Notes under the pieces: model-generated
Database searches by the model: none
Seen by the model: only the letters and a program-made list of their open reading frames with translations
What the model was told of the DNA's origin: nothing
Shown: one piece after another, positions 1 through 64,000 of the stretch
Position numbering within the stretch: the stretch's first letter is position 1
Layout: each line of letters opens with the position of its first letter
Assembly: GCA_964016885.1 (NCBI GenBank)
Contig: OZ024740.1
Span: 374,914,001-374,978,000 of the forward strand
Origin: Eledone cirrhosa
Taxonomy: Eukaryota
Direction of reading: 5' to 3'
Length of the DNA: 64,000 nt
Program-made: the position numbers and the translations under genes

Positions 1-1079
1 CAGGCTACGACATCTCGACCTCTTCCTCGACGGTGATCAGGTGTGGACGCCGTTTGCTAGTCGCGTCTTGACCCAGCTCATCTCCTTGACGAAGCTGCAG
101 TCCTGGGTCAAGCGAAGACCGAGAGGGAGCGCTTGGAGACTGGAATGTCATCAGGCGCGCACGGCCCTCGACAAATCGGGCAATGTGATCGGTGGAAACT
201 CCACCTGGGCGTTCTATAGAGGATTAGTGGAGGTGAAGAGTGACGACGTACTTGGGAAAATCTAGGCGTCGAAGAAAATCAACTAGCCAATTTCTTTGGA
301 AGAACTTTCGGGCCGGGGCCTATGGACAAATTCCAGAAATTCCTGTCCTGGCAGTGCTAACGAGGAGCTTTGCCAGTTCGGGATAAACTCTACAGGTATG
401 GAGGTTTTCGTCAGCTGGGCATGTTCGAGATGCGCGCAGGGCGACGAAACCGACCTGCATATACTCGTCCAGTGATCCATCATTGCTGACTTGTGGGTTT
501 ATATCGAACTCCTGCTGTCGCGTGTAGAACGGATCTGACTATCAGCTGAGTCCATCGTGAGCATTGCACCGCCCTCTTCCTTTAGCCGGGAAGGGCAGGC
601 AGTTTTTATCTGTCTGGTGGCCATGGCAAAAGAGATAGCATGGTGAACGCGTCTGAAAGGGCTGAAGACGAGCACTTACCTCTTCGGTGATGCCCTGATT
701 AACTTTTTCAAATTTCATTTGAAAAGGAAAATCAGGGTAGAGAGAGGTGTTCTCTTCCCAGCTTTTTGTTGAAAGATGGGTGAGAGCGGCAAGAATGGCC
801 CGAGTGAGTGGACCTACTCTGAGTATATTCCTGTAAATTGAAGGTGGAAAACTGGGAGAGGAAAATTGCCCTGGTGGTCAGGGTCACCGTGGCGTTTTTA
901 ATGGGCTTTCTCCAGGATGGCGCTCGGAAGTCTGCCACCTATTGGGGAATTTTTCATTGTTCTTTTATTACATCCGTTTTGGTTTTTTTTTTACTCGCAG
1001 AAATGCTCATTTCGTCCTGTATTGTCCTGTATTGTCCTTAATGTCTACTTTATGTAAACCCTGGTGGTTAATAAAGAAA

Positions 1080-1117
<38 letters not shown>
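1..1117 (+). mobile_element. Tx1/L1-clade non-LTR retrotransposon copy A: 3' end (degenerate ORF2 C-terminus, 3' UTR, AATAAA, (ATT)n tail); cut by the window edge
   Basis: Near-identical to 38870-39989. In-frame stops; AATAAA near 1070 followed by (ATT)12 at 1082-1117. Confidence 0.9.
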
Positions 1118-1331
1118 GAATGCCATGGTTGACGGAGGCTCGGCTCTGTAAGGTATTGTAAATGTTAACCTCTATAACAATTGTAAATTGTTTAAAACTG
1201 TAACCAAATTGTGGACAAAAAAAACCTCCTACTCGTGAGAGGGGTCTTTCTGCACGTTATTTGGCCATTCGGGGTTAAATAACTGCTTATTGGGGTTTCG
1301 TGCCCAATATTTATTTTAAACCAAAAATTAC

Positions 1332-3248
1332 ATGGCTACAAAAAATAATTTTCACAAGTCACTCCCACTCATTCCGTCTTCTTCTTCCCCAATCGTCACT
1401 ACACAAGAGAGAAGATTGTCTCTCTCCCACCCTTCTCTTAATGAGTCTCTCTGCCTCCCTTCTCTTTCGCAAGCGACGCCAGAAAAGAAAAATAATTTCC
1501 AAAATCACGTGCACAACGTGGAACATTTCTCCGCGACGACAACGACGAAAAAGGTGTGCGGTAAATACGAAAACCCAGCCGTAATAACAGCGGCAGCAGT
1601 AGCAACAGTGACAAGGAAAACAACAGTAGCAGACGCAACAGATTCAGCAGCAGCATAAACAACAACAGCATTAGCAGCACCAGCAGCAGCAGCAGCAACA
1701 ACAACAACAACCACAGCAACAGCGGCGGCGGCAGTTGTAGTACCTGCAGCAACAACAAAAGTAACAGCAGCTCTGACGACGACGACAACAACAACAAAAA
1801 AGTAAAACCAATCTCATTTGCAGGTATCGCAAAGAACCTGGAAACCATCCTTATAACAAATGAGGAATTACAGGAAGCAAAGAAGATGGTGACGAAAACC
1901 GGACAGCGAGCAATCTGCAAGGCAGCCGAAACATTTTTCGAAACCCAACAGCACTGTACGGTCACGTACCGTACAGTAAGCGCAAAATCCCGTTGGGTTG
2001 AAAAGGCCACAGAGGCTCAAATACAAAAAGGCTTAGCGTCTGTGTGGCAGCGGAAAACGCATATCACCTGAGGCAAGAACTATGCCACCGTGGACGTGCT
2101 TTTTGCCACACCCCAGGAGGCAAAGGCTCAATCCTTAGTGACTCTAAGGAGCAAGGAAATGGTGTTGGTGCCCTCCTACTGCGGAGAAAAAATTGTGAGG
2201 GTCAAACTGACCCACATCTCCCTCGGGATGGCCCCTTCGGAATCGAGGACAAAACAACTGTACTGCAAATACAGAAAAATATAGGAGAAGATTGTGTCGG
2301 CACTTCCATTGAGATGTTAATCCAAACCAACCAGGAGTGCATCGAAGCTATCCCGGATGTGATAGACTTCGATAACGGCACTCAACTTCCCATAAGTGTT
2401 CAGGGCAAACGCCCGAAATTCTTTCGCGGTAGATCAAAGACTCACCTCAGGGCATTCTGCAATGAGAACACCCTGAGAAAGGAGAACACCCCCTTCCGAA
2501 ACTGGCTCCACTGGTACCAGCAACAGGACAGGCGGCAACCAGAAAGAATGGGTCCGTGGCACCCATACCCACGCCACGGAAATCAAGAACAGCAGCAGCA
2601 GTGGAAGTATCAACAACAACAGCAATACCAACTGCAGCTGCAACAGAGACTCCACTGCAAACATCACCAGAATCGGACATGGAGTGTGAGGTGGGAAGGG
2701 ATGGCAAACGGACACAATAAGGCACAAACGCAGAAGCAGCGCATCGTCGCTTTCGAAAAGGGAGGAAAGAAACACAAAAAGACTTATAGCAGCAACACCA
2801 CCAACACCATCACCATGAGCACCAACATCGCAAAAACAACAAAACACACACACCCAGCGACAGCGACAAGAAAATAGCAGAACCACACGGCACCCCCACA
2901 AAAACAATTGCACAGCAATAAATACACACAACAAGAAATTAATGACTTACATAATTGAACACACAGACATTTCACAGCACGACTTCAAATACCAGCACCA
3001 ATCAAAACACCAACGAACATAAGAATGGTAAAAATAGCACAAAACAATACACAAACATCAAAACGAAATTCCCCAACGCAGTTGGTGATTTCAGAGACCT
3101 AGGAGGGACACTCAACCGGATGGTATATTCGTATATTCTCACAGAAGAGCCGACGACCAGCCGAAGGGGCGATTCAACGGTCCCTTCACCAGACGATAAA
3201 GTGAAAAGGGATGGTGAAACCATCCTTCCTCTGTGAGAAGTAAAGTAA
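1332..3248 (+). pseudogene. ORF1 (gag-like) of Tx1 copy B, frameshifted
   Basis: Fragments 1332-1658, 1886-2071, 2090-2284, 2044-2877 and 2955-3236 match ORF1 of copy E; zinc-knuckle Cys residues are mutated. Confidence 0.85.
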
Positions 3249-3282
3249 GTGGTCTTTCCCATCTTTTCCACTCCATTTCAAC

Positions 3283-6200
3283 ATGACCTCACTCAGAATA
3301 GGCAGCATAAATGCGCGTGGCTTGGGGTCGTCATGGAAGCAGGGCCACCTGCTCAACGATCTCAGATTACTAAAAATAGATGTAGTGGCCATCAGCGAGA
3401 CCAGAATATCCGAAGCACGGGCCTTCGCACCGATCTTCGGCGGCTACGTTGTGTACGCATCTCTCAGCCGTCCGGGATCAGGAGAGGGGGGGGGGAGTTG
3501 CTGTGCATCTTCGGAGAAGTTTGGATCTCGCCATGCAGGCCATCTTCCTGGACCCAGAAGGTAAGTTGGTGGTGCTGGACGTGACCAGCGGAGACAGGTA
3601 AGCTTACAGGCTAGTGGCCGTCTATGCCCCGACAGGAGCAGGGCGGCCTGATTTTCTTCCGGCGTCTGGATACCTTTCTTGGAACGTCCCGCTCTTTTAT
3701 GTTAGTGGGCGACTGGAACGGGATCTTAGATGCACGCTGGGACTGTGTGGTATTAGCGGATAGGGGAGGCGGGTGTGAGAGTCTCACCAACCTGCTTAGG
3801 CATTTTGAGCTGTCTGACAGGTACCGATTGGATTTCCCGAATGTGCCAATGTGGACTTGGACAAACCGCATAGGGTCATCCAGATCATATCTAGATAGAG
3901 TATTTTGTAGGGACATAGATAGGTCTAGCATAGGCTGTCCACAATTCAAGATAGTCAGCTACACGAACCACACATTCGTGATCTGTGTCCTTGACTTAGA
4001 TAGGCTTCATAGACGAGGACCCGGCTACTGGAAGCTAAACGCGTGCTTACTAGCGCGCAAGGCCTACAGAGACCGGATTAGCGAACTAGTTAAGCGGGCG
4101 TTGACGGGGGCCATCGTCAACAACAATTGGTGATTTACTCTGAAAAGAGCGATTAGGATAGAGTCCATTAGATATAGTAAAGCTTTAGCAATAGAGAAAA
4201 ATAGAGCAGAGGGACAATTAGTTAGAAAATTAGACGAGTCACTTAGCAAAGGCATCGCGACCGACGTACTTGCGCCGAAATTGGCCCCTGACCAATTATT
4301 CAATGCAAAGCAAGAAGCCTGCGTTGTCAGAGCTAGGGTGCGTGCTCTCAGACACGAGGGGACGAAAGCCGTTCAATGGGCCCGAGTGGCGGAGGCGCGT
4401 CGTGGCAACAAATCCAGGATCCGGTCTTTGGTGGGCCACGACGGGTGCATGCTACTCGATCCTGGGCAAATGTGTGAAGCTTTCCAGCGATACTTCGTAA
4501 GCTGTTCGGGGGCAGCGGCGGGCCGAATCGATGGATGGACTTTAGTGTCTACCGCGACGGACTGCCGCGGCCCTCGGCCACTGAGGAGGTGTGTTGCGAA
4601 AAGCCGATTACAGCCGCTGAAGTACTGGAGGCAATGACTGGCTGCACAAGGGGTAAATCGTCTGATTTGGATGGTCTGCCCTATGAACTTTACGTACAGA
4701 TGCCAGACTTGTTCGGAGGCCTCTTGGTGGGCGTCTACTTCAACTGGCAACAGAACGGGAGAATTCCCAGCTCTGTGAGCTGAGGAGCTTTGGCGCTGCT
4801 GAGAAAGGATCTGAACAATGGGGATAACATAGATAATTGCAGGCCCATAACTCTTCTAAACACAGAGTTCAAGATGTTGGCCAAGGTGCTAGCAAAGAGG
4901 TTGGCGCTTGTCGTTGGTGGTCTGGTGGGAGAGGCGCATACGTGCGCCATTCCCGACAGATCCATCCACGACAACCTCCACCTTATGCGATACATCGTAG
5001 AGAGGGTAGCTAGGGAACCTGGCACGGGTGGGTCCTTGATTAATTTAGATCAGTCGAATGCCTTCGATAGGGTCGACCAGCATTACCTAGCGGCAGGCCT
5101 GAGGGCTGGCTTTGGGTTCGTCTTCAGAGGCTGGATCGCTTCCATGCACAGCGACATCTGCTTTGTGGTGAGAGTGAACGGTCACCTTTCGGAACCGTTC
5201 AACATCATGCGCTCGGTCCGCCAAGGATGTCCCCTCTCGTCCCTCTTGTACGTATTGACTCTCGAGCCATTACTGCACAAACTGGAGACGTTGAGGGGGT
5301 TCCCGCGCGAACTAGGATGCGGAAGATACGTGTCAGCATATGCGGACGGTGTCACCGTAATGGTCTCGAACGCCAAACACATCGCGGCGATCGGCACTAC
5401 ACTAAGAGAATACGAAGCGGTGACAGGAGCAATGATCAACCAGAAAAAGTCAGTGGGCCTGTAGCTCGGCACCTGGAGAGGCAGGTCCATGCCGTCCAAC
5501 AGCGTCGTCGGGCGCTGGACGGACGGACCGGTTAAATTGCTAGGGGTCTGGTTCGGTACTGAAAGGCCGAGCGGAGGTGGCTAACGCGTACATTGCGTCC
5601 GTCATCTACTACCGCCTGACCGTCGTATCTTGTCCTAAGCCCCGCCTTACTGCGCTGGAGCGTTTGCTCTTTCGCTTTTTGTGGAAGGGACATGCTCCGA
5701 TGGTCAGGCGGTCCATCTTTTGTCAACACCCGCTACGTGGAGGGCTGGGCATGCTGTGGCTGATGATGCGCAGACACGCGCACAGGGTACGACATCTCCA
5801 CCTCTTCCTCGACGGTGATCAGGTGTGGTCGCTGTTTGCTAGATACGTCTTTCCCGAGCTCGTCTCCTTGACAGAGCTGCAGTCCTGGGTCACGCGAAGA
5901 TCGAGAGAGAGCGCTTGGAGACTGGAATATCCTCAGGCGCTCACAGCCCTCGACCAATCGGGAAATGTGATCGTTGGAAACTCCACCTTGGCAGTCTATA
6001 GAGGATTAGTGTGGGGGGTGGGGAGCGACGACGTACTTGGAGAAGCTCTAGGCGTCGACGAAAATCAACTAGCCAATCTCTTCGGAAAGACTTTCGGGCC
6101 GGGGCCCATGGACAAATTCCAGAAATCCCTGGCCTTGCTGTAGTGCCGATCGCCGCGATGTGTTTGGCGTTCGAGACCATTACGGTGACACGGTCCGCAT

Positions 6201-6747
6201 ATGCTGACACGTATCTTCCGCATCCTAGTTCGCGCGGGAACCCCCTCAACGTCTCCAGTTTGTGCAGTAATGGCTCGAGAGTCAATACGTACAAGATAAA
6301 CTCTATAGGCATGGAGGTGCCGTCAGCCGGGCATGTCCGAGATGCGCGCAGGGTGACGAAACCGTCCTGCGCACTCGTCCAGTGTCCGAGCATTGCTGAC
6401 TTATGGTTTATGTCGAACACCTGCTGTCACGTGTAGGACGGATCCAGCTATCAGCTGAGTCCATCGTGAGGATTGCCCCGCCCTCTTCCTTTAGCCGGGA
6501 AGAGCAGGCAGTTTTTATCTGTCTGGTGGCCATGGCGAAAGAGATAGTATGGTGGACACGTTTGAAAGGGCTGAAGACGAGCAATTACCTCTTCGGTAAT
6601 GCTCTGATTAACTTTTTCAAATTTCATGTGAAAAGGAAAATCAGGCTAGAGAGGGAAGTGCTCTCTTTCAGGCATGTTGTTGAAACATGGGTGACAGAAG
6701 CAAGTATGGTCCGAGTGAATGGGCCTACTCTGAGTATGTGTCTGTAA
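3283..6747 (+). pseudogene. ORF2 (APE endonuclease + reverse transcriptase) of Tx1 copy B, disrupted
   Basis: SINARGL, ISET, VGDWN, SYLDR (APE motifs); RPITLLN, RQGCPLS, YADG in place of YADD (RT); several stops and frameshifts. Confidence 0.9.
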
Positions 6748-7021
6748 ATTAAAGGTGGAAAACTGGGAGAGGGCACTTGCCCTGGTGGTCAGGGTCAGTG
6801 GCCTTTTAATGGGCTTTCTCCACAAATGTTACCCGGAAGTCTCCCCCCTATTGGGGAATTTTTCATTGTTATTTTTTATTACATCCTCTGTTTTTTTTTA
6901 CACGCACAGATGCCCATTTGTACCGTCCTGTATTGTCATGTACTGTCCTTAATGTCTACTTTATGTAAACCCTTGTGGTTAATAAAGAGAGCATTATTGT
7001 TATCATTATTTTCTTTATTTT

Positions 7022-7400
7022 TAGGGTCGGACGCCATGCTTTGACGCATAGAGTTACAGCCCTTTCCATTCTGAGTTCAAATCCCGTCGAGGTTAACTTT
7101 GCCTTTCATCCTTACGGGGTCGATAAAATAAAGTACCATTAATGTACTCGTACATTATGGCATCGATGATGGTGTTATGGAACAGTGAAAATGAAACACG
7201 AGTCAAAGGAAGAAACAAAATCTAACTCCCTGAAAAGTGAGGTTGTTTTGTTAGTCCCTGTTATTACTGCAACCACATATTCGCAAGTATCCGTGTCCAG
7301 CAATTGTCACCGGGGGTACATAATGTACTGGTACAGTAATGTACTGGGTAATTACTAGCCTTGTGCCAATAGTAAAAACAATTATTTTTTTTATTTTTAT
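7022..7400 (+). mobile_element. tRNA-derived SINE with Deu/Nin-like core, 5'-truncated and interrupted by a ~157 bp insertion
   Basis: B-box-like GAGTTCAAATCCC and core GCCTTTCATCCTTACGGGGTCGATAAAATAAAGTACC; matches the copies at 23255-23433 (-) and 61281-61455 (+). Confidence 0.75.
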
Positions 7401-7849
7401 TATTTTTATTATTACTATTTTGAAGCGACGTGAAAACCCTTCTTGAATTCGGTTCCAAATATTTCAAATGTGTTTAATCCTTTTTTTTCATGTTCTCCAC
7501 TTATCTCTCAGTATTTAACTTTATAAAATATTAAAAATAAGTAAACCTGTTCTCCGCATTTATGGTGGTCTTGTTTGAAGGGACATCCCTACAGGCGTGT
7601 CAAACAGACAAAAATGGTTTTCCTTATTTGTTTTTCAACACTAACATGACTTCCCCGACATCACGGCGTTATTCCGAAACTATAAATAAATTAAGTAGAG
7701 GGAGCAAATTGTGTTCAGCGTCTGTAAACAACAAACGATAGAGAAAAACAAAGAACGAAATCCTAATACATTTGAATTAAGTGAAATGAAAACGCTTGTC
7801 ACAAAAGAATACCAACACGTCAATCTTTTGAAAAACAAATTGGAGAGAA

Positions 7850-8650
7850 CAACAACGACAAAAACATCAGTTGAAGTAATAAGAGGGCAGACCATCAAGC
7901 ATGTATGAAAATAAATATCAGCAACAGTGTCTCGTTTGCTATTGCTACAAAATCCTTTTTCAAATGTTTGAACCTTTCTGAAGTAATCGGTCAAGAACTT
8001 CAGATGGTTGGTGGAACGAGCTGGACAAATAGCTTAAATAAATACCCCGTTCGACACCATCCAAAACAACGTCCATTGCACAATGACCTACAGTACTAAC
8101 AATTAAAGGCGATGAGTAGGAAGAACTATTAAGGTTCAAATGAAAACAAACCAGGCATCGATGATGGGGTTATGGAACAGTGAAAATGAAACACGAGTCA
8201 AAGGAAGAAACAAAATCTAACTCCCTGAAAAGTGAGGTTGTTTTCTTAGTCCCTGTTATTACTACAACCACAGATTCGCAAGAATCCGTGTCCAGCAATT
8301 GTCACCGGGGTAGCTATTACTTGACTAATGGCTAAAATCCGTTTAGACATCGAGGAACACTAAAACATGCGGGACGTCTACCAGAGTTCAAAAAGGAGAA
8401 GTGGTCGGGGATGAGAGTAGAAACCCTACCCAAACCAATGTTATAATGTGGATGCCATCCTGTAATAAATTCTTCTCCCAGGCCAACATCAGCCTACGCA
8501 TTTGAATGAAGAGGAGGAAGGCCAGGTGCCACATTTATCTTTCGACAACACATTTAAGAGCCTTCTGGCCAAACCTAAAACTATAGACACTTTTTTCTCC
8601 CAACACCAAGGAACTCGTCAATAACAACAGTCAAAACTCTGGCAGGAACA
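7850..8650 (+). pseudogene. Highly degenerate ORF1 relic of a sister Tx1 subfamily
   Basis: Collinear patches resembling ORF1: VSFAIATK vs ISFAGIAK; HCTMTYST vs HCTVTYRT; RIRVQQLSPG vs RVKLTHVPPG; GRRPGA vs GKRPKC. Confidence 0.5.
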
Positions 8651-9085
8651 ACAACTGACGACAACTATATACTTATATTGAGGAATCTGGATATTAAAGG
8701 GCTGGTGCAGAATTTCTATCTGAATTCAAATTTTTAGATGAAATCTTTGGATAGAAATATTTTAAAAGAAAATTATAGATAACGATTGTAGTGATGGAAT
8801 CGATAATAAACATCCTATCTAAATTGAAAAAAGAAAAGAGATAAAAAAGTTAAGTAATAAAAGGGTTTCCTAAATAACCAAGAACATTAGCCATCTCAGA
8901 GCTGATAAATTACCATTCTGCGAAGTTGTACTATTCTTTGATATGCCGCCGGGATAGACGTAAATTCTCTTGTCCAGTCGTCTGAAGGTCATGAACATAT
9001 GCCTGAGGGAGCACGCACACTCACACACCTACTAAACCTGATATACTATCTCGATAAATATATTTCCCTCCATCCACACTCTAGA

Positions 9086-9220
9086 TCAAAGGTTCTCAAC
9101 GGGGAGCATATTCCCCCACCCCGGGGGTGGTTTGGAGCTCCATGGGGCGGTTTGGATCAAGGGGGCGTTATGAGGGCGTTTGAAGCTTTGTGGGCGCTGG
9201 AAGCCCCTTTAGTTTGGTAA
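9086..9220 (+). mobile_element. Possible hAT-type MITE terminus relic
   Basis: CAAAGGTTCTCAAC resembles the CAGTGGTTCTCAAC ends of hAT/Charlie-like elements and is followed by a GC-rich patch; no partner TIR found. Confidence 0.3.
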
Positions 9221-9461
9221 GTTTTATAAGTCATATTTGTACGTCTCTTAGACAGCCAGTCTGAATGCATTTGAATGAGGACAACGAAAAAAATAAATAA
9301 AAGAAGTTTGTCAACGAATTCCCTAGGGAGCTAAAAGAAAAACAAAAGAAATCAAAGATAATGAACATAACGAGGTCAACTTTGACAACTGTTACAAGAA
9401 CAACTTTAACAGAAATGACAACAAAAGAAGCAATGGCGATGACCATACACACACATGCATA

Positions 9462-9530
9462 CGTACATACATACATACATATATACATACATACATACAT
9501 ACATACATACATACATACATACATACATAC
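9462..9530. repeat. (TACA)n microsatellite
   Basis: Direct reading. Confidence 0.95.
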
Positions 9531-9789
9531 ACACGCACATATACACGCACAGGCCTGCGTTAGTGTTTGATAAGGTTGAGAAACTGGTCAGTTTTCAAAC
9601 AGAACTTTGGTATTTAGTCTCCCTAGGAAATAAAATCTGGAAACAGAATTTTCTCCGTACCCCCAAAAAATAATTATAAATCATGTCAACATCCTAACAC
9701 ACTTAAATATAAATGCATGTATATATACAAGTGTATAAATGCATAGCTATATACATACGTAAATGTATGTATATATGTATCTATTTATG

Positions 9790-9837
<48 letters not shown>

Positions 9838-9900
9838 CAAATTATAAACGTAAATGTGTAAGTACGTTTTTGAAACGGTGCGCTAGTTTGAAATTAGAAA

Positions 9901-10105
9901 TTAGAAATTATAAGCTTTCACCGTATATTAGACTAAAGAAATATCTAGCCTGATAGTGGGGTGTATAACCCTCGGAGAAATGGAAAAAGATGAGTGTTGC
10001 CGTACATGTGCGGCAACACAATTCTTTTTCCATTTCACCGAGGGCTATAAACTCCAATATCAGGCTGGAAATTTCTTTAGTCTAAAATACGGTGAAAACT
10101 TATAG

Positions 10106-10112
<7 letters not shown>
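9901..10112. mobile_element. Foldback/MITE-like palindrome (~100 bp arms, minimal loop)
   Basis: TTAGAAATTATAAG...GTGTTGCCG-TACATGTG-CGGCAACAC...CTTATAGTTTCTAA; abuts (TA)n. Confidence 0.75.
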
Positions 10113-10187
<75 letters not shown>

Positions 10188-10222
10188 ATTTATATATATA
10201 TATATTTATATATATATATATT

Positions 10223-10255
<33 letters not shown>

Positions 10256-10258
10256 ATT

Positions 10259-10333
<75 letters not shown>

Positions 10334-10385
10334 ATATATATAGAGCACTCTTTTTTCCTGGACTTTTCCGATGGAATTACTTCAC

Positions 10386-10451
<66 letters not shown>

Positions 10452-10462
10452 ATATATATATA
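10113..10462. repeat. Interrupted (TA)n tract with a ~43 bp unique island at 10342-10385
   Basis: Direct reading. Confidence 0.95.
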
Positions 10463-10504
10463 TTTCAGTGACAGCCATCTTTGGCTGTGACCTCTTCAGG
10501 CAGT
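10455..10504 (-). ncRNA. Hammerhead copy truncated at its cleavage site (3' strand of stem I absent)
   Basis: Identical to 15122-15171, but GAAATATATATA continues into (TA)n instead of GCAGT. Confidence 0.8.
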
Positions 10505-12785
10505 TTGAATTAGTATGGTATAGACAAGTACATATGTTGTTTAGGTGTATGATATTGTCAATACTCTGATATGCCCAGTTCCTTGCTGGGTTGTTAATTC
10601 ACTGGGGAACTGGAGTCATATGAATTCAAACAAACGAATTTTCGTGTCACAGGTCCCCTTCTCCTCTCATTGGTCAGTTATTAGTGTTGTCATTGTTGGA
10701 GTTAGCTTAAAAATTGATAAAATGGTAGAAGGGACAAGGTGTTGAAGGAACAAAATATCAAAAAATGTGTCAAACTTCCCATAGTTCAGTTCTGAGAGCA
10801 TTCCTCAGTCAGAAGTCTATAGAATTCTTTCTGGGGTGAGGCTCCCTGTAGTGTTTATGCCTGCTATTGTTCAGTACATTTGACCTCCACCATTATTTTG
10901 GTACTGTTGTTGTTGTAGTGGTCAGCTTATACCGTGCTGCTGCTAACAATTTAGAAGTATTCAGTTTGTGTTTTCTCTTCATCCCACCCGCCACCATCGT
11001 AGTGGTGGTGGCGGGGGGGGGGGGTTCTTTCATGTATATGAAGAAATATAAGGCAATAAATGAAGAAAACAGAAGATAAATAAATAATATAATAAAATAA
11101 AATAATTAATATAATTTGTGTAATTGAAAATAAATAAATAAATAGAGAATAAAGAATAAAGAGTAAATGAGAGATTGGTGAAAAAGTAATGATAATGTAT
11201 ATGGAGAAGTGAGGAATAATGTAGGATAAAGTGTGTGTGTGTGTGTGCTATAACCAATCTCAAGGTCAGAATATGTTGGATAGATTGGTATGATACAAGA
11301 TGTTAAGATGAGATATTCAATGTGTTTGTGTTATAATCTATCTCAACTTAAAATAAATATAAGGTTATACAGTGAAGAGGGCAGAAAACAAATAACAAAT
11401 TAATAAAGAGAAATCAAGATTTAAGATTGGAACTTTAAAGTCAGAAATCTGGTAAATTAAAAGTGTTTGTGTTATAGATGTTGGCCAGATTATTATGGCT
11501 GTGTCCGATTCTATCTCTAGGCTATCATGGTGTCTGCTCCGCCTGGGTTGTTCCCTATGGCTTGAGGGGAGTTCACAACCTAGGGTGTTGTAATTGTCCA
11601 TATAGCTTGAGGGAGGTCTGGCCGAGAGGTGTTTTCATGTTCTGTAGAAGTCCCTATAGCTTGAGGGGAGTTCACATATTCTTGTGTTGCTACTGTCCAT
11701 ATGTTTTGAGAAAGGTCCCGGTTCTAAGGTGTCTGCATGTCCCGAAGAAGTCGGTTCTGAGGTTTATCAGGCCGCTTCCACCTCTTAGTATCTCGAGGGT
11801 CTCGTTCAGGCATAGTTTGCATATGCAAGATCTCCCTTTATCGGGTGGTACTTTCCTGATTATGTACCAGGCCAGAGAGTATGGGGTCCTGTCCAGCTTA
11901 AGCTTCCAGATCAGGTCGGAGAGAGCTGTGCTTTTCCTTTTGGCCTCCTTCTTGAATGAATGGCGATGGTTGTACCAGCGGTCCTTAAAGCTCGTTGATG
12001 TGGCTCCTATGTAGAGGTGTTCGGAGTTGGGGGTTTTAACCCTACAACCGTACACTATGTTCTTCTTGAGACATTCATTACCAAGGGGGCATGATTCGGG
12101 GTTTCTACAGTTGCAGAGGGTGGGCGGCCTCTGCGTGCTTAGATTAGGGTTCTCATTATGTGTTACATGTTGGTCTTCCCCCATGCTCGGTGGGGGGTCC
12201 TTGGGTCTGTTTGTGTTTCTTGGGTGGGCTCTGGGTCCCCCCTTCCCTCCTTTCACATGGTTCTGCTGAGTGTTTGTATTGCCATCTTCTGGTTGTGTGT
12301 GCTTTTTAAGCCTACTTCTGTTGATGCTAGCTATGTGTTGGGCCAAATTTCTTGTGGTGGAATACGAAAGCTTCACAGTGTGTCTGTTGAAGATCCTGTG
12401 GTATCTGTGGTCCCTCGGGAAGCATTTGTCAAGTGCTCCAAAGAACAATCGGGCCAAGCTTTTCTTTAGGGCCGCTGAGTAGGGTGGGTTGTACCACGTC
12501 ATTTGTCGGTGTCTCCTCCTATATGTGTGGGTTGGGGGCTTCGTGATTTGTTGGAGATTTGTTGGTTTGCTGGTGGTTTCCGCACTGTTGCTTTCCTTTT
12601 GGGCTCTATACTTGTTGTTATCTTCATGGCCCGGATTTGTGGGGTGGTTGTTGTCTGCCCCGGGAGATCCATCGTGGGGTGGTCGCCCGTTTCCTCCCCC
12701 CCCCACGTGTCCTGCGGTTGGGGTTACCGTCCTGGGGTAGTTAGCATCACGCCTGAGACTGCTACTCGTATTGTGCTCCATCTCG
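10463..12785 (-). mobile_element. Penelope-like element (Neptune/Naiad-type), 5'-truncated; left arm of palindrome
   Basis: Reverse complement of 12927-15163 with scattered substitutions. Carries the GIY-YIG ORF, long 3' region and hammerhead core. Confidence 0.9.
11690..12781 (-). pseudogene. Penelope-like C-terminal region: linker + GIY-YIG endonuclease, no RT
   Basis: TWYNPPYS, KIF-like RIFNRHTVKLSYS, CNC..CPL..C, IVY..LYIGATS..FKDRWYNH, CKLCLNE, CRH motifs. Confidence 0.88.
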
Positions 12786-13170
12786 TGGTCAAGCGATCAA
12801 GGAGGAATCCCCCCCATAACAGACTAATGGAGGAGTTTGAAAACGAGATGATTAACATCATATCCAACCTCAAATTCTCCGGAAACCCAACCAGAAGTCA
12901 GGAATACCTCAGACACCTGAGAAACCGGGGCGGAGGAAACGGGCGACCACCCCACGATGGATCTCCCGGGGCAGACAACAACCACCCCACAAATCCGGGC
13001 CATGAAGATAACACAAATATAGAGCCCAAAAGGGAAGCAACAGTGCGGAAACCACCAGCAAACCAACAGATCTCCAACAAATCACGAAGCCCCCAACCCA
13101 CACATATAGGAGGAGACACCGACAAATCACGTGGTACAACCCACCCTACTCAGCGGCCCTAAAGAAAAGC

Positions 13171-13938
13171 TTGGCCCGATTGTTCTTTGGAGCACTTGAC
13201 AAATGCTTCCCGAGGGACCACAGATACCACAGGATCTTCAACAGACACACTGTGAAGCTTTCGTGTTCCACCACGAGAAATTTGGCCCAACACATAGCTA
13301 GCATCAACAGAAGTAGGCTTAAAAACCACACACAACCAGAAGATGGCAATACAGACACTCAGCAGAACCATGTGAAAGGAGGGAAGGGGGGACCCAGAGC
13401 CCACCCAAGAAACACAAACAGACCCAAGGACCCCCCACCGAGCATGGGGGAAGACCAACATGTAACACATAATGAGAACCCTAATCTAAGCACGCAGAGG
13501 CCGCCCACCCTCTGCAACTGTAGAAACCCCGAATCATGCCCCCTTGGTAATGAATGTCTCAAGAAGAACATAGTGTACGGTTGTAGGGTTAAAACCCCCA
13601 ACTCCGAACACCTCTACATAGGAGCCACATCAACGAGCTTTAAGGACCGCTGGTACAACCATCGCCATTCATTCAAGAAGGAGGCCAAAAGGAAAAGCAC
13701 AGCTCTCTCCGACCTGATCTGGAAGCTTAAGCTGGACAGGACCCCATACTCTCTGGCCTGGTACATAATCAGGAAAGTACCACCGGATAAAGGGGGATCT
13801 TGCATATGCAAACTATGCCTGAACGAGACCCTCGAGATACTAAGAGGTGGAAGCGGCCTGATAAACCTCAGAACCGACTTCTTCGGGACATGCAGACACC
13901 TTAGAGCCGGGACCTTTCTCAAAATATATGGACAGTAG
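13171..13938 (+). pseudogene. Penelope-like GIY-YIG endonuclease ORF (right arm)
   Basis: Same protein as 11690-12781 with a few substitutions; an upstream 1-bp deletion near 13010 breaks the frame. Confidence 0.88.
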
Positions 13939-15121
13939 CAACACAAGAAGATGTGAACTCCGCTCAAGCTATAGGGACTTCTACAGAACATGAAAACACC
14001 TCTCGGCCAGACCTCCCTCAAGCTATATGGACAATTACAACACCCTAGGTTGTGAACTCCCCTCAAGCCATAGGGAATAACCCAGGCGGAGCAGACACCA
14101 TGATAGCCTAGAGATAGAATCGGACACAGCCATAATAATCTGGCCAACATCTATAACACAAACACTTTTAATTTACCAGATTTCTGACTTTAAAGTTCCA
14201 ATCTTAAATCTTGATTTCTCTTTATTAATTTGTTATTTGTTTTCTGCCCTCTTCACTGTATAACCTTATATTTATTTTAAGTTGAGATAGATTATAACAC
14301 AAACACATTGAATATCTCATCTTAACATCTTGTATCATACCAATCTATCCAACATATTCTGACCTTGAGATTGGTTATAGCACACACACACACACACTTT
14401 ATCCTACATTATTCCTCACTTCTCCATATACATTATCATTACTTTTTCACCAATCTCTCATTTACTCTTTATTCTTTATTCTCTATTTATTTATTTATTT
14501 TCAATTACACAAATTATATTAATTATTTTATTTTATTATATTATTTATTTATCTTCTGTTTTCTTCATTTATTGCCTTATATTTCTTCATATACATGAAA
14601 GAACCCCCCCCCCGCCACCACTACTACGGTGGTGGCGGGTGGGATGAAGAGAAAACACAAACTGAATACTTCTAAATTGTTAGCAGCAGTAAGGTATAAG
14701 CTGACCACTACAACAACAACAGTACCAAAATAATGGTGGAGGTCAAATGTACTGAACAATAGCAGGCATAATCACTACAGGGAGCCTCACCCCAGAAAGA
14801 ATTCTATAGACTTCTGACTGAGGAATGCTCTCAGAACTGAACAATGGGAAGTTTGACACATTTTTTAATATTTTGTTCCTTCAACACCTTGTCCCTTCTA
14901 CCATTTTATCAATTTTTAAGCTAACTCCAACAATGACAACACTAATAACTGACCAATGAGAGGAGAAGTGGACCTGTGACACGAAAATTCGTTTGTTTGA
15001 ATTCATATGACTCCAGTTCCCCAGTGAATTAACAACCCAGCAAGGAACTGGGCATATCAGAGTATTAACAATATCATACACCTAAACAACATATGTACTT
15101 GTCTATACCATACTAATTCAA

Positions 15122-15176
15122 ACTGCCTGAAGAGGTCACAGCCAAAGATGGCTGTCACTGAAATATATATAGCAGT
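15122..15176 (+). ncRNA. Minimal type I hammerhead ribozyme (PLE-associated)
   Basis: ACTGC-CTGAAGA-[GGTCACAGCCA-AAGA-TGGCTGTCACT]-GAAA-TATAT-ATA-GCAGT: stem I ACTGC/GCAGT, core CUGANGA/GAAA, palindromic stem III, AUA triplet; AATAAA follows immediately. Confidence 0.85.
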
Positions 15177-15326
15177 AATAAACGAAGCTAAATTTTAATC
15201 ATTTGACTTTTATTTAACTTTATTTTACACTACTCCGGAGTAACCAAACCAACCTGCGCACTTCGTCGAGTGCTCCAGCCTGCATACTGAGGTGTTGGTA
15301 TACAACCAACATAAACTCAAAATCTC

Positions 15327-18345
<3,019 letters not shown>

Positions 18346-18362
18346 CACCACCATTTATATTT

Positions 18363-18399
<37 letters not shown>

Positions 18400-18438
18400 C
18401 ATATATATTTATACATATATATATATATATATATATTT

Positions 18439-18521
<83 letters not shown>

Positions 18522-18536
18522 CATATATAAATATAC

Positions 18537-18597
<61 letters not shown>
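18346..18597. repeat. (TA)n-rich tract
   Basis: Direct reading. Confidence 0.95.
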
Positions 18598-18600
<3 letters not shown>

Positions 18601-18932
18601 TTAATTATACTATTTATGGTTATGTAAATACAAAAACCTTTTGCAGTTATATATATTTTTATACAAACCCTAAATAGTCTGTAGGCAGTAATATATTACC
18701 ACCTTATTACCAGTAAGTTAAGTAGCTCAATGTAAAAACATGCCACTCTAAATGCTGTAATGAATGTTGACCCACAATATTTGCATATGTATCTGTATGT
18801 CTCTTGGGTGAAAAGGAGGTCATATAAGTGTTCATTCAATAATAAATTGCTCCGAAGAATCCAAACCTCGGTTTGGAGGAAACAGTTGTAAGCATAAAAA
18901 TGTTTTTAACAGTTCTTTGATTCTTATATTTC

Positions 18933-18966
<34 letters not shown>

Positions 18967-20721
18967 ATACATATATAAATATACATATATATATATAAAT
19001 ATACACACATACATACATATATACATACATTTACGTATGTATATAGCTATGCATCGATACCGATACATTTGTATATATACATGCATTTATATTTAAGTGC
19101 GTTGTCATTATTCTTTAGGATATTCCAAAAGGTGAAGTTGCGGGGTGTGAGATTTTGAGTCCATATACTGATTGGGGTGTTTTTTCACTGAGTGGACATC
19201 TAGTAGATTGGGTTCTAATGGCGGTTCCAGCTTTTAGAGCATTGCTGTTTCAATGGTTTCGATTAGTTTAGTTAATGCTAGAGTAATATTCGTCTCTTGG
19301 GTATTTTCTGTTTCTTCGTGGGGTCCTTTTTTATAGATGTGTATTTGGTCCACTTTGTTGGTCAAAAGTGAGAGTTAAGAGGAAATTTCTTTGAGTTCAT
19401 TTAAGATGTTCTGGTACAGTGAGTTTTTTTGTTGAGACTGGTGGCATTTTCGGTCTTCGTGTGGTGGGTATGTATTAGAAAGTGAGGTTTTTTACAAAAT
19501 TAAAATTAACCGAGGTGTCCTACACGCGTGAAAATATAAAGAAAAAAAGATGAAATCGAAAATGCAACTGGAGTCTTATTTAAAAAAATATATATATATT
19601 TATTAGGTTCCTTTACCGGTTTCGCAGTTCTTCTGCTTTTCCAAAGTAGAGTTGAGATGGAGGGTCTGTGGTTTTTCTCACATCTGGTTTGTCTTTGAAT
19701 GTTACTTGTTTTATATGGAAAAAAGTGGCTCAAAACGCCAGGTTTTTAGAGAAGTAATTTGATTGGTTGGTCAATAAGTATAATAAATTTCGCGCCAGTT
19801 CGCGTTACAAAGTTCTTCAAACAAGGATGGGGGAGGGGGCTCAGGTTGTTTTTTTCATATATGAGTGTTTGAATTACGTTTTACTTAAAAAAAGTGGCTC
19901 ACGAAGGCTTTTTTTTATTTTTTAATGTAACTTGATTGGTTATAAATGAAATTATGGCTGTCACGTGAACAAGTTCATTAAATTTGCGTCCGTATTTGGG
20001 CTACGTTTTGTAGCCTTTTAGAGAATGTTATGACAATAAAGAAGGTGGTTCCCGAAGGCTTTTTTTTTAAATGCAATTTGATTGGTTATAAATGAAATTA
20101 TGATTGTCAAGTGAGCAAGTTCCGCGCCCGTATTTGGGAATTTATTTTGAAGCCTTTTAGAGAGTTTTATGACAAGCAAATAAATGGTCAAGAGAAATGG
20201 GATGGGAGGATTGTTCTGGTTCAGTGAATATGGCTAGTTGGCTGGGGGGTCAGAGTTCAGATTTTCTATTGAAATAAAGAAAGTAGACATATGTATGTTT
20301 ATTTGTGTGTGTGTGTATAGGAAGATGATTATATTGGTAGAAATGGGGGAGGGAGTTGTGTGTGTATATGGGTGTTATGTGTGTGTGTGTGTGAGAGTAT
20401 GTTAAGATGAAGAGAATATATATTTTGTGTGCGTGTGTGTAGGAAAAAATTCCGTTAGTAGAAATATTTTTGAATGAACATATTTTCCTTACTTATTCGT
20501 ATTTGTTCTGTTGTATTGTCAGCGCAAACGTATTTTAAGATTTATTTAGTTCGGGTTTTTTTATTTTCTAAAGTAGGTGTTATGCGTGTGTGTATGTGTC
20601 TGTTTGGATGGTTAGCATTTTATGGTGTTGACATAATATATATTAAACCATATTTAATGGTGTTCTATATTTTTGAATAAACATATTTTCATTATTTATT
20701 CGTATTTATTCTCTCTGTCTG

Positions 20722-20759
<38 letters not shown>

Positions 20760-23254
20760 CAATACATTAACAAATGGAAACTATATTTATAAAACCATAT
20801 TTATTTCATAATACACCAGAGGAAACTAGGGTACCCTTTCATCAGATAAAATATAATATAGGTTAGTTTTATCGCAACAAATTAAATATAATTCGTTTGC
20901 AATTATGCAAACAGTCTCTTTATAAGCCATCTCAGTAGAATGAGCCCATCATTCTGGCTCTTGTGTTGGCATGCAAATAGTGATAAAGCCCCATTAATAA
21001 TAGATGTGTCAATGAATTATAAACCATGCTTTGACTCTATCCCTTAATTTCGCTTAATCCTTCAGAGACCTCATACAAACATTTCAGAATAATAATATCC
21101 AGGAAAAATCATACAAATATCAGGAGACATCCATGGTATCTGAAGAATAACACATGACCAGACTGTTATATGTACATGCTGATTTTAAATATCAACAGCG
21201 TCAATGCATAACAAAAAGTGATATATAGTGATAGGCCTCTTACGGGAGTAATTTTAATATTTTTATACGATATATGAGAATAACAGACATACGTATAATA
21301 TTAAACTAGTAAATTACACAATATATTACATTTGTCCGCGATCGTTATCTAGAATCACACTCCACAGTGATAAATCCATGGAACTATTTGAGCTTTGGTC
21401 GTGAGGGATTGCAGTACATGTCTCTGTCCTTGTGTTCTGAATTCGCTTCCCTCTTCATGGTGGTAAACACCGTATGTCTTTGGTTATGTTCTTCGCGGAC
21501 AACACCGCTGGTCTTTTGTAGAGAGTCAAACAATCCACCTGGATGTTCGTGTTCTCACGAGATATATAGAGTGTTGTGATTAACGAAAATATCTTAAACC
21601 ACCCACTTCATACATATAACGAATAGGTGATTGATACATTAAACATTAGTAGGAAAACTAGCTTATAATTTAAATGGTCACATTCGAGTACTTAATACAT
21701 ACATAGGAGATTGCTGCGCATAAGAAAACATATCCCACACAACATCCAATGTATGCCTATTTCATTAAATAACATCACTAGAGACAGAGATACAGTTACT
21801 AAATTATTCTGGTTTCTATACGTATACATACGTTTTTTGGTTCGCTTATTTATTGATATTGGAATGTTTGGATAAGCGATTAATATTTCGTATCCTTCAA
21901 ATGAATGTTTTATTTGTATAATTAAAATATATGAAAATATAGCATTTTATTGAATTCCGTTATACACAAATATGTTCTTTCTTGTAACATTGTAAATATA
22001 GGTATAATGTACTGATTAAAAATTGTGTGTAAAAATGCTCATACAGACGACGGTGGAGTGCGGGATTTATCTACAATCGATGTTATCTTTATATTGCCAT
22101 CGCAAATGATATACATGCAAATCTATTTAAGGGAACCTTTCATATAAATATAATTTTATATTCAGCCCAATTTACGCACACACACTTTCACCCAGATATA
22201 TACGTTTATATATCATTTCTATATATTGTTAACTGTGGGGTTGTTATTTCAACAGCCCGAGTCAATCAACTTTGGTTGCACTAGGATAAAGCACTCGACG
22301 ACATAAACTAATCTAAGTACGTTTTGGTAGTCCAAGGTGGCGTATACACACAAAAACTATTGGCAGAAGCCATATGAAGCTCCGCAGAATTGTATTCAGC
22401 TATTATATATATATGTATTTGCCATCAATGATTAGGTGATGTTTCAGTGGTGTGTAAAATAAGCCAAGTGATATGTTCGCCATATCCATCTGGATTGATT
22501 TCCGGAATACATTCTTTCTTATAAGTGTTCGAGGAGGAGAGGGGCAATTAGGTGATCTAATCGTTAGGGCCAAGGTGATTACAGAAAAGCAGGATAATGG
22601 AGACAATTATAATAACATTAATAAAGCGGACTAACTTTTGTTCATAGAATTAGACGTACAGATGAGGTACATAAGTGTTATGATCAGTGGCTTATCCAGT
22701 AGAGAAAACAACCGTTTTTAAAAAGGTGTATCCAATAACCTCAGTCCGGTTATTTAAGCATCACTTATTGCATGATAGGTTTCTCAGAACACATCTCCTG
22801 TGTATATATAACAGCACATCGAGCCATTTATGTAGGGTTTCAATATGTTTAGGCTCCTCTATATAATAGAGAAATATGTGGTGGTATCTTGGATATTAAA
22901 CACATGTCTTGCGAATTGTGTTTAATTTCGTTTATTGCCGCTAAGACATCAGGGACACCAAACGTTGTGCCCGATACAGTGTGTTGTATCCGATATAGAG
23001 ATACGTATAATGGAACATTTGGCTTGTTGTCGGACTGCTATGATCATGGTCCAAACTACGACGAGCATATCAAATATAACAACAACAAAAAACAACACAG
23101 TACAAATAACTCCTGCCTGATGATGACACGTCAGAAGTGTATTAGGACACGCGTCATTGATTGCTTGTGTCAGTTTACACTGTAGTAGGTCATTTATTTG
23201 ATGAAACACCGTTCCATTATTTGAATAATTATATTATGTTTATATATATATAAT

Positions 23255-23433
23255 TGTTTCTACTTTAGGCACAAGGCCAGAAATTTACCAGTACATTACT
23301 GGTACTTTATTTTATCGACCCCGTAAGGATGAAAGGCAAAGTTAACCTCGGCGGGATTTAAACTCAGACTATAAAGGGACGTAACTATGCTAGAAAGTAT
23401 GGCGTCCAACCCTCTACCGATACTGCCAATTCA
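23255..23433 (-). mobile_element. tRNA-derived SINE with Deu/Nin-like core
   Basis: Reverse complement aligns with 61281-61455. Confidence 0.8.
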
Positions 23434-24299
23434 CCTTAAAATTTAGCTTCGATCATAGATGTATACACAGATGTATTTAATTTTCGTATTTCTAAAGAAA
23501 TACGGTATGTTTATAAATAATCATTTAGAAAGCAATGGCCATGAAAAGCACTGACACCGGGAAAGAGCGTCCTAGCGAGAACCAGTTGAGTTGGAAATGC
23601 ACCGACGATTGCCCCCTCCCATTGCTTCTGCCGGACAACGCTTGTAAATTAATGAAATATTTTCTCCATTCGAAAATCTTACTTGGCTAGTAATAGTTTA
23701 TATATAACTAAACAATACTAACCAACAATGAGATTATAACATTAAAAACAATCTGCAAAACAAACAAATTAGGAAATATATTCCAATCAGTTCAAAATCG
23801 TTAACAGCTACATAATATTTAGATATAAACAAGCATCCACAAATTAAAGTAAATATGAAAAATACTTAAGCAATTTTGAAAATGTGACTACGGCAATATG
23901 CAACGCTGCGAAAGAGTTGAGAAATAAAATGAATACATATTTGTTATGAACTAGGAAATTCTATCCCATGAAAATACCTCAATGAAAAAATGGCAACAAT
24001 TATCTACAGAATAGGTAAAACTGTTTTCGCATGTTTAATATAAAAAATAAGCACAAACATGAATATCATCTCGATGAGAAGATAGTATGGGACAGCTCCA
24101 TTCATGTTGCCGTTTCTTGGCAAACTGATGATGAATGGTTTTTGTGTGCCATATACTTTTTTTTAGAAAAGTGTATGATGGGGAGCTTCAAACTGAAAGG
24201 GAAAAAAACTGTATTATGTATAGAGCTATACGTCTGCGCATATGTATGCGTGTGTCTGTCATACGTCTGTGCGCATCCAAGTGGATATATGTAAATAAC

Positions 24300-25992
24300 A
24301 GTGTGTGTGCTTGTAAGTAGGAAGCCGTGAGCAGAAGTATGTTAATATAAGTGTGTGAGTTTAGGGGGGGGGTACAATGAAGGGAAAAGTAGAGGTGTGT
24401 GTGCGTCTTTAGTTGGTCAGTATCAACCAAAGGAAGTAAAATGTAGATGAAAAATAGATAAATTACTATATAGGTAAGAAAATACTAAAGTGTGTATAAG
24501 TATTGTATTGTGTTTACAATTATTAACTGCTTCTGCTAAAGAAGTGGTATTAGCTAATTTCATGTTTCGGAAACTGTCGGTGTGTGCATAAAATCTCGAT
24601 TTAAACGGATTAGAAGTGGATCCAATATTGGATTGATTAGAGTCCTTAGTGGTGATTATACATTTATATACTATATTATTAATTAAGCAATTTCCATTTA
24701 AGGGGCAATTATCTTTTACTCTACAATTACATGTGATATCCATATTCCCAATAATAGTGCTAGTATTTGTATTTACCTTTTTATATGGGAGAGAAGGGTT
24801 TACGGCTGGGTTGTCACGGTCCGAAGGGTTGTTAGTTGGTGAAATTATACTGGATATAGCGATTATAGAATCATGGTTGTTTTGTAAGTTATTGGTTAGA
24901 TTGGGTATATAGTTCTTAGTCCCTATTAAGGATGAGGAAGATGGTAGTTGGTTGTAGGTTGATGTATTGTGTTGGTGAGTTCAGTGAGCGGATGTAACTG
25001 GTCGATATGTAATAATATTCTGGTTATGTGTTGTAGTATTTCCATAGTTATCTTGTGTGTGGTGTACTATTGTGTGTGGTATACATGGAGCTTTTTAACA
25101 TTTATAGATGTTATATGCACTTATTTTTGGTTTCATATTGCTAGATGTGGAGTAAGAAAATGTTTCGGTATATCTGTTTAAGATTTGATGGTATTTATGT
25201 TTATGTGCGAAATATTTACCAAGAATTGTAAAAAATGTTTTAAGGATTTGGCCCAGAGTCTGCAAGTTAAATGGAGCGTTATACCGTGTTACGTTTATTT
25301 TATGGTTTCTAATTGGTTTCCTCTTATTATATTGGGTATGTATAGAAATTTGAGGGTAGATATTGTTATCAGATGATACTATAATGTTGTGATTGTTATT
25401 ATGGGTGTGAACTAATTGTCTAGTAGAATTTTGAATTGTATTAGTTTTTAATTTATAGCTTTTTGTTTGATTTATAGAGGATATTGTGAGTTTAATTAAT
25501 GGAGCCTTATTGATAGGACCTGGAATTTTGGTATTATTTTTGTTATTTACAGTAGTTCGGATATGTTTCCCTGGTTTTTTTGGATTGTAAGGATGCAGTT
25601 TGGTTAGGTTGAGGGTTCAATGAAATAGGTAATATATCATTAGGTTTATTATGAGAATTAAGATATAAGATGTTATTATTAACTGCTCTTTTTTAAAGAT
25701 TAGTGGGGGTAGGTGTTTTCGTATGGTTAGTAGTAATATTATTAAGTAGGTTATAGAAATGTTCAGAAGCGTTAGGATTGATCATTTTTAGAGAATTTGT
25801 GTCATTCGTGTTAATGCGGGTAATAGGAGTAATGGTAGGATCTAGGCACTAACTCTTTGGTGTTTTTTTATGGTGTTTGTTGCTTATGCTTGGTTGTATG
25901 TGGGAGTTATTTATGGTGTTAGGTATGTAAAATATTTTATCCTTGTAGCCACTTCTAGCTAAAGCCTCATTATAATAAGGTGCATTTTTATA
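24300..25992 (-). mobile_element. Degenerate Penelope-like element, second family (thumb/linker + GIY-YIG relic)
   Basis: CNCRVKDNCPLNGNC..IVYKC..IGSTS..FKSRFYAH at 24423-24743; PYYNEALARSGY at ~25940-25990. Confidence 0.75.
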
Positions 25993-26627
25993 GAAACCGT
26001 CCTGCATGCACTCGTCCAGTGTCCGAGCATTGCTGACTGGTGGGTTTATGTCGAACACCTGCTGTCGCGTGTAGAACGGTTCCTACTATCAGCTGAGTCC
26101 ATCGTGAAGATTGCCCCGCCCTCTTCTTTTAGTCGGGAAGGGCAGGCAGTTTTTCTCTGTCTGTTGGCCATGGCGAAAGAGGTAGTATGATGGACGCGTC
26201 TGAAAGGGCTGAAGACGAGCACTTACCTCTGATTAACCTTTTCAAATTTCCTTTGAAAAGGAGAATCAGGATAGAGAGAGAAGTGCTCTCTTCCCAGATT
26301 TTTGTTGAAAGCTGGGTGAGAGAAGCAAGAATGGCCCGAGTGAGTGAACCTACTCTGAGTATATGCCTGTAAATTGAAGGTAGAAAACTAGGAGAGGACA
26401 ATTGCCCTGGTGATCAGGGTCACCGTGGCCTTTTTAATGGGATTTCTCCACGATGGCCCTCGGAAGTCTCTCCCCTATTGGGGAATTTTTCATTGTTCTA
26501 TTATTACATCCTGTGTTTTTTTTTTTGTTTTTTACACGCAGAAATGCCCATGTGTACCGACCTGTATTGTCCTGTACTGTTTTAATGTCTACTTAGTGGG
26601 AAGACTTGTGGTTAATAAAGAAAGCAT

Positions 26628-26659
<32 letters not shown>

Positions 26660-26661
26660 TT
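25993..26661 (+). mobile_element. Tx1 copy C, 5'-truncated 3' fragment with (ATT)n tail
   Basis: Aligns to 39317-39989; AATAAA then (ATT)n at ~26627-26661. Confidence 0.9.
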
Positions 26662-26876
26662 GAATGCTATGTTTGACGGAGGCTCGGCTCTGTAAGGTAT
26701 TGTAAATTTTGACCGCTATAACAATTGTAAATAGTTTAAAACTGTAACCAACTTGTAGGCAAAAACACCCTCCTCCTAGTGAGATGGGTCTTTCTGCCCG
26801 TTATTTGGCCCTTCGGGGTTAAATAACAGCTTATTGGGGTTTTGTGACCAATATTTATTTTAAACAAAAAAACAAC

Positions 26877-28992
26877 ATGGCTACGAAAAAGAATTTTACT
26901 AGGTCACTCCCACTTATTCCGTCTTCTTCTTCCTCAATCGTCACTACAACAGAGAGAAGATTGTCTCTCTCCCTCTCGTCTTTAAATGTGTCTCTCTCCC
27001 TCCCTTCTCTTTCGCAAGCGACGACAGAAAAGAAAAGTCTCGTGCAAAGCGTGCAAGATTTCTACACGACCAGACGACAACGACGAGACGACAACGACGA
27101 AACAGGTGTGCGGGAAATACGAAAACCCATTTCATTCGTCTGACGTCAGGAATAATATCAGTAGCAGCCGTAATAGCAACAGCAACAGTGACAATGAAAA
27201 CAACAGTAGCAGCCGCAACATCATCAGCAGCAGCATAAACAACAACAGCATTAACAGCAGCAACAACAACAACAACCACAGCAACAGCGGCAGCGGCAGT
27301 TAGTACCTGCAGATAAAACAAAAGTAACAGCGGCTCTGACGACAACAACAACAACAACATCAGCAAAGAAAAACCAATCTCGTTTGCAGGTATCGCAAAG
27401 AACCTGGAAACGATCCTCATAACAAATGAGGAATTAGAGGAAGCGAAGAACATGGTGACAAAAACTGGACACCGACCAATCTGCAAGGCAGCGGAAACAT
27501 TTTTCGAAACCCAACAGCACTGTACGGTCACGTACCGTACAGTAAGTACAAAATCCCGTAGGGTTGAAAGAGCCACAGAGGCTCAAATAAGACTTTGGGT
27601 CTGTTTGGCAGCGGAAAACGCACATCACCCGAGGCAAGAAATATGCCACCGTAGACGTACTTTTTGCCACACCCCGGGAGGCAAAGGATCAATCCGTAGT
27701 GACCCTAAGGAGCGAGGAAATGGTGTTGGTGCTCTCCTACTGCGGGCAAAAAATTGCGAGGGTCAAACTGACCCACATCCCCCACGGGATGACCCCTTCT
27801 TGGCTGGCCGCGTCTGTCCTCGTCGGAATCGAGGATAAAACAACTGTACTGCAAGTACAGAAAAAAGTAAGAGAAGATTGGTTCGACACCTCCATTGAGA
27901 TGTTAATCCAAACCAACCAGGAGTGCATCGAAGCTATCGCGGGTGTGATAGACTTCGATAACGGCACTCAATTGCCCATAAGTGTTGAGGGCAAACGCCC
28001 GAAATGCTTTCGCTGTGGATCGAAGACTCACCTCAGGGCCTTCTGTAACGAGAAGACCCTGAGAAAGGAGAAAACCCCCCTCCTTCCGAAACCGGCTCCA
28101 CGGCTACCAGCAACAGGACAAGCGGCAACCAGGAACGATAGGTCCGTGGCACCCATACCCACGCCACGGAAATTAAAAACAGCAGCAGCAGTGGAAGTAT
28201 TAGCAACAACAACAGCAATACCAAATACAGCTGCAACAGAGACTCCAGTGCAAACATCACCAACAACAACAAGTGAAAGAGTGGAGCTGGTACCCCTGCC
28301 CGACCTCACAGAATCAGACATGGAGTGTGAGGTGGGAGAGGGATGGCAAAAGGTCGTAAGAAGGCACAAACGCAGAAGCAGCGTATCGTCGCCTTCGAAA
28401 AGGGAGGAAAGAAATGAAAAAAGGGTAAAGGCTACTGCAAATAGACTCACAGCAGCAACACCACCAACACCATCACCACCCACACTAGCACCACCATCAC
28501 CACCGGAGACAACCCCACCGCCAACAACAACAACACATTCAACACCACCACCACAAGCACCAACATCGCAAACACAACAACAACAGACACACACCCAGCA
28601 ACAACGACAAGAAAATAGCAGAACCACACCCCACCCCCAGAAAAACAAATGCACAGCAATAAATACACACAACAAGAAACTAATGACTTACATAATTGAA
28701 CACACAGACATTTCACAACACGACTACATAATACCAGCACCAATCAAAACGCCAACTAACATAAGACTGCTAAAAATAGCACAGAAACAATACACGAACA
28801 TGAAAACGAAATTCCCCAACGCAGTTGGTGATTTCAGAGATCTAGGAGGGACTCTCAATCGAAGAGTATATTCGGACATACTCATAGAAGAGACGATAAC
28901 AAGCAGAAGGGACGATTCAACGGTCCCTTCACTAGACGATCAAGTGAAAAGGGATGGAAAAAATCATCCCTCCTCTACGAAAAGTACGGTAA
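26877..28992 (+). pseudogene. ORF1 of copy D (CCHC zinc knuckle, Ser/Asn-rich and Pro/Thr-rich segments)
   Basis: CFRCGSKTHLRAFC = CX2CX4HX4C; frameshifts in the 5' half. Confidence 0.88.
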
Positions 28993-29027
28993 GTGGTCTT
29001 TCCCATCTTTTCCACTCTGTTTTAAAC

Positions 29028-32000
29028 ATGACCTCACACAGAATAGGCAGCATAAATGCGCGTGGCTTGGGGTCGTCATGAAAGCAGGGTCTCCTGCTCA
29101 ACGATCTCAGGTCACTAAACATAGATGTAGTGGCCATCAGCGAGACTAGAATCTCCGAAGCACGGGCCTTCGCACCGATCTTCGGCGGCTACGATGTGTA
29201 CGCATCTCCCAGCCGTCCTGGATCGGGGGGTGGAGTTGCTGTGCTTTTTCGGAGAGGTTTGGATCTCGCCATACGGGCCATCTTCCTGGACCCAGAGGGT
29301 AAGTTGGTGGTGCTGGACGTGACCAGCGGAGACGGGCAAGCTTTCAGACTAGTGGCCGTCTATGCCCCGACAGGAGCAGGGCGGCCTGATTTCTTCCGGC
29401 GTCTGGAGACCTTTCTTGGAGCGTCCCGCTCTTTAGTGTTAGTGGGCGACTGGAACGGGATCTTAGATGCACGCTGGGACTGTGTGGGATTAGCTGATAG
29501 GGGTGGAGGGTGCAAGAGCCTCACCAACCTGCTCATGCGTTTTGAACTGTGTGACAGGTACCGATTGGATTTCCCGAATGTGCCAATGTGGACTTGGACA
29601 AATCGCATAGTTTCATCCAGATCATATCTAGATAGAGTATTTTGTAGGGAAATAGATAGGTCTAGCATAGGCTGTCCACAATTCAAGATAGTCAGCAGTT
29701 ACACGGACCACAATTTCGTGAGCTGTGTGCTTCACTTAGATAGGCTTCATAGACGAGGACCCGACTACTGGAAGCTAAACGCGTCCTTACCAGCGCGCAA
29801 GGCCTACAGAGACCGGATTCGCGAACTAGTTAAGCGGGTGTTGACGGGGGCCATCGTCAACAACAGGTGGTGGTTTGCTCTGAAAAGAGCGATTAGAATA
29901 GAATCCATTAGGTTTAGTAAGGCTTTAGCAATAGAGAAAAATAGAGTAGAGGGACAATTAGTTAGAAAATTAGACGAGGCGCTTAGCAAAGGCATTGCGA
30001 CCGACGTGCTTGCGTCAAAATCGGCCCTTGACCAATTCTTCAATGCAAAGCACGAAGGCTGCGTTGTCAGAGCTAGGGTGCGTGCTCTCAGACACGAGGG
30101 GACGAAAGCTGTTCAATGGGCCCGAGTGGCGGAGGCGCGTCGTGGCAACACAGCCAGGATAGGTCTTTGGTGGACCACGACGGGCACATGCTACTCGATC
30201 CCGGGCAAATGTGTGAAGCTTTTCAGCGACACTTCACTCAGCTGTTCGGGGGGCAGCGGTGGGCCGGGTAGAGGGATGGACTTTAGTGTCTACCTCGACG
30301 GACTGCCGCGGCTCTCGGCCACTGAGGCGGAGTGTTGCGAAAAGCCGATAACAGCCGCTGAAGTAAGGGAGGCAATGACTGGCTGCACAAGGGGTAAATC
30401 GCCTGGTTTGGATGGTCTGCCCTATGAACTTAACGTACAGATGCCAGACTTGTTCGGAGGCCTTTTGGCGGACGCCTACTGCAACTGGCAACAGAACGGG
30501 AGAATTCCCAGTTCTGTGAGCCGAGGAGCGGTGGAACTGCTGAGAAAGGATCCGCACAAAGGGGATAACATAGATAATTTCATGCCCATAACTCTGCTAA
30601 ACACAGAGTTCAAGATTTTGGCCAAGGTGCTAGCAAAGAGGTTGGCGCTTCTCGTTGGTGGTCTGGTGGGGGAGGCGCAGACATGCGCCATTCCCGACAG
30701 ATCCATCCACGACAACCTCCACCTCATGCGATACATCGTAGAGAGGGTAGCTAGGGAACCTGGCACGGGTGGGTCCTTGATCGATTTAGATCAGTCGAAA
30801 GCTTTCGATAGGGTCGACCATCGTTACCTAGCGGCAGTCCTGAGGGCGACTGGCTTTGGGCCCGTCTTCAGAGGCTGGACGGCTGCCATGCACAGCGACA
30901 TCTGCTCTGTGGTGAGAGTGAACGTCACCTTTCAGAAAAGTTCAACATCATGCGCTCGGTCCGCCAAGGATGTCCCCTCTCGTCCCTCTTGTACGTATTG
31001 ACTCTCAAGCCATTACTGCACAAACTGGAGACGTTGAGGGGAGTCCCGCGCGAACTAGGATGCAGAAGATCCGTGTCAGCATATGCGGACGATGTCACCG
31101 TAGTGGTGTCGAACGCCAAACACATCGAGGCTATCGGCACTACACTAAGAGAATACGAAGCGGTGAGAGGAGCAATGATCAACCAGGACAAGTCAGTGGG
31201 CCTGCAGCTCGGCACCTGGAGAGACAGGTTCATGCCGTCCAACAGCGTCGTCGGACGCTGGACGGACGGACCGGTTAAATTGCTAGGGGTCTGGTTCGGT
31301 CCGGACCTCCAGACGGACAACAACTGGGACGAGGTGACGAGCAGATTGGCTTCTCTCACCCAGAAATGGGCGGAGAGGAAGCTAACCCTGAAAGGTCGAG
31401 CGGAGGTGGCTAACGCGTACATCGCGTCTGTCATCTGCTACCGCCTGACCGTCGTACCTTGTCCTAAGCCCCGCCTCACTGCGCTGGAGCGTTTGCTCTT
31501 TCGCTTTTTGTGGAAGGGACGCGCTCCGATGGTCAGGCGGTCCATCTGTTGTCAACACCCGCTACGTGGGTGGCTGGGCATGCCGTGGCTGATGATGCGC
31601 AGGCACGCGCTCAGGCTACGACATCTCCACCTATTCCTCGACGGTGATCAGGTGTGGTCCTCGTTTGCTAGACATGTATTTCCCCAGCTCGTTTCCTTGA
31701 CGGAGCTGCAGTCCTGGGTCAAGCGAAGACCGAGAGGGAGCGCCTGGAGACTGGAATGTCTTCAGGAGCTCACAGCCCTCGACCAATCGGGCAATGTGAT
31801 CGATGGAAACTCCACCTCGGCGTTCTATAGAGGATTAGTGGAGGGGAAGAGCGACGAAGTACTTGGGGAAACTCTAGGCGTCGACGAAAATCAACTAGCC
31901 AATCTCTTCGGAAGAACTTTCGGGCCAGGGCCTATGGACAACTTCCAGAAATCTCTGGCCTGACAGTGCTACCGAGGAGCCTTGACAGTTCGGGATAAAC

Positions 32001-32446
32001 TCTACAGGCATGGAGGTGCCGTCAGCCGAGCATGTCCGAGATGTGCGCAGGGCGACGAAACCTTCCTGCACGAACTCGTCCAGTGTCCGAAAATTGCTGA
32101 CTTGTGGGTTTATGTCGAACACCTGCTGTCGCGTGTAGGACGGATCCGGCTATCATATGAGTCCATCGTGAGGATTGCTCCGCCCTCCTTTAGCCGGGAA
32201 GAGCAGGCAGTTTTTATCTGTCTGGTGGCCATGGCGAAAGAGATAGTATGGTGGACACGTTTGAAAGGGTTGAAGACGAGCACTTACCTCTTCGGTGATG
32301 CCCTGATTGACTTTTTCAAATTTCATTTGAAAAGGAAAATCAGAGTAGAGATGGAAGTGCTCTCTTCCCAGCATTTTGTTGAAAGATGGGTGAGAGAAGC
32401 AAGAATGGCCCGAGTGAATGGGCCTACTCTGAGTATATATCTGTAA
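29028..32446 (+). pseudogene. ORF2 of copy D (APE + RT + C-terminal Cys/His motif)
   Basis: TGG>TGA at 29079, frameshifts, stop at 31961; KAFDRV, QGCPLS, YADD, CPRC..ET..H..C. Confidence 0.92.
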
Positions 32447-32714
32447 ATTAAAGGTGGGAAACTGGGAGAGGTCACTTGCCTTGGTTGTCAGGGTCACTGT
32501 GGCCTTTTACTGGGCTTTCTCCACAAATGTCCCTCCGAAGTCTCCCCCCTATTGGGGAATTTTTCATTGTTATTTCTTATTACATCCTCTGTTTTTGTTT
32601 TTACACGCAGAAATGCCCATTTGTACCGTACTGTATTGTCCTGCACTGTCCTTAATGTCTACTTTATGTAAACCCTTGTGGTTAATAAAGAAATCATTAT
32701 TATTATTATTATTA

Positions 32715-33963
32715 CAGTTGCATTTATCTTGCTTTATGTTCATACGAGTTATTGCCAAGTCACAACCAGTGACCTCAAGAGACAACAAGGTCCGCCATGT
32801 TCAAGAAAGAATGCATCTATAGTGTTTAGACTTGTGATGTACTTATATTGACAGAATCTTCCTTAGTATATGGGCAGTTCCAATTAGTAATATCTTTTCT
32901 ATTTCTCCTATACGCGGGTTTCCTGTGATTTGCGATAAGTAATCATTAGACCCCTTAGGTATCATTCCCAGAGCGCCTACAACCACTGGTATTGTTTTAG
33001 TTCTCAATTTTCACATTTTTCCAATTTCTATCTCCAGGTTGCTCAATTTTTCAAATGTTTTTATAGATACATTCTTGTCTATTGGAACGGACATATCAAT
33101 TAGCAGGCATACCCTCTTGTTAAAGTCCTTCAATATTATATCAGGTCTATTTGCATCTATTTTTCGGTCTGTTTGGATGCTAAAGTTCCACAAGATTGAG
33201 ATGTGATCTTTTTCAAGTATGGGAGGTGATTGATGCTCCCACCAATTCTTTTGATGGGGCAGGTCAAAATGCTTACACATTATCCAATGTATGTATTGTG
33301 CAGTTCTGTCATGCCTGTTTAGGTATTCGGTTGGAGCTATAGGACTGCACATTGAAATTATATGGTCAATGGTCTCTGGTTGTTTTTTGCATACACGGCA
33401 TAATGGGCTGCATCCATTTTTTATTATGTTGGCTTGGTAATCTTTCGTTGGCAGACACTGATCTTGTGCTAATATAATCAGTCCTTCAGTCTCCGATTTC
33501 AGTGCAGAGGATGCCAACCACTGATGGGTTAAAGTTTTGTCAACATCAGGATTGTTAGCTCGCTCTGGGTATTTTCCATACAGAGGCTTTTCTTGCCATT
33601 TCTTAGCCAGTTTCTGTAGCAGTTCTTTCTTTGCAGTTACTTTTACCTGCTTTGCTTTTTCTGTGTTTTCCATTTCAGCAGTAAATGGGACTTCTGAAAT
33701 TTGTAGTCCATTACTGTATCTTTGTGCATTTTTTTGTAATGGAATATGATCTTTTGATGCTTTCGTGTTTCAAAACGAGTTTGATCATCCAATCATGTGA
33801 TTCCCTTAGATATGTAGATAATCCAATTGTTGCAGTTTTCAACGCAATGTCTAACTGGATTAACCCACATCCTCCTTCTTTCCTAGGGAGATATATTCTA
33901 TCTGTATCTGCCTTAGGGTGATGAATTTTGTGCATGGTTAAGAGTTTTCGAATTTTTTTATCG
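32715..33963 (-). mobile_element. R4/Dong-like RLE non-LTR retrotransposon, family 2, 5'-truncated; (TAA)n on both sides
   Basis: HHPKADTDRIYLPRKEGG, ETEG..AQDQ, CRVC..ETIDHIISMC, RHD, RPDII..IDMSVP, LLIGTAHILRKILS; coding ~32843-33963 with frameshifts. Confidence 0.88.
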
Positions 33964-34206
33964 TTATTATTATTATTATTATTATTATTATTGAATGCCA
34001 TGGTTGACGGAGACTCGGCTCTGTAAGGTATAGTAATTTTTAACCGTTAAAACTATTGTAAATTGTTTAAAACTTGAACCAAATTGTTGATAAAGACACC
34101 CTCCTCCTCGTGAGAGGGGTCTTTCTGTCCGTTATTTGGCCCTTCGGGGTTAAATAACCAGTTATTGGGGTTTTGTACCCAATATTCATTTTAAACAAAA
34201 AACAAC

Positions 34207-36302
34207 ATGGCTACGAAAATGAAATTTCATACGTCACTCCCACTCATTCCGTCTTCTTCTTCCTCAATCATCACTACACCAGAGAGAAGATTGTCTCTCT
34301 CCCTCCCTTCTTTAAATGTGTCTCTCTCCCTCCCTTCTCTTTCGCAAGTGACGAAAGAAAAGAAAAGTCTCGTGCAAAGCGTGCAAGGTTTCTCCACAAC
34401 GACGACGACAGCGACGAAACAGGTGTGCGGGAAATACAAAAACCCAGTTCATTCGTCTGACGTCAGGAATAATAGCAGTAGCAGCCGTAATAACAACAGC
34501 AACAGTGACAATGAAAACAACAGTAGCAGCCGCAACAGCATCACCAGCAGCATAAACAACAACAGCATTAGCAGCAGCAACACCAACAATAACCACAGCA
34601 ACAGCGGCGGAGGAAGTAGTCGTAGTACCTGCAGCAACAACAAAAGTACCAGCAGCTCTGACGACAACAACAACAGCAGAGAAAAACCAATCTCATTTGC
34701 AGGTATTGCGAAAAACTTGGAAACAATCCTCATAACAAATGAGGAATTAGAGGAAGCGAAGAAGATGGTGACAAAGAACGGACACCGAGCAATCTGCAAG
34801 GCAGCGAAAAATTTTTTCGAAACCCAAGAGCACTGTACGGTCACGTACCGTACAGTAAGTACAAAATCCCGTAGGGTGGAAAGAGCCACAGAGGCCCAAA
34901 TACAAAAAGCCTTGGGGTCTGTGTGGCAGCGGAAAACGCACATCACCCGAGGTAAAAAATATGCCACCGTAGACGTACTTTTTGCCACACCCCAGGAGGC
35001 AAAGGCCCAATCAGTAGTGACCCTAAGGAGCGAGGAAATGGTGTTGGTGCCCTCCTACTGCGGGCAAAAAATTGTGAGGGTTAAACTGACCCACGTACCC
35101 CCCGGAATGACCCCTTCTTGGCTGGCCGCGTCTGTCCTCGTCGGAATCGAGGACAAAACAACTGTACTGCAAGTACAGAAAAAAGTAAGAGAAGATTGGT
35201 TCGGCTCCTCCATTGAGATGCTAATCCAAACCAACCAGGAGTGCATCGAAGCTATCCCGGATGTGATAGACTTCGATAACGGCACTCAACTGCCCATAAG
35301 TGTTGAGGGCAAACGCCCGAAATGCTTTCGCTGTGGATCGAAGACTCACCTCAGGGCCTTCTGCAACGAGAAGACCCTGAGAAAGGAGAAAACCCCCCTC
35401 CTTCCGAATCCGGCTCCACGGCTACCAGCAACAGGACAAGCGGCAACCAGGAACGATAGGCCCGTGGCACCCATACCCACTCCACGGAAATCAAAAACAG
35501 CAGCAGCAGTGGAAATACTAACAACAACAACTGCAATACCAAATACAGCTGCAACAGAGACTCCAGTGCAAACATCACCAACAACAACAAGTGAAAGAGT
35601 GGAGCTCGTACCCCTACCCGACCTCACAGAATCAGACATGGAGTGTGAGGTGGGAGAGGGATGGCAAAAGGTCGTAAGAAGGCACAAACGCAGAAGCAGC
35701 GCATCGTCGCCTTTGAAAAGGGAGGAAAGAAATGAGAAAAGGGTAAAGTCTACTGCAAAGAGACCCACAGCAGCAACAACACCAACACCATCACCACCCA
35801 CACTAGCACCACCATCACCACCGGCGACAACCCCACCGCCAACAACACCTTCAACACCACCACCACAAGCACCAACATCGCAAACACAACAACAAAACAC
35901 ACACACCCAGCAACAACGACAAGAAAATAGCAGAACCACACCCCACCCCCAGAAAAACAAATGCACGGCAATAAATACACACAACAAGAACCTAATGACT
36001 TACATAATTGAACACACAGACATTTCACAACAGGACTACATAATACCAGCACCAATCAAAACGCAACTAACATAAGACTGCTAAAAATAGCACAGAAACA
36101 ATACACAAATATTAAAACGAAATTCCCCAACGCAGTTGGTGATTTCAGGGACCTAGGAGGAACCATCAATCGAAGAGTATACTCAGACATTCTCTTAGAA
36201 GAGCCGACGACCAGCCGAAGGGACGATTCAACGGTCCCTTCACCAGACGATCAAGTGAAAAGGGATGTAAAAACCATCCCTCCTCTACCAAAAGTACGGT
36301 AA
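34207..36302 (+). pseudogene. ORF1 of copy E (gag-like, CCHC); 1-bp deletion near 36064
   Basis: 622 aa open. Restoring one C (ACGCCAAC as in copy D) extends the frame to TAA at 36300-36302. Confidence 0.9.
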
Positions 36303-36337
36303 GTGGTCTTTCCCATCTTTTCCACTCTATTTTAAAC

Positions 36338-39300
36338 ATGACCTCACTCAGAATAGGCAGCATAAATGCGCGTGGCTTGGGGTCGTCATGGAAGCAGGGT
36401 CACCTGCTCAACGACCTCAGGTCACTAAACATAGATGTAGTGGCCATCAGCGAGACCAGAATCTCCGAAGCACGGGCCTTCGCACCGATCTTCGGCGGCT
36501 ACGATGTGTACGCATCTCCCAGCCGTCCTGGATCCGGTGGAGGAGTTGCTGTGCTTTTTCGGAGAGGTTTGGATCGCGCCATACGGGCCATCTTCCTGGA
36601 CCCAGAGGGTAAGCTGGTAGTGCTGGACGTGACCAGCGGAGACGGGCAAGCTTTCAGGCTAGTGGCCGTCTATGCCCCGACAGGAGCGGGGCGGCCTGAT
36701 TTCTTCCGGCGTCTGGAGACCTTTCTTGGAACGTTCCGCTCTTTAGTGTTAGTGGGCGACTGGAACGGGATCTTAGATGCACGCTGGGACTGTGTGGGAT
36801 TAGCGGATAGGGGTGGAGGGTGCAAGAGCCTCACCAACCTGCTCAGGCGTTTTGAACTGTCTGACAGTCACCGATTGGATTTCCCGAATGTGCCAATGTG
36901 GACTTGGACAAACCTCATAGGGTCATCCAGATCATATCTAGATAGAGTATTTTGTAGGGAAATAGATAGGTCTAGCATAGGCTGTCCACAATTCAAGATA
37001 GTCAGCTACACGGACCACAAATACGTGATCTGTGTGCTTGACTTAGATAGGCTTCATAGACGAGGACCCGGCTACTGGAAGCTAAACGCGTGCTTACCAG
37101 CGCGCAAGGCCTACAGAGACCGGATTAGCGAACTAGTTAAGCGGGCGTTGACGGGGGCCATCGTCAACAACAAGTGGTGGTTTGCTCTGAAAAGAGCGAT
37201 TAGAATAGAATCGATTAGGTTTAGTAAGGCTTTAGCAATAGAGAAAAATAGAGCAGAGGGAGAACTAGTTAGAAAATTAGACGAGGCGCTTAGCAAAGGC
37301 ATTGCGACCGACGTGCTTGCGGTGAAATTGGCCCTTGACCAATTCTTCAATGCAAAGCACGAAGGCTGCGTTGTCAGAGAAAGGGTGCGTGCTCTCAGAC
37401 ACGAGGGGACGAAAGCCGTTCAATGGGCCCGAGTGGCGGAGGCGCGTCGTGGCAACAAAGCCACGATCCGGTCTTTGGTGGACCACGACGGGCGCATGCT
37501 ACTCGATCCCGGGCAAATGTGTGAAGCTTTTCAGCGACACTTCGCTCAGCTGTTCGAGGGAAGCGGTGGGCCGGGTAGAGGGATGGACTTTAGTGTCTAC
37601 CTCGACGGACTGCCGCGGCTCTCGGCCACTGAGGCGAAGTGTTGCGAAAAGCCGATAACAGCCGCTGAAGTAAGGGAGGCAATGACTGGCTGCACAAGGG
37701 GTAAATCGCCTGGTTTGGATGGTCTGCCCTATGAACTTTACGTACAGATGCCAGACTTGTTCGGAGGCCTCTTGGCAGACGTCTACTGCAACTGGCAACA
37801 GAACGGGAGAATTCCCAGTTCTGTGAGCCGAGGAGCGGTGGCACTGCTGAGAAAGGATCCGAACAAGGGGGATAACATAGAAAATTTCCGGCCCATAACT
37901 CTGCTAAACACAGAGTTTAAGATTTTGGCCAAGGAGCTAGCAAAGAGGTTGGCGCTTCTCGTTGGTGGTCTGGTGGGAGAGGCGCAGACATGCGCCATTC
38001 CCGACAGATCCATCCACGACAACCTCCACATCATGCGATACATCGTAGAGAGGGTAGCTAGGGAACCTGGCACGGGTGGGTCCTTGATCAATTTAGATCA
38101 GTCGAAAGCTATCGATAGGGTCGACCATCATTACCTAGCGGCAGTCCTGAGGGCGGCTGGCTTTGGGCCCGTCTTCAGAGGCTGGATCGCTGCCATGCAC
38201 AGCGACATCTGCTCTGTGGTGAGAGTGAACGGTCACCTGTCGGAAAAGTTCAACATCATGCGCACGGTCCGCCAAGGATGTCCCCTCTCGTCCCTCTTGT
38301 ACGTATTGAGCCATTACTGCACAAACTGGAGACGTTGAGGGGAGTCCCGCGCGAACTAGGATGCGGAAGATCCGTGTCAGCATATGCGGACGATGTCACC
38401 GTAGTGGTGTCGAACGCCAAACACATCGAGGCTATCGGCACTACACTAAGAGAATACGAAGCGGTGACAGGAGCAATGATCAACCAGGAAAAGTCAGTGG
38501 GCCTGCAGCTCGGCACCTGGAGAGGCAGGTCCATGCCGTCCAACAGCGTCGTCGGACGCTGGACGGACGGACCGGTTAAATTGCTAGGGGTCTGGTTCGG
38601 GCAGGGTGGCTTCTCTCACCCAGAAATGGGCGGAGAGGAAGCTATCCCTGAAAGGTCGAGCGGAGGTGGCTAACGCGTACATCGCGTCTGTCATCTGCTA
38701 CCGTCTGACCGTCGTACCTTGTCCTAAGCCTCGCCTGACTGCGCTGGAGCGTTTGCTCTTTCGCTTTTTGTGGAAGGGACGTGCTCCGATGGTCAGGCGG
38801 TCCATCTGTTGTCAACACCCGCTACGTGGAGGGCTGGGCATGCCGTGGCTGATGATGTGCAGGCACGCGCTCAGGCTACGACATCTCCACCTCTTCCTCG
38901 ACGGTGATCAGGTGTGGTCGCCGTTTGCTAGGCGCGTATTTCCCCAGCTCGTTTCCTTGACGGAGCTGCAGTCCTGGGTCAAGCGAAAACCGAGAGGGAG
39001 CGCCTGGAGACTGGAATGTCTTCAGGCGCTCACAGCCCTCGACCAATCGGGCAATGTGATCGGTGGAAACTCCACCTCGGCATTCTATAGAGGATTAGTG
39101 GAGGGTAAGAGCGACGACGTACTTGGGGAAACTCTAGGCGTCGACGAAAATCAACTAGCCAATCTCTTCGGAAGAACTTTCGGGCCGGGGCCTATGGACA
39201 ACTTCCAGAAATCTCTGGCCTGGCAGTGCTACCGAGGAGCCTTGCCAGTTCGGGATAAACTCTACAGGCATGGAGGTGCCGTCAGCCGGGCATGTCCGAG

Positions 39301-39709
39301 ATGCGCGCAGGGCGACGAAACCGTCCTGCACGCACTCGTCCAGTGTCCGAAAATTGCTGACTTGTGGGTTTATGTCGAACACCTGCTGTCGCGTTTAGGA
39401 CGGATCCAGCTATCATCTGAGTCCATCGTGAGGATTGCCCCGCCCTCATCCTTTAGCCGGGAAGGGCAGGCAGTTTTTATCTGTCTGGTGGCCATGGCGA
39501 AAGAGATAGTATGGTGTACACGTTTGAAAGGGCTGAAGACGAGCACTTACCTCTTCGGTGATGCTCTGATTGACTTTTTCAAATTTCACTTGAAAAGGAA
39601 AATCGGAGTAGAGATGGAAGTGCTCTCTTCCCAGCATTTTGTTGAAAGATGGGTGAGAGAAGCAAGAATAGCCCGAGTGAATGGGCCTACTCTGAGTATA
39701 TATCTGTAA
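36338..39709 (+). pseudogene. ORF2 of copy E (APE-RT), broken by a 7-bp and a 41-bp deletion
   Basis: ORFs 36338-38338, 38278-38673 and 38606-39709 tile one APE-RT protein; deletions at ~38309 and ~38600 relative to copy D. Confidence 0.93.
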
Positions 39710-39957
39710 ATTAAAGGTGGAAAACTGGGAGAGGGCACTTGCCTTGGTGGTCAGGGTCATTGTGGCTTTTTACTGGGCTTTGTCCACAAATGTCCCTCCG
39801 AAGTCTGCCCCCTATTGGGGAATTTTTCATTGTTATTTTTTGTTACATCCTCTGTTTTTGTTTTTTACACGCAGAAATGCCCATTTGTACCGTCCTGCAT
39901 TGTCCTGCACTATCCTTAATGTCTACTTTATGTAAACCCTTGTGGTTAATAAAGAAA

Positions 39958-39989
<32 letters not shown>

Positions 39990-39990
<1 letters not shown>

Positions 39991-42719
39991 CTTGAATCTC
40001 AGTCATTGATGTTGGTTAACTGGAAAGTCCGTTGGATTGAATATCAAGCCACTACCTGCAGCCTCAGGTATTCAGGACGTATCGGAGGGTTCTTGCTGTT
40101 CCAAGCAAGCATGCCTTTTGAAGCGTTCCAAAAAGCGTGAAGCGGCCGATTTTCTTTAACCATCCCTGGAAACTTTTGGAGATAGTCCCCAGTGCGCCTA
40201 TGACAATCGGGCTCACTTTGACTTCATGGCAGTTCCAAATCCTTTTCACCTCCCACTTTAGGTCCTGGTATCGGTTAATTTTCTCCCTCTCCTTCTCTTG
40301 CACTCTCGTGTCGAACGGGCAGGCCACATCCACAATCAGGCACGATCTTTTTTCTTTGTCCACAACCACCAGGTCAGGTCTATTGTGTTCCAGTTTTTTG
40401 TCCGTCTGTATCCTAAAATCCCACAGCACCTTCACCTGATTGTTCTCCATCACCGCCTCTGGCCTATGCTCATACCATTTCTCAGAATGTGGTAGATTGT
40501 TTACTTTGCACAGGTGCCAGTGGATCACCCTGCCCATCACATCGTGTCTCCAGCCCTTATAGTGGGTCTGGGCTAGGTGTTTACACTCGGACACAATGTG
40601 AGCCACAGTCTCCTCTCTCTCTCCACAGATCCTGCACAGTGGGCTGGCCTCCTCCTTGTAGATATGGTGCTTCAACCACTTCGTTTTGAGGGCCTGCTCC
40701 TGCGCAGCCATTAGCATTCCTTCTGTAGCCTTTTTGAGGTCTCCTCTTCTCAACCAGTTCCATGTCTGTGGATCTCTAAATTCAGTTTTCTCAAAGAAGG
40801 TACTATGAAGGGGTTTTCCCTTAAGGCTGCTCTTCCTCCTTGATGTTATTTCCTCCCTGTACATCCCCTGGCCTACTGTCCCCTCCTTCAGTACAGCTCT
40901 GAGCATTGGCTCCTTACTATAGGTCACGTATTTGTATAGGTTGTTTTTCTCCATCTGAACACAGTCCTCTATGCTGATAAGACCTCTTCCACCCTCAGAT
41001 CTCCTTAGGTAGAGTCTATCGACATCACTCCTCTTGTGGAACATGTTGTAGATAGTCAATAGCTTCCTGGTCTTCCTATCCATTTCTTTCTGTTCAGCAA
41101 CATTCCATCTCAGAATTCCCGCACTGTACCTAATAATAGACACAGCTCGGGAATTTACTGCGCTTATGGCATTTCTGCTGTTCAGATGTGACTTCAATAC
41201 GCTCCTTACTCTCCGAATGTATTCAGTTCTTAACAATTCCTTCATTTTTTTGTTCTTTATGCCATCAGCCTCCAGAACGCCCAAATACTTGTATCCTTCC
41301 TCAGAGTCAATTTCCCCTATCATCTCACCTGTTGGTATCTGGATCCCGTTACTTCTGCTCAACCTACCCCTCTTCATCACAATGACTCCACATTTACCAA
41401 TACCAAACTGCATACATATATCACTGCTGAAAATACGGACAGTGTCAACAAGCACATCCAACTCCTTCTCACTTTTCCCGAAGAGCTTAAGATCGTCCAT
41501 GAAGAGGAGGTGATTGATGGTAAGCTCTCCCCTTCCCAACTTGTATCCTGCTCTCACTTTTCGCAGCATAATGGTCAAGGGCATCAGGGCTAGGACAAAC
41601 AACAGAGGGGACAGGCTATCTCCCTGGAAGATACCTCTCTTGATCTTCACGCTTCCCAAGGATACTCCAGTTGATGTCAACTCTGTCTCCCAGGACCCCA
41701 TACTCCTGCCTAGCAACTGTCTGATGTTATCTGCAACCCTGAAGATCTCCAGGCTTTTGGTGATCCAGGAATGAGGCACCATGTCAAATGCCTTTCTGTA
41801 GTCTATCCATCCCATGGCAAGATCAGTGTGTCTCCTCCTGCAATTCCCCATTACCATCTTATCAATAAGCAACTGGTCATTTGTACCACGTGACTTCTTT
41901 CGGCATCCTTTCTGTTCGTCCGGTAACAAGTTGTTTGTGTGGAGGTGATGGTAGATTTCCTCAGACACAATGCTCGTCAACAGTTTCCACATTACGGGCA
42001 GACATGTGATAGGTCTATAGTTGGTAGCATCATTACCCTTGATTCGGTCTTTCATTATCAGAACTGTGGTACCTTTTGTCAACCACTCTGGCACCTCACC
42101 CGACACCAAGCAGTCATTGAACATGGCCGTCAGCTTCGGGTGGAGGGATGTTAGATGTTTAATCCAATACCCCTGCACACCATCTGGGCCTGGTGATTTC
42201 CAGTTGGTTAGTTTTTTGGCTTGCCCCTTAAGAGTTTCAACTGTGATACTCAAATCAGTCTGTTGCTGTGCCTGCTCACCGATCTCCCTCTGTACTGTCT
42301 CAATCCACCCTGCCTGGGCATTGTGTCTAACATCCTGCTCCCATATTCCTCTCCAGAATGTTTTTGTTTGCTCCGCCCCAGGGATCAAGTCGTTGCCTCT
42401 TTCTTTGCCCTCAAGCTGTCCAAACAGCATCTTCTGGTTGTTGTCGAACATGCGGTTCTGTTTATACTGACTGACTCTGTTCTCGTATCGCCTGATTTTT
42501 GCACTCTTTGCTACAATGCGTTGCTTCAATTCCTCTATGATAATATTCAGCTTTTTACTCCTAGTTTTGTATTTTATTTCCAGTCTATTTTTAGTGCCTA
42601 TGTTTTTTAGTGTCCCATTCAGTAGTGACTCAAGCTTTCCTATGTCATTTCCCATTTCCCCGATTTGCCCACTCAGTCGCTTCTTCCACCACGGCTCTGC
42701 TCTTTCTTGTCTGCTGTTT
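39990..42719 (-). mobile_element. R4/Dong-like RLE retrotransposon, family 1 copy a, 5'-truncated
   Basis: ~75 nt 3' UTR runs into (TAA)n; 5' end joins filler and (TAA)n at 42720-42755. Confidence 0.92.
40064..42655 (-). CDS. Uninterrupted RT + CCHC + restriction-like endonuclease ORF (863 aa, N-terminally truncated)
   Basis: NWKSPGPDG, YRPITCL, DYRKAFDMVPH, IFQGDSLSP, LFMDDLKL, CRIC..ETVAHIVSEC, RHD, RPDLV..VDVACP, K..RY.DL, LQKACLLGTAR. Confidence 0.9.
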   Translation of the reverse strand: MGNDIGKLESLLNGTLKNIGTKNRLEIKYKTRSKKLNIIIEELKQRIVAKSAKIRRYENRVSQYKQNRMFDNNQKMLFGQLEGKERGNDLIPGAEQTKTFWRGIWEQDVRHNAQAGWIETVQREIGEQAQQQTDLSITVETLKGQAKKLTNWKSPGPDGVQGYWIKHLTSLHPKLTAMFNDCLVSGEVPEWLTKGTTVLIMKDRIKGNDATNYRPITCLPVMWKLLTSIVSEEIYHHLHTNNLLPDEQKGCRKKSRGTNDQLLIDKMVMGNCRRRHTDLAMGWIDYRKAFDMVPHSWITKSLEIFRVADNIRQLLGRSMGSWETELTSTGVSLGSVKIKRGIFQGDSLSPLLFVLALMPLTIMLRKVRAGYKLGRGELTINHLLFMDDLKLFGKSEKELDVLVDTVRIFSSDICMQFGIGKCGVIVMKRGRLSRSNGIQIPTGEMIGEIDSEEGYKYLGVLEADGIKNKKMKELLRTEYIRRVRSVLKSHLNSRNAISAVNSRAVSIIRYSAGILRWNVAEQKEMDRKTRKLLTIYNMFHKRSDVDRLYLRRSEGGRGLISIEDCVQMEKNNLYKYVTYSKEPMLRAVLKEGTVGQGMYREEITSRRKSSLKGKPLHSTFFEKTEFRDPQTWNWLRRGDLKKATEGMLMAAQEQALKTKWLKHHIYKEEASPLCRICGEREETVAHIVSECKHLAQTHYKGWRHDVMGRVIHWHLCKVNNLPHSEKWYEHRPEAVMENNQVKVLWDFRIQTDKKLEHNRPDLVVVDKEKRSCLIVDVACPFDTRVQEKEREKINRYQDLKWEVKRIWNCHEVKVSPIVIGALGTISKSFQGWLKKIGRFTLFGTLQKACLLGTARTLRYVLNT

Positions 42720-42755
42720 ACTTATTTATTGTCTATTATTATTATTATTATTATT

Positions 42756-45700
42756 CCTTGAATCTCAGTCATTGATGTTGGTTAACTGGAAAGTCCGTTG
42801 GATTGAATATCAAGCCACTACCTGCAGCCTCAGATATTCAGGACGTATCGGAGGGTTCTTGCTGTTCCAAGCAAGCATGCCTTTTGAAGCGTTCCAAAAA
42901 GCGTGAAGGGGCCGATTTTCTTTAACCATCCCTGGAAAACTTTGGAGATAGTCCCCAGTGCGCCTATGACAATCGGGATCACTTTGACTTCATGGCAGTT
43001 CCAAATCCTTTTCACCTCCCACTTTAGGTCCTGGTATCGGTTAATTTTCTCCCTCTCCTTCTCTTGCACTCTCGTGTCGAACGGGCAGGCCACATCCACA
43101 ATCAGGCACGATCTTTTTTATTTGTCCACAACCACCAGGTCAGGTCTATTGTGTTCCAGTTTTTTGTCCGTCTGTATCCTAAAATCCCACAGCACCTTCA
43201 CCTGACTGTTCTCCATCACCGCCTCTGGCCTATGCTCATACCATTTCTCAGAATGTGGTAGATTGTTTACTTTGCACAGGTGCCAGTGGATCACCCTGCC
43301 CATCACATCGTGTCTCCAGCCCTTATAGTGGGTCTGGGCTAGGTGTTTACACTCGGACACAATGTGAGCCACAGTCTCCTCTCTCTCTCCACAGATCCTG
43401 CACAGTGGGCTAGCCTCCTCCTTGTAGATATGGTGCTTCAACCACTTCGTTTTGAGGGCCTGCTCCTGCGCAGCCATTAGCATTCCTTCTGTAGCCTTTT
43501 TGAGGTCTCCTCTTCTCAACCAGTTCCATGTCTGTGGATCTCTAAATTCAGTTTTCTCAAAGAAGGTACTATGAAGGGATTTTCCCTTAAGGCTGCTCTT
43601 CCTCCTTGATGTTATTTCCTCCTTGGATATCCCCTGGCCTACTGTCCCCTCCTTCAGTACAGCTCTGAGCATTGGCTCCTTACTATAGGTCACGTATTTG
43701 TATAGGTTGTTTTTCTCCATCTGAACACAGTCCTCTATGCTGATAAGACCTCTTCCACCCTCAGATCTCCTTAGGTAGAGTCTATCGACATCACTCCTCT
43801 TGTGGAACATGTTGTAGATAGTCAATAGCTTCCTAGTCTTCCTATCCATTTCTTTTTGTTCAGCAACATTCCATCTCAGAATTCCCGCACTGTACCTAAT
43901 AATAGACACAGCTCGGGAATTTACTGCGCTTATGGCATTTCTGCTGTTCAGATGTGACTTCAATACGCTCCTTACTCTCCGAATGTATTCAGTTCTTAAC
44001 AATTCCTTCATTTGTTTGTTCTTTATGCCATCAGCCTCCAGAACGCCCAAATACTTGTATCCTTCCTCAGAGTCAATTTCCTTTATCATCTCACCTGTTG
44101 GTATCTGGATCCCGTTACTTCTGCTCAACCTACCCCTCTTCATCACAATGACTCCACATTTACCAATACCAAACTGCATACATATATCACTGCTGAAAAT
44201 ACGGACAGTGTCAACAAGCACATCCAACTCCTTCTCACTTTTCCCGAAGAGCTTAAGATCGTCCATGAAGAGGAGGTGATCGATGGTAAGCTCTCCCCTT
44301 CCCAACTTGTATCCTGCTCTCACTTTTCGCAGCATAATGGTCAAGGGCATCAGGGCAAGGACAAACAACAGAGGGGACAGGCTATCTCCCTGGAAGATAC
44401 CTCTCTTGATCTTCACGCTTCCCAAGGATACTCCAGTTGATGTCAACTCTGTCTCCCAGGACCCCATACTCCTGCCTAGCAACTGTCTGATGTTATCTGC
44501 CACCCTGAAGATCTCCAGGCTTTTGGTGATCCAGGAATGAGGCACCATGTCAAATGCCTTTCTGTAGTCTATCCATCCCATGGCAAGATCAGTGTGTCTC
44601 CTCCTGCAATTCCCCATTACCATCTTATCAATAAGCAACTGGTCCTTTGTACCACGTGACTTCTTTCGGCATCCTTTCTGTTCGTCCGCTAACAAGTTGT
44701 TTGTGTGGAGGTGATGGTAGATTTCCTCAGACACAATGCTCGTCAACAGTTTCCACATTACGGGCAGACATGTGATAGGTCTATAGTTGGTAACATCATT
44801 ACCCTTGATTCGGTCTTTCATTATCAGAACTGTGGTACCTTTTGTCAACCACTCTGGCACCTCACCCGACACCAAGCAGTCATTGAACATGGCCGTCAGC
44901 TTCGGGTGGAGGGATGTTAAATGTTTAATCCAATACCCCTGCACACCATCTGGGCCTGGTGATTTCCAGTTGGTTAGTTTTTTGGCTTGCCCCTTAAGAG
45001 TTTCAACTGTGATACTCAAATCAGTCTGTTGTTGTGCCTGCTCACCGATCTCCCTCTGTACTGTCTCAATCCACCCTGCCTGGGCATTGTGTCTAACATC
45101 CTGCTCCCATATTCCTTCCAGAATGTTTTAGCTTGTTCCGCCCCAGGGATCAAGTCGTTGCCTCTTTCTTTCCCCTCAAGCTGTCCAAACAGCATCTTCT
45201 GGTTGTTGTCGAACATGCGGTTCTGTTTATACTGACTGACTCTGTTCTCGTATCGCCTGATTTTTGCACTCTTTGCTACAATGCGTTGCTTCAATTCCTC
45301 TATGATAATATTTAGCTTTTTACTCCTAGTTTTGTATTTTATTTCCAGTCTATTTTTAGTGCCTATGTTTTTTAGTGTCCCATTCAGTAGTGACTCAAGC
45401 TTTCCTATGTCATTTCTCATTTCCCCGATTTGCCCACTCAGTCGCTTCTTCCACCACGGCTCTGCTCTTTCTTGTCTGTTGTTTCCTCTCGCTTTTATAC
45501 CAAGTAGTTTCCTCACCGTATTTGCTGTTGCTTTGAGGATATTGTTGCACTGGTGAAGAAACCTCGCCTCAAGGTATGGGATGACTTTGTTTACCTTAGC
45601 TGTTGTTTCTTTTAACTTTTTCCTGTCTACAAATCTTAGGTTCATAGGTCTCCCACTATCATTGTTCAACTCATCTACCACTAAATTTAGGATGTCAACC

Positions 45701-45872
45701 GAATCTTGTCCTAGCCCGTCAGCATTCATCTCCTCAGTGGCCGTATCTCTGTTCCAGGTATTATTTATCTCAGTATTCAGATCATTGTCTGCTTCGGGTG
45801 GTTCGTCCGTTCTCTTCATTTCCCGCCGGCTCGCTTGTCTGGCATACTACACCCGCCATCTCCAAGCCATTC
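42756..45872 (-). mobile_element. R4/Dong-like family 1 copy b, longer 5' extent, with stop and frameshifts
   Basis: Near-identical to copy a; ORFs 42830-43099, 43118-45019 and 45016-45819; (TAA)n at 42734-42755 and 45873-45924. Confidence 0.92.
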
Positions 45873-45925
<53 letters not shown>

Positions 45926-46699
45926 CATTATATATATATATATATAATCCAGACAGGAATAGGAACTATGATAAATAAAAAATACTAGCATTAAAGTAAT
46001 ACCGACGACAAACACCAGTATTAGCACTGCTAGCAATTAACAAATGATTTGTCAAATCCACTATTCTGAAATATATCCCTTAACCTTCTATGACATATCA
46101 ACGACAAACATCGAAAATAAATGATAACAATATTGAAAAAAACAACTTTAACTTATTTTTACAGTGATATTGACGTATGTGTAGTATATGTAATATCCAC
46201 AGATAACAAATGAATGCGAAGGACGATAATAAAAAATAATTATTGAAATATAGTTCTTATTTAATATGAAAAATAAATAACAGAAACTATGAATATCAAA
46301 CTGTATCTATAGAATACTTACAAAACATTGTAGGACTACACAAATGAATGTATCAAATGTAATATTAGAAATATCTAAAGATAGAAATATTGATGATGCC
46401 AACATCGCAAACATGGTCTTAGTTAAATAAGTAAACATTATCATGTTGACTTGAATAATATATTAAAGTAAAAGAAATAGTATATTGCACTTTTACATTC
46501 ATCCATATCAAGACGTTTTTCTGAAAAGACAATGGAGCTTGATATTGATGGTGAGTTATCACCGATAATACACGTGAAAGCATGTTCAACTGAGTGTCTA
46601 TTGATATGGATACCTTCTTTAAATCATAGATATATATTGTAACATATTATATTATACCGAAGACCTTGCAGAAGGCGAATGAAGCAATACATCTTCGGC

Positions 46700-47800
46700 A
46701 GGTCTATATTCAGTAGTAAAAATAATATAAGAAGAAATTATTGTGTATCGGAAATCAAGGCATTCCTATGGATAAGTGTATTTAAATCAAGTTATATAGC
46801 TAGACAATCATAGTGTGTGAATGGGAGGGATATCAAATTATTGTTTAGCACAGAGGTGACGCTAACGCACTGGGAATGATACTAATCATTTTTAGAAGCA
46901 CCGTACACATTACTTGCAAAATTATTTAATGATTAACTGACAATAAGTGTATGAGTTGACGACAACAGAGAAAATAATCTTGCATATCAAAACAAATCAA
47001 GCCCTTACATCTAAAAACCAATAATTTAGTTACAGCAACAGCATAATGGAGACGGGATAATTACCTGTAAAACATGAATTTAGAAAGATATGTCTATGTA
47101 ACTGTGAAGAGAGGAAAGCAAATTGAATTTACTAATGCTATTTTGGATAAAGAACTGGAGTTAGGAGTATTAGAACAGCATAGACATGCAGATCCTTAAG
47201 AAATAACACAGAGACAGAAACAAATATATTAAAGAAAGGACCACGAATGAATATTGTAGATATCTTACATATAGCTAAATGGTAATATGTTGTGAATCTA
47301 ATACAAATATCTATTAAACAGGAAACAAACAAAAACTGTCATTTGCTTGCAACAATGACAACAATTATAAAACGATCCTGGGTTTCTAGATATTTGGATT
47401 TTAGATATTTGGAAAAAGACAGTGGAAAAAGAAAATCGTTAAAGAAATGTAAAACTGTGCTCAAAATGGGCCTAAATATAATATTAAATATATAGCAAGT
47501 ACAGACCTTACATATCCAATTATGTTGATTACTAAATGAACAAAACATAGACCGAATATAAAATACAGTTGAAAAAATATGAAAGACATTTTTTTGTGGC
47601 CTAGAATCTGAACCTTGCTTCGAAATATGTATAAAGAATATATAATTCCCTTATATGATAACGCATATAATAATTTATATACCGTCAATTTAGAAATCAA
47701 GAATGTATATATACAGGACTGACAGATCTCAAGCTTTTGTGTACCAATCATTATGCCAACATTATGAAATGCTGTCAGAAAATAGATGCTATAAATATAC
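46700..47800 (+). pseudogene. Possible ancient L1-clade RT relic
   Basis: Faint patches such as GIITC (~47056) and YIKERTTNEYCR (~47225); no open frame. Confidence 0.3.
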
Positions 47801-48154
47801 ACTGGAAAATATAACAGAGTATGAGAAATCTAATCGACTGCATGTTGATAAGAACAATGAGATATGAAGGACTCTCGTAATCGAATTATAAGTGCAAGTA
47901 ACGGTAATGTAACACTAAACAGAATGGATAATATATTGAAACATATACATAGAGAAAAAGAGAAAAGTAGAATGTGCTCATTCGAAAGGAATCATACATT
48001 CTAATTATGTCAAAAGGGCAGAGTATGAAACGGAGTTCTTCAATAAATAGGGCCTTAATACATTATAAGTGCATTTGGCAAGCATTACGTTAAAAGGAAT
48101 ATTTGCTTTATTGCGAAAATTATGAATAACAATTATTTAAGTTTGTGAAAGGAA

Positions 48155-48214
48155 TCCTCCTCCTCCTTCTTCTTCTTCTTCTTCTTCTTCTTCTTCTTCT
48201 TCTTCTTCTTCTTC
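48155..48214. repeat. (TCC)n(TTC)n microsatellite
   Basis: Direct reading. Confidence 0.95.
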
Positions 48215-51200
48215 TAGGGAAGACCGTAGAGGTATACATCGGGTAAATGTTGACACAAATATTAAATTGGACATAATGTGTTTAGCTTTTACACATAAAT
48301 GCGTCCTTCCGATGACAGACAGCTGAAGCTGGCACATTTATGCAGCAGCTCCAACAATTATTGCACTTAATTCGGCATCCTCTTTATATCATATGTTAAT
48401 AGGGTCCCGCGAAACATGATTCAGTGGATGAACATTCACAAATAGTGTGCACTGCGCAGGCTTCCATGAGAGGACGAGCTGTTCAGTCTTCACAACCCTG
48501 AGTTTCACGAATTCCTGCATGGTATACATCCGACGAGGGAAGTAGTACTATGTCGTCTGTATGTAACATTTCCAACGCGCCTGAACATGTCATTACTATA
48601 TATGAAGATTATGACTAATCGATGTAAAGGTGATAGTGTGCATACTTACCGTGGTTCGACATCTAAATTGAATGATTTCGATTTAGAACTATTAATCCGA
48701 TCACAAATGCTAGCGCATTTGGATAGAGACTTCAAGGCAAAAATAATCTGTCCCTCTATCCTATACTACTGCAGAACGTTCCATAAGAGACACCGTGGAA
48801 CGTTGTCATATATCTATTCATTCTTTACGAAACAATCATACTCCTCCCGGCAACGATTTCTCGAGGACTTGCCGTCTGTACTGCATCCGAGGCGAAAACC
48901 ACACATTTCGTCAACTAGCTTGGACTAAACAATATCCTCACATCTATTTCTGAGACACTTAGCATAGACTTTACTGGGGAGCTAAAAGCTAAACAATAAT
49001 ATCCCTCTATAATTAGATCTCTCTTTTTTAACTTTTAGAACATTGGGTTTGGTGTCTTTCCAGTTATCCAGGCCGCACGGCAAATATGAGACAGTCAAAA
49101 CACACTTTATCTATTAAAGGTTTTGAACGTATTAGGCCATGCCACATTTGAGATATTTCATTACTCTGGTGATCTTAGCTTCGAAAGGTAAGCCGTTGCT
49201 CTTAAATACACTTAATATACATCAGATCTTATGACGGGGTTTATGAGATCAGGAAATTATTCTCTACACTTCACGAGTATGCATCTCTCTCAAGAAATAA
49301 CAACCTACGACGAGTTATTTATTGCAGATTTAGAGGGATGCTTATTACGATTTCAGCGGATGGAATGCCACAAGCATAATGTATTCGCTGATCCTAACAT
49401 TGGACGCATTTAGTGTTTCTGCTGTAACTTGCCGCGCTTACTTTTGAGATAAGTGAAAGAAAGTGGACACATTTCCAGGCCAAAATTTGAAATCATCCTT
49501 TATTGCTTCTATGGCATAATGCTGCTCCTGCAACCCGGAGCTACGCAAAGCCAATTTTGCCCGCAACAGTTAACGGCACGACCAGAAAACTACTCAGTTT
49601 GCAGTTCTTTGACTCTGGATGCAATACTCTATACATATTTGGTCTGGACCATCTTATCAGCCAGCGCTTCGCATTTTATCCTGCTAGAGAACGTGTAACA
49701 GGTAGTGGATGGTGGTTGATAATCATATATGCTGGTTCGTTACAATATAAGTAGACACATCCCGGGTGAATAAACAAACCCAGACACAGTGGTAAGCTAA
49801 TAGGTCAGACGCTGTAATGTTTGACACTGTTAACTCTCAGGAAACACTCACAGCCCAACGAGGCGATCTAAAACCGCCTCTAATAAAGCCAAGTATTCGC
49901 CACTCAGAGAAAATTACCAAAGTGGTGGATGGCGTGAAGAAGATCACCAACACCTGTTAGATGCTTAAATGCAATAAAATCATTCATACTGTATCGTCTT
50001 TCATGTGGGCCAACAAGAGACGCGTTTATGCCTTACATAGAGCGGCCTCTAGTTTCCATCCAACGCTTGAATGACCTTGGACCCTCAAAGACTACGTATG
50101 CCGAGACCCAACGAGGGCACGGGAGTCCACAGTTCTTAACAGTCTTGAAGAAATATTTATGTAAATTGCTATATTCAATATCCGATGTTTTGAGATGTTG
50201 TGAAATAGTGTTTGATGGGAATAGCATGACATCTGTTATAACAAAAAATAAATGAGACCTGTTAATGTGTCTGCGTATTTATGAAGCTTATACAGACATT
50301 GTATTCCATCACAGCACTGCAGAATATGCATGGAAACTTAAGCATAGAAGGTATGTACTACATTAACCTATATTCATTCAACCGCAGCAAGAGAATAAGT
50401 TGAAACGGGATGCATCACCAGTCAGAAACATTGCTTATATATCAGTGAGATATTACCGTTTTTAGTGATGCACCTTGGTCTAGTTACTCTTGTCAGTCTG
50501 AAAGGGAGTAAACGCTCAAATCGACAGCCAACAGTGTGAGCCTCGTCTTAATATAACTGATGACACTATTTCACGTAAACTTAATAACAGCCAAACAACA
50601 ACTGAACGGCTTAAATATATTTCACGTCATGTATTGACAGATACACCCAGAAAAAACATATATCGATTGTCCAGCTTAACTATAACCCGGAAATATTGGT
50701 ATACATTCCTAATGAGGCTTGTCAGATTATGTAATCTTTCTTCAGAATGATATTGTGTGAAAATAACGCTGGTTTTGAAGAGGTAAAAACAAGTATGATT
50801 TATATTGTTTTACTGTTATTTGCAATATATCAACGGCAAAAGACATGTTCTTAACTTGTTGGGAGATTTTTTCAAAAATGAAGTAAAGAGCACGCAGTGT
50901 AGAAGTTTAAATTCAACATGTAATGGTATCAAGTTTACATAGAAGTACATTAGCTACTTTTCATTACAGTTGTTGTGTTTTACAAAATCAGTTGAATAAT
51001 GAGTTGTAGATATTGCAATATAAAACATAATTCCATATGGCCAGGCTGTAATCATCACGATGTTCTCAAATAGATAATGAAATGAAAGGAATAGAATAAG
51101 TTAGGCAGTTTGAAATGCTAAATGTTATTCTATAAGGGCACTAAGGGAGGATTCCTATTTTATCGGCTCTCGATAGGCATACGACAATATCTAGAGGTCA

Positions 51201-54199
51201 AATAATTCAACCGATGAGGCCGACTGATATATTGCGTCTCATGGATGCACACTTGCTTTTTAGTTCTGCTTCGTACACAAAAAAACGTCTTTCCACTATG
51301 TATGTGCGTCATGCCATCTGTATTCGGTGTTCTCTACATTAATCAGACCACTTTATCATGATCGTGTATGCGAATCGATGTTTTCCTGCGTGATATAATG
51401 TACACAATTGCCTTTTGGGCGACATGTTTCTGGAGTACGAACAGCTGCTCTCTTGTCACAGTACAGGTTAGTTATATTGGCACGCTGCATTGAAAGATTT
51501 TAGAAGGAGCCGTAACTCGGCATTCTTCCTGTTAACATTGGAGACGGTCGGCCACGGCCACGGTGACAGTAAGCTACCGACAATATAAATATTTGTACTT
51601 TCGAGAAGAAAGAATATACTGAGATAAGATACCACGTGTTGTAACATGTTCTTTGCTTTTAACATCATCACCTCACTCAAACATCCGGGCATTGCAATAT
51701 ACATGAGCGAAAGACACCACAAGCTAGGATTTAACGGGGCGCTTTCATTGTGTACCGGTTGGCATCGAGACCAACCAAAACTGAAGGAGTAAGGAACTCG
51801 GTATGGTTCAAAAGTTGATACCAAAAGTTGATGTCACTCGATATCTGCTGGGTAATAATGCGTTCGCAATCTTTTCACCGAGGTGTAGCTAAAATAGAGT
51901 ACCCAGTCAAGTGTGTATAGACAGCCTCCGTACTCCCCTCTTTCCTGTTTTATTCAATTCATCTCCCTCTTTTCTTTCTGTCACTTCTCGTTCCTTCCTT
52001 ATGTAATTCCATTCGCATATACCATAAATATGTGGTTGGGTTAAATATATATATATATATATATGGGAAAATATTTATGCTTTTCTTAATGTTCTATTTT
52101 CCCTTAATTCTCAGGTCACCTTCGTCATTTGATACTATATTTGTGTTATTCGTTAAATTCATCATTTTCTTCACAGCAGGGTAAGTGATAGCTAATATCA
52201 AGGCAAAATGCAAGGAAGTGACTTTGTGGGAGGGTAACAATATTAAACATAGATTAAAATGTTACAACCAGAAATGACTAACAGTCTACGAGTCACAAAT
52301 AATAATCTTTCATTTGGATAAATGTGCTACATTAGCCCATTTGAACGTTGTGGTGAAAGCAGTGATCCAGAATAAAATGTCGAAATGCGAGTGATGAGGC
52401 ATAATTATTAACTTGATTGAATGACTAGAAAGGGGATTGGTTGAAGTTGCAAACGGGGCTATGGAAGATATAGGAGCACAATGCAATATACATCCGTGCT
52501 GTGTGAAACATATATAACCGAAGTGTTCATTTGTAAGCATGCGTGTGCAAAATGCTACTTAGTTTGCCTCAAAATAATCAAAGCTGGATGCATAAATAAA
52601 ATCAATAGAATATAATTAAAATTTTTGGGTGTAAGACTAGGAAAATACACGTTTAAAAAATGAAACATTTTTAAATACAAGGAGAACAAAAATATCCAGT
52701 TACATTTCTAGATGAAATTAATGGAAATCGGAAACTATGTGTAATTAGTCTGTCTCAATATACAAACAATCGCAACTATATAACTATATAAAGCCCGATA
52801 GATTTCATCATCACACAACGATAGAATAAATTTGAACTAAAAAAGGATTTGTGAAATTTTTATAATAGCAACGCTATAGAACATTTTCAGTTTGTAAAAA
52901 GGTGAGCTCTAATCACACAAACATACGAAATGCTATTCTATTAAAAATATGTTTAATTATGTGAAACAAACGTTTTTTATTCGAAACATACCTCTTTGCA
53001 GACTGATGTGGAACTCTTCAAGCAAAAATGTGTTTGAAAGTTTGAAGTCGCTGAAGTTTTGCCTGTTTGAAAGTCGGAGCCATTAATTATATGAAATAAA
53101 ATGTGGTTGCTGTGTAGAGAGATAAACTACAGAATGAATTGTAAATCATTTTTATTTTTATTTCCTAAATATCAATTGAAAATTAACCATTGCTGATCCT
53201 GTGCAGCAATTTGCAGCGCCATTGTGATTCATTAAGCGCATAGACAGAAGATTGTATGTTAGTACACACATAAAATATCGTATGAAAGGGATCTTATTTA
53301 CAACATCATTCAAGGACTGTTTACATAAATGCATTTGACAGAATGTACGTGTATATCCTCGAAATTTACAACTTCATACGCACAATGTGTTGTTGAAATG
53401 TGTATAGAATTTATCCCTAGAACATATTCGTATCTGCAAAACCAAATATGTTTACACGCATATAAATAGCAGCAGCAAACAGAAAGCATATGTGCTAATA
53501 AAAATTATCATGTCGTGTCAATCTCTAGGTGCACGTTAAATACTGGCAGAGGAGCTTATAAGTAGAAGCTAACATATGGTTGCTACCTTTAGATAATAAT
53601 TACAACAGACATGATTTTACTTTCATTTAATTAAGAGAAAAATATTTCACTGATTAGTCTACTGTCAACACACATTTGATTATTCAACCAAAGACACATG
53701 GAATCGCAGAAAGTATAATGGGTTCTGCTTAAAGTCATAAATTGTCATGAATCGTCACACGGTGGCATTTATTCTACCGATAATCTTTATATGACAAGGA
53801 CTGACGTTAGTCCAGGATTATGTGTTTCTGAAGCAATTCACTATGCCAGTGTAATATTACGTTGCGATTTCGACAGCATGCAATTATCAGCGATATATTT
53901 ATAGTGTGTTAGACTAAGTCATATATTCTTGTTCAGAAACGTGGTTTCTCGCTTCAAAATATTATAGTTTCAAGGGAACTTCATTGACATTTACGTAGAA
54001 TGACTTCCTTAAATTGCTGATCTGACTCTACGTTTGAGGATGCTTCTATAATTAATTGTACCTATGACAACTCAAACTCGACCAAATATAAACAAGAACC
54101 GTTTGTGGATATAATGGAAATATATCTGAATGAATTTCCAAAGTTGCTGCCTGCAAGTAGTAAATTATTTACAATGTTCCTTTAAAATCATTTTCAATG

Positions 54200-54860
54200 A
54201 GTGTTCTGAATGCCCTTCGTACTACGCAAGTTAGATGCGCTGAGATGCGTCCAGTGGGAACTAGAATGTGATCCATGTCCACATTTGCTGACGATGTTGC
54301 CGTCGTAGTGTCGAGCATCAAACATATTGAGGTGTTCAGCGCTGACAGATGAAGCGATGACAGGAGTATCGAATTGGGCGAGCCTCCGGCTCCGCACATT
54401 GATAAGTAGATCCATGCCGTCCAACTACGAGTAGAGTTGGTGAATGCTAATAATTGCTCTATCATCTGCTACCAATTGACTATCTTGACTTACCTAGGTC
54501 TGACGTAATATAGCGCCGTCATTTACGGGCTTTGTGGGAAAGATGGGTTCCACTCATTACGCACTGCATCTGTAGTCAAAATGCGCACCGTGGAGGACTG
54601 AGCATACGTTGGCTGATGCTGACCACATATGCGCACAGGCTAAGATATCTCAAGCATTTTCTATATACTGTAAAGTTTCTGTCGCAGTCGCCAGACACGT
54701 ATTTCCCAAGTTCGTCTAATTGCTACAGTGCTGAGACAAGCAAAGACCCTGAGGGTGCGCTCTAACCCTGCAAAAGTTGGGCATTGCCATCGTTGGAAAA
54801 TCCACTTCGATGTTCTACAAATGGTTAGTGGTGAGGAGGATTGACGACTTGCTTGGAGTT
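54200..54860 (+). pseudogene. Old Tx1-like ORF2 relic (RT domain to C-terminus)
   Basis: STFADDVAVVVSSIKHIE vs SAYADDVTVVVSNAKHIE; ICSQNAHRGGLSIRWLML vs ICCQHPLRGGLGMPWLMM. Confidence 0.7.
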
Positions 54861-54879
54861 TAACTCGAGAAATAAATTA

Positions 54880-56250
54880 TTTTCCATAAATGCGCGTGCA
54901 ATCCCTGTTGTCACCTACATTTTCAATATTTTAAATTGGAACGTTAACGAAATTTAAAGAAGGGGCACCAAAATAGGAAATATTTTACCTCTACTAGATT
55001 ACATCACCCAAATGCAGATGTGCACGCCTCTAACTACCTAGTCAAAATGGATTTAGAGGAATGATGCAGATAGCGGATAGAAGATTGGACTCAATCAGTA
55101 CCCTAAAATCACAAAGGTGGGGATGATGAAAACGGTCGCAAATCAAGAAGGGAGGAAGGGGTTACATTTTTCGCAGAGTAGGGAGAGTAGGAAATATACG
55201 GTAGAACTGGGAATATAGTTTGAAAGTAATAATGGCGATTCTGCAAATGAAGCTGCAATGAATATGAAAGTATTGACAAAATATGAAGACCAACAGAGAC
55301 TGTGCTCTAAATCGGAGCAAAATCCACCACATGGGCAGCATGTTGTCCATAGCAAAAAACCCAATGTAGAGCAAGGTAACACCTATCAGCGGCTGGGAAG
55401 TTCTGGGCTATAAGTGGAAGGTGAGGGTTTCATTTTCGCTAAAAGGATAAGTGTCTTTCAACACGCAACTCTCAAGCCAATATGATCAGAAATAGAACAG
55501 ACCAAAAGTGTCGATTCTATTATGAGCATGTAAAGATCATAGCACACCTGGTTTTAGACTTAAAGGTATCAACTATCAATGAATATAAAATGAGGCATGA
55601 TAGAGGGAGAGAATACTTACACTGGGTAATGTGCTTGTTTTTTTGTCTGAAAACGGAGGGAAAATGGTACAACCATCACCCAGATTCAGTAACAGGATGT
55701 GAGATCAGAACAATTCACTCAAACTTCCCCGTCAATACTGACAGAAACATCAAGGCTAACATACCCGATATAATTGTAAAAACCAATGAGGAGAAAACAT
55801 GTTTCTTAATTGGCATGCTTCATGAGCATTACACCAGATCGTAACATCTCCGCGAAAGACTTCAGATAGCTCAGTAAGTACAAATATATATTAAGTGAAA
55901 TTGAGAAAATGTGGCATCTTATGGCATATAAAAGGCCAATAATAGTCGCTGCATGTAGAATGTTAAAAAAAGGGTATTGAAAAGTATGTGGACCTGATAC
56001 CTTGAAAGCCATCATTGCAAGAGATACAGAACATTTTGCTGACTGGTATTGGCCACCTCCCGAGAAGTTCATTATCAAGTTAAAATCTTTGCAAGGACAG
56101 TTACTGTTTGTTGTACCCTTGTAGTATTATTTGTGTGACAATTGATTGTAAAATGTGTGTATTACAAATTTTGCCTTCGGTGTCAGGTTGACACTCGACA
56201 TGATTTGGCATAAAGCAGAACTCAAAGACAGTTTCATGTCATAATAATAA
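54880..56250 (+). mobile_element. Old R4/Dong-like relic, family 3, ending in (TAA)3
   Basis: LHHPNADV, EGFIFA, KCR, RHD..YLHWVMC..KWYNHHP, TDRNIKANIPDIIV; 3' stem-loop at 56177-56198 and TAATAATAA at 56242-56250. Confidence 0.75.
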
Positions 56251-56472
56251 TATATCAGAAAGAGGTGAAATGAATCCAATTATATATTACATTCATTCGG
56301 ATGGGATGTTTTTGCAGTCTCTGTTAATTTAGGATGCTAAGAACTGTCATCTCTAACATATACCACAAAATGAATCAATCTAACTTATCACACCGACACA
56401 AAATGCAAAAAGATATAAACTAAAGTAGGCAATGTTCGTGTATATACGGTGTTGTGTGCCCTTATATATATA

Positions 56473-56545
<73 letters not shown>

Positions 56546-57118
56546 CATATACAGTACAGGTCATTTAGTAAATGTGTACTTAATGGAGGTGTCACACATG
56601 TGAAAATTCGATGCTAATACACGCTGTATACATGGAGTATGAAACAAGGAAGTTTCACTTTAAAATAATTTTATTGTATATCGAATAGTACATATGTTTC
56701 GCAGATTCATATCTCGAGAGAGTTGATGTGATATATCTGACTACTCTTGACAAATGTGGTTTCAGTCAAAACATTTCCACCTCAAGGGCACACAACAACG
56801 TATATATATATATATGCCTACGGATTATCTGTTACAAACACAATTCTCAGGGCGAAACAGATTAAATCTCTAATCAGTCCGGGAGATTAATAGTGATAAA
56901 CGGTTAGTACTTTTCATTTGTTTTCCTGTATTTTCTGATCGCTTCAGGTTAAATCCTTCAAACCAACGTGGTCTCTCTACACTCGTAATTTTAAACCCAT
57001 AATTTACTGCGTTCATTACTATATATATTACACACACGCACACACACATACACACATATATATATATATATTTGTGACGAAACATAAGTCAATTGCATGA
57101 ACTCATAATCCTTTATCT

Positions 57119-57174
57119 ACTGCTATATATATTTCGATGATAGCCATTGAATGGATATGACCTCATCAGGCAGT
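57119..57174 (-). ncRNA. Minimal type I hammerhead ribozyme, solo, in a ~115 bp island between (TA)n tracts
   Basis: Minus strand: ACTGC-CTGATGA-[GGTCATATCCA-TTCAA-TGGCTATCATC]-GAAA-TATATATA-GCAGT. Confidence 0.85.
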
Positions 57175-57183
57175 TAGTCAGTT

Positions 57184-57218
<35 letters not shown>

Positions 57219-58914
57219 GGGGTGCGCGCGCGCGCGAGTGTGTGTGTGTTGGTGTGTGTGGGTGTGAGTGTGTGTGTGTATATATATTGATTGACGTAGC
57301 TACAAATAGAGAATCGGTAATGCTCCGGCCGTCACTTATTCACTGAATGACATATTAATGTCTGTACGTTAGAAATACAAACTTATATCTCAGAGTGCAA
57401 ACATACGTTAATAATTAAGATGAACGACTACCTGTGCGTGATGAAATGTTGGAATGTATACCTGTTGTATGTTATATGTGAGTGGGTAAAATATTATACA
57501 ACTGTATAAACGTGCGGATTTAGTAATGACATATTTTCAGCCACGTAGTTACAATTAGATACTAGTAGATCAACAATTTACTCCTGACTTGTCTAGTAAA
57601 TAAAGTGAATCAGAGTAACTTCACCATTTTTATATGATATTTCAATGATTGGACGGGTATTGACATCACTGAACAGAACACATTGTCGCTTATACACAAA
57701 TGCCAATCGATGAATAGAGATTTGTTGTATTGTATATACACACTTCTAAAGTGGTTTAAGTACTTTTTATTTTCACGTAGAATATGAGGCAATCAAAGTA
57801 AACCTAAAACAATGGGGCAAACCTCAAAGCGGAATAGGAAATATTTAAGAAATTACATATTTATCCGAAGCCATCAGAAAACTGAGGAATCTTAAATATG
57901 TTAATGAAATATTATAAAAATATCTAGATTGTTCAATCAAATATTACATATATAGATGTACTTAATTGTTTGTTAATCTTATACGCTTTATTATTTTTAG
58001 AATATACTTTAAATCAAATTGTATTTATATTCCTTTTTGTTGTTGTTGTTTAGAGAAGGATAAAGAAAATTGGTTTGCATATACAATGAAACACTAAAAC
58101 GTGAATGCATCAAATATGTGAATAAACCAAATGGTTCCACGCCATGATTGTATTAGAAGCACAATATATAGCATTGGCAAACTTTGTCTACATCGTATCG
58201 ACGAAAAAAGGATATAATACGTAATTCATGGGAATTGCCATACTTTCTTTTTTAGTTTACATATATATAAAAACATACACAGAGAAAGATGAGGAATGCG
58301 CAGACAGCTAAATAAATATAATAGACAATCTGTCTCAGCTATATTGTGTAGACCGAGTTATGAATTATATAATATAGTTTTGTCCACTTTGGTAGAAAAG
58401 GAACATGCTTTTCCTGGTGGCAGTTATAGCACATTGTCCGGTTTAGTGCTATTTCTTATCCCTAGGATGCTTTTAACGAAACAACTAGAGCCGGCAAAAA
58501 CTTGGGGAGTTATTAGTACTTCAAAATGCATCAGCAACGTTTATACTTACTTAGATAACAAAAACTTAAACTAAATCTACTAGAAAATTTCTGTTTGCAT
58601 TCTCAGTGGTTCATCATTGACAGCTGAGAGCAAGTATTCACTGAGGTATTTTCTTCAGCTCAACGAAAATATGTAGCAGAAAGATACATATGTGGTACAC
58701 AATTAGTCGTGATGAATATCAGGATGGAAATTAAAAATGATAGGAAATTAGCTACTCTTACACATTGGACTGATTTTATTTTGCAACATTTTTTTTTGTT
58801 TGTGTCCGTGTGTGTGTGTATGCGTGTCTGGAATGAAGAGATATTCTAGGTTTACTTTTAATTAACAGTGTACTTTCGCAAATGTTAGCGTGTTGGGGCA
58901 CGTAATCTGCTGGG

Positions 58915-59230
58915 GTTGTGAAAGCGTATAGCCTAGTGGTTAGGTTGTTGCATTTCCCATCGCCAGGTTGTGAAATGGATTCCGAGACCGAGGGACGCAT
59001 GGTAACCTTGAGCAAGTTACTTAATTTCACGTTGCCCCGGCTAACAGAGCAGTATAATTTAGCTGCAATGTCACTTGTGCCAAGCTATATTGGCGCTTGT
59101 CTTTCCCTTGGACGACATCACTGGTGGAGAGAGATGAGTCTGCTATGCATAGGCCACACCTGGCCACCCACAAAACACTTTGCCTCTTCTTGTGCCTAGG
59201 GAGAGGATGTTTCAGATGCAAAATTCATGG
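58915..59230 (+). mobile_element. Degenerate tRNA-derived SINE, different family
   Basis: A-box-like TAGCCTAGTGG, weak B-box GGATTCC, and the common SINE body motif CCTTGAGCAAGTTACTTAA. Confidence 0.5.
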
Positions 59231-60662
59231 TTATTCATGAAGTTGGTATTGTCTATGTTGTTACAGTTTTTGGGAGACACATTAAAACTATACTCATCAC
59301 TCAATTAAAAATGATATAATCGCGAAGCATTAAGGGACAAATTCGTCCCGTGGATTTAATAGTGGATGGTATATTGAATAGGCAACAGAACTAAATATAC
59401 TTCAAGTTAGGGCTCCTAGACAAAGGTTTAAGGAAAATAATCCGTTCCTCAACGCTCACTCGCGAGGAACAAAAATATTTGCAGCCATCAGGGCAACATC
59501 GCTAACCCTGTTCCAGCCTACAACAATGTGTAGGGGTGTAACTAATTATCTGGTTTAGCACCCTTTATTATCCCTTTAGTATCGTGCAATTTCTTCACAG
59601 CAAACATCGCACAGATATATTACGTAACAGGTCTTCAAACTTCCTTTAAATGATTATGCATAATATAGATTTGATCTTCAATTATCTACATTGCATATGT
59701 AATTATTTATTTAAAACTAAGACAAAACATCATGCAGTAACACTGTGACCATAAATCTAAAGCTGTGAGATTGGATGTACTCGTGATACTTATAATATCT
59801 TTTCTATGTAATAGTGATACGGTTAGCGAAGATGAACATATTATATTATAAGAGTGGCTTGTAGAGAAGTAATTAATTGTACATCTTTATATCATTCCCC
59901 AGTTTGAATAGAGCAGTGTGATGCCTAGCACTGATTTAAAATGGAACAATTCCATAAAATCACGTAAAAATATAAACACATCGTTTTGGATGAATAGTTT
60001 TAATAATCGAAGTTCATCAGTGATTATTAGATGCAAAGAAAGAGCATCCAATATAAGAATAAACAATAAAATGTTAACAAGATTTATAGAGTCTAAGCCA
60101 AGAAAAGAGAGAACATGAGATAGTATTTTTGAGTTATATGATGATACACCTAACACCAGGATAAAAAGCAGAGGCACGAAACTAATGGATAGAGACCCCA
60201 CACGTGTTTAAAAATTCTATTCAGAGGGTCGATTGAATCTGTAATTGTTATTAGAAATGAAAATACACAAACTATTACAGTAATATATATATGGCTTTTA
60301 CAATTTTCTGATTTATATAGATATTAATGATATTCCTATTCAATTCATTTTAAGAGTATTTACAGGATTGTTTATTTACTTAATAACTTTTAAATTTGGT
60401 GTTCGATAGCTCCATAAATGTTTCGAAGTTCTAAAAGCTGGGGGATCCCTGATGAGATTACAAGAACTCAGAGTAGTAATGTGCAAGATGTTGCAAATGC
60501 AATATAAATATTGTAGCCATAACTCTTAACACAAAATATGTACCTCATTTAGTACCTATCTAAACACGTACGTATGCATTGTATCTCGTGTAATACATTG
60601 AATTTCTTGCTATATTTCACGTGCGGAACCTTGCAACAAATCAGGCTTCTGTGACCGTCCTC

Positions 60663-60706
<44 letters not shown>

Positions 60707-61280
60707 TAAAGCAATTAAAGGGAAGAGAAGTGCTCAATACCCTAGAAAAAATATGAATATACCTCCAGCTAACGAAAATGTTTATATACCTACATCAAGA
60801 TTTTTCTCATACATTTGCTTTGATTATCACATGAATTAATCGAAAAACCACCCGTAGGGTGGTTTTCTGCTGGTATGTGTAGTGTGTATATTGATATTAT
60901 ACGCAGGTATATATACATGTAGATATGATACATAAAATAAAATCGTAATTGAAAATATACACAGAAATTGAACGAAGACTACGTTACACTGTCTTATGTA
61001 ATCAGTAACGTAATCCATGATACATTAAAAAATGACGATATTATATATAAACTGAATTAGGAGAAAATTAGTATGTTTATTTAAGTGATCGCCACCGGAA
61101 GTGTTGACATCACACACTCTCACTTTCTATATATATGATAGTTGAAGTGATGGTGGTGGCGACGATATAGCGGAAGTAACTTTGAAAAGAAGTCAATTTT
61201 AAATTATTTTTTTTACGAAATTAATTTTTTTACGAAATTTAGTAGATAAATTATGTAATATTCATTCATTATTTATTCAA

Positions 61281-61455
61281 AGGGCGGTGGATTGGCAGTA
61301 TCGGTAGAGGGTCGGACGCCATGCTTTCCAGCATAGTTACGTCACTTTACGATCTGAGTTCAAATCCCGCCGAGGTTGACTTTGCCTTTCATCCTTACGG
61401 GGTCGATAAAATAAAGTACCAGTAATGCACTGAATATTTGCTGGCCTTGTGCCAA
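61281..61455 (+). mobile_element. tRNA-derived SINE with Deu/Nin-like core, most complete copy
   Basis: A-box TGGCAGTATCGG, B-box GAGTTCAAATCCC, core GCCTTTCATCCTTACGGGGTCGATAAA. Confidence 0.8.
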
Positions 61456-61789
61456 TTATTTATTCAAAGTAATCCAACTTATTTTACTAACGGGGTATAA
61501 AAAAAAACCGTACGCAGTCCCACAGACCTTCCTTTATTATAGTTTAGATAGATATTTTCGAACAAACTCAACGTATAAACTCCGTTGACTTAATTACTCA
61601 TTAATGTATTCATAGAATACCTAATGTTTGTAGAACTATTCTCGTATTTCTTTGTATTTCAGCTGCCATTTGGAAATATTCCATTAGGATATTGCGAATT
61701 ATAGTGAGGTTGCAATAATCGGAGCTTTTATTGATATACATATGCACACACGCATACACGGGCACGTACAAAACTATAAACACAAAAAC

Positions 61790-61806
61790 AGAAACACACA
61801 CACACT

Positions 61807-61855
<49 letters not shown>

Positions 61856-62161
61856 TTGTGTATGTGTGTTATTAACATATTAAAACAAGCTAAAATCTCT
61901 TTTGGGGAGATATAATCTAGATTGAATATATACATATATACATATATACGCATTCTTGTATAGAATATATATTTCGTGTGTATCGTGTATATATACCAAA
62001 TGCATATTCTATAGAAGAATGTGTATACATGTGTATGTATTTATATTTGTATATAGGTATATATATGTATATATATGTATATATATATATATGTTTATAT
62101 ATGTATGTACGTGTCTATATGTATGTGTGTGCATGTATGTATGTGTGTATGCATGTCTATG

Positions 62162-62194
<33 letters not shown>

Positions 62195-62341
62195 ATATAT
62201 ATATATATGTATATATATATGTATATATATATGTATATATATATATCTATATAGATATATATACAGATACCCCCCCCCACACACACATATTTATATATAT
62301 ATTTATATATATATATATATACATATATACACACACGCACA

Positions 62342-62400
<59 letters not shown>

Positions 62401-62410
62401 TGTATATATA
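61790..62410. repeat. Compound (CA)n/(TA)n/(TG)n microsatellite region
   Basis: Direct reading. Confidence 0.93.
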
Positions 62411-63036
62411 TTTCGTTTCTGAATTTGTTTAGCAAGATTCTTTATCTGAAAACGTGTGGTTGAAACCGATATTTGAATAATTTGGGAGGGTCATGTTGCC
62501 AATAGGAAACAAACACACCTCTAGTTTTCAGTCCAATTTATTATAAATTAAATTATAAATTAAAATTTTTTTAATAAATTTCCGCTTGGTTGGTTCCACA
62601 ACCGGACGATTGTTCATATATTGTCAAAGTTCTTTCGTCACACATTATTTGACCTCTTCAGTGACTGGTGATTATTTTCTTTGTTTTGTGCCTCTCCTTT
62701 GTTCTGTCCTACGTCATCTTGTTTTTGTGCGTGTTGTGTGCTTAATTTGCGCATGTTACATCCGGGTGTCTGTTTGTGTTTTTATGTGTTTATTTATTTG
62801 TTTATTTACATCTTACTGGTTAGTTGTTTGTTCTATATGTGTGTGTTTTCATTTTGTCCTTAATTGTAAGTTGTGATGTTGCTATTCCATTCATGTTTTC
62901 TATTTAATTTTGGTTGGAGTTCATTTATGTTCATTGCCTCTGTGATTTGTCTAAATATTGCGTCTTTTCTGTGTGTAGATTTTATTTTTATTTCTAAGTT
63001 CTCTAATTTGCCCTTATGTTCTATGTTAGCATGTTG

Positions 63037-63170
63037 GTGGAGTACTGATGATTAATTTCTATCTGAAAGCTCTCACCAGTGTTCATTTAATCGTTCGAAC
63101 GATTAAATTTGAACGAATAAATGAACGCTGGCGAGAGCTTCAAGATAGAAAAGAATAATCAGTACTCCAC
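63037..63170. mobile_element. Small foldback/MITE-like inverted repeat
   Basis: GTGGAGTACTGAT...GTTCATTTA vs TAAATGAAC...ATCAGTACTCCAC; inner palindrome TTTAATCGTTCGAACGATTAAA. Confidence 0.7.
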
Positions 63171-63399
63171 AAGATGGGTTCATATCCAATGGACACAGCG
63201 GCGTAATCATTAGTTGCTACACAGGTAAATGTGTTGATCTAGAAATGATCAACTAAAGGGAAATAGATCTAATGTATTTACATGACAGACTGAAGTCTAG
63301 GACAATTAATAATTAAGATGCAGCTTGGTTTTATGCCATGCAGAAACACAAGAAACGCCCGTTTTAATCAAGACTACTCCCAACCAATTCCATAGCTAT

Positions 63400-63635
63400 T
63401 CCTTATTAGACTTTGTTGATCTAAAGAATGCCTTTTACAGATTATCCGATCCGTCATCTGGTGCTCCTGAAGGAAATTGTTGTAGAGAATTGACATGAGA
63501 GAGCAGTAGAAGTGACGTACAGTAGGGCGGTTAAAAATGTGTGAGTAAGAAGTGTGTTTAGTGGAACTTCACAGAACAGGTTTAAGTGCATCAGTGTCGA
63601 TTTCCTAATCTACTTCTATTTATTATAGTCTCCCA
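63400..63635 (+). pseudogene. RTE-like reverse transcriptase relic
   Basis: FVDLKNAFYR..VIWCS*RKL resembles FVDLEKAFDR..VIWWALRKL; VHQ..LLLF downstream. Confidence 0.5.
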
Positions 63636-64000
63636 GGCCAAAACAGAGGAGTTTAAATATGGCTGCCCATATGTTTTTTTTCATGGTGCAAATAATCCCG
63701 GCACATTGCTGAATGTCTGGAAGAAGTAAACAATATATTGCGGGAGTGGAAATTCGACTTAGAATTAAAAAGGGACTAAGAGCAAACTTAGCCAAAATTA
63801 AAGTGTTAATAAGTAGGAATGAAGATAGGTGTCTGATCCAATAATGGATATGACCTTGTTTCACATGGTGAAAAGAATTAGACAAAATATCTATACATAG
63901 TATACAATGCAAATCGTGTGTGCCTATCATAATACCAAACTTGCTCTGGTTAACCGAGTTAAATGTTTATAAGGAATCTCACGAATCATCAACTTTGATG

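Follow-up and report, generated by a model that had tools for sequence, protein, structure and literature searches.

Six non-LTR retrotransposon copies were lined up between positions 25993 and 45946 of the window (the whole 64-kb stretch of DNA analysed, likely from an octopus). Three were L1/Tx1-like copies of an APE family on the + strand and three were 5'-truncated Dong/R4-type RLE copies on the - strand, with (ATT)6-16 between them. Judged from their sequences, the array was likely built by separate insertions. Our tentative explanation, given a probability just short of even, is that these were separate insertions in which the Dong/R4-type elements likely cut TAA repeats and the APE elements land by means of an ATT-bearing RNA 3' end.

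Organization of the mixed array and of a second chain

The array opened with L1/Tx1-like copy C (25993..26628, +), which retained the 3' 636 bp only and belonged to an older subfamily. The C/D tract (26629..26661, +) was interrupted, reading (ATT)7 TTT (ATT)3, and led into full-length copy D (26662..32695, +), whose ORF1 (with a CCHC knuckle) and ORF2 (APE-RT-CCHC) contained stops and frameshifts. An (ATT)6 tract (32696..32713, +), the 3' side common to D and R4fam2, was followed by the 1252-bp, 5'-truncated Dong/R4-type copy R4fam2 (32714..33965, -), and the next tract, (ATT)9 (33966..33992, +), was flanked by two 5' ends, those of R4fam2 and E. Copy E (33993..39959, +) was full length, with ORF1 from 34203 and ORF2 at 36338-39709 in three frames; its 3' end held a poly(A) signal, then five or six bases, then the ATT run. 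This (ATT)10 tract (39960..39989, +) lay between E and the 5'-truncated Dong/R4-type copy R4fam1a (R4a; 39990..42719, -), in which an open 885-codon frame contained RT, CCHC and a PD..D nuclease motif. The R4fam1a/R4fam1b junction (42720..42755, +) comprised a 15-nt filler, in which a 6-mer of the adjacent element end was repeated, and (ATT)7. Dong/R4-type copy R4fam1b (R4b; 42756..45875, -) was 3120 bp long, 5'-truncated and 98.7% identical to R4fam1a, and the outer right flank (45876..45946, +) read (ATT)16 ATC ATT and then (AT)n. All six copies were broken or truncated.

The coordinates of the six copies agreed with the element order, strands and ATT junctions given in a preliminary description, as well as with its statements that no element interrupts another's body and that APE copies read ATT and RLE copies read TAA in a fixed, opposite orientation. 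Its claim that all internal junctions are microsatellite held as well, except that the filler, put at about 14 bp, was 15 nt and that the C/D tract was interrupted. The outer left flank of C was no clear ATT tract: 15 of 24 bases fitted (ATT)8, a fit equalled or exceeded in 1% of 24-mers from the background and in 5% of those taken locally (a post hoc comparison). The left remainder of copy C was sought between 7050 and 26000 and was not found. Seven perfect (ATT)n tracts of at least four units were present in the window (201 bp, 0.3%) and 7/7 adjoined these families, indicating that the ATT association was not due to chance. A looser ATT scan of the window added two decayed tails only, that of copy B and that of a SINE.

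The same pattern was seen in a second chain (1..7421) outside the part covered by the preliminary description, the two chains being 20 kb apart. Copy A (1..1081, +), cut by the window start and of the same older subfamily as C, was followed by an (ATT)12 tract (1082..1117, +) and by copy B (1118..6992, +), which was full length, decayed, and contained an internal inverted 158-bp piece. B's decayed ATT tail (6993-7022) with a SINE inside it completed the chain (6993..7421, +). The SINE was tRNA-type, 5'-truncated and oriented the same way, and an 18-nt ATT-like sequence was apparently duplicated on either side of it.

Classification and junctions of the APE family

Pfam domains Exo_endo_phos, RVT_1 and zf-RVT (APE-RT-CCHC) were found in ORF2, and the closest solved structure was human L1 ORF2p (E 3e-34 over APE and RT). 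The two predicted ORFs, with an APE-RT-C-terminal CCHC order in ORF2, place the family within the L1 group (L1/Tx1). ORF1 had no curated match in Pfam; a CX2CX4HX4C motif was visible, and its Atlas neighbours were zf-CCHC and ZCCHC3-type RNA-binding clusters (0.90-0.93), which we treat as a lead. A type I ORF1 (RRM-like + zf-CCHC) is consistent with Tx1 in non-mammalian animals (PMC5203782), and the ORF1 of the APE family fitted this type. The label supported by the predicted proteins is "L1 group, Tx1-like ORF1", as the tree held unnamed relatives and no named Tx1. The nearest relatives were an Argonauta protein and a clade without a microsatellite target. DNA-pattern and protein scans of metagenome, viral and GTDB contigs returned no further copies of the family, and five more genomes contained no close relatives, the one weak match being the R4 locus itself.

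All APE 3' ends ran into ATT (5/5, both chains), and all full-length 5' ends adjoined (ATT)n (3/3; two chains, one window). With truncated copy C, whose flank was not clear tract, 3/4 of the APE 5' junctions were at ATT, all from one window; a target-specific Tx1 family has been defined by one target type in >20% of the family's flanks (PMC4494074). Each of the three ATT-flanked 5' ends lay downstream of another family copy, and no free ATT tract holding an APE copy was seen among the four APE 5' junctions of the window. The flanks were (ATT)n and not the (TC)n, (TTC)n, (TTCC)n or (TTTC)n targets of the Kibi/Koshi group. No ATT-targeting Tx1/L1 family is described in the literature searched; Repbase and Dfam lay outside that search, so the present family may already be catalogued.

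The Dong/R4-type family

The R4fam1 protein matched RVT_1 (3e-23), and its RT, CCHC and PD..D nuclease motifs were located; its closest solved relatives were R2 proteins, the match across the PD..D region being weak. Both R4fam1 and R4fam2, which shared 37% protein identity over the CCHC-RLE part, had the single ORF with RT, C-terminal CCHC and restriction-like endonuclease that is typical of Dong/R4. This clade is described as having a Myb/SANT-like domain at its N terminus, with zinc fingers absent (PMC7998251); the N terminus was missing from all three R4 copies. No family names occurred among the 120 R4 relatives listed. TAA (in element sense) was present on both flanks of 3/3 R4 copies, in one via the 15-nt filler, and at the 5' junction in 6/18 loci of relatives fetched; the other 12 ended inside the element, were far more divergent or had no tract there. 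Two endonuclease classes (APE-RT-CCHC and RT-CCHC-RLE) were thus present, as had been proposed, and the proposed Dong-type TAA targeting was supported by the TAA 5' junctions in relatives and by published targets (PMC7998251).

APE and RLE elements were both high-copy in this genome. A single-protein R4 scan of viral contigs gave no match. One row of run X10 (133 reads) contained an R4fam1 3' fragment, then an imperfect ATT run, then a join to position 37500 beside an SphI site; the join is probably a ligation chimera, and the row was counted only as one weak extra R4 junction.

Serial insertion versus duplication

The tree of the shared 3' 630 bp grouped (B,(D,E)) against A and C with a bootstrap of 100, and 13 sites were common to A and C. 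Because A and C fell in another subfamily than B and D, neither the A>B nor the C>D pair arose by tandem duplication. Among D- and E-specific ORF2 changes, 43/101 were synonymous compared with 28-31% expected (p 0.001-0.01). Mostly non-sister neighbours and the excess of synonymous D/E changes point to serial insertion and not tandem duplication, consistent with the growth by successive insertion put forward in the preliminary description.

An array produced by tandem duplication, or by misassembly at ATT tracts, is very improbable. R4a and R4b would fit such an origin, as they differed by 33 substitutions and one gap, even over codon positions, and had two minority alleles in common; so would the junctions unbridged by reads, none of the listed read contigs of four runs placed on 32400-42900 spanning the stretch and ATT tracts being skipped. 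However, in both A>B and C>D the two copies belong to different subfamilies, D and E carry the synonymous excess, R4a has its own 5' end with locally templated filler, the tracts are 18-33 bp, and the window is without any N (assembly gap letter).

Divergence from near-identical contigs of run X1 was 2.0, 1.9 and 1.3-1.4% for D, R4fam2 and E, respectively. These differences were not significant (Fisher p 0.11-0.19) and did not separate the three insertions in time. Runs labelled as other organisms (0.06-0.29 share) were not counted as evidence of range.

A sister lineage stacks without a microsatellite

A sister clade of the APE family had 100/99 support in the tree, with loci from other animals (genomes G003 and G001). 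Its copies were stacked head-to-tail without poly(A) and without microsatellite, and 0/68 of its 3' ends (one counted twice) were followed by ATT or TAA repeats. Of the first 36 ends, 28 ran into another copy, 4 into flank and 4 to the edge of the stretch. The copies were separated by 12-17-nt spacers, each array having its own, which look like re-duplicated target sites; no target motif common to the spacers was seen across arrays. The spacer also lay on the 5' side of L061's first copy and flanked a single copy in L065, and in one array the same spacer preceded full-length, 5'-truncated and flank sequence. In L056 and L059 it did not recur in the 5' flank of the initial copy. The arrays came from host contigs inside bacterial genome records and form a biased sample. 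They show re-insertion of the sister lineage behind a 3' end of its own, at a short spacer that is repeated.

How APE copies may reach ATT tracts

The APE domain itself may have evolved (ATT)n/(AAT)n specificity, as assumed for Kibi/Koshi, and so have converged with the Dong RLE; we regard this as possible, if rather doubtful. It would account for the three full-length 5' ends in ATT and has parallels in families of the Tx1 clade with (TC)n, (TTC)n, (TTCC)n and (TTTC)n specificity, whose target is described as mainly endonuclease-set (PMC4494074). With 8 residues in the octopod branch, the endonuclease hairpin region was also shorter than the 10-12 residues of the non-ATT sister clade. However, copies of the sister clade already stack behind one another's 3' ends with spacers that are unrelated, indicating that chains need no microsatellite-specific nuclease. 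The preliminary description had claimed convergent endonuclease specificity and an APE specificity for (ATT)n as such. Neither was established: the three informative 5' junctions were all downstream of a family copy, and the sister arrays were without microsatellite.

It is unlikely that the APE family seeks its own 3' junction only, with (ATT)n merely its tail and with Dong/R4 elements colonising the tails, R4fam2 after E. The position of all three ATT-flanked 5' ends behind a family copy, the chain-starting copy C without a clear ATT flank and the behaviour of the sister clade would agree with this, as would the frequency of (ATT)5 behind a poly(A) signal, after varied sequences (39 in G005 compared with 1 in the control), which marks common tails. 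Against it, the distance between E and the 3' end of D is 1.25 kb, E does not exceed R4fam2 in divergence (1.3% vs 1.9%, not significant), and a SINE, oriented the same way, has also inserted into the ATT tail of B. In the contigs examined (20 + 3), the AATAAA-(ATT)n ends of G005 had no tie to L1-group or R4 coding sequence, and they were rejected as a parallel case.

In the explanation we prefer, TAA repeats would be the cleavage site of the Dong/R4-type elements, as for their relatives, and APE transcripts would extend slightly beyond the poly(A) signal; the RNA copy of this stretch of flank would prime reverse transcription where the DNA matches it. With (ATT)n as the flank in the octopod branch, the element would be held to the orientation in which it reads ATT, every ATT tract would become a target, and the ATT repeats of the RNA would base-pair with (AAT)n on the nicked strand. 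Each insertion would leave tract on both sides, and the site would persist and multiply for both classes. A strengthening of site choice by co-transcribed target is cited in PMC4494074, and the tract left of E, lying between two 5' ends, was counted toward ATT-tail guidance. Counted against it were the origin of all four APE 5' junctions in one window, with C's flank not clear tract, the hairpin difference, which leaves room for a changed nuclease, and the endonuclease-set target of TRAS/SART (PMC7265360).

The lineage as a whole might pick its target by its own RNA 3' end and have captured (ATT)n in an octopod ancestor, becoming microsatellite-specific with no new nuclease needed and now sharing tracts with Dong strand for strand, a doubtful proposal; if true, a change of about 15 RNA bases would suffice to re-program target choice. 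As part of it, and to be doubted as much, each subfamily would carry the short flank of its parent site and re-insert at a match, giving the array-specific sister tandems.

For an L1/Tx1-like family the array adds (ATT)n as a likely new target; it also suggests a reason for which repeat hotspots in octopus may grow at microsatellites. With APE and RLE elements on the two strands of a single repeat within one genome, it offers a compact system in which to ask whether the nuclease or the RNA tail sites LINEs. If the RNA flank guides insertion, this would explain a quick switch of target specificity and the start of LINE tandems, and would bear on LINE-based site-specific gene insertion.

Comparison with known systems

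TRAS and SART are both APE elements of the R1 clade. In Bombyx (TTAGG)n they likewise form two families in one repeat with opposite orientations (PMC7265360), but that repeat is telomeric, whereas here APE and RLE elements occupy a microsatellite that is interstitial. A case of APE and RLE reaching one target in parallel is that of U2 snRNA genes, with Keno (Tx1, APE) and Utopia (RLE) (PMC4640811); they use the same site and the same 3' flank in an RNA gene, and a mixed array is not among what that account describes in the part available. Published precedents thus exist both for unrelated endonuclease classes on one target and for two families in one repeat in opposite directions.

The Dong half of the array is known biology. 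In most insects, molluscs and cnidarians, Dong/R4 elements are stated to target (TAA)n (PMC7998251, PMC3812793), and Dong-R4 is abundant and recently active in Octopus vulgaris (PMC13282606). Dong (Bombyx), DongAg, DongBg (Biomphalaria snail) and the O. vulgaris Dong-R4 share with the present copies the RT followed by CCHC and the PD..D nuclease, and (TAA)n on both sides. Unlike in those systems, two families at 37% protein identity here use the same tract and are interleaved with an APE family. Kibi in (TC)n, Koshi in (TTC)n and crocodilian Tx1 in (TTCC)n/(TTTC)n (PMC4494074) resemble the APE family in their two ORFs, APE-RT order and fixed orientation in a microsatellite; the (ATT)n target sets it apart.

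Tandems formed by double insertion (McGurk and Barbash, 10.1101/158386; tandem SINEU-3, PMC4494074) also keep the target and make a new one; their junctions hold duplicated target, and 5'-truncated units mark separate events, as here. The present array differs from them in that the kept target is common to two unrelated classes, and the sister clade in that its spacer differs per array.

Structure of the mixed array

The preliminary description reported a 20-kb run of two retrotransposon classes joined by ATT repeats, and re-reading of the sequence confirmed its element order, strands and ATT tracts. The L1/Tx1-like copy C (25993-26628, +) was followed by (ATT)7 TTT (ATT)3, copy D (26662-32695, +), (ATT)6, the Dong/R4-type copy R4fam2 (32714-33965, -), (ATT)9, copy E (33993-39959, +), (ATT)10, R4fam1a (39990-42719, -), a 15-nt filler with (ATT)7, R4fam1b (42756-45875, -), and (ATT)16 leading into (AT)n. 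The internal junctions were microsatellite as claimed, the filler being 15 nt and not about 14 bp. All six array copies were broken or truncated. A second chain, outside the original finding, ran from copy A (1-1081) through (ATT)12 to the full-length copy B (1118-6992), followed by a decayed ATT tail and a SINE. Perfect tracts of at least four ATT units numbered seven in the window (201 bp in total), and 7/7 adjoined these families, the seventh being that of the second chain. The mixed APE/RLE array is real.

At the 3' ends of the APE family, the poly(A) signal was followed by five to nine bases and then ATT in 5/5 cases. All three full-length 5' ends in this window adjoined ATT, each with another family copy upstream; the sole chain-starting 5' junction in view, that of copy C, had no clear ATT tract. 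Scans of metagenome, viral and GTDB contigs yielded no further flanked copy of the family. Its outer left flank was weakly ATT-like (15/24 fit, scored post hoc), a fit equalled by 1% of background and 5% of local 24-mers. The family might seek only its own 3' junction, ATT being a mere tail colonised by Dong elements. Ends in which (ATT)5 came after a poly(A) signal were indeed common in genome record G005 (39 matches against 1 control); we consider this reading unlikely.

At 6139-6296, a short stretch of ORF2 in copy B was replaced by the element's own segment 5244-5401, duplicated in inverted form (158 bp, 99%). A tRNA-type SINE was present in three copies (7023-7421, +; 23250-23435, -; 61286-61453, +). 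Its 3' part shared with the sister L1/Tx1-like clade a 10-11-nt motif, which in that clade stands before the terminal hairpin, and target duplications started with ATT repeats in two of the three copies; the SINE is possibly a partner of this LINE group. At 10455-15171, between long (AT)n tracts, a GIY-YIG-type ORF was present as an inverted duplication of 2.25 kb (98.8%), and an older remnant lay just left of copy C (24513-25310, -); by motif pattern we take both to be Penelope-like, and neither had a Pfam match. The stretch 15327-18597 held a 1.8-kb (TA)n tract, then about three repeats of a ~490-bp unit.

Element identity and abundance

The + strand family had two ORFs. ORF1 carried a CX2CX4HX4C knuckle and had zf-CCHC and ZCCHC3-type RNA-binding clusters as Atlas neighbours; ORF2 contained Exo_endo_phos, RVT_1 and zf-RVT, with human L1 ORF2p as its nearest solved structure. 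Because of these features, the family is on sequence grounds a member of the L1 group with a Tx1-like ORF1 (PMC5203782, in excerpt). No named Tx1 sequence was among the relatives returned; the closest named relative was an Argonauta hians protein (57%), which makes an octopod host likely. The - strand elements encoded RT, CCHC and PD..D motifs, with R2 proteins as nearest solved structures, and R4fam1 and R4fam2 shared 37% protein identity.

Both families are old coleoid repeats, with Tx1 placed within the L1 clade (excerpts of PMC8967140, PMC3747384 and PMC9004415). According to the available text of PMC13282606, Octopus vulgaris has abundant, recently active L1-Tx1 (13 families, 421 insertions) and Dong-R4 elements (5 families, 1129 insertions); the supplement of that paper gives 80 and 51 families, respectively. 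The window families were high-copy: summed contig depth in sequencing run X4, which is no copy number, reached 1-8.6 x 10^5 per bin, compared with 4-14 for the single contigs listed, and one R4fam1 restriction site was the starting point of 138,995 reads in run X10. In run X1, which bears another organism label, contigs matching window 32400-42900 were 98-99% identical to all three families; their depth was low and even (16-40), and a related family over the RT region was much deeper. These contigs may reflect contamination, low-copy sharing or transfer, which were indistinguishable.

Origin of neighbouring copies

Duplication or misassembly might instead have made the array. A tree of the shared 3' 630 bp placed B, D and E together, apart from A and C (bootstrap 100), and 13 sites were common to A and C; A>B and C>D each combine members of different subfamilies and are therefore not tandem duplicates. 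Of the ORF2 changes found in D or E alone, 43/101 were synonymous, where 28-31% would be expected in the absence of selection (p 0.001-0.01; 26/59 for D; 17/42 for E, not significant), indicating that D and E probably derive from separate source elements. For copy B, 54/172 changes were synonymous (not significant). Between R4fam1a and R4fam1b there were 33 substitutions, showing no codon bias, and one gap, which fits duplication or two insertions from one source; R4fam1a has a separate 5' end, with a filler templated locally, and this favours insertion. The insertion order of E and R4fam2 would tell two of the readings apart, but divergence from near-identical run X1 contigs (D 2.0%, R4fam2 1.9%, E 1.3-1.4%) did not differ significantly. 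No contig among those listed spanned the array stretch and no junction was bridged by reads, which were compared over the sequence outside the ATT tracts; misassembly is unlikely. Neighbouring copies were shown to be of independent origin, and duplication or misassembly as the source of the array is highly improbable.

Sister-clade arrays

Related elements occurred in animal-like contigs within bacterial genome records G003 and G001, a biased sample. In an RT tree (42 rows, midpoint root, no named references), copy E, P0002 and Argonauta grouped together (100/98) and joined this sister clade (100/99), with ~51% identity over RT. Its loci (G003 contigs C3-C15 and C17-C19, L049-L061, L063, L064 and L069-L083; G001 contig C16, L065) held dozens of intact, near-identical copies, with a hairpin variant and spacer own to each group.

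The elements were arrayed head to tail, repeating every 6.4-6.8 kb. Among the first 36 3' ends, 28 led into another copy, 4 led into flank and 4 lay at a stretch edge; ATT or TAA repeats followed none of the 68 counted (one twice, in overlapping stretches). Each end comprised a hairpin and poly(A) signal with no poly(A), then a 12-17-nt spacer varying between groups of contigs. In L061 the first copy also had the spacer at its 5' side, and in L065 a lone copy was bracketed by it; the spacer therefore looks like a target duplication. It was not repeated in the first copy's 5' flank in L056 and L059. A spacer preceded full-length copies, one 5'-truncated copy and genomic flank in contig C9, and one spacer preceded three different 5' starts in C19. 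This pattern suggests that insertion occurred repeatedly and that unequal exchange probably contributed further units. No published description of this clade was found, and it may deserve separate study.

Dong/R4 elements

TAA was present on both sides of 3/3 window R4 copies and at the 5' junction of 6/18 R4 relatives (L001, L002, L008, L009, L011 and L015; the tract of L001 and L002 lay 0.4-1 kb before the protein match). The remaining 12 ended inside the element, were far more divergent or had no tract there. The Dong target is (TAA)n in most insects, molluscs and cnidarians (excerpts of PMC7998251 and PMC3812793, of which only the latter classes Dong as an APE type). The asserted TAA targeting was borne out by window copies, relatives and literature, and the Dong/R4 half of the array is known biology.

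Divergent R4-like elements in genome record G004 (L012, L013, L017, L018) formed same-strand clusters without TAA tracts. In the window, an old Dong/R4-type remnant ended in (TAA)3 (55425-56250, +); an older L1/Tx1-like fragment (54220-54860, +), 65-73% identical to copy E, lay just upstream in the same orientation, and no tract separated the two.

Proposed mechanism

We tentatively favour guidance of APE-family insertion by flank RNA, (ATT)n in the octopod branch to which the window family belongs. If cut soon downstream of its poly(A) signal, a transcript would retain ~15 bases of flank, and this RNA, paired with the nicked strand, would favour matching sites. These would be the array's own spacers in the sister clade; in the octopod branch the flank would be (ATT)n, as in both chains, fixing orientation and making every ATT tract a target. 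The array anatomy, the neighbours' independent origin and the sister clade's habit are the observed parts of this proposal. Alternatively, the APE domain itself may read (AAT)n, as first proposed. TRAS/SART endonuclease work would suggest such a nuclease-set target (PMC7265360, in excerpt), and the endonuclease hairpin region had 8 residues in the window family versus 10-12 in the sister clade; we regard this as rather less than probable. The proposed convergence of two nucleases is possible.

Comparison with known systems

As the preliminary description stated, several Tx1 families target microsatellites; the published targets include (TC)n, (TTC)n, (TTCC)n and (TTTC)n repeats (PMC4494074, in excerpt). 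In literature searches, which covered papers (PMC4494074 in part) and not Repbase/Dfam, neither an ATT-targeting L1/Tx1 family nor a mixed APE/RLE microsatellite array was found. From the available parts of the sources, the array can be compared with Keno and Utopia, APE and RLE elements that reached one target in parallel (PMC4640811), with TRAS and SART, which lie in opposite orientations within one repeat (PMC7265360), and with Drosophila tandems, in which insertion preserves and multiplies the target (10.1101/158386).

Follow-up and report, generated by a model that had tools for sequence, protein, structure and literature searches.

A solitary hammerhead between (TA)n runs in Eledone cirrhosa, most probably the truncated 3′ end of a Hydra-type Penelope-like element

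In the 64,000-nucleotide window of the Eledone cirrhosa genome analyzed here, an island of approximately 115 bases (positions 57071–57185) was found flanked by (TA)n on each side, with a type I hammerhead on its minus strand. A (TA)n target run together with three junction bases (57057..57073) forms the 3′ junction of the element, and a (TA)15 target run (57186..57216) forms the 5′ junction, where it overlaps the TA-like bases that belong to the element itself at the truncation point. The minimal hammerhead motif (57119..57174, minus strand; from sequence and folding energies) contains CUGANGA, GAAA, and UH, closed by stem I and a long stem II. Stem I has 5 bp (ACTGC/GCAGT; 57174–57170 with 57123–57119) and is followed by the core CTGATGA (CUGAUGA in RNA; 57169–57163), by a stem II of 11 pairs (57162–57136), in which pair 4 is a C.C mismatch (57159 with 57139) and pair 8 is broken (57155), and by GAAA (57135–57132), after which comes TATATATA. 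The hammerhead register puts the predicted cut site between 57124 and 57123. Stem III is an 8-base self-complementary stretch (ATATATAT; 57125..57132, minus strand) that is predicted by cofolding to pair between two RNA molecules. A 50-base tail (57074..57123, minus strand) leads from the predicted cut site to a short 3′ end (GTCAC), at which reverse transcription would start.

The hammerhead between two (TA)n runs, noted in the original prediction without a strand, is real and far beyond chance: an exact 26-mer of it was found 2,883 times in the genome, compared to 0 times for a reversed control. It was compared with a second hammerhead in the window (15122..15176, plus strand), which is assigned below to a sister family (family A, the island belonging to family B). 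Stem I and GAAA-TATATATA were identical in the two, and the change from C-G to T-A at pair 6 of stem II as well as the retained C.C at pair 4 were both present, all as predicted. The accompanying claim that stem II keeps its fold does not fully hold for the island copy, in which pair 8 is T.C; it is G-C in most family B copies (T was found in 12 of 100). What had been taken for a G-U/G-C swap at the first two pairs turned out to be two one-sided changes, pair 1 being either G-C or G-U among family A copies. The flanks, described as otherwise different, do differ in the 3′ untranslated region; in the leader, which lies downstream of the hammerhead, A and B are nevertheless visibly similar. On energy evaluation, the hammerhead fold without stem III showed −6.1 kcal/mol in the island copy, compared to −12.5 kcal/mol for a fold pairing the core with stem II; the common family B form showed −12.8 compared to −14.7 kcal/mol for its alternative fold, and in family A the hammerhead fold and the lowest-energy alternative coincided. 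The pair-8 variant of the island is thus predicted to misfold, with its core buried. Folding z-scores of the island were insignificant (−0.74 and −0.91; −2.81 for the family A motif), and an Rfam scan of the window (E ≤ 1) gave microsatellite-driven microRNA matches only and none to a hammerhead.

A search of the 3.0-Gb genome gave 226 candidates, of which 40 were scored, all with 94–100% identity; the identity of the island to 39 other copies was 94–97%, and a second pattern count gave 2,940 intact family B hammerheads. By its identity to these genomic copies, the island (57074..57185, minus strand) is the 5′-truncated 3′ end of a family B element. Four of the first 30 family B loci were found to reach 1.5 kb upstream into a GIY-YIG ORF, and a near-complete copy (L171) of approximately 4.2 kb from leader to 3′ end showed the order (TA)n, partial upstream repeat, leader, ORF, 1.3-kb 3′ region, hammerhead, tail, and (TA)n. 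Both families have a single ORF with a reverse transcriptase (RT) followed by a C-terminal GIY-YIG domain, YRDD preceding YIG in L171 as well as in the family A copy L161 (894 aa); in L171, 847 aa are open and the start region sits in a different frame. Motifs were assigned by eye against the published section on the Hydra clade (Craig et al., 2021; PMC8557442). In family A, these were MRWKAF, ADKTNN, CNCRNPESC (CxCX5C), CKLC (CxxC), and CRH (CxH), and in family B ADKTNN, CNCRDPSLC (CxCX5C), CNLC (CxxC), and CRH, with RWR at the RWK position. The CCHH motif was absent in A and B, as the Hydra clade requires, and Pfam returned only a sub-threshold GIY-YIG match and no RT match. Since the two proteins are 56% identical and both contain Hydra-clade motifs, the two hammerheads are assigned to sister families of Hydra-type Penelope-like elements, a placement made by motifs. 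The extremely 5′-truncated Penelope-like element, one of two options offered in the original prediction, was thus the right one, as follows from the membership in family B, the fixed 3′ end, and the link to the ORF in long copies.

The ends of family B copies were determined in a position sample, consisting of the first 61 exact matches along contig 1, each with 5 kb of upstream sequence. In 59 of the 61 the copy stopped at GTCAC and was followed by (TA)n, in which all families studied terminate, and in full-length copies the sequence beyond this short 3′ end continues into the leader and the ORF. A second, long 3′ end is located approximately 95 bases past the first; 215 family B copies pass the first end, and 25 of 30 such copies examined stop at the second. 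Family A has the same two 3′ ends. In the seven largest clusters, the short 3′ end was found 6–8 bases before an ACTC...GAGTG motif, whatever the distance from the cut site. The 5′ ends were ragged, their distance upstream of the anchor ranging between 3 and at least 1,185 bases, with 16 of 61 at one site, and the 5′ junction of the island itself occurred 10 times in the genome, among approximately 2,900 copies. Target-site duplications are not legible within (TA)n, and no empty site was seen; contigs from four sequencing runs did not span the island.

Pattern matching for 3′ ends at the predicted cut site gave 40 matches, compared to 2,940 intact hammerheads, and nine of the 30 examined did end there; 5′ ends at this site gave the same figures (9 of 30 examined, from 40 pattern matches). 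In the remaining 21 of 30 apparent cases, the tail was kept behind a lengthened or altered TA stem (3′ ends) or hammerhead sequence was kept upstream (5′ ends), and ends defined by the cut site were accordingly rejected for both. The rarity of such ends fits the in vitro finding that the RT of a Penelope-like element starts internally, past a hammerhead that has not been cut (PMC11167929). Two family B copies with sequence extending into the leader (L172:5780–5965, nearly full length, and L189) were observed to start exactly at the predicted cut site, which could result from cut RNA or from TA microhomology.

The family A hammerhead lies within a head-to-head inverted, 5′-truncated element (10463..15326) with GIY-YIG ORF pieces at 11690–12796 (minus) and 13012–13938 (plus). 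Its right arm ends at the long 3′ end and its left arm, at 10463, exactly at the TA stem of the hammerhead, a rare third kind of end. The adjoining (TA)n contains an insert of approximately 43 bases (10344–10386), and related letters follow another family A copy (L164). The leader between tail and start codon is alike in L161:3310–3420 and L171:3290–3430, including a block just before the ATG, and this shared leader is possibly an RNA signal for the enzyme. The left-arm end, together with about 12 family B copies that end at the same place, is what would be expected if the TA stem, which matches the target, were a targeting device: the RNA, once cleaved, would terminate in UAUAUAUA, and this end would prime insertion by pairing with (TA)n DNA. 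However, only approximately 0.4% of family B copies end at the TA stem, compared to 59 of 61 that end 50 bases downstream; (TA)n is likewise the insertion site of families whose stem is ATGCGCAT, ATGATCAT, or ATACGTAT, and the Hydra elements in the literature target (TA)n yet have no TA stem (PMC8557442), so that a targeting role is highly improbable.

A unit with two fixed ends does occur in family B, with a length of 168 bases and 984 exact-pattern copies. A TCATATG lies 72 bases upstream of the core; the element sequence gives way to (TA)n at this point in 984 copies and continues beyond it in 929. This stop of 51% of family B copies at one site is the new observation of this study. Two control sites in family B, constructed like the hotspot test, showed a stop rate of 1–2%, with 11 stopping versus 660 reading through at a second TCATATG 150 bases upstream and 6 versus 651 at an 8-base TA match. 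Since the control sites rarely stop, the hotspot depends on position and not on microhomology; TA microhomology was rejected as its cause because neither the longer TA match nor the second TCATATG is a hotspot. The hotspot was also present in family A (123 bases upstream of the core; 121 stopping versus 556 reading through) and in a third family, the AAAC family (69 bases upstream; 796 versus 4,465), and it was shown for these three families only, being not visible in three other clusters, in which mixed subfamilies shorten the extensions. Comparison of 28 stopping and 42 read-through family B copies (9 of 79 left out as unclassified) showed all four common variants to be shared (permutation p = 0.74). 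One column was skewed (p = 0.01) in a similarity-biased sample but not in the position-sampled set (1 of 15 versus 0 of 24).

These data bear on the second option of the original prediction, a very small non-autonomous retroelement with a ribozyme. Under this reading the island would be SINE- or retrozyme-like, with fixed ends of its own, and copied from its own transcripts. The 10 occurrences of the same 5′ junction, the fixed 3′ end, and the 168-base class, with its two fixed ends, all speak for it. On the other hand, 10 of approximately 2,900 is similar to what other TA-like spots show (6 of 657; 11 of 671), and among 100 family B copies the short ones were no closer to each other than to the long ones. 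T at pair 8, the only common variant, was found in 1 of 12 short, 6 of 47 middle, and 5 of 41 long copies; a separate lineage for short copies was rejected because variants are common to short and long copies and the T form of the island also occurs in long ones. The 168-base class shares its common variants with read-through copies, the skewed column having come from similarity-biased sampling. Moreover, there were no tandem units (0 of 61 sampled copies continue into a next unit), and short copies do not include the hairpin present beyond the 3′ end in all families. The expectation of further homologs in the genome was thus borne out, but that of a recurring 115-base unit with fixed ends was not (10 copies); for this unit the mini-element reading is largely refuted, and we regard it as very unlikely.

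Plain random truncation does not explain two fixed ends in about half of family B. The simplest reading of the 168-base class is run-off at the RNA 5′ end, the unit likely spanning the RNA start to the first copying start. The TCATATG site resembles an initiator. It is conceivable, at roughly even odds, that the class is a strong-stop-like product: RT would start at the hairpin-marked site near the transcript 5′ end, run off at the initiator-like TCATATG transcription start 70–125 bases upstream of the core, and drop a fixed unit (168 bases in B) with the whole hammerhead into (TA)n. In Drosophila Penelope, the RNA start was mapped 46 bases before a 75-base intron (PMC2377424), and the end of the Penelope intron abuts hammerhead stem I (PMC4209133), a distance from RNA start to hammerhead similar to that from TCATATG to hammerhead here. 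A strong copying block or a splice site at TCATATG are rivals to run-off. If the strong-stop reading is true, the TA-like RNA start would let the run-off end anneal either with the target or with another copy, and the units would resemble a SINE family but, being without the hairpin, would never found a lineage; the genome would then preserve both start points of these elements, that of the RNA and that of copying, and a large part of the approximately 100,000 mismatch-bearing hammerheads would be by-products. Run-off to the RNA start would also explain fixed-length mini-elements without a separate lineage and make Penelope promoters, so far mapped mainly in Drosophila (PMC2377424), mappable from the genome alone. 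A literature search on strong-stop products with pLTR found no publication on the start-site reading.

Between families A and B alone, only one pair was truly compensatory, which is little proof in itself. Within the 1.3-kb 3′ region, however, no long stretch other than the hammerhead could be aligned (80.6% over 67 bases), and the two families differ at 89 of 149 four-fold sites. A looser hammerhead pattern detected 93,170 related motifs in the genome (229 for the control), to which families A and B add 10,064, and several related families adjoin ORFs 33–58% identical to that of A. Among 219 distinct motifs in 26 clusters, stem II position 4 was C in 212 and pair 4 was unpaired in 216, while pairs 1–3 and 5–7 were paired in 199–216 motifs with letters that vary between families. 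In 16 representatives, 13 of 15 pairs changed on both sides, including all six of stem II, a count that none of 500 shuffles reached and that is inflated by relatedness, the representatives being related and hand-picked; stem I pairing and the outer stem III pair were search conditions, which leaves stem II and the inner pairs of stem III as the only fair tests. Selection on the structure across families, as originally proposed from two copies, was thus supported, via many more families than two, and covariation was found where these representatives were included. As read from the aligned motifs, the fold covaries across related families and the C.C mismatch is kept.

The few changes between A and B (one compensatory pair), the spread of a pair-breaking variant to 12% of family B copies, and the finding that cleavage is dispensable for insertion in vitro in another element (PMC11167929) would agree with passive shared ancestry of young sister families in which the structure is not selected. 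This is opposed by the 60% of four-fold sites that differ, by the rest of the 3′ region, which does not align, and by the stem II pairs retained despite letter variation between families, and we give passive ancestry the least credence of all readings. The hammerhead has a common ancestor with that of the element at 15122, and its retention is likely due to selection on parent elements that were active.

Stem III was self-complementary in 207 of the 219 motifs, and 59 of these 207 stems were not pure TA. Its central two bases are self-complementary across families (UA, UG, CG, AU), their neighbors cannot pair within one strand, and cofolding paired stem III between strands for B:B, A:A, and A:B. 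The published table of Hydra hammerheads, nearly all of which insert into (TA)n, has no TA stem III and no C.C drawn (PMC8557442). Together with the stems that are not pure TA, this shows that the palindrome is conserved and TA is not required; of the TA loop said to be under selection, it is the 8-base self-complementary stem that is kept. The mismatch marks a radiation in the E. cirrhosa genome. The predicted intermolecular pairing is in line with the published dimer model (PMC4209133), to which the self-complementary center lends comparative support, and the family set is large enough for a proper test. Literature searches on the C.C mismatch and on hammerheads and Penelope elements in octopus returned nothing on these points, and the variants of Luense et al. 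or the figure supplements of PMC4209133 may show the mismatch. Hammerhead families with a U.U first pair that keep C.C at pair 4 were observed at L188:1260–1329, L172:8561–8630, L036:1632–1705, and L173 (near 3670–3720); a U.U first pair is found in many published Hydra hammerheads.

Other hammerheads and repeats were also found in the window. Three tandem units of approximately 510 bases (17143–18350, minus strand) each contain a different hammerhead with a short stem II and an ACTAGT stem III (17297–17334, 17808–17846, and near 18320–18350, minus strand), and this looks like a non-LTR retrozyme array. The region 62412–63000 (minus strand) is the 3′ end of another (TA)n-inserted family, and its hammerhead (62622–62665) has a 4-pair stem I, a 6-base stretch after GAAA, no C.C mismatch, and a stem II opening with the same letters as that of family A; the motif occurs in at least nine other loci. 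At 56810–56890, a piece of another high-copy repeat lies beside a TA run, and as other copies have CTGATG just upstream, this is probably a hammerhead shortened at its 5′ side. An imperfect fold-back at 63038–63170 has a CTGATGA...GAAA stretch in one arm, and a degenerate member of T-stem hammerhead families is located at 20788–20845 (minus strand).

The island is thus best explained as a remnant of a Hydra-type Penelope-like retrotransposon, comprising its last approximately 112 bases, which the element's own enzyme likely copied into (TA)n before stopping early; we assign this reading a probability of about 0.9. The GIY-YIG domain would nick (TA)n, and RT would start in uncut RNA, 50 bases past the predicted cut site and approximately 7 bases before the conserved ACTC...GAGTG hairpin, an internal start of the kind shown in vitro for another Penelope-like element (PMC11167929). 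Shortly upstream of the hammerhead, copying would then come to a halt at a TA-like spot, with a few matching bases serving to join the product to the target. The hammerhead would probably work as a dimer through the 8-base self-complementary stem. The island copy itself is likely a dead end, because it is without the hairpin and without the inferred RNA start 57 bases further upstream, and contains the variant predicted to misfold. It is an ordinary truncated copy of a new family in a known clade. The island itself is of little weight, since truncated Penelope-like elements are already known to leave solo minimal hammerheads; the covariation between families and the targeting of (TA)n have been published as well (PMC8557442; PMC4209133).

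The Hydra clade comprises C-terminal-endonuclease Penelope-like elements that are generally <3 kb (Craig et al., 2021; PMC8557442). Like these, the elements of families A and B have a single ORF with RT followed by GIY-YIG, show the RWK-type, DKT, CxCX5C, CxxC, and CxH motifs without CCHH, have a hammerhead near the 3′ end, insert into (TA)n, and occur with inverted 5′-truncated partners. They differ from the clade as published by a size of approximately 4 kb, inserts in the ORF, and the 1.3-kb 3′ region, and from the listed Hydra hammerheads by a stem II of 11 pairs in which a C mismatch is fixed at pair 4, and by the 8-base stem III; Hydra-1_Obim, listed in the same paper, is a different family. 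Thousands of solo minimal hammerheads were ascribed to truncated elements by Cervera and de la Pena (2014; PMC4209133), who had also reported covariation between families of minimal Penelope-like hammerheads. Their motifs and the present ones are alike in being type I, with a long stem II, a short stem I, a palindromic stem III, and a predicted dimer, whereas the extra unpaired base between positions 9 and 10.1 described there is absent here (in the register used in this study) and the C.C mismatch present here does not appear to be among the features mentioned there.

In the green anole element PAc Poseidon (Frangieh et al., 2024; PMC11167929), copying was reported to start internally, with cleavage dispensable, and, as is proposed here, two internal copying starts downstream of the hammerhead give the tail; the ends are not at the cut site. 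That element belongs to a different clade and its starts lie inside the ORF, 30–40 bases apart, whereas the starts in E. cirrhosa would be located in the non-coding leader, about 90–95 bases apart, with (TA)n as the target. Compared to SINEs, the 115-base unit showed neither recurring fixed ends nor a lineage separate from the coding element. Metazoan non-LTR retrozymes (Li, Clavereau and Pollet, 2026; 10.64898/2026.07.22.740005) are, like the island, short and non-coding, with a type I hammerhead related to Penelope-like ends; those elements need two or more tandem units, whereas the island is a single truncated end, continuous with a coding element.
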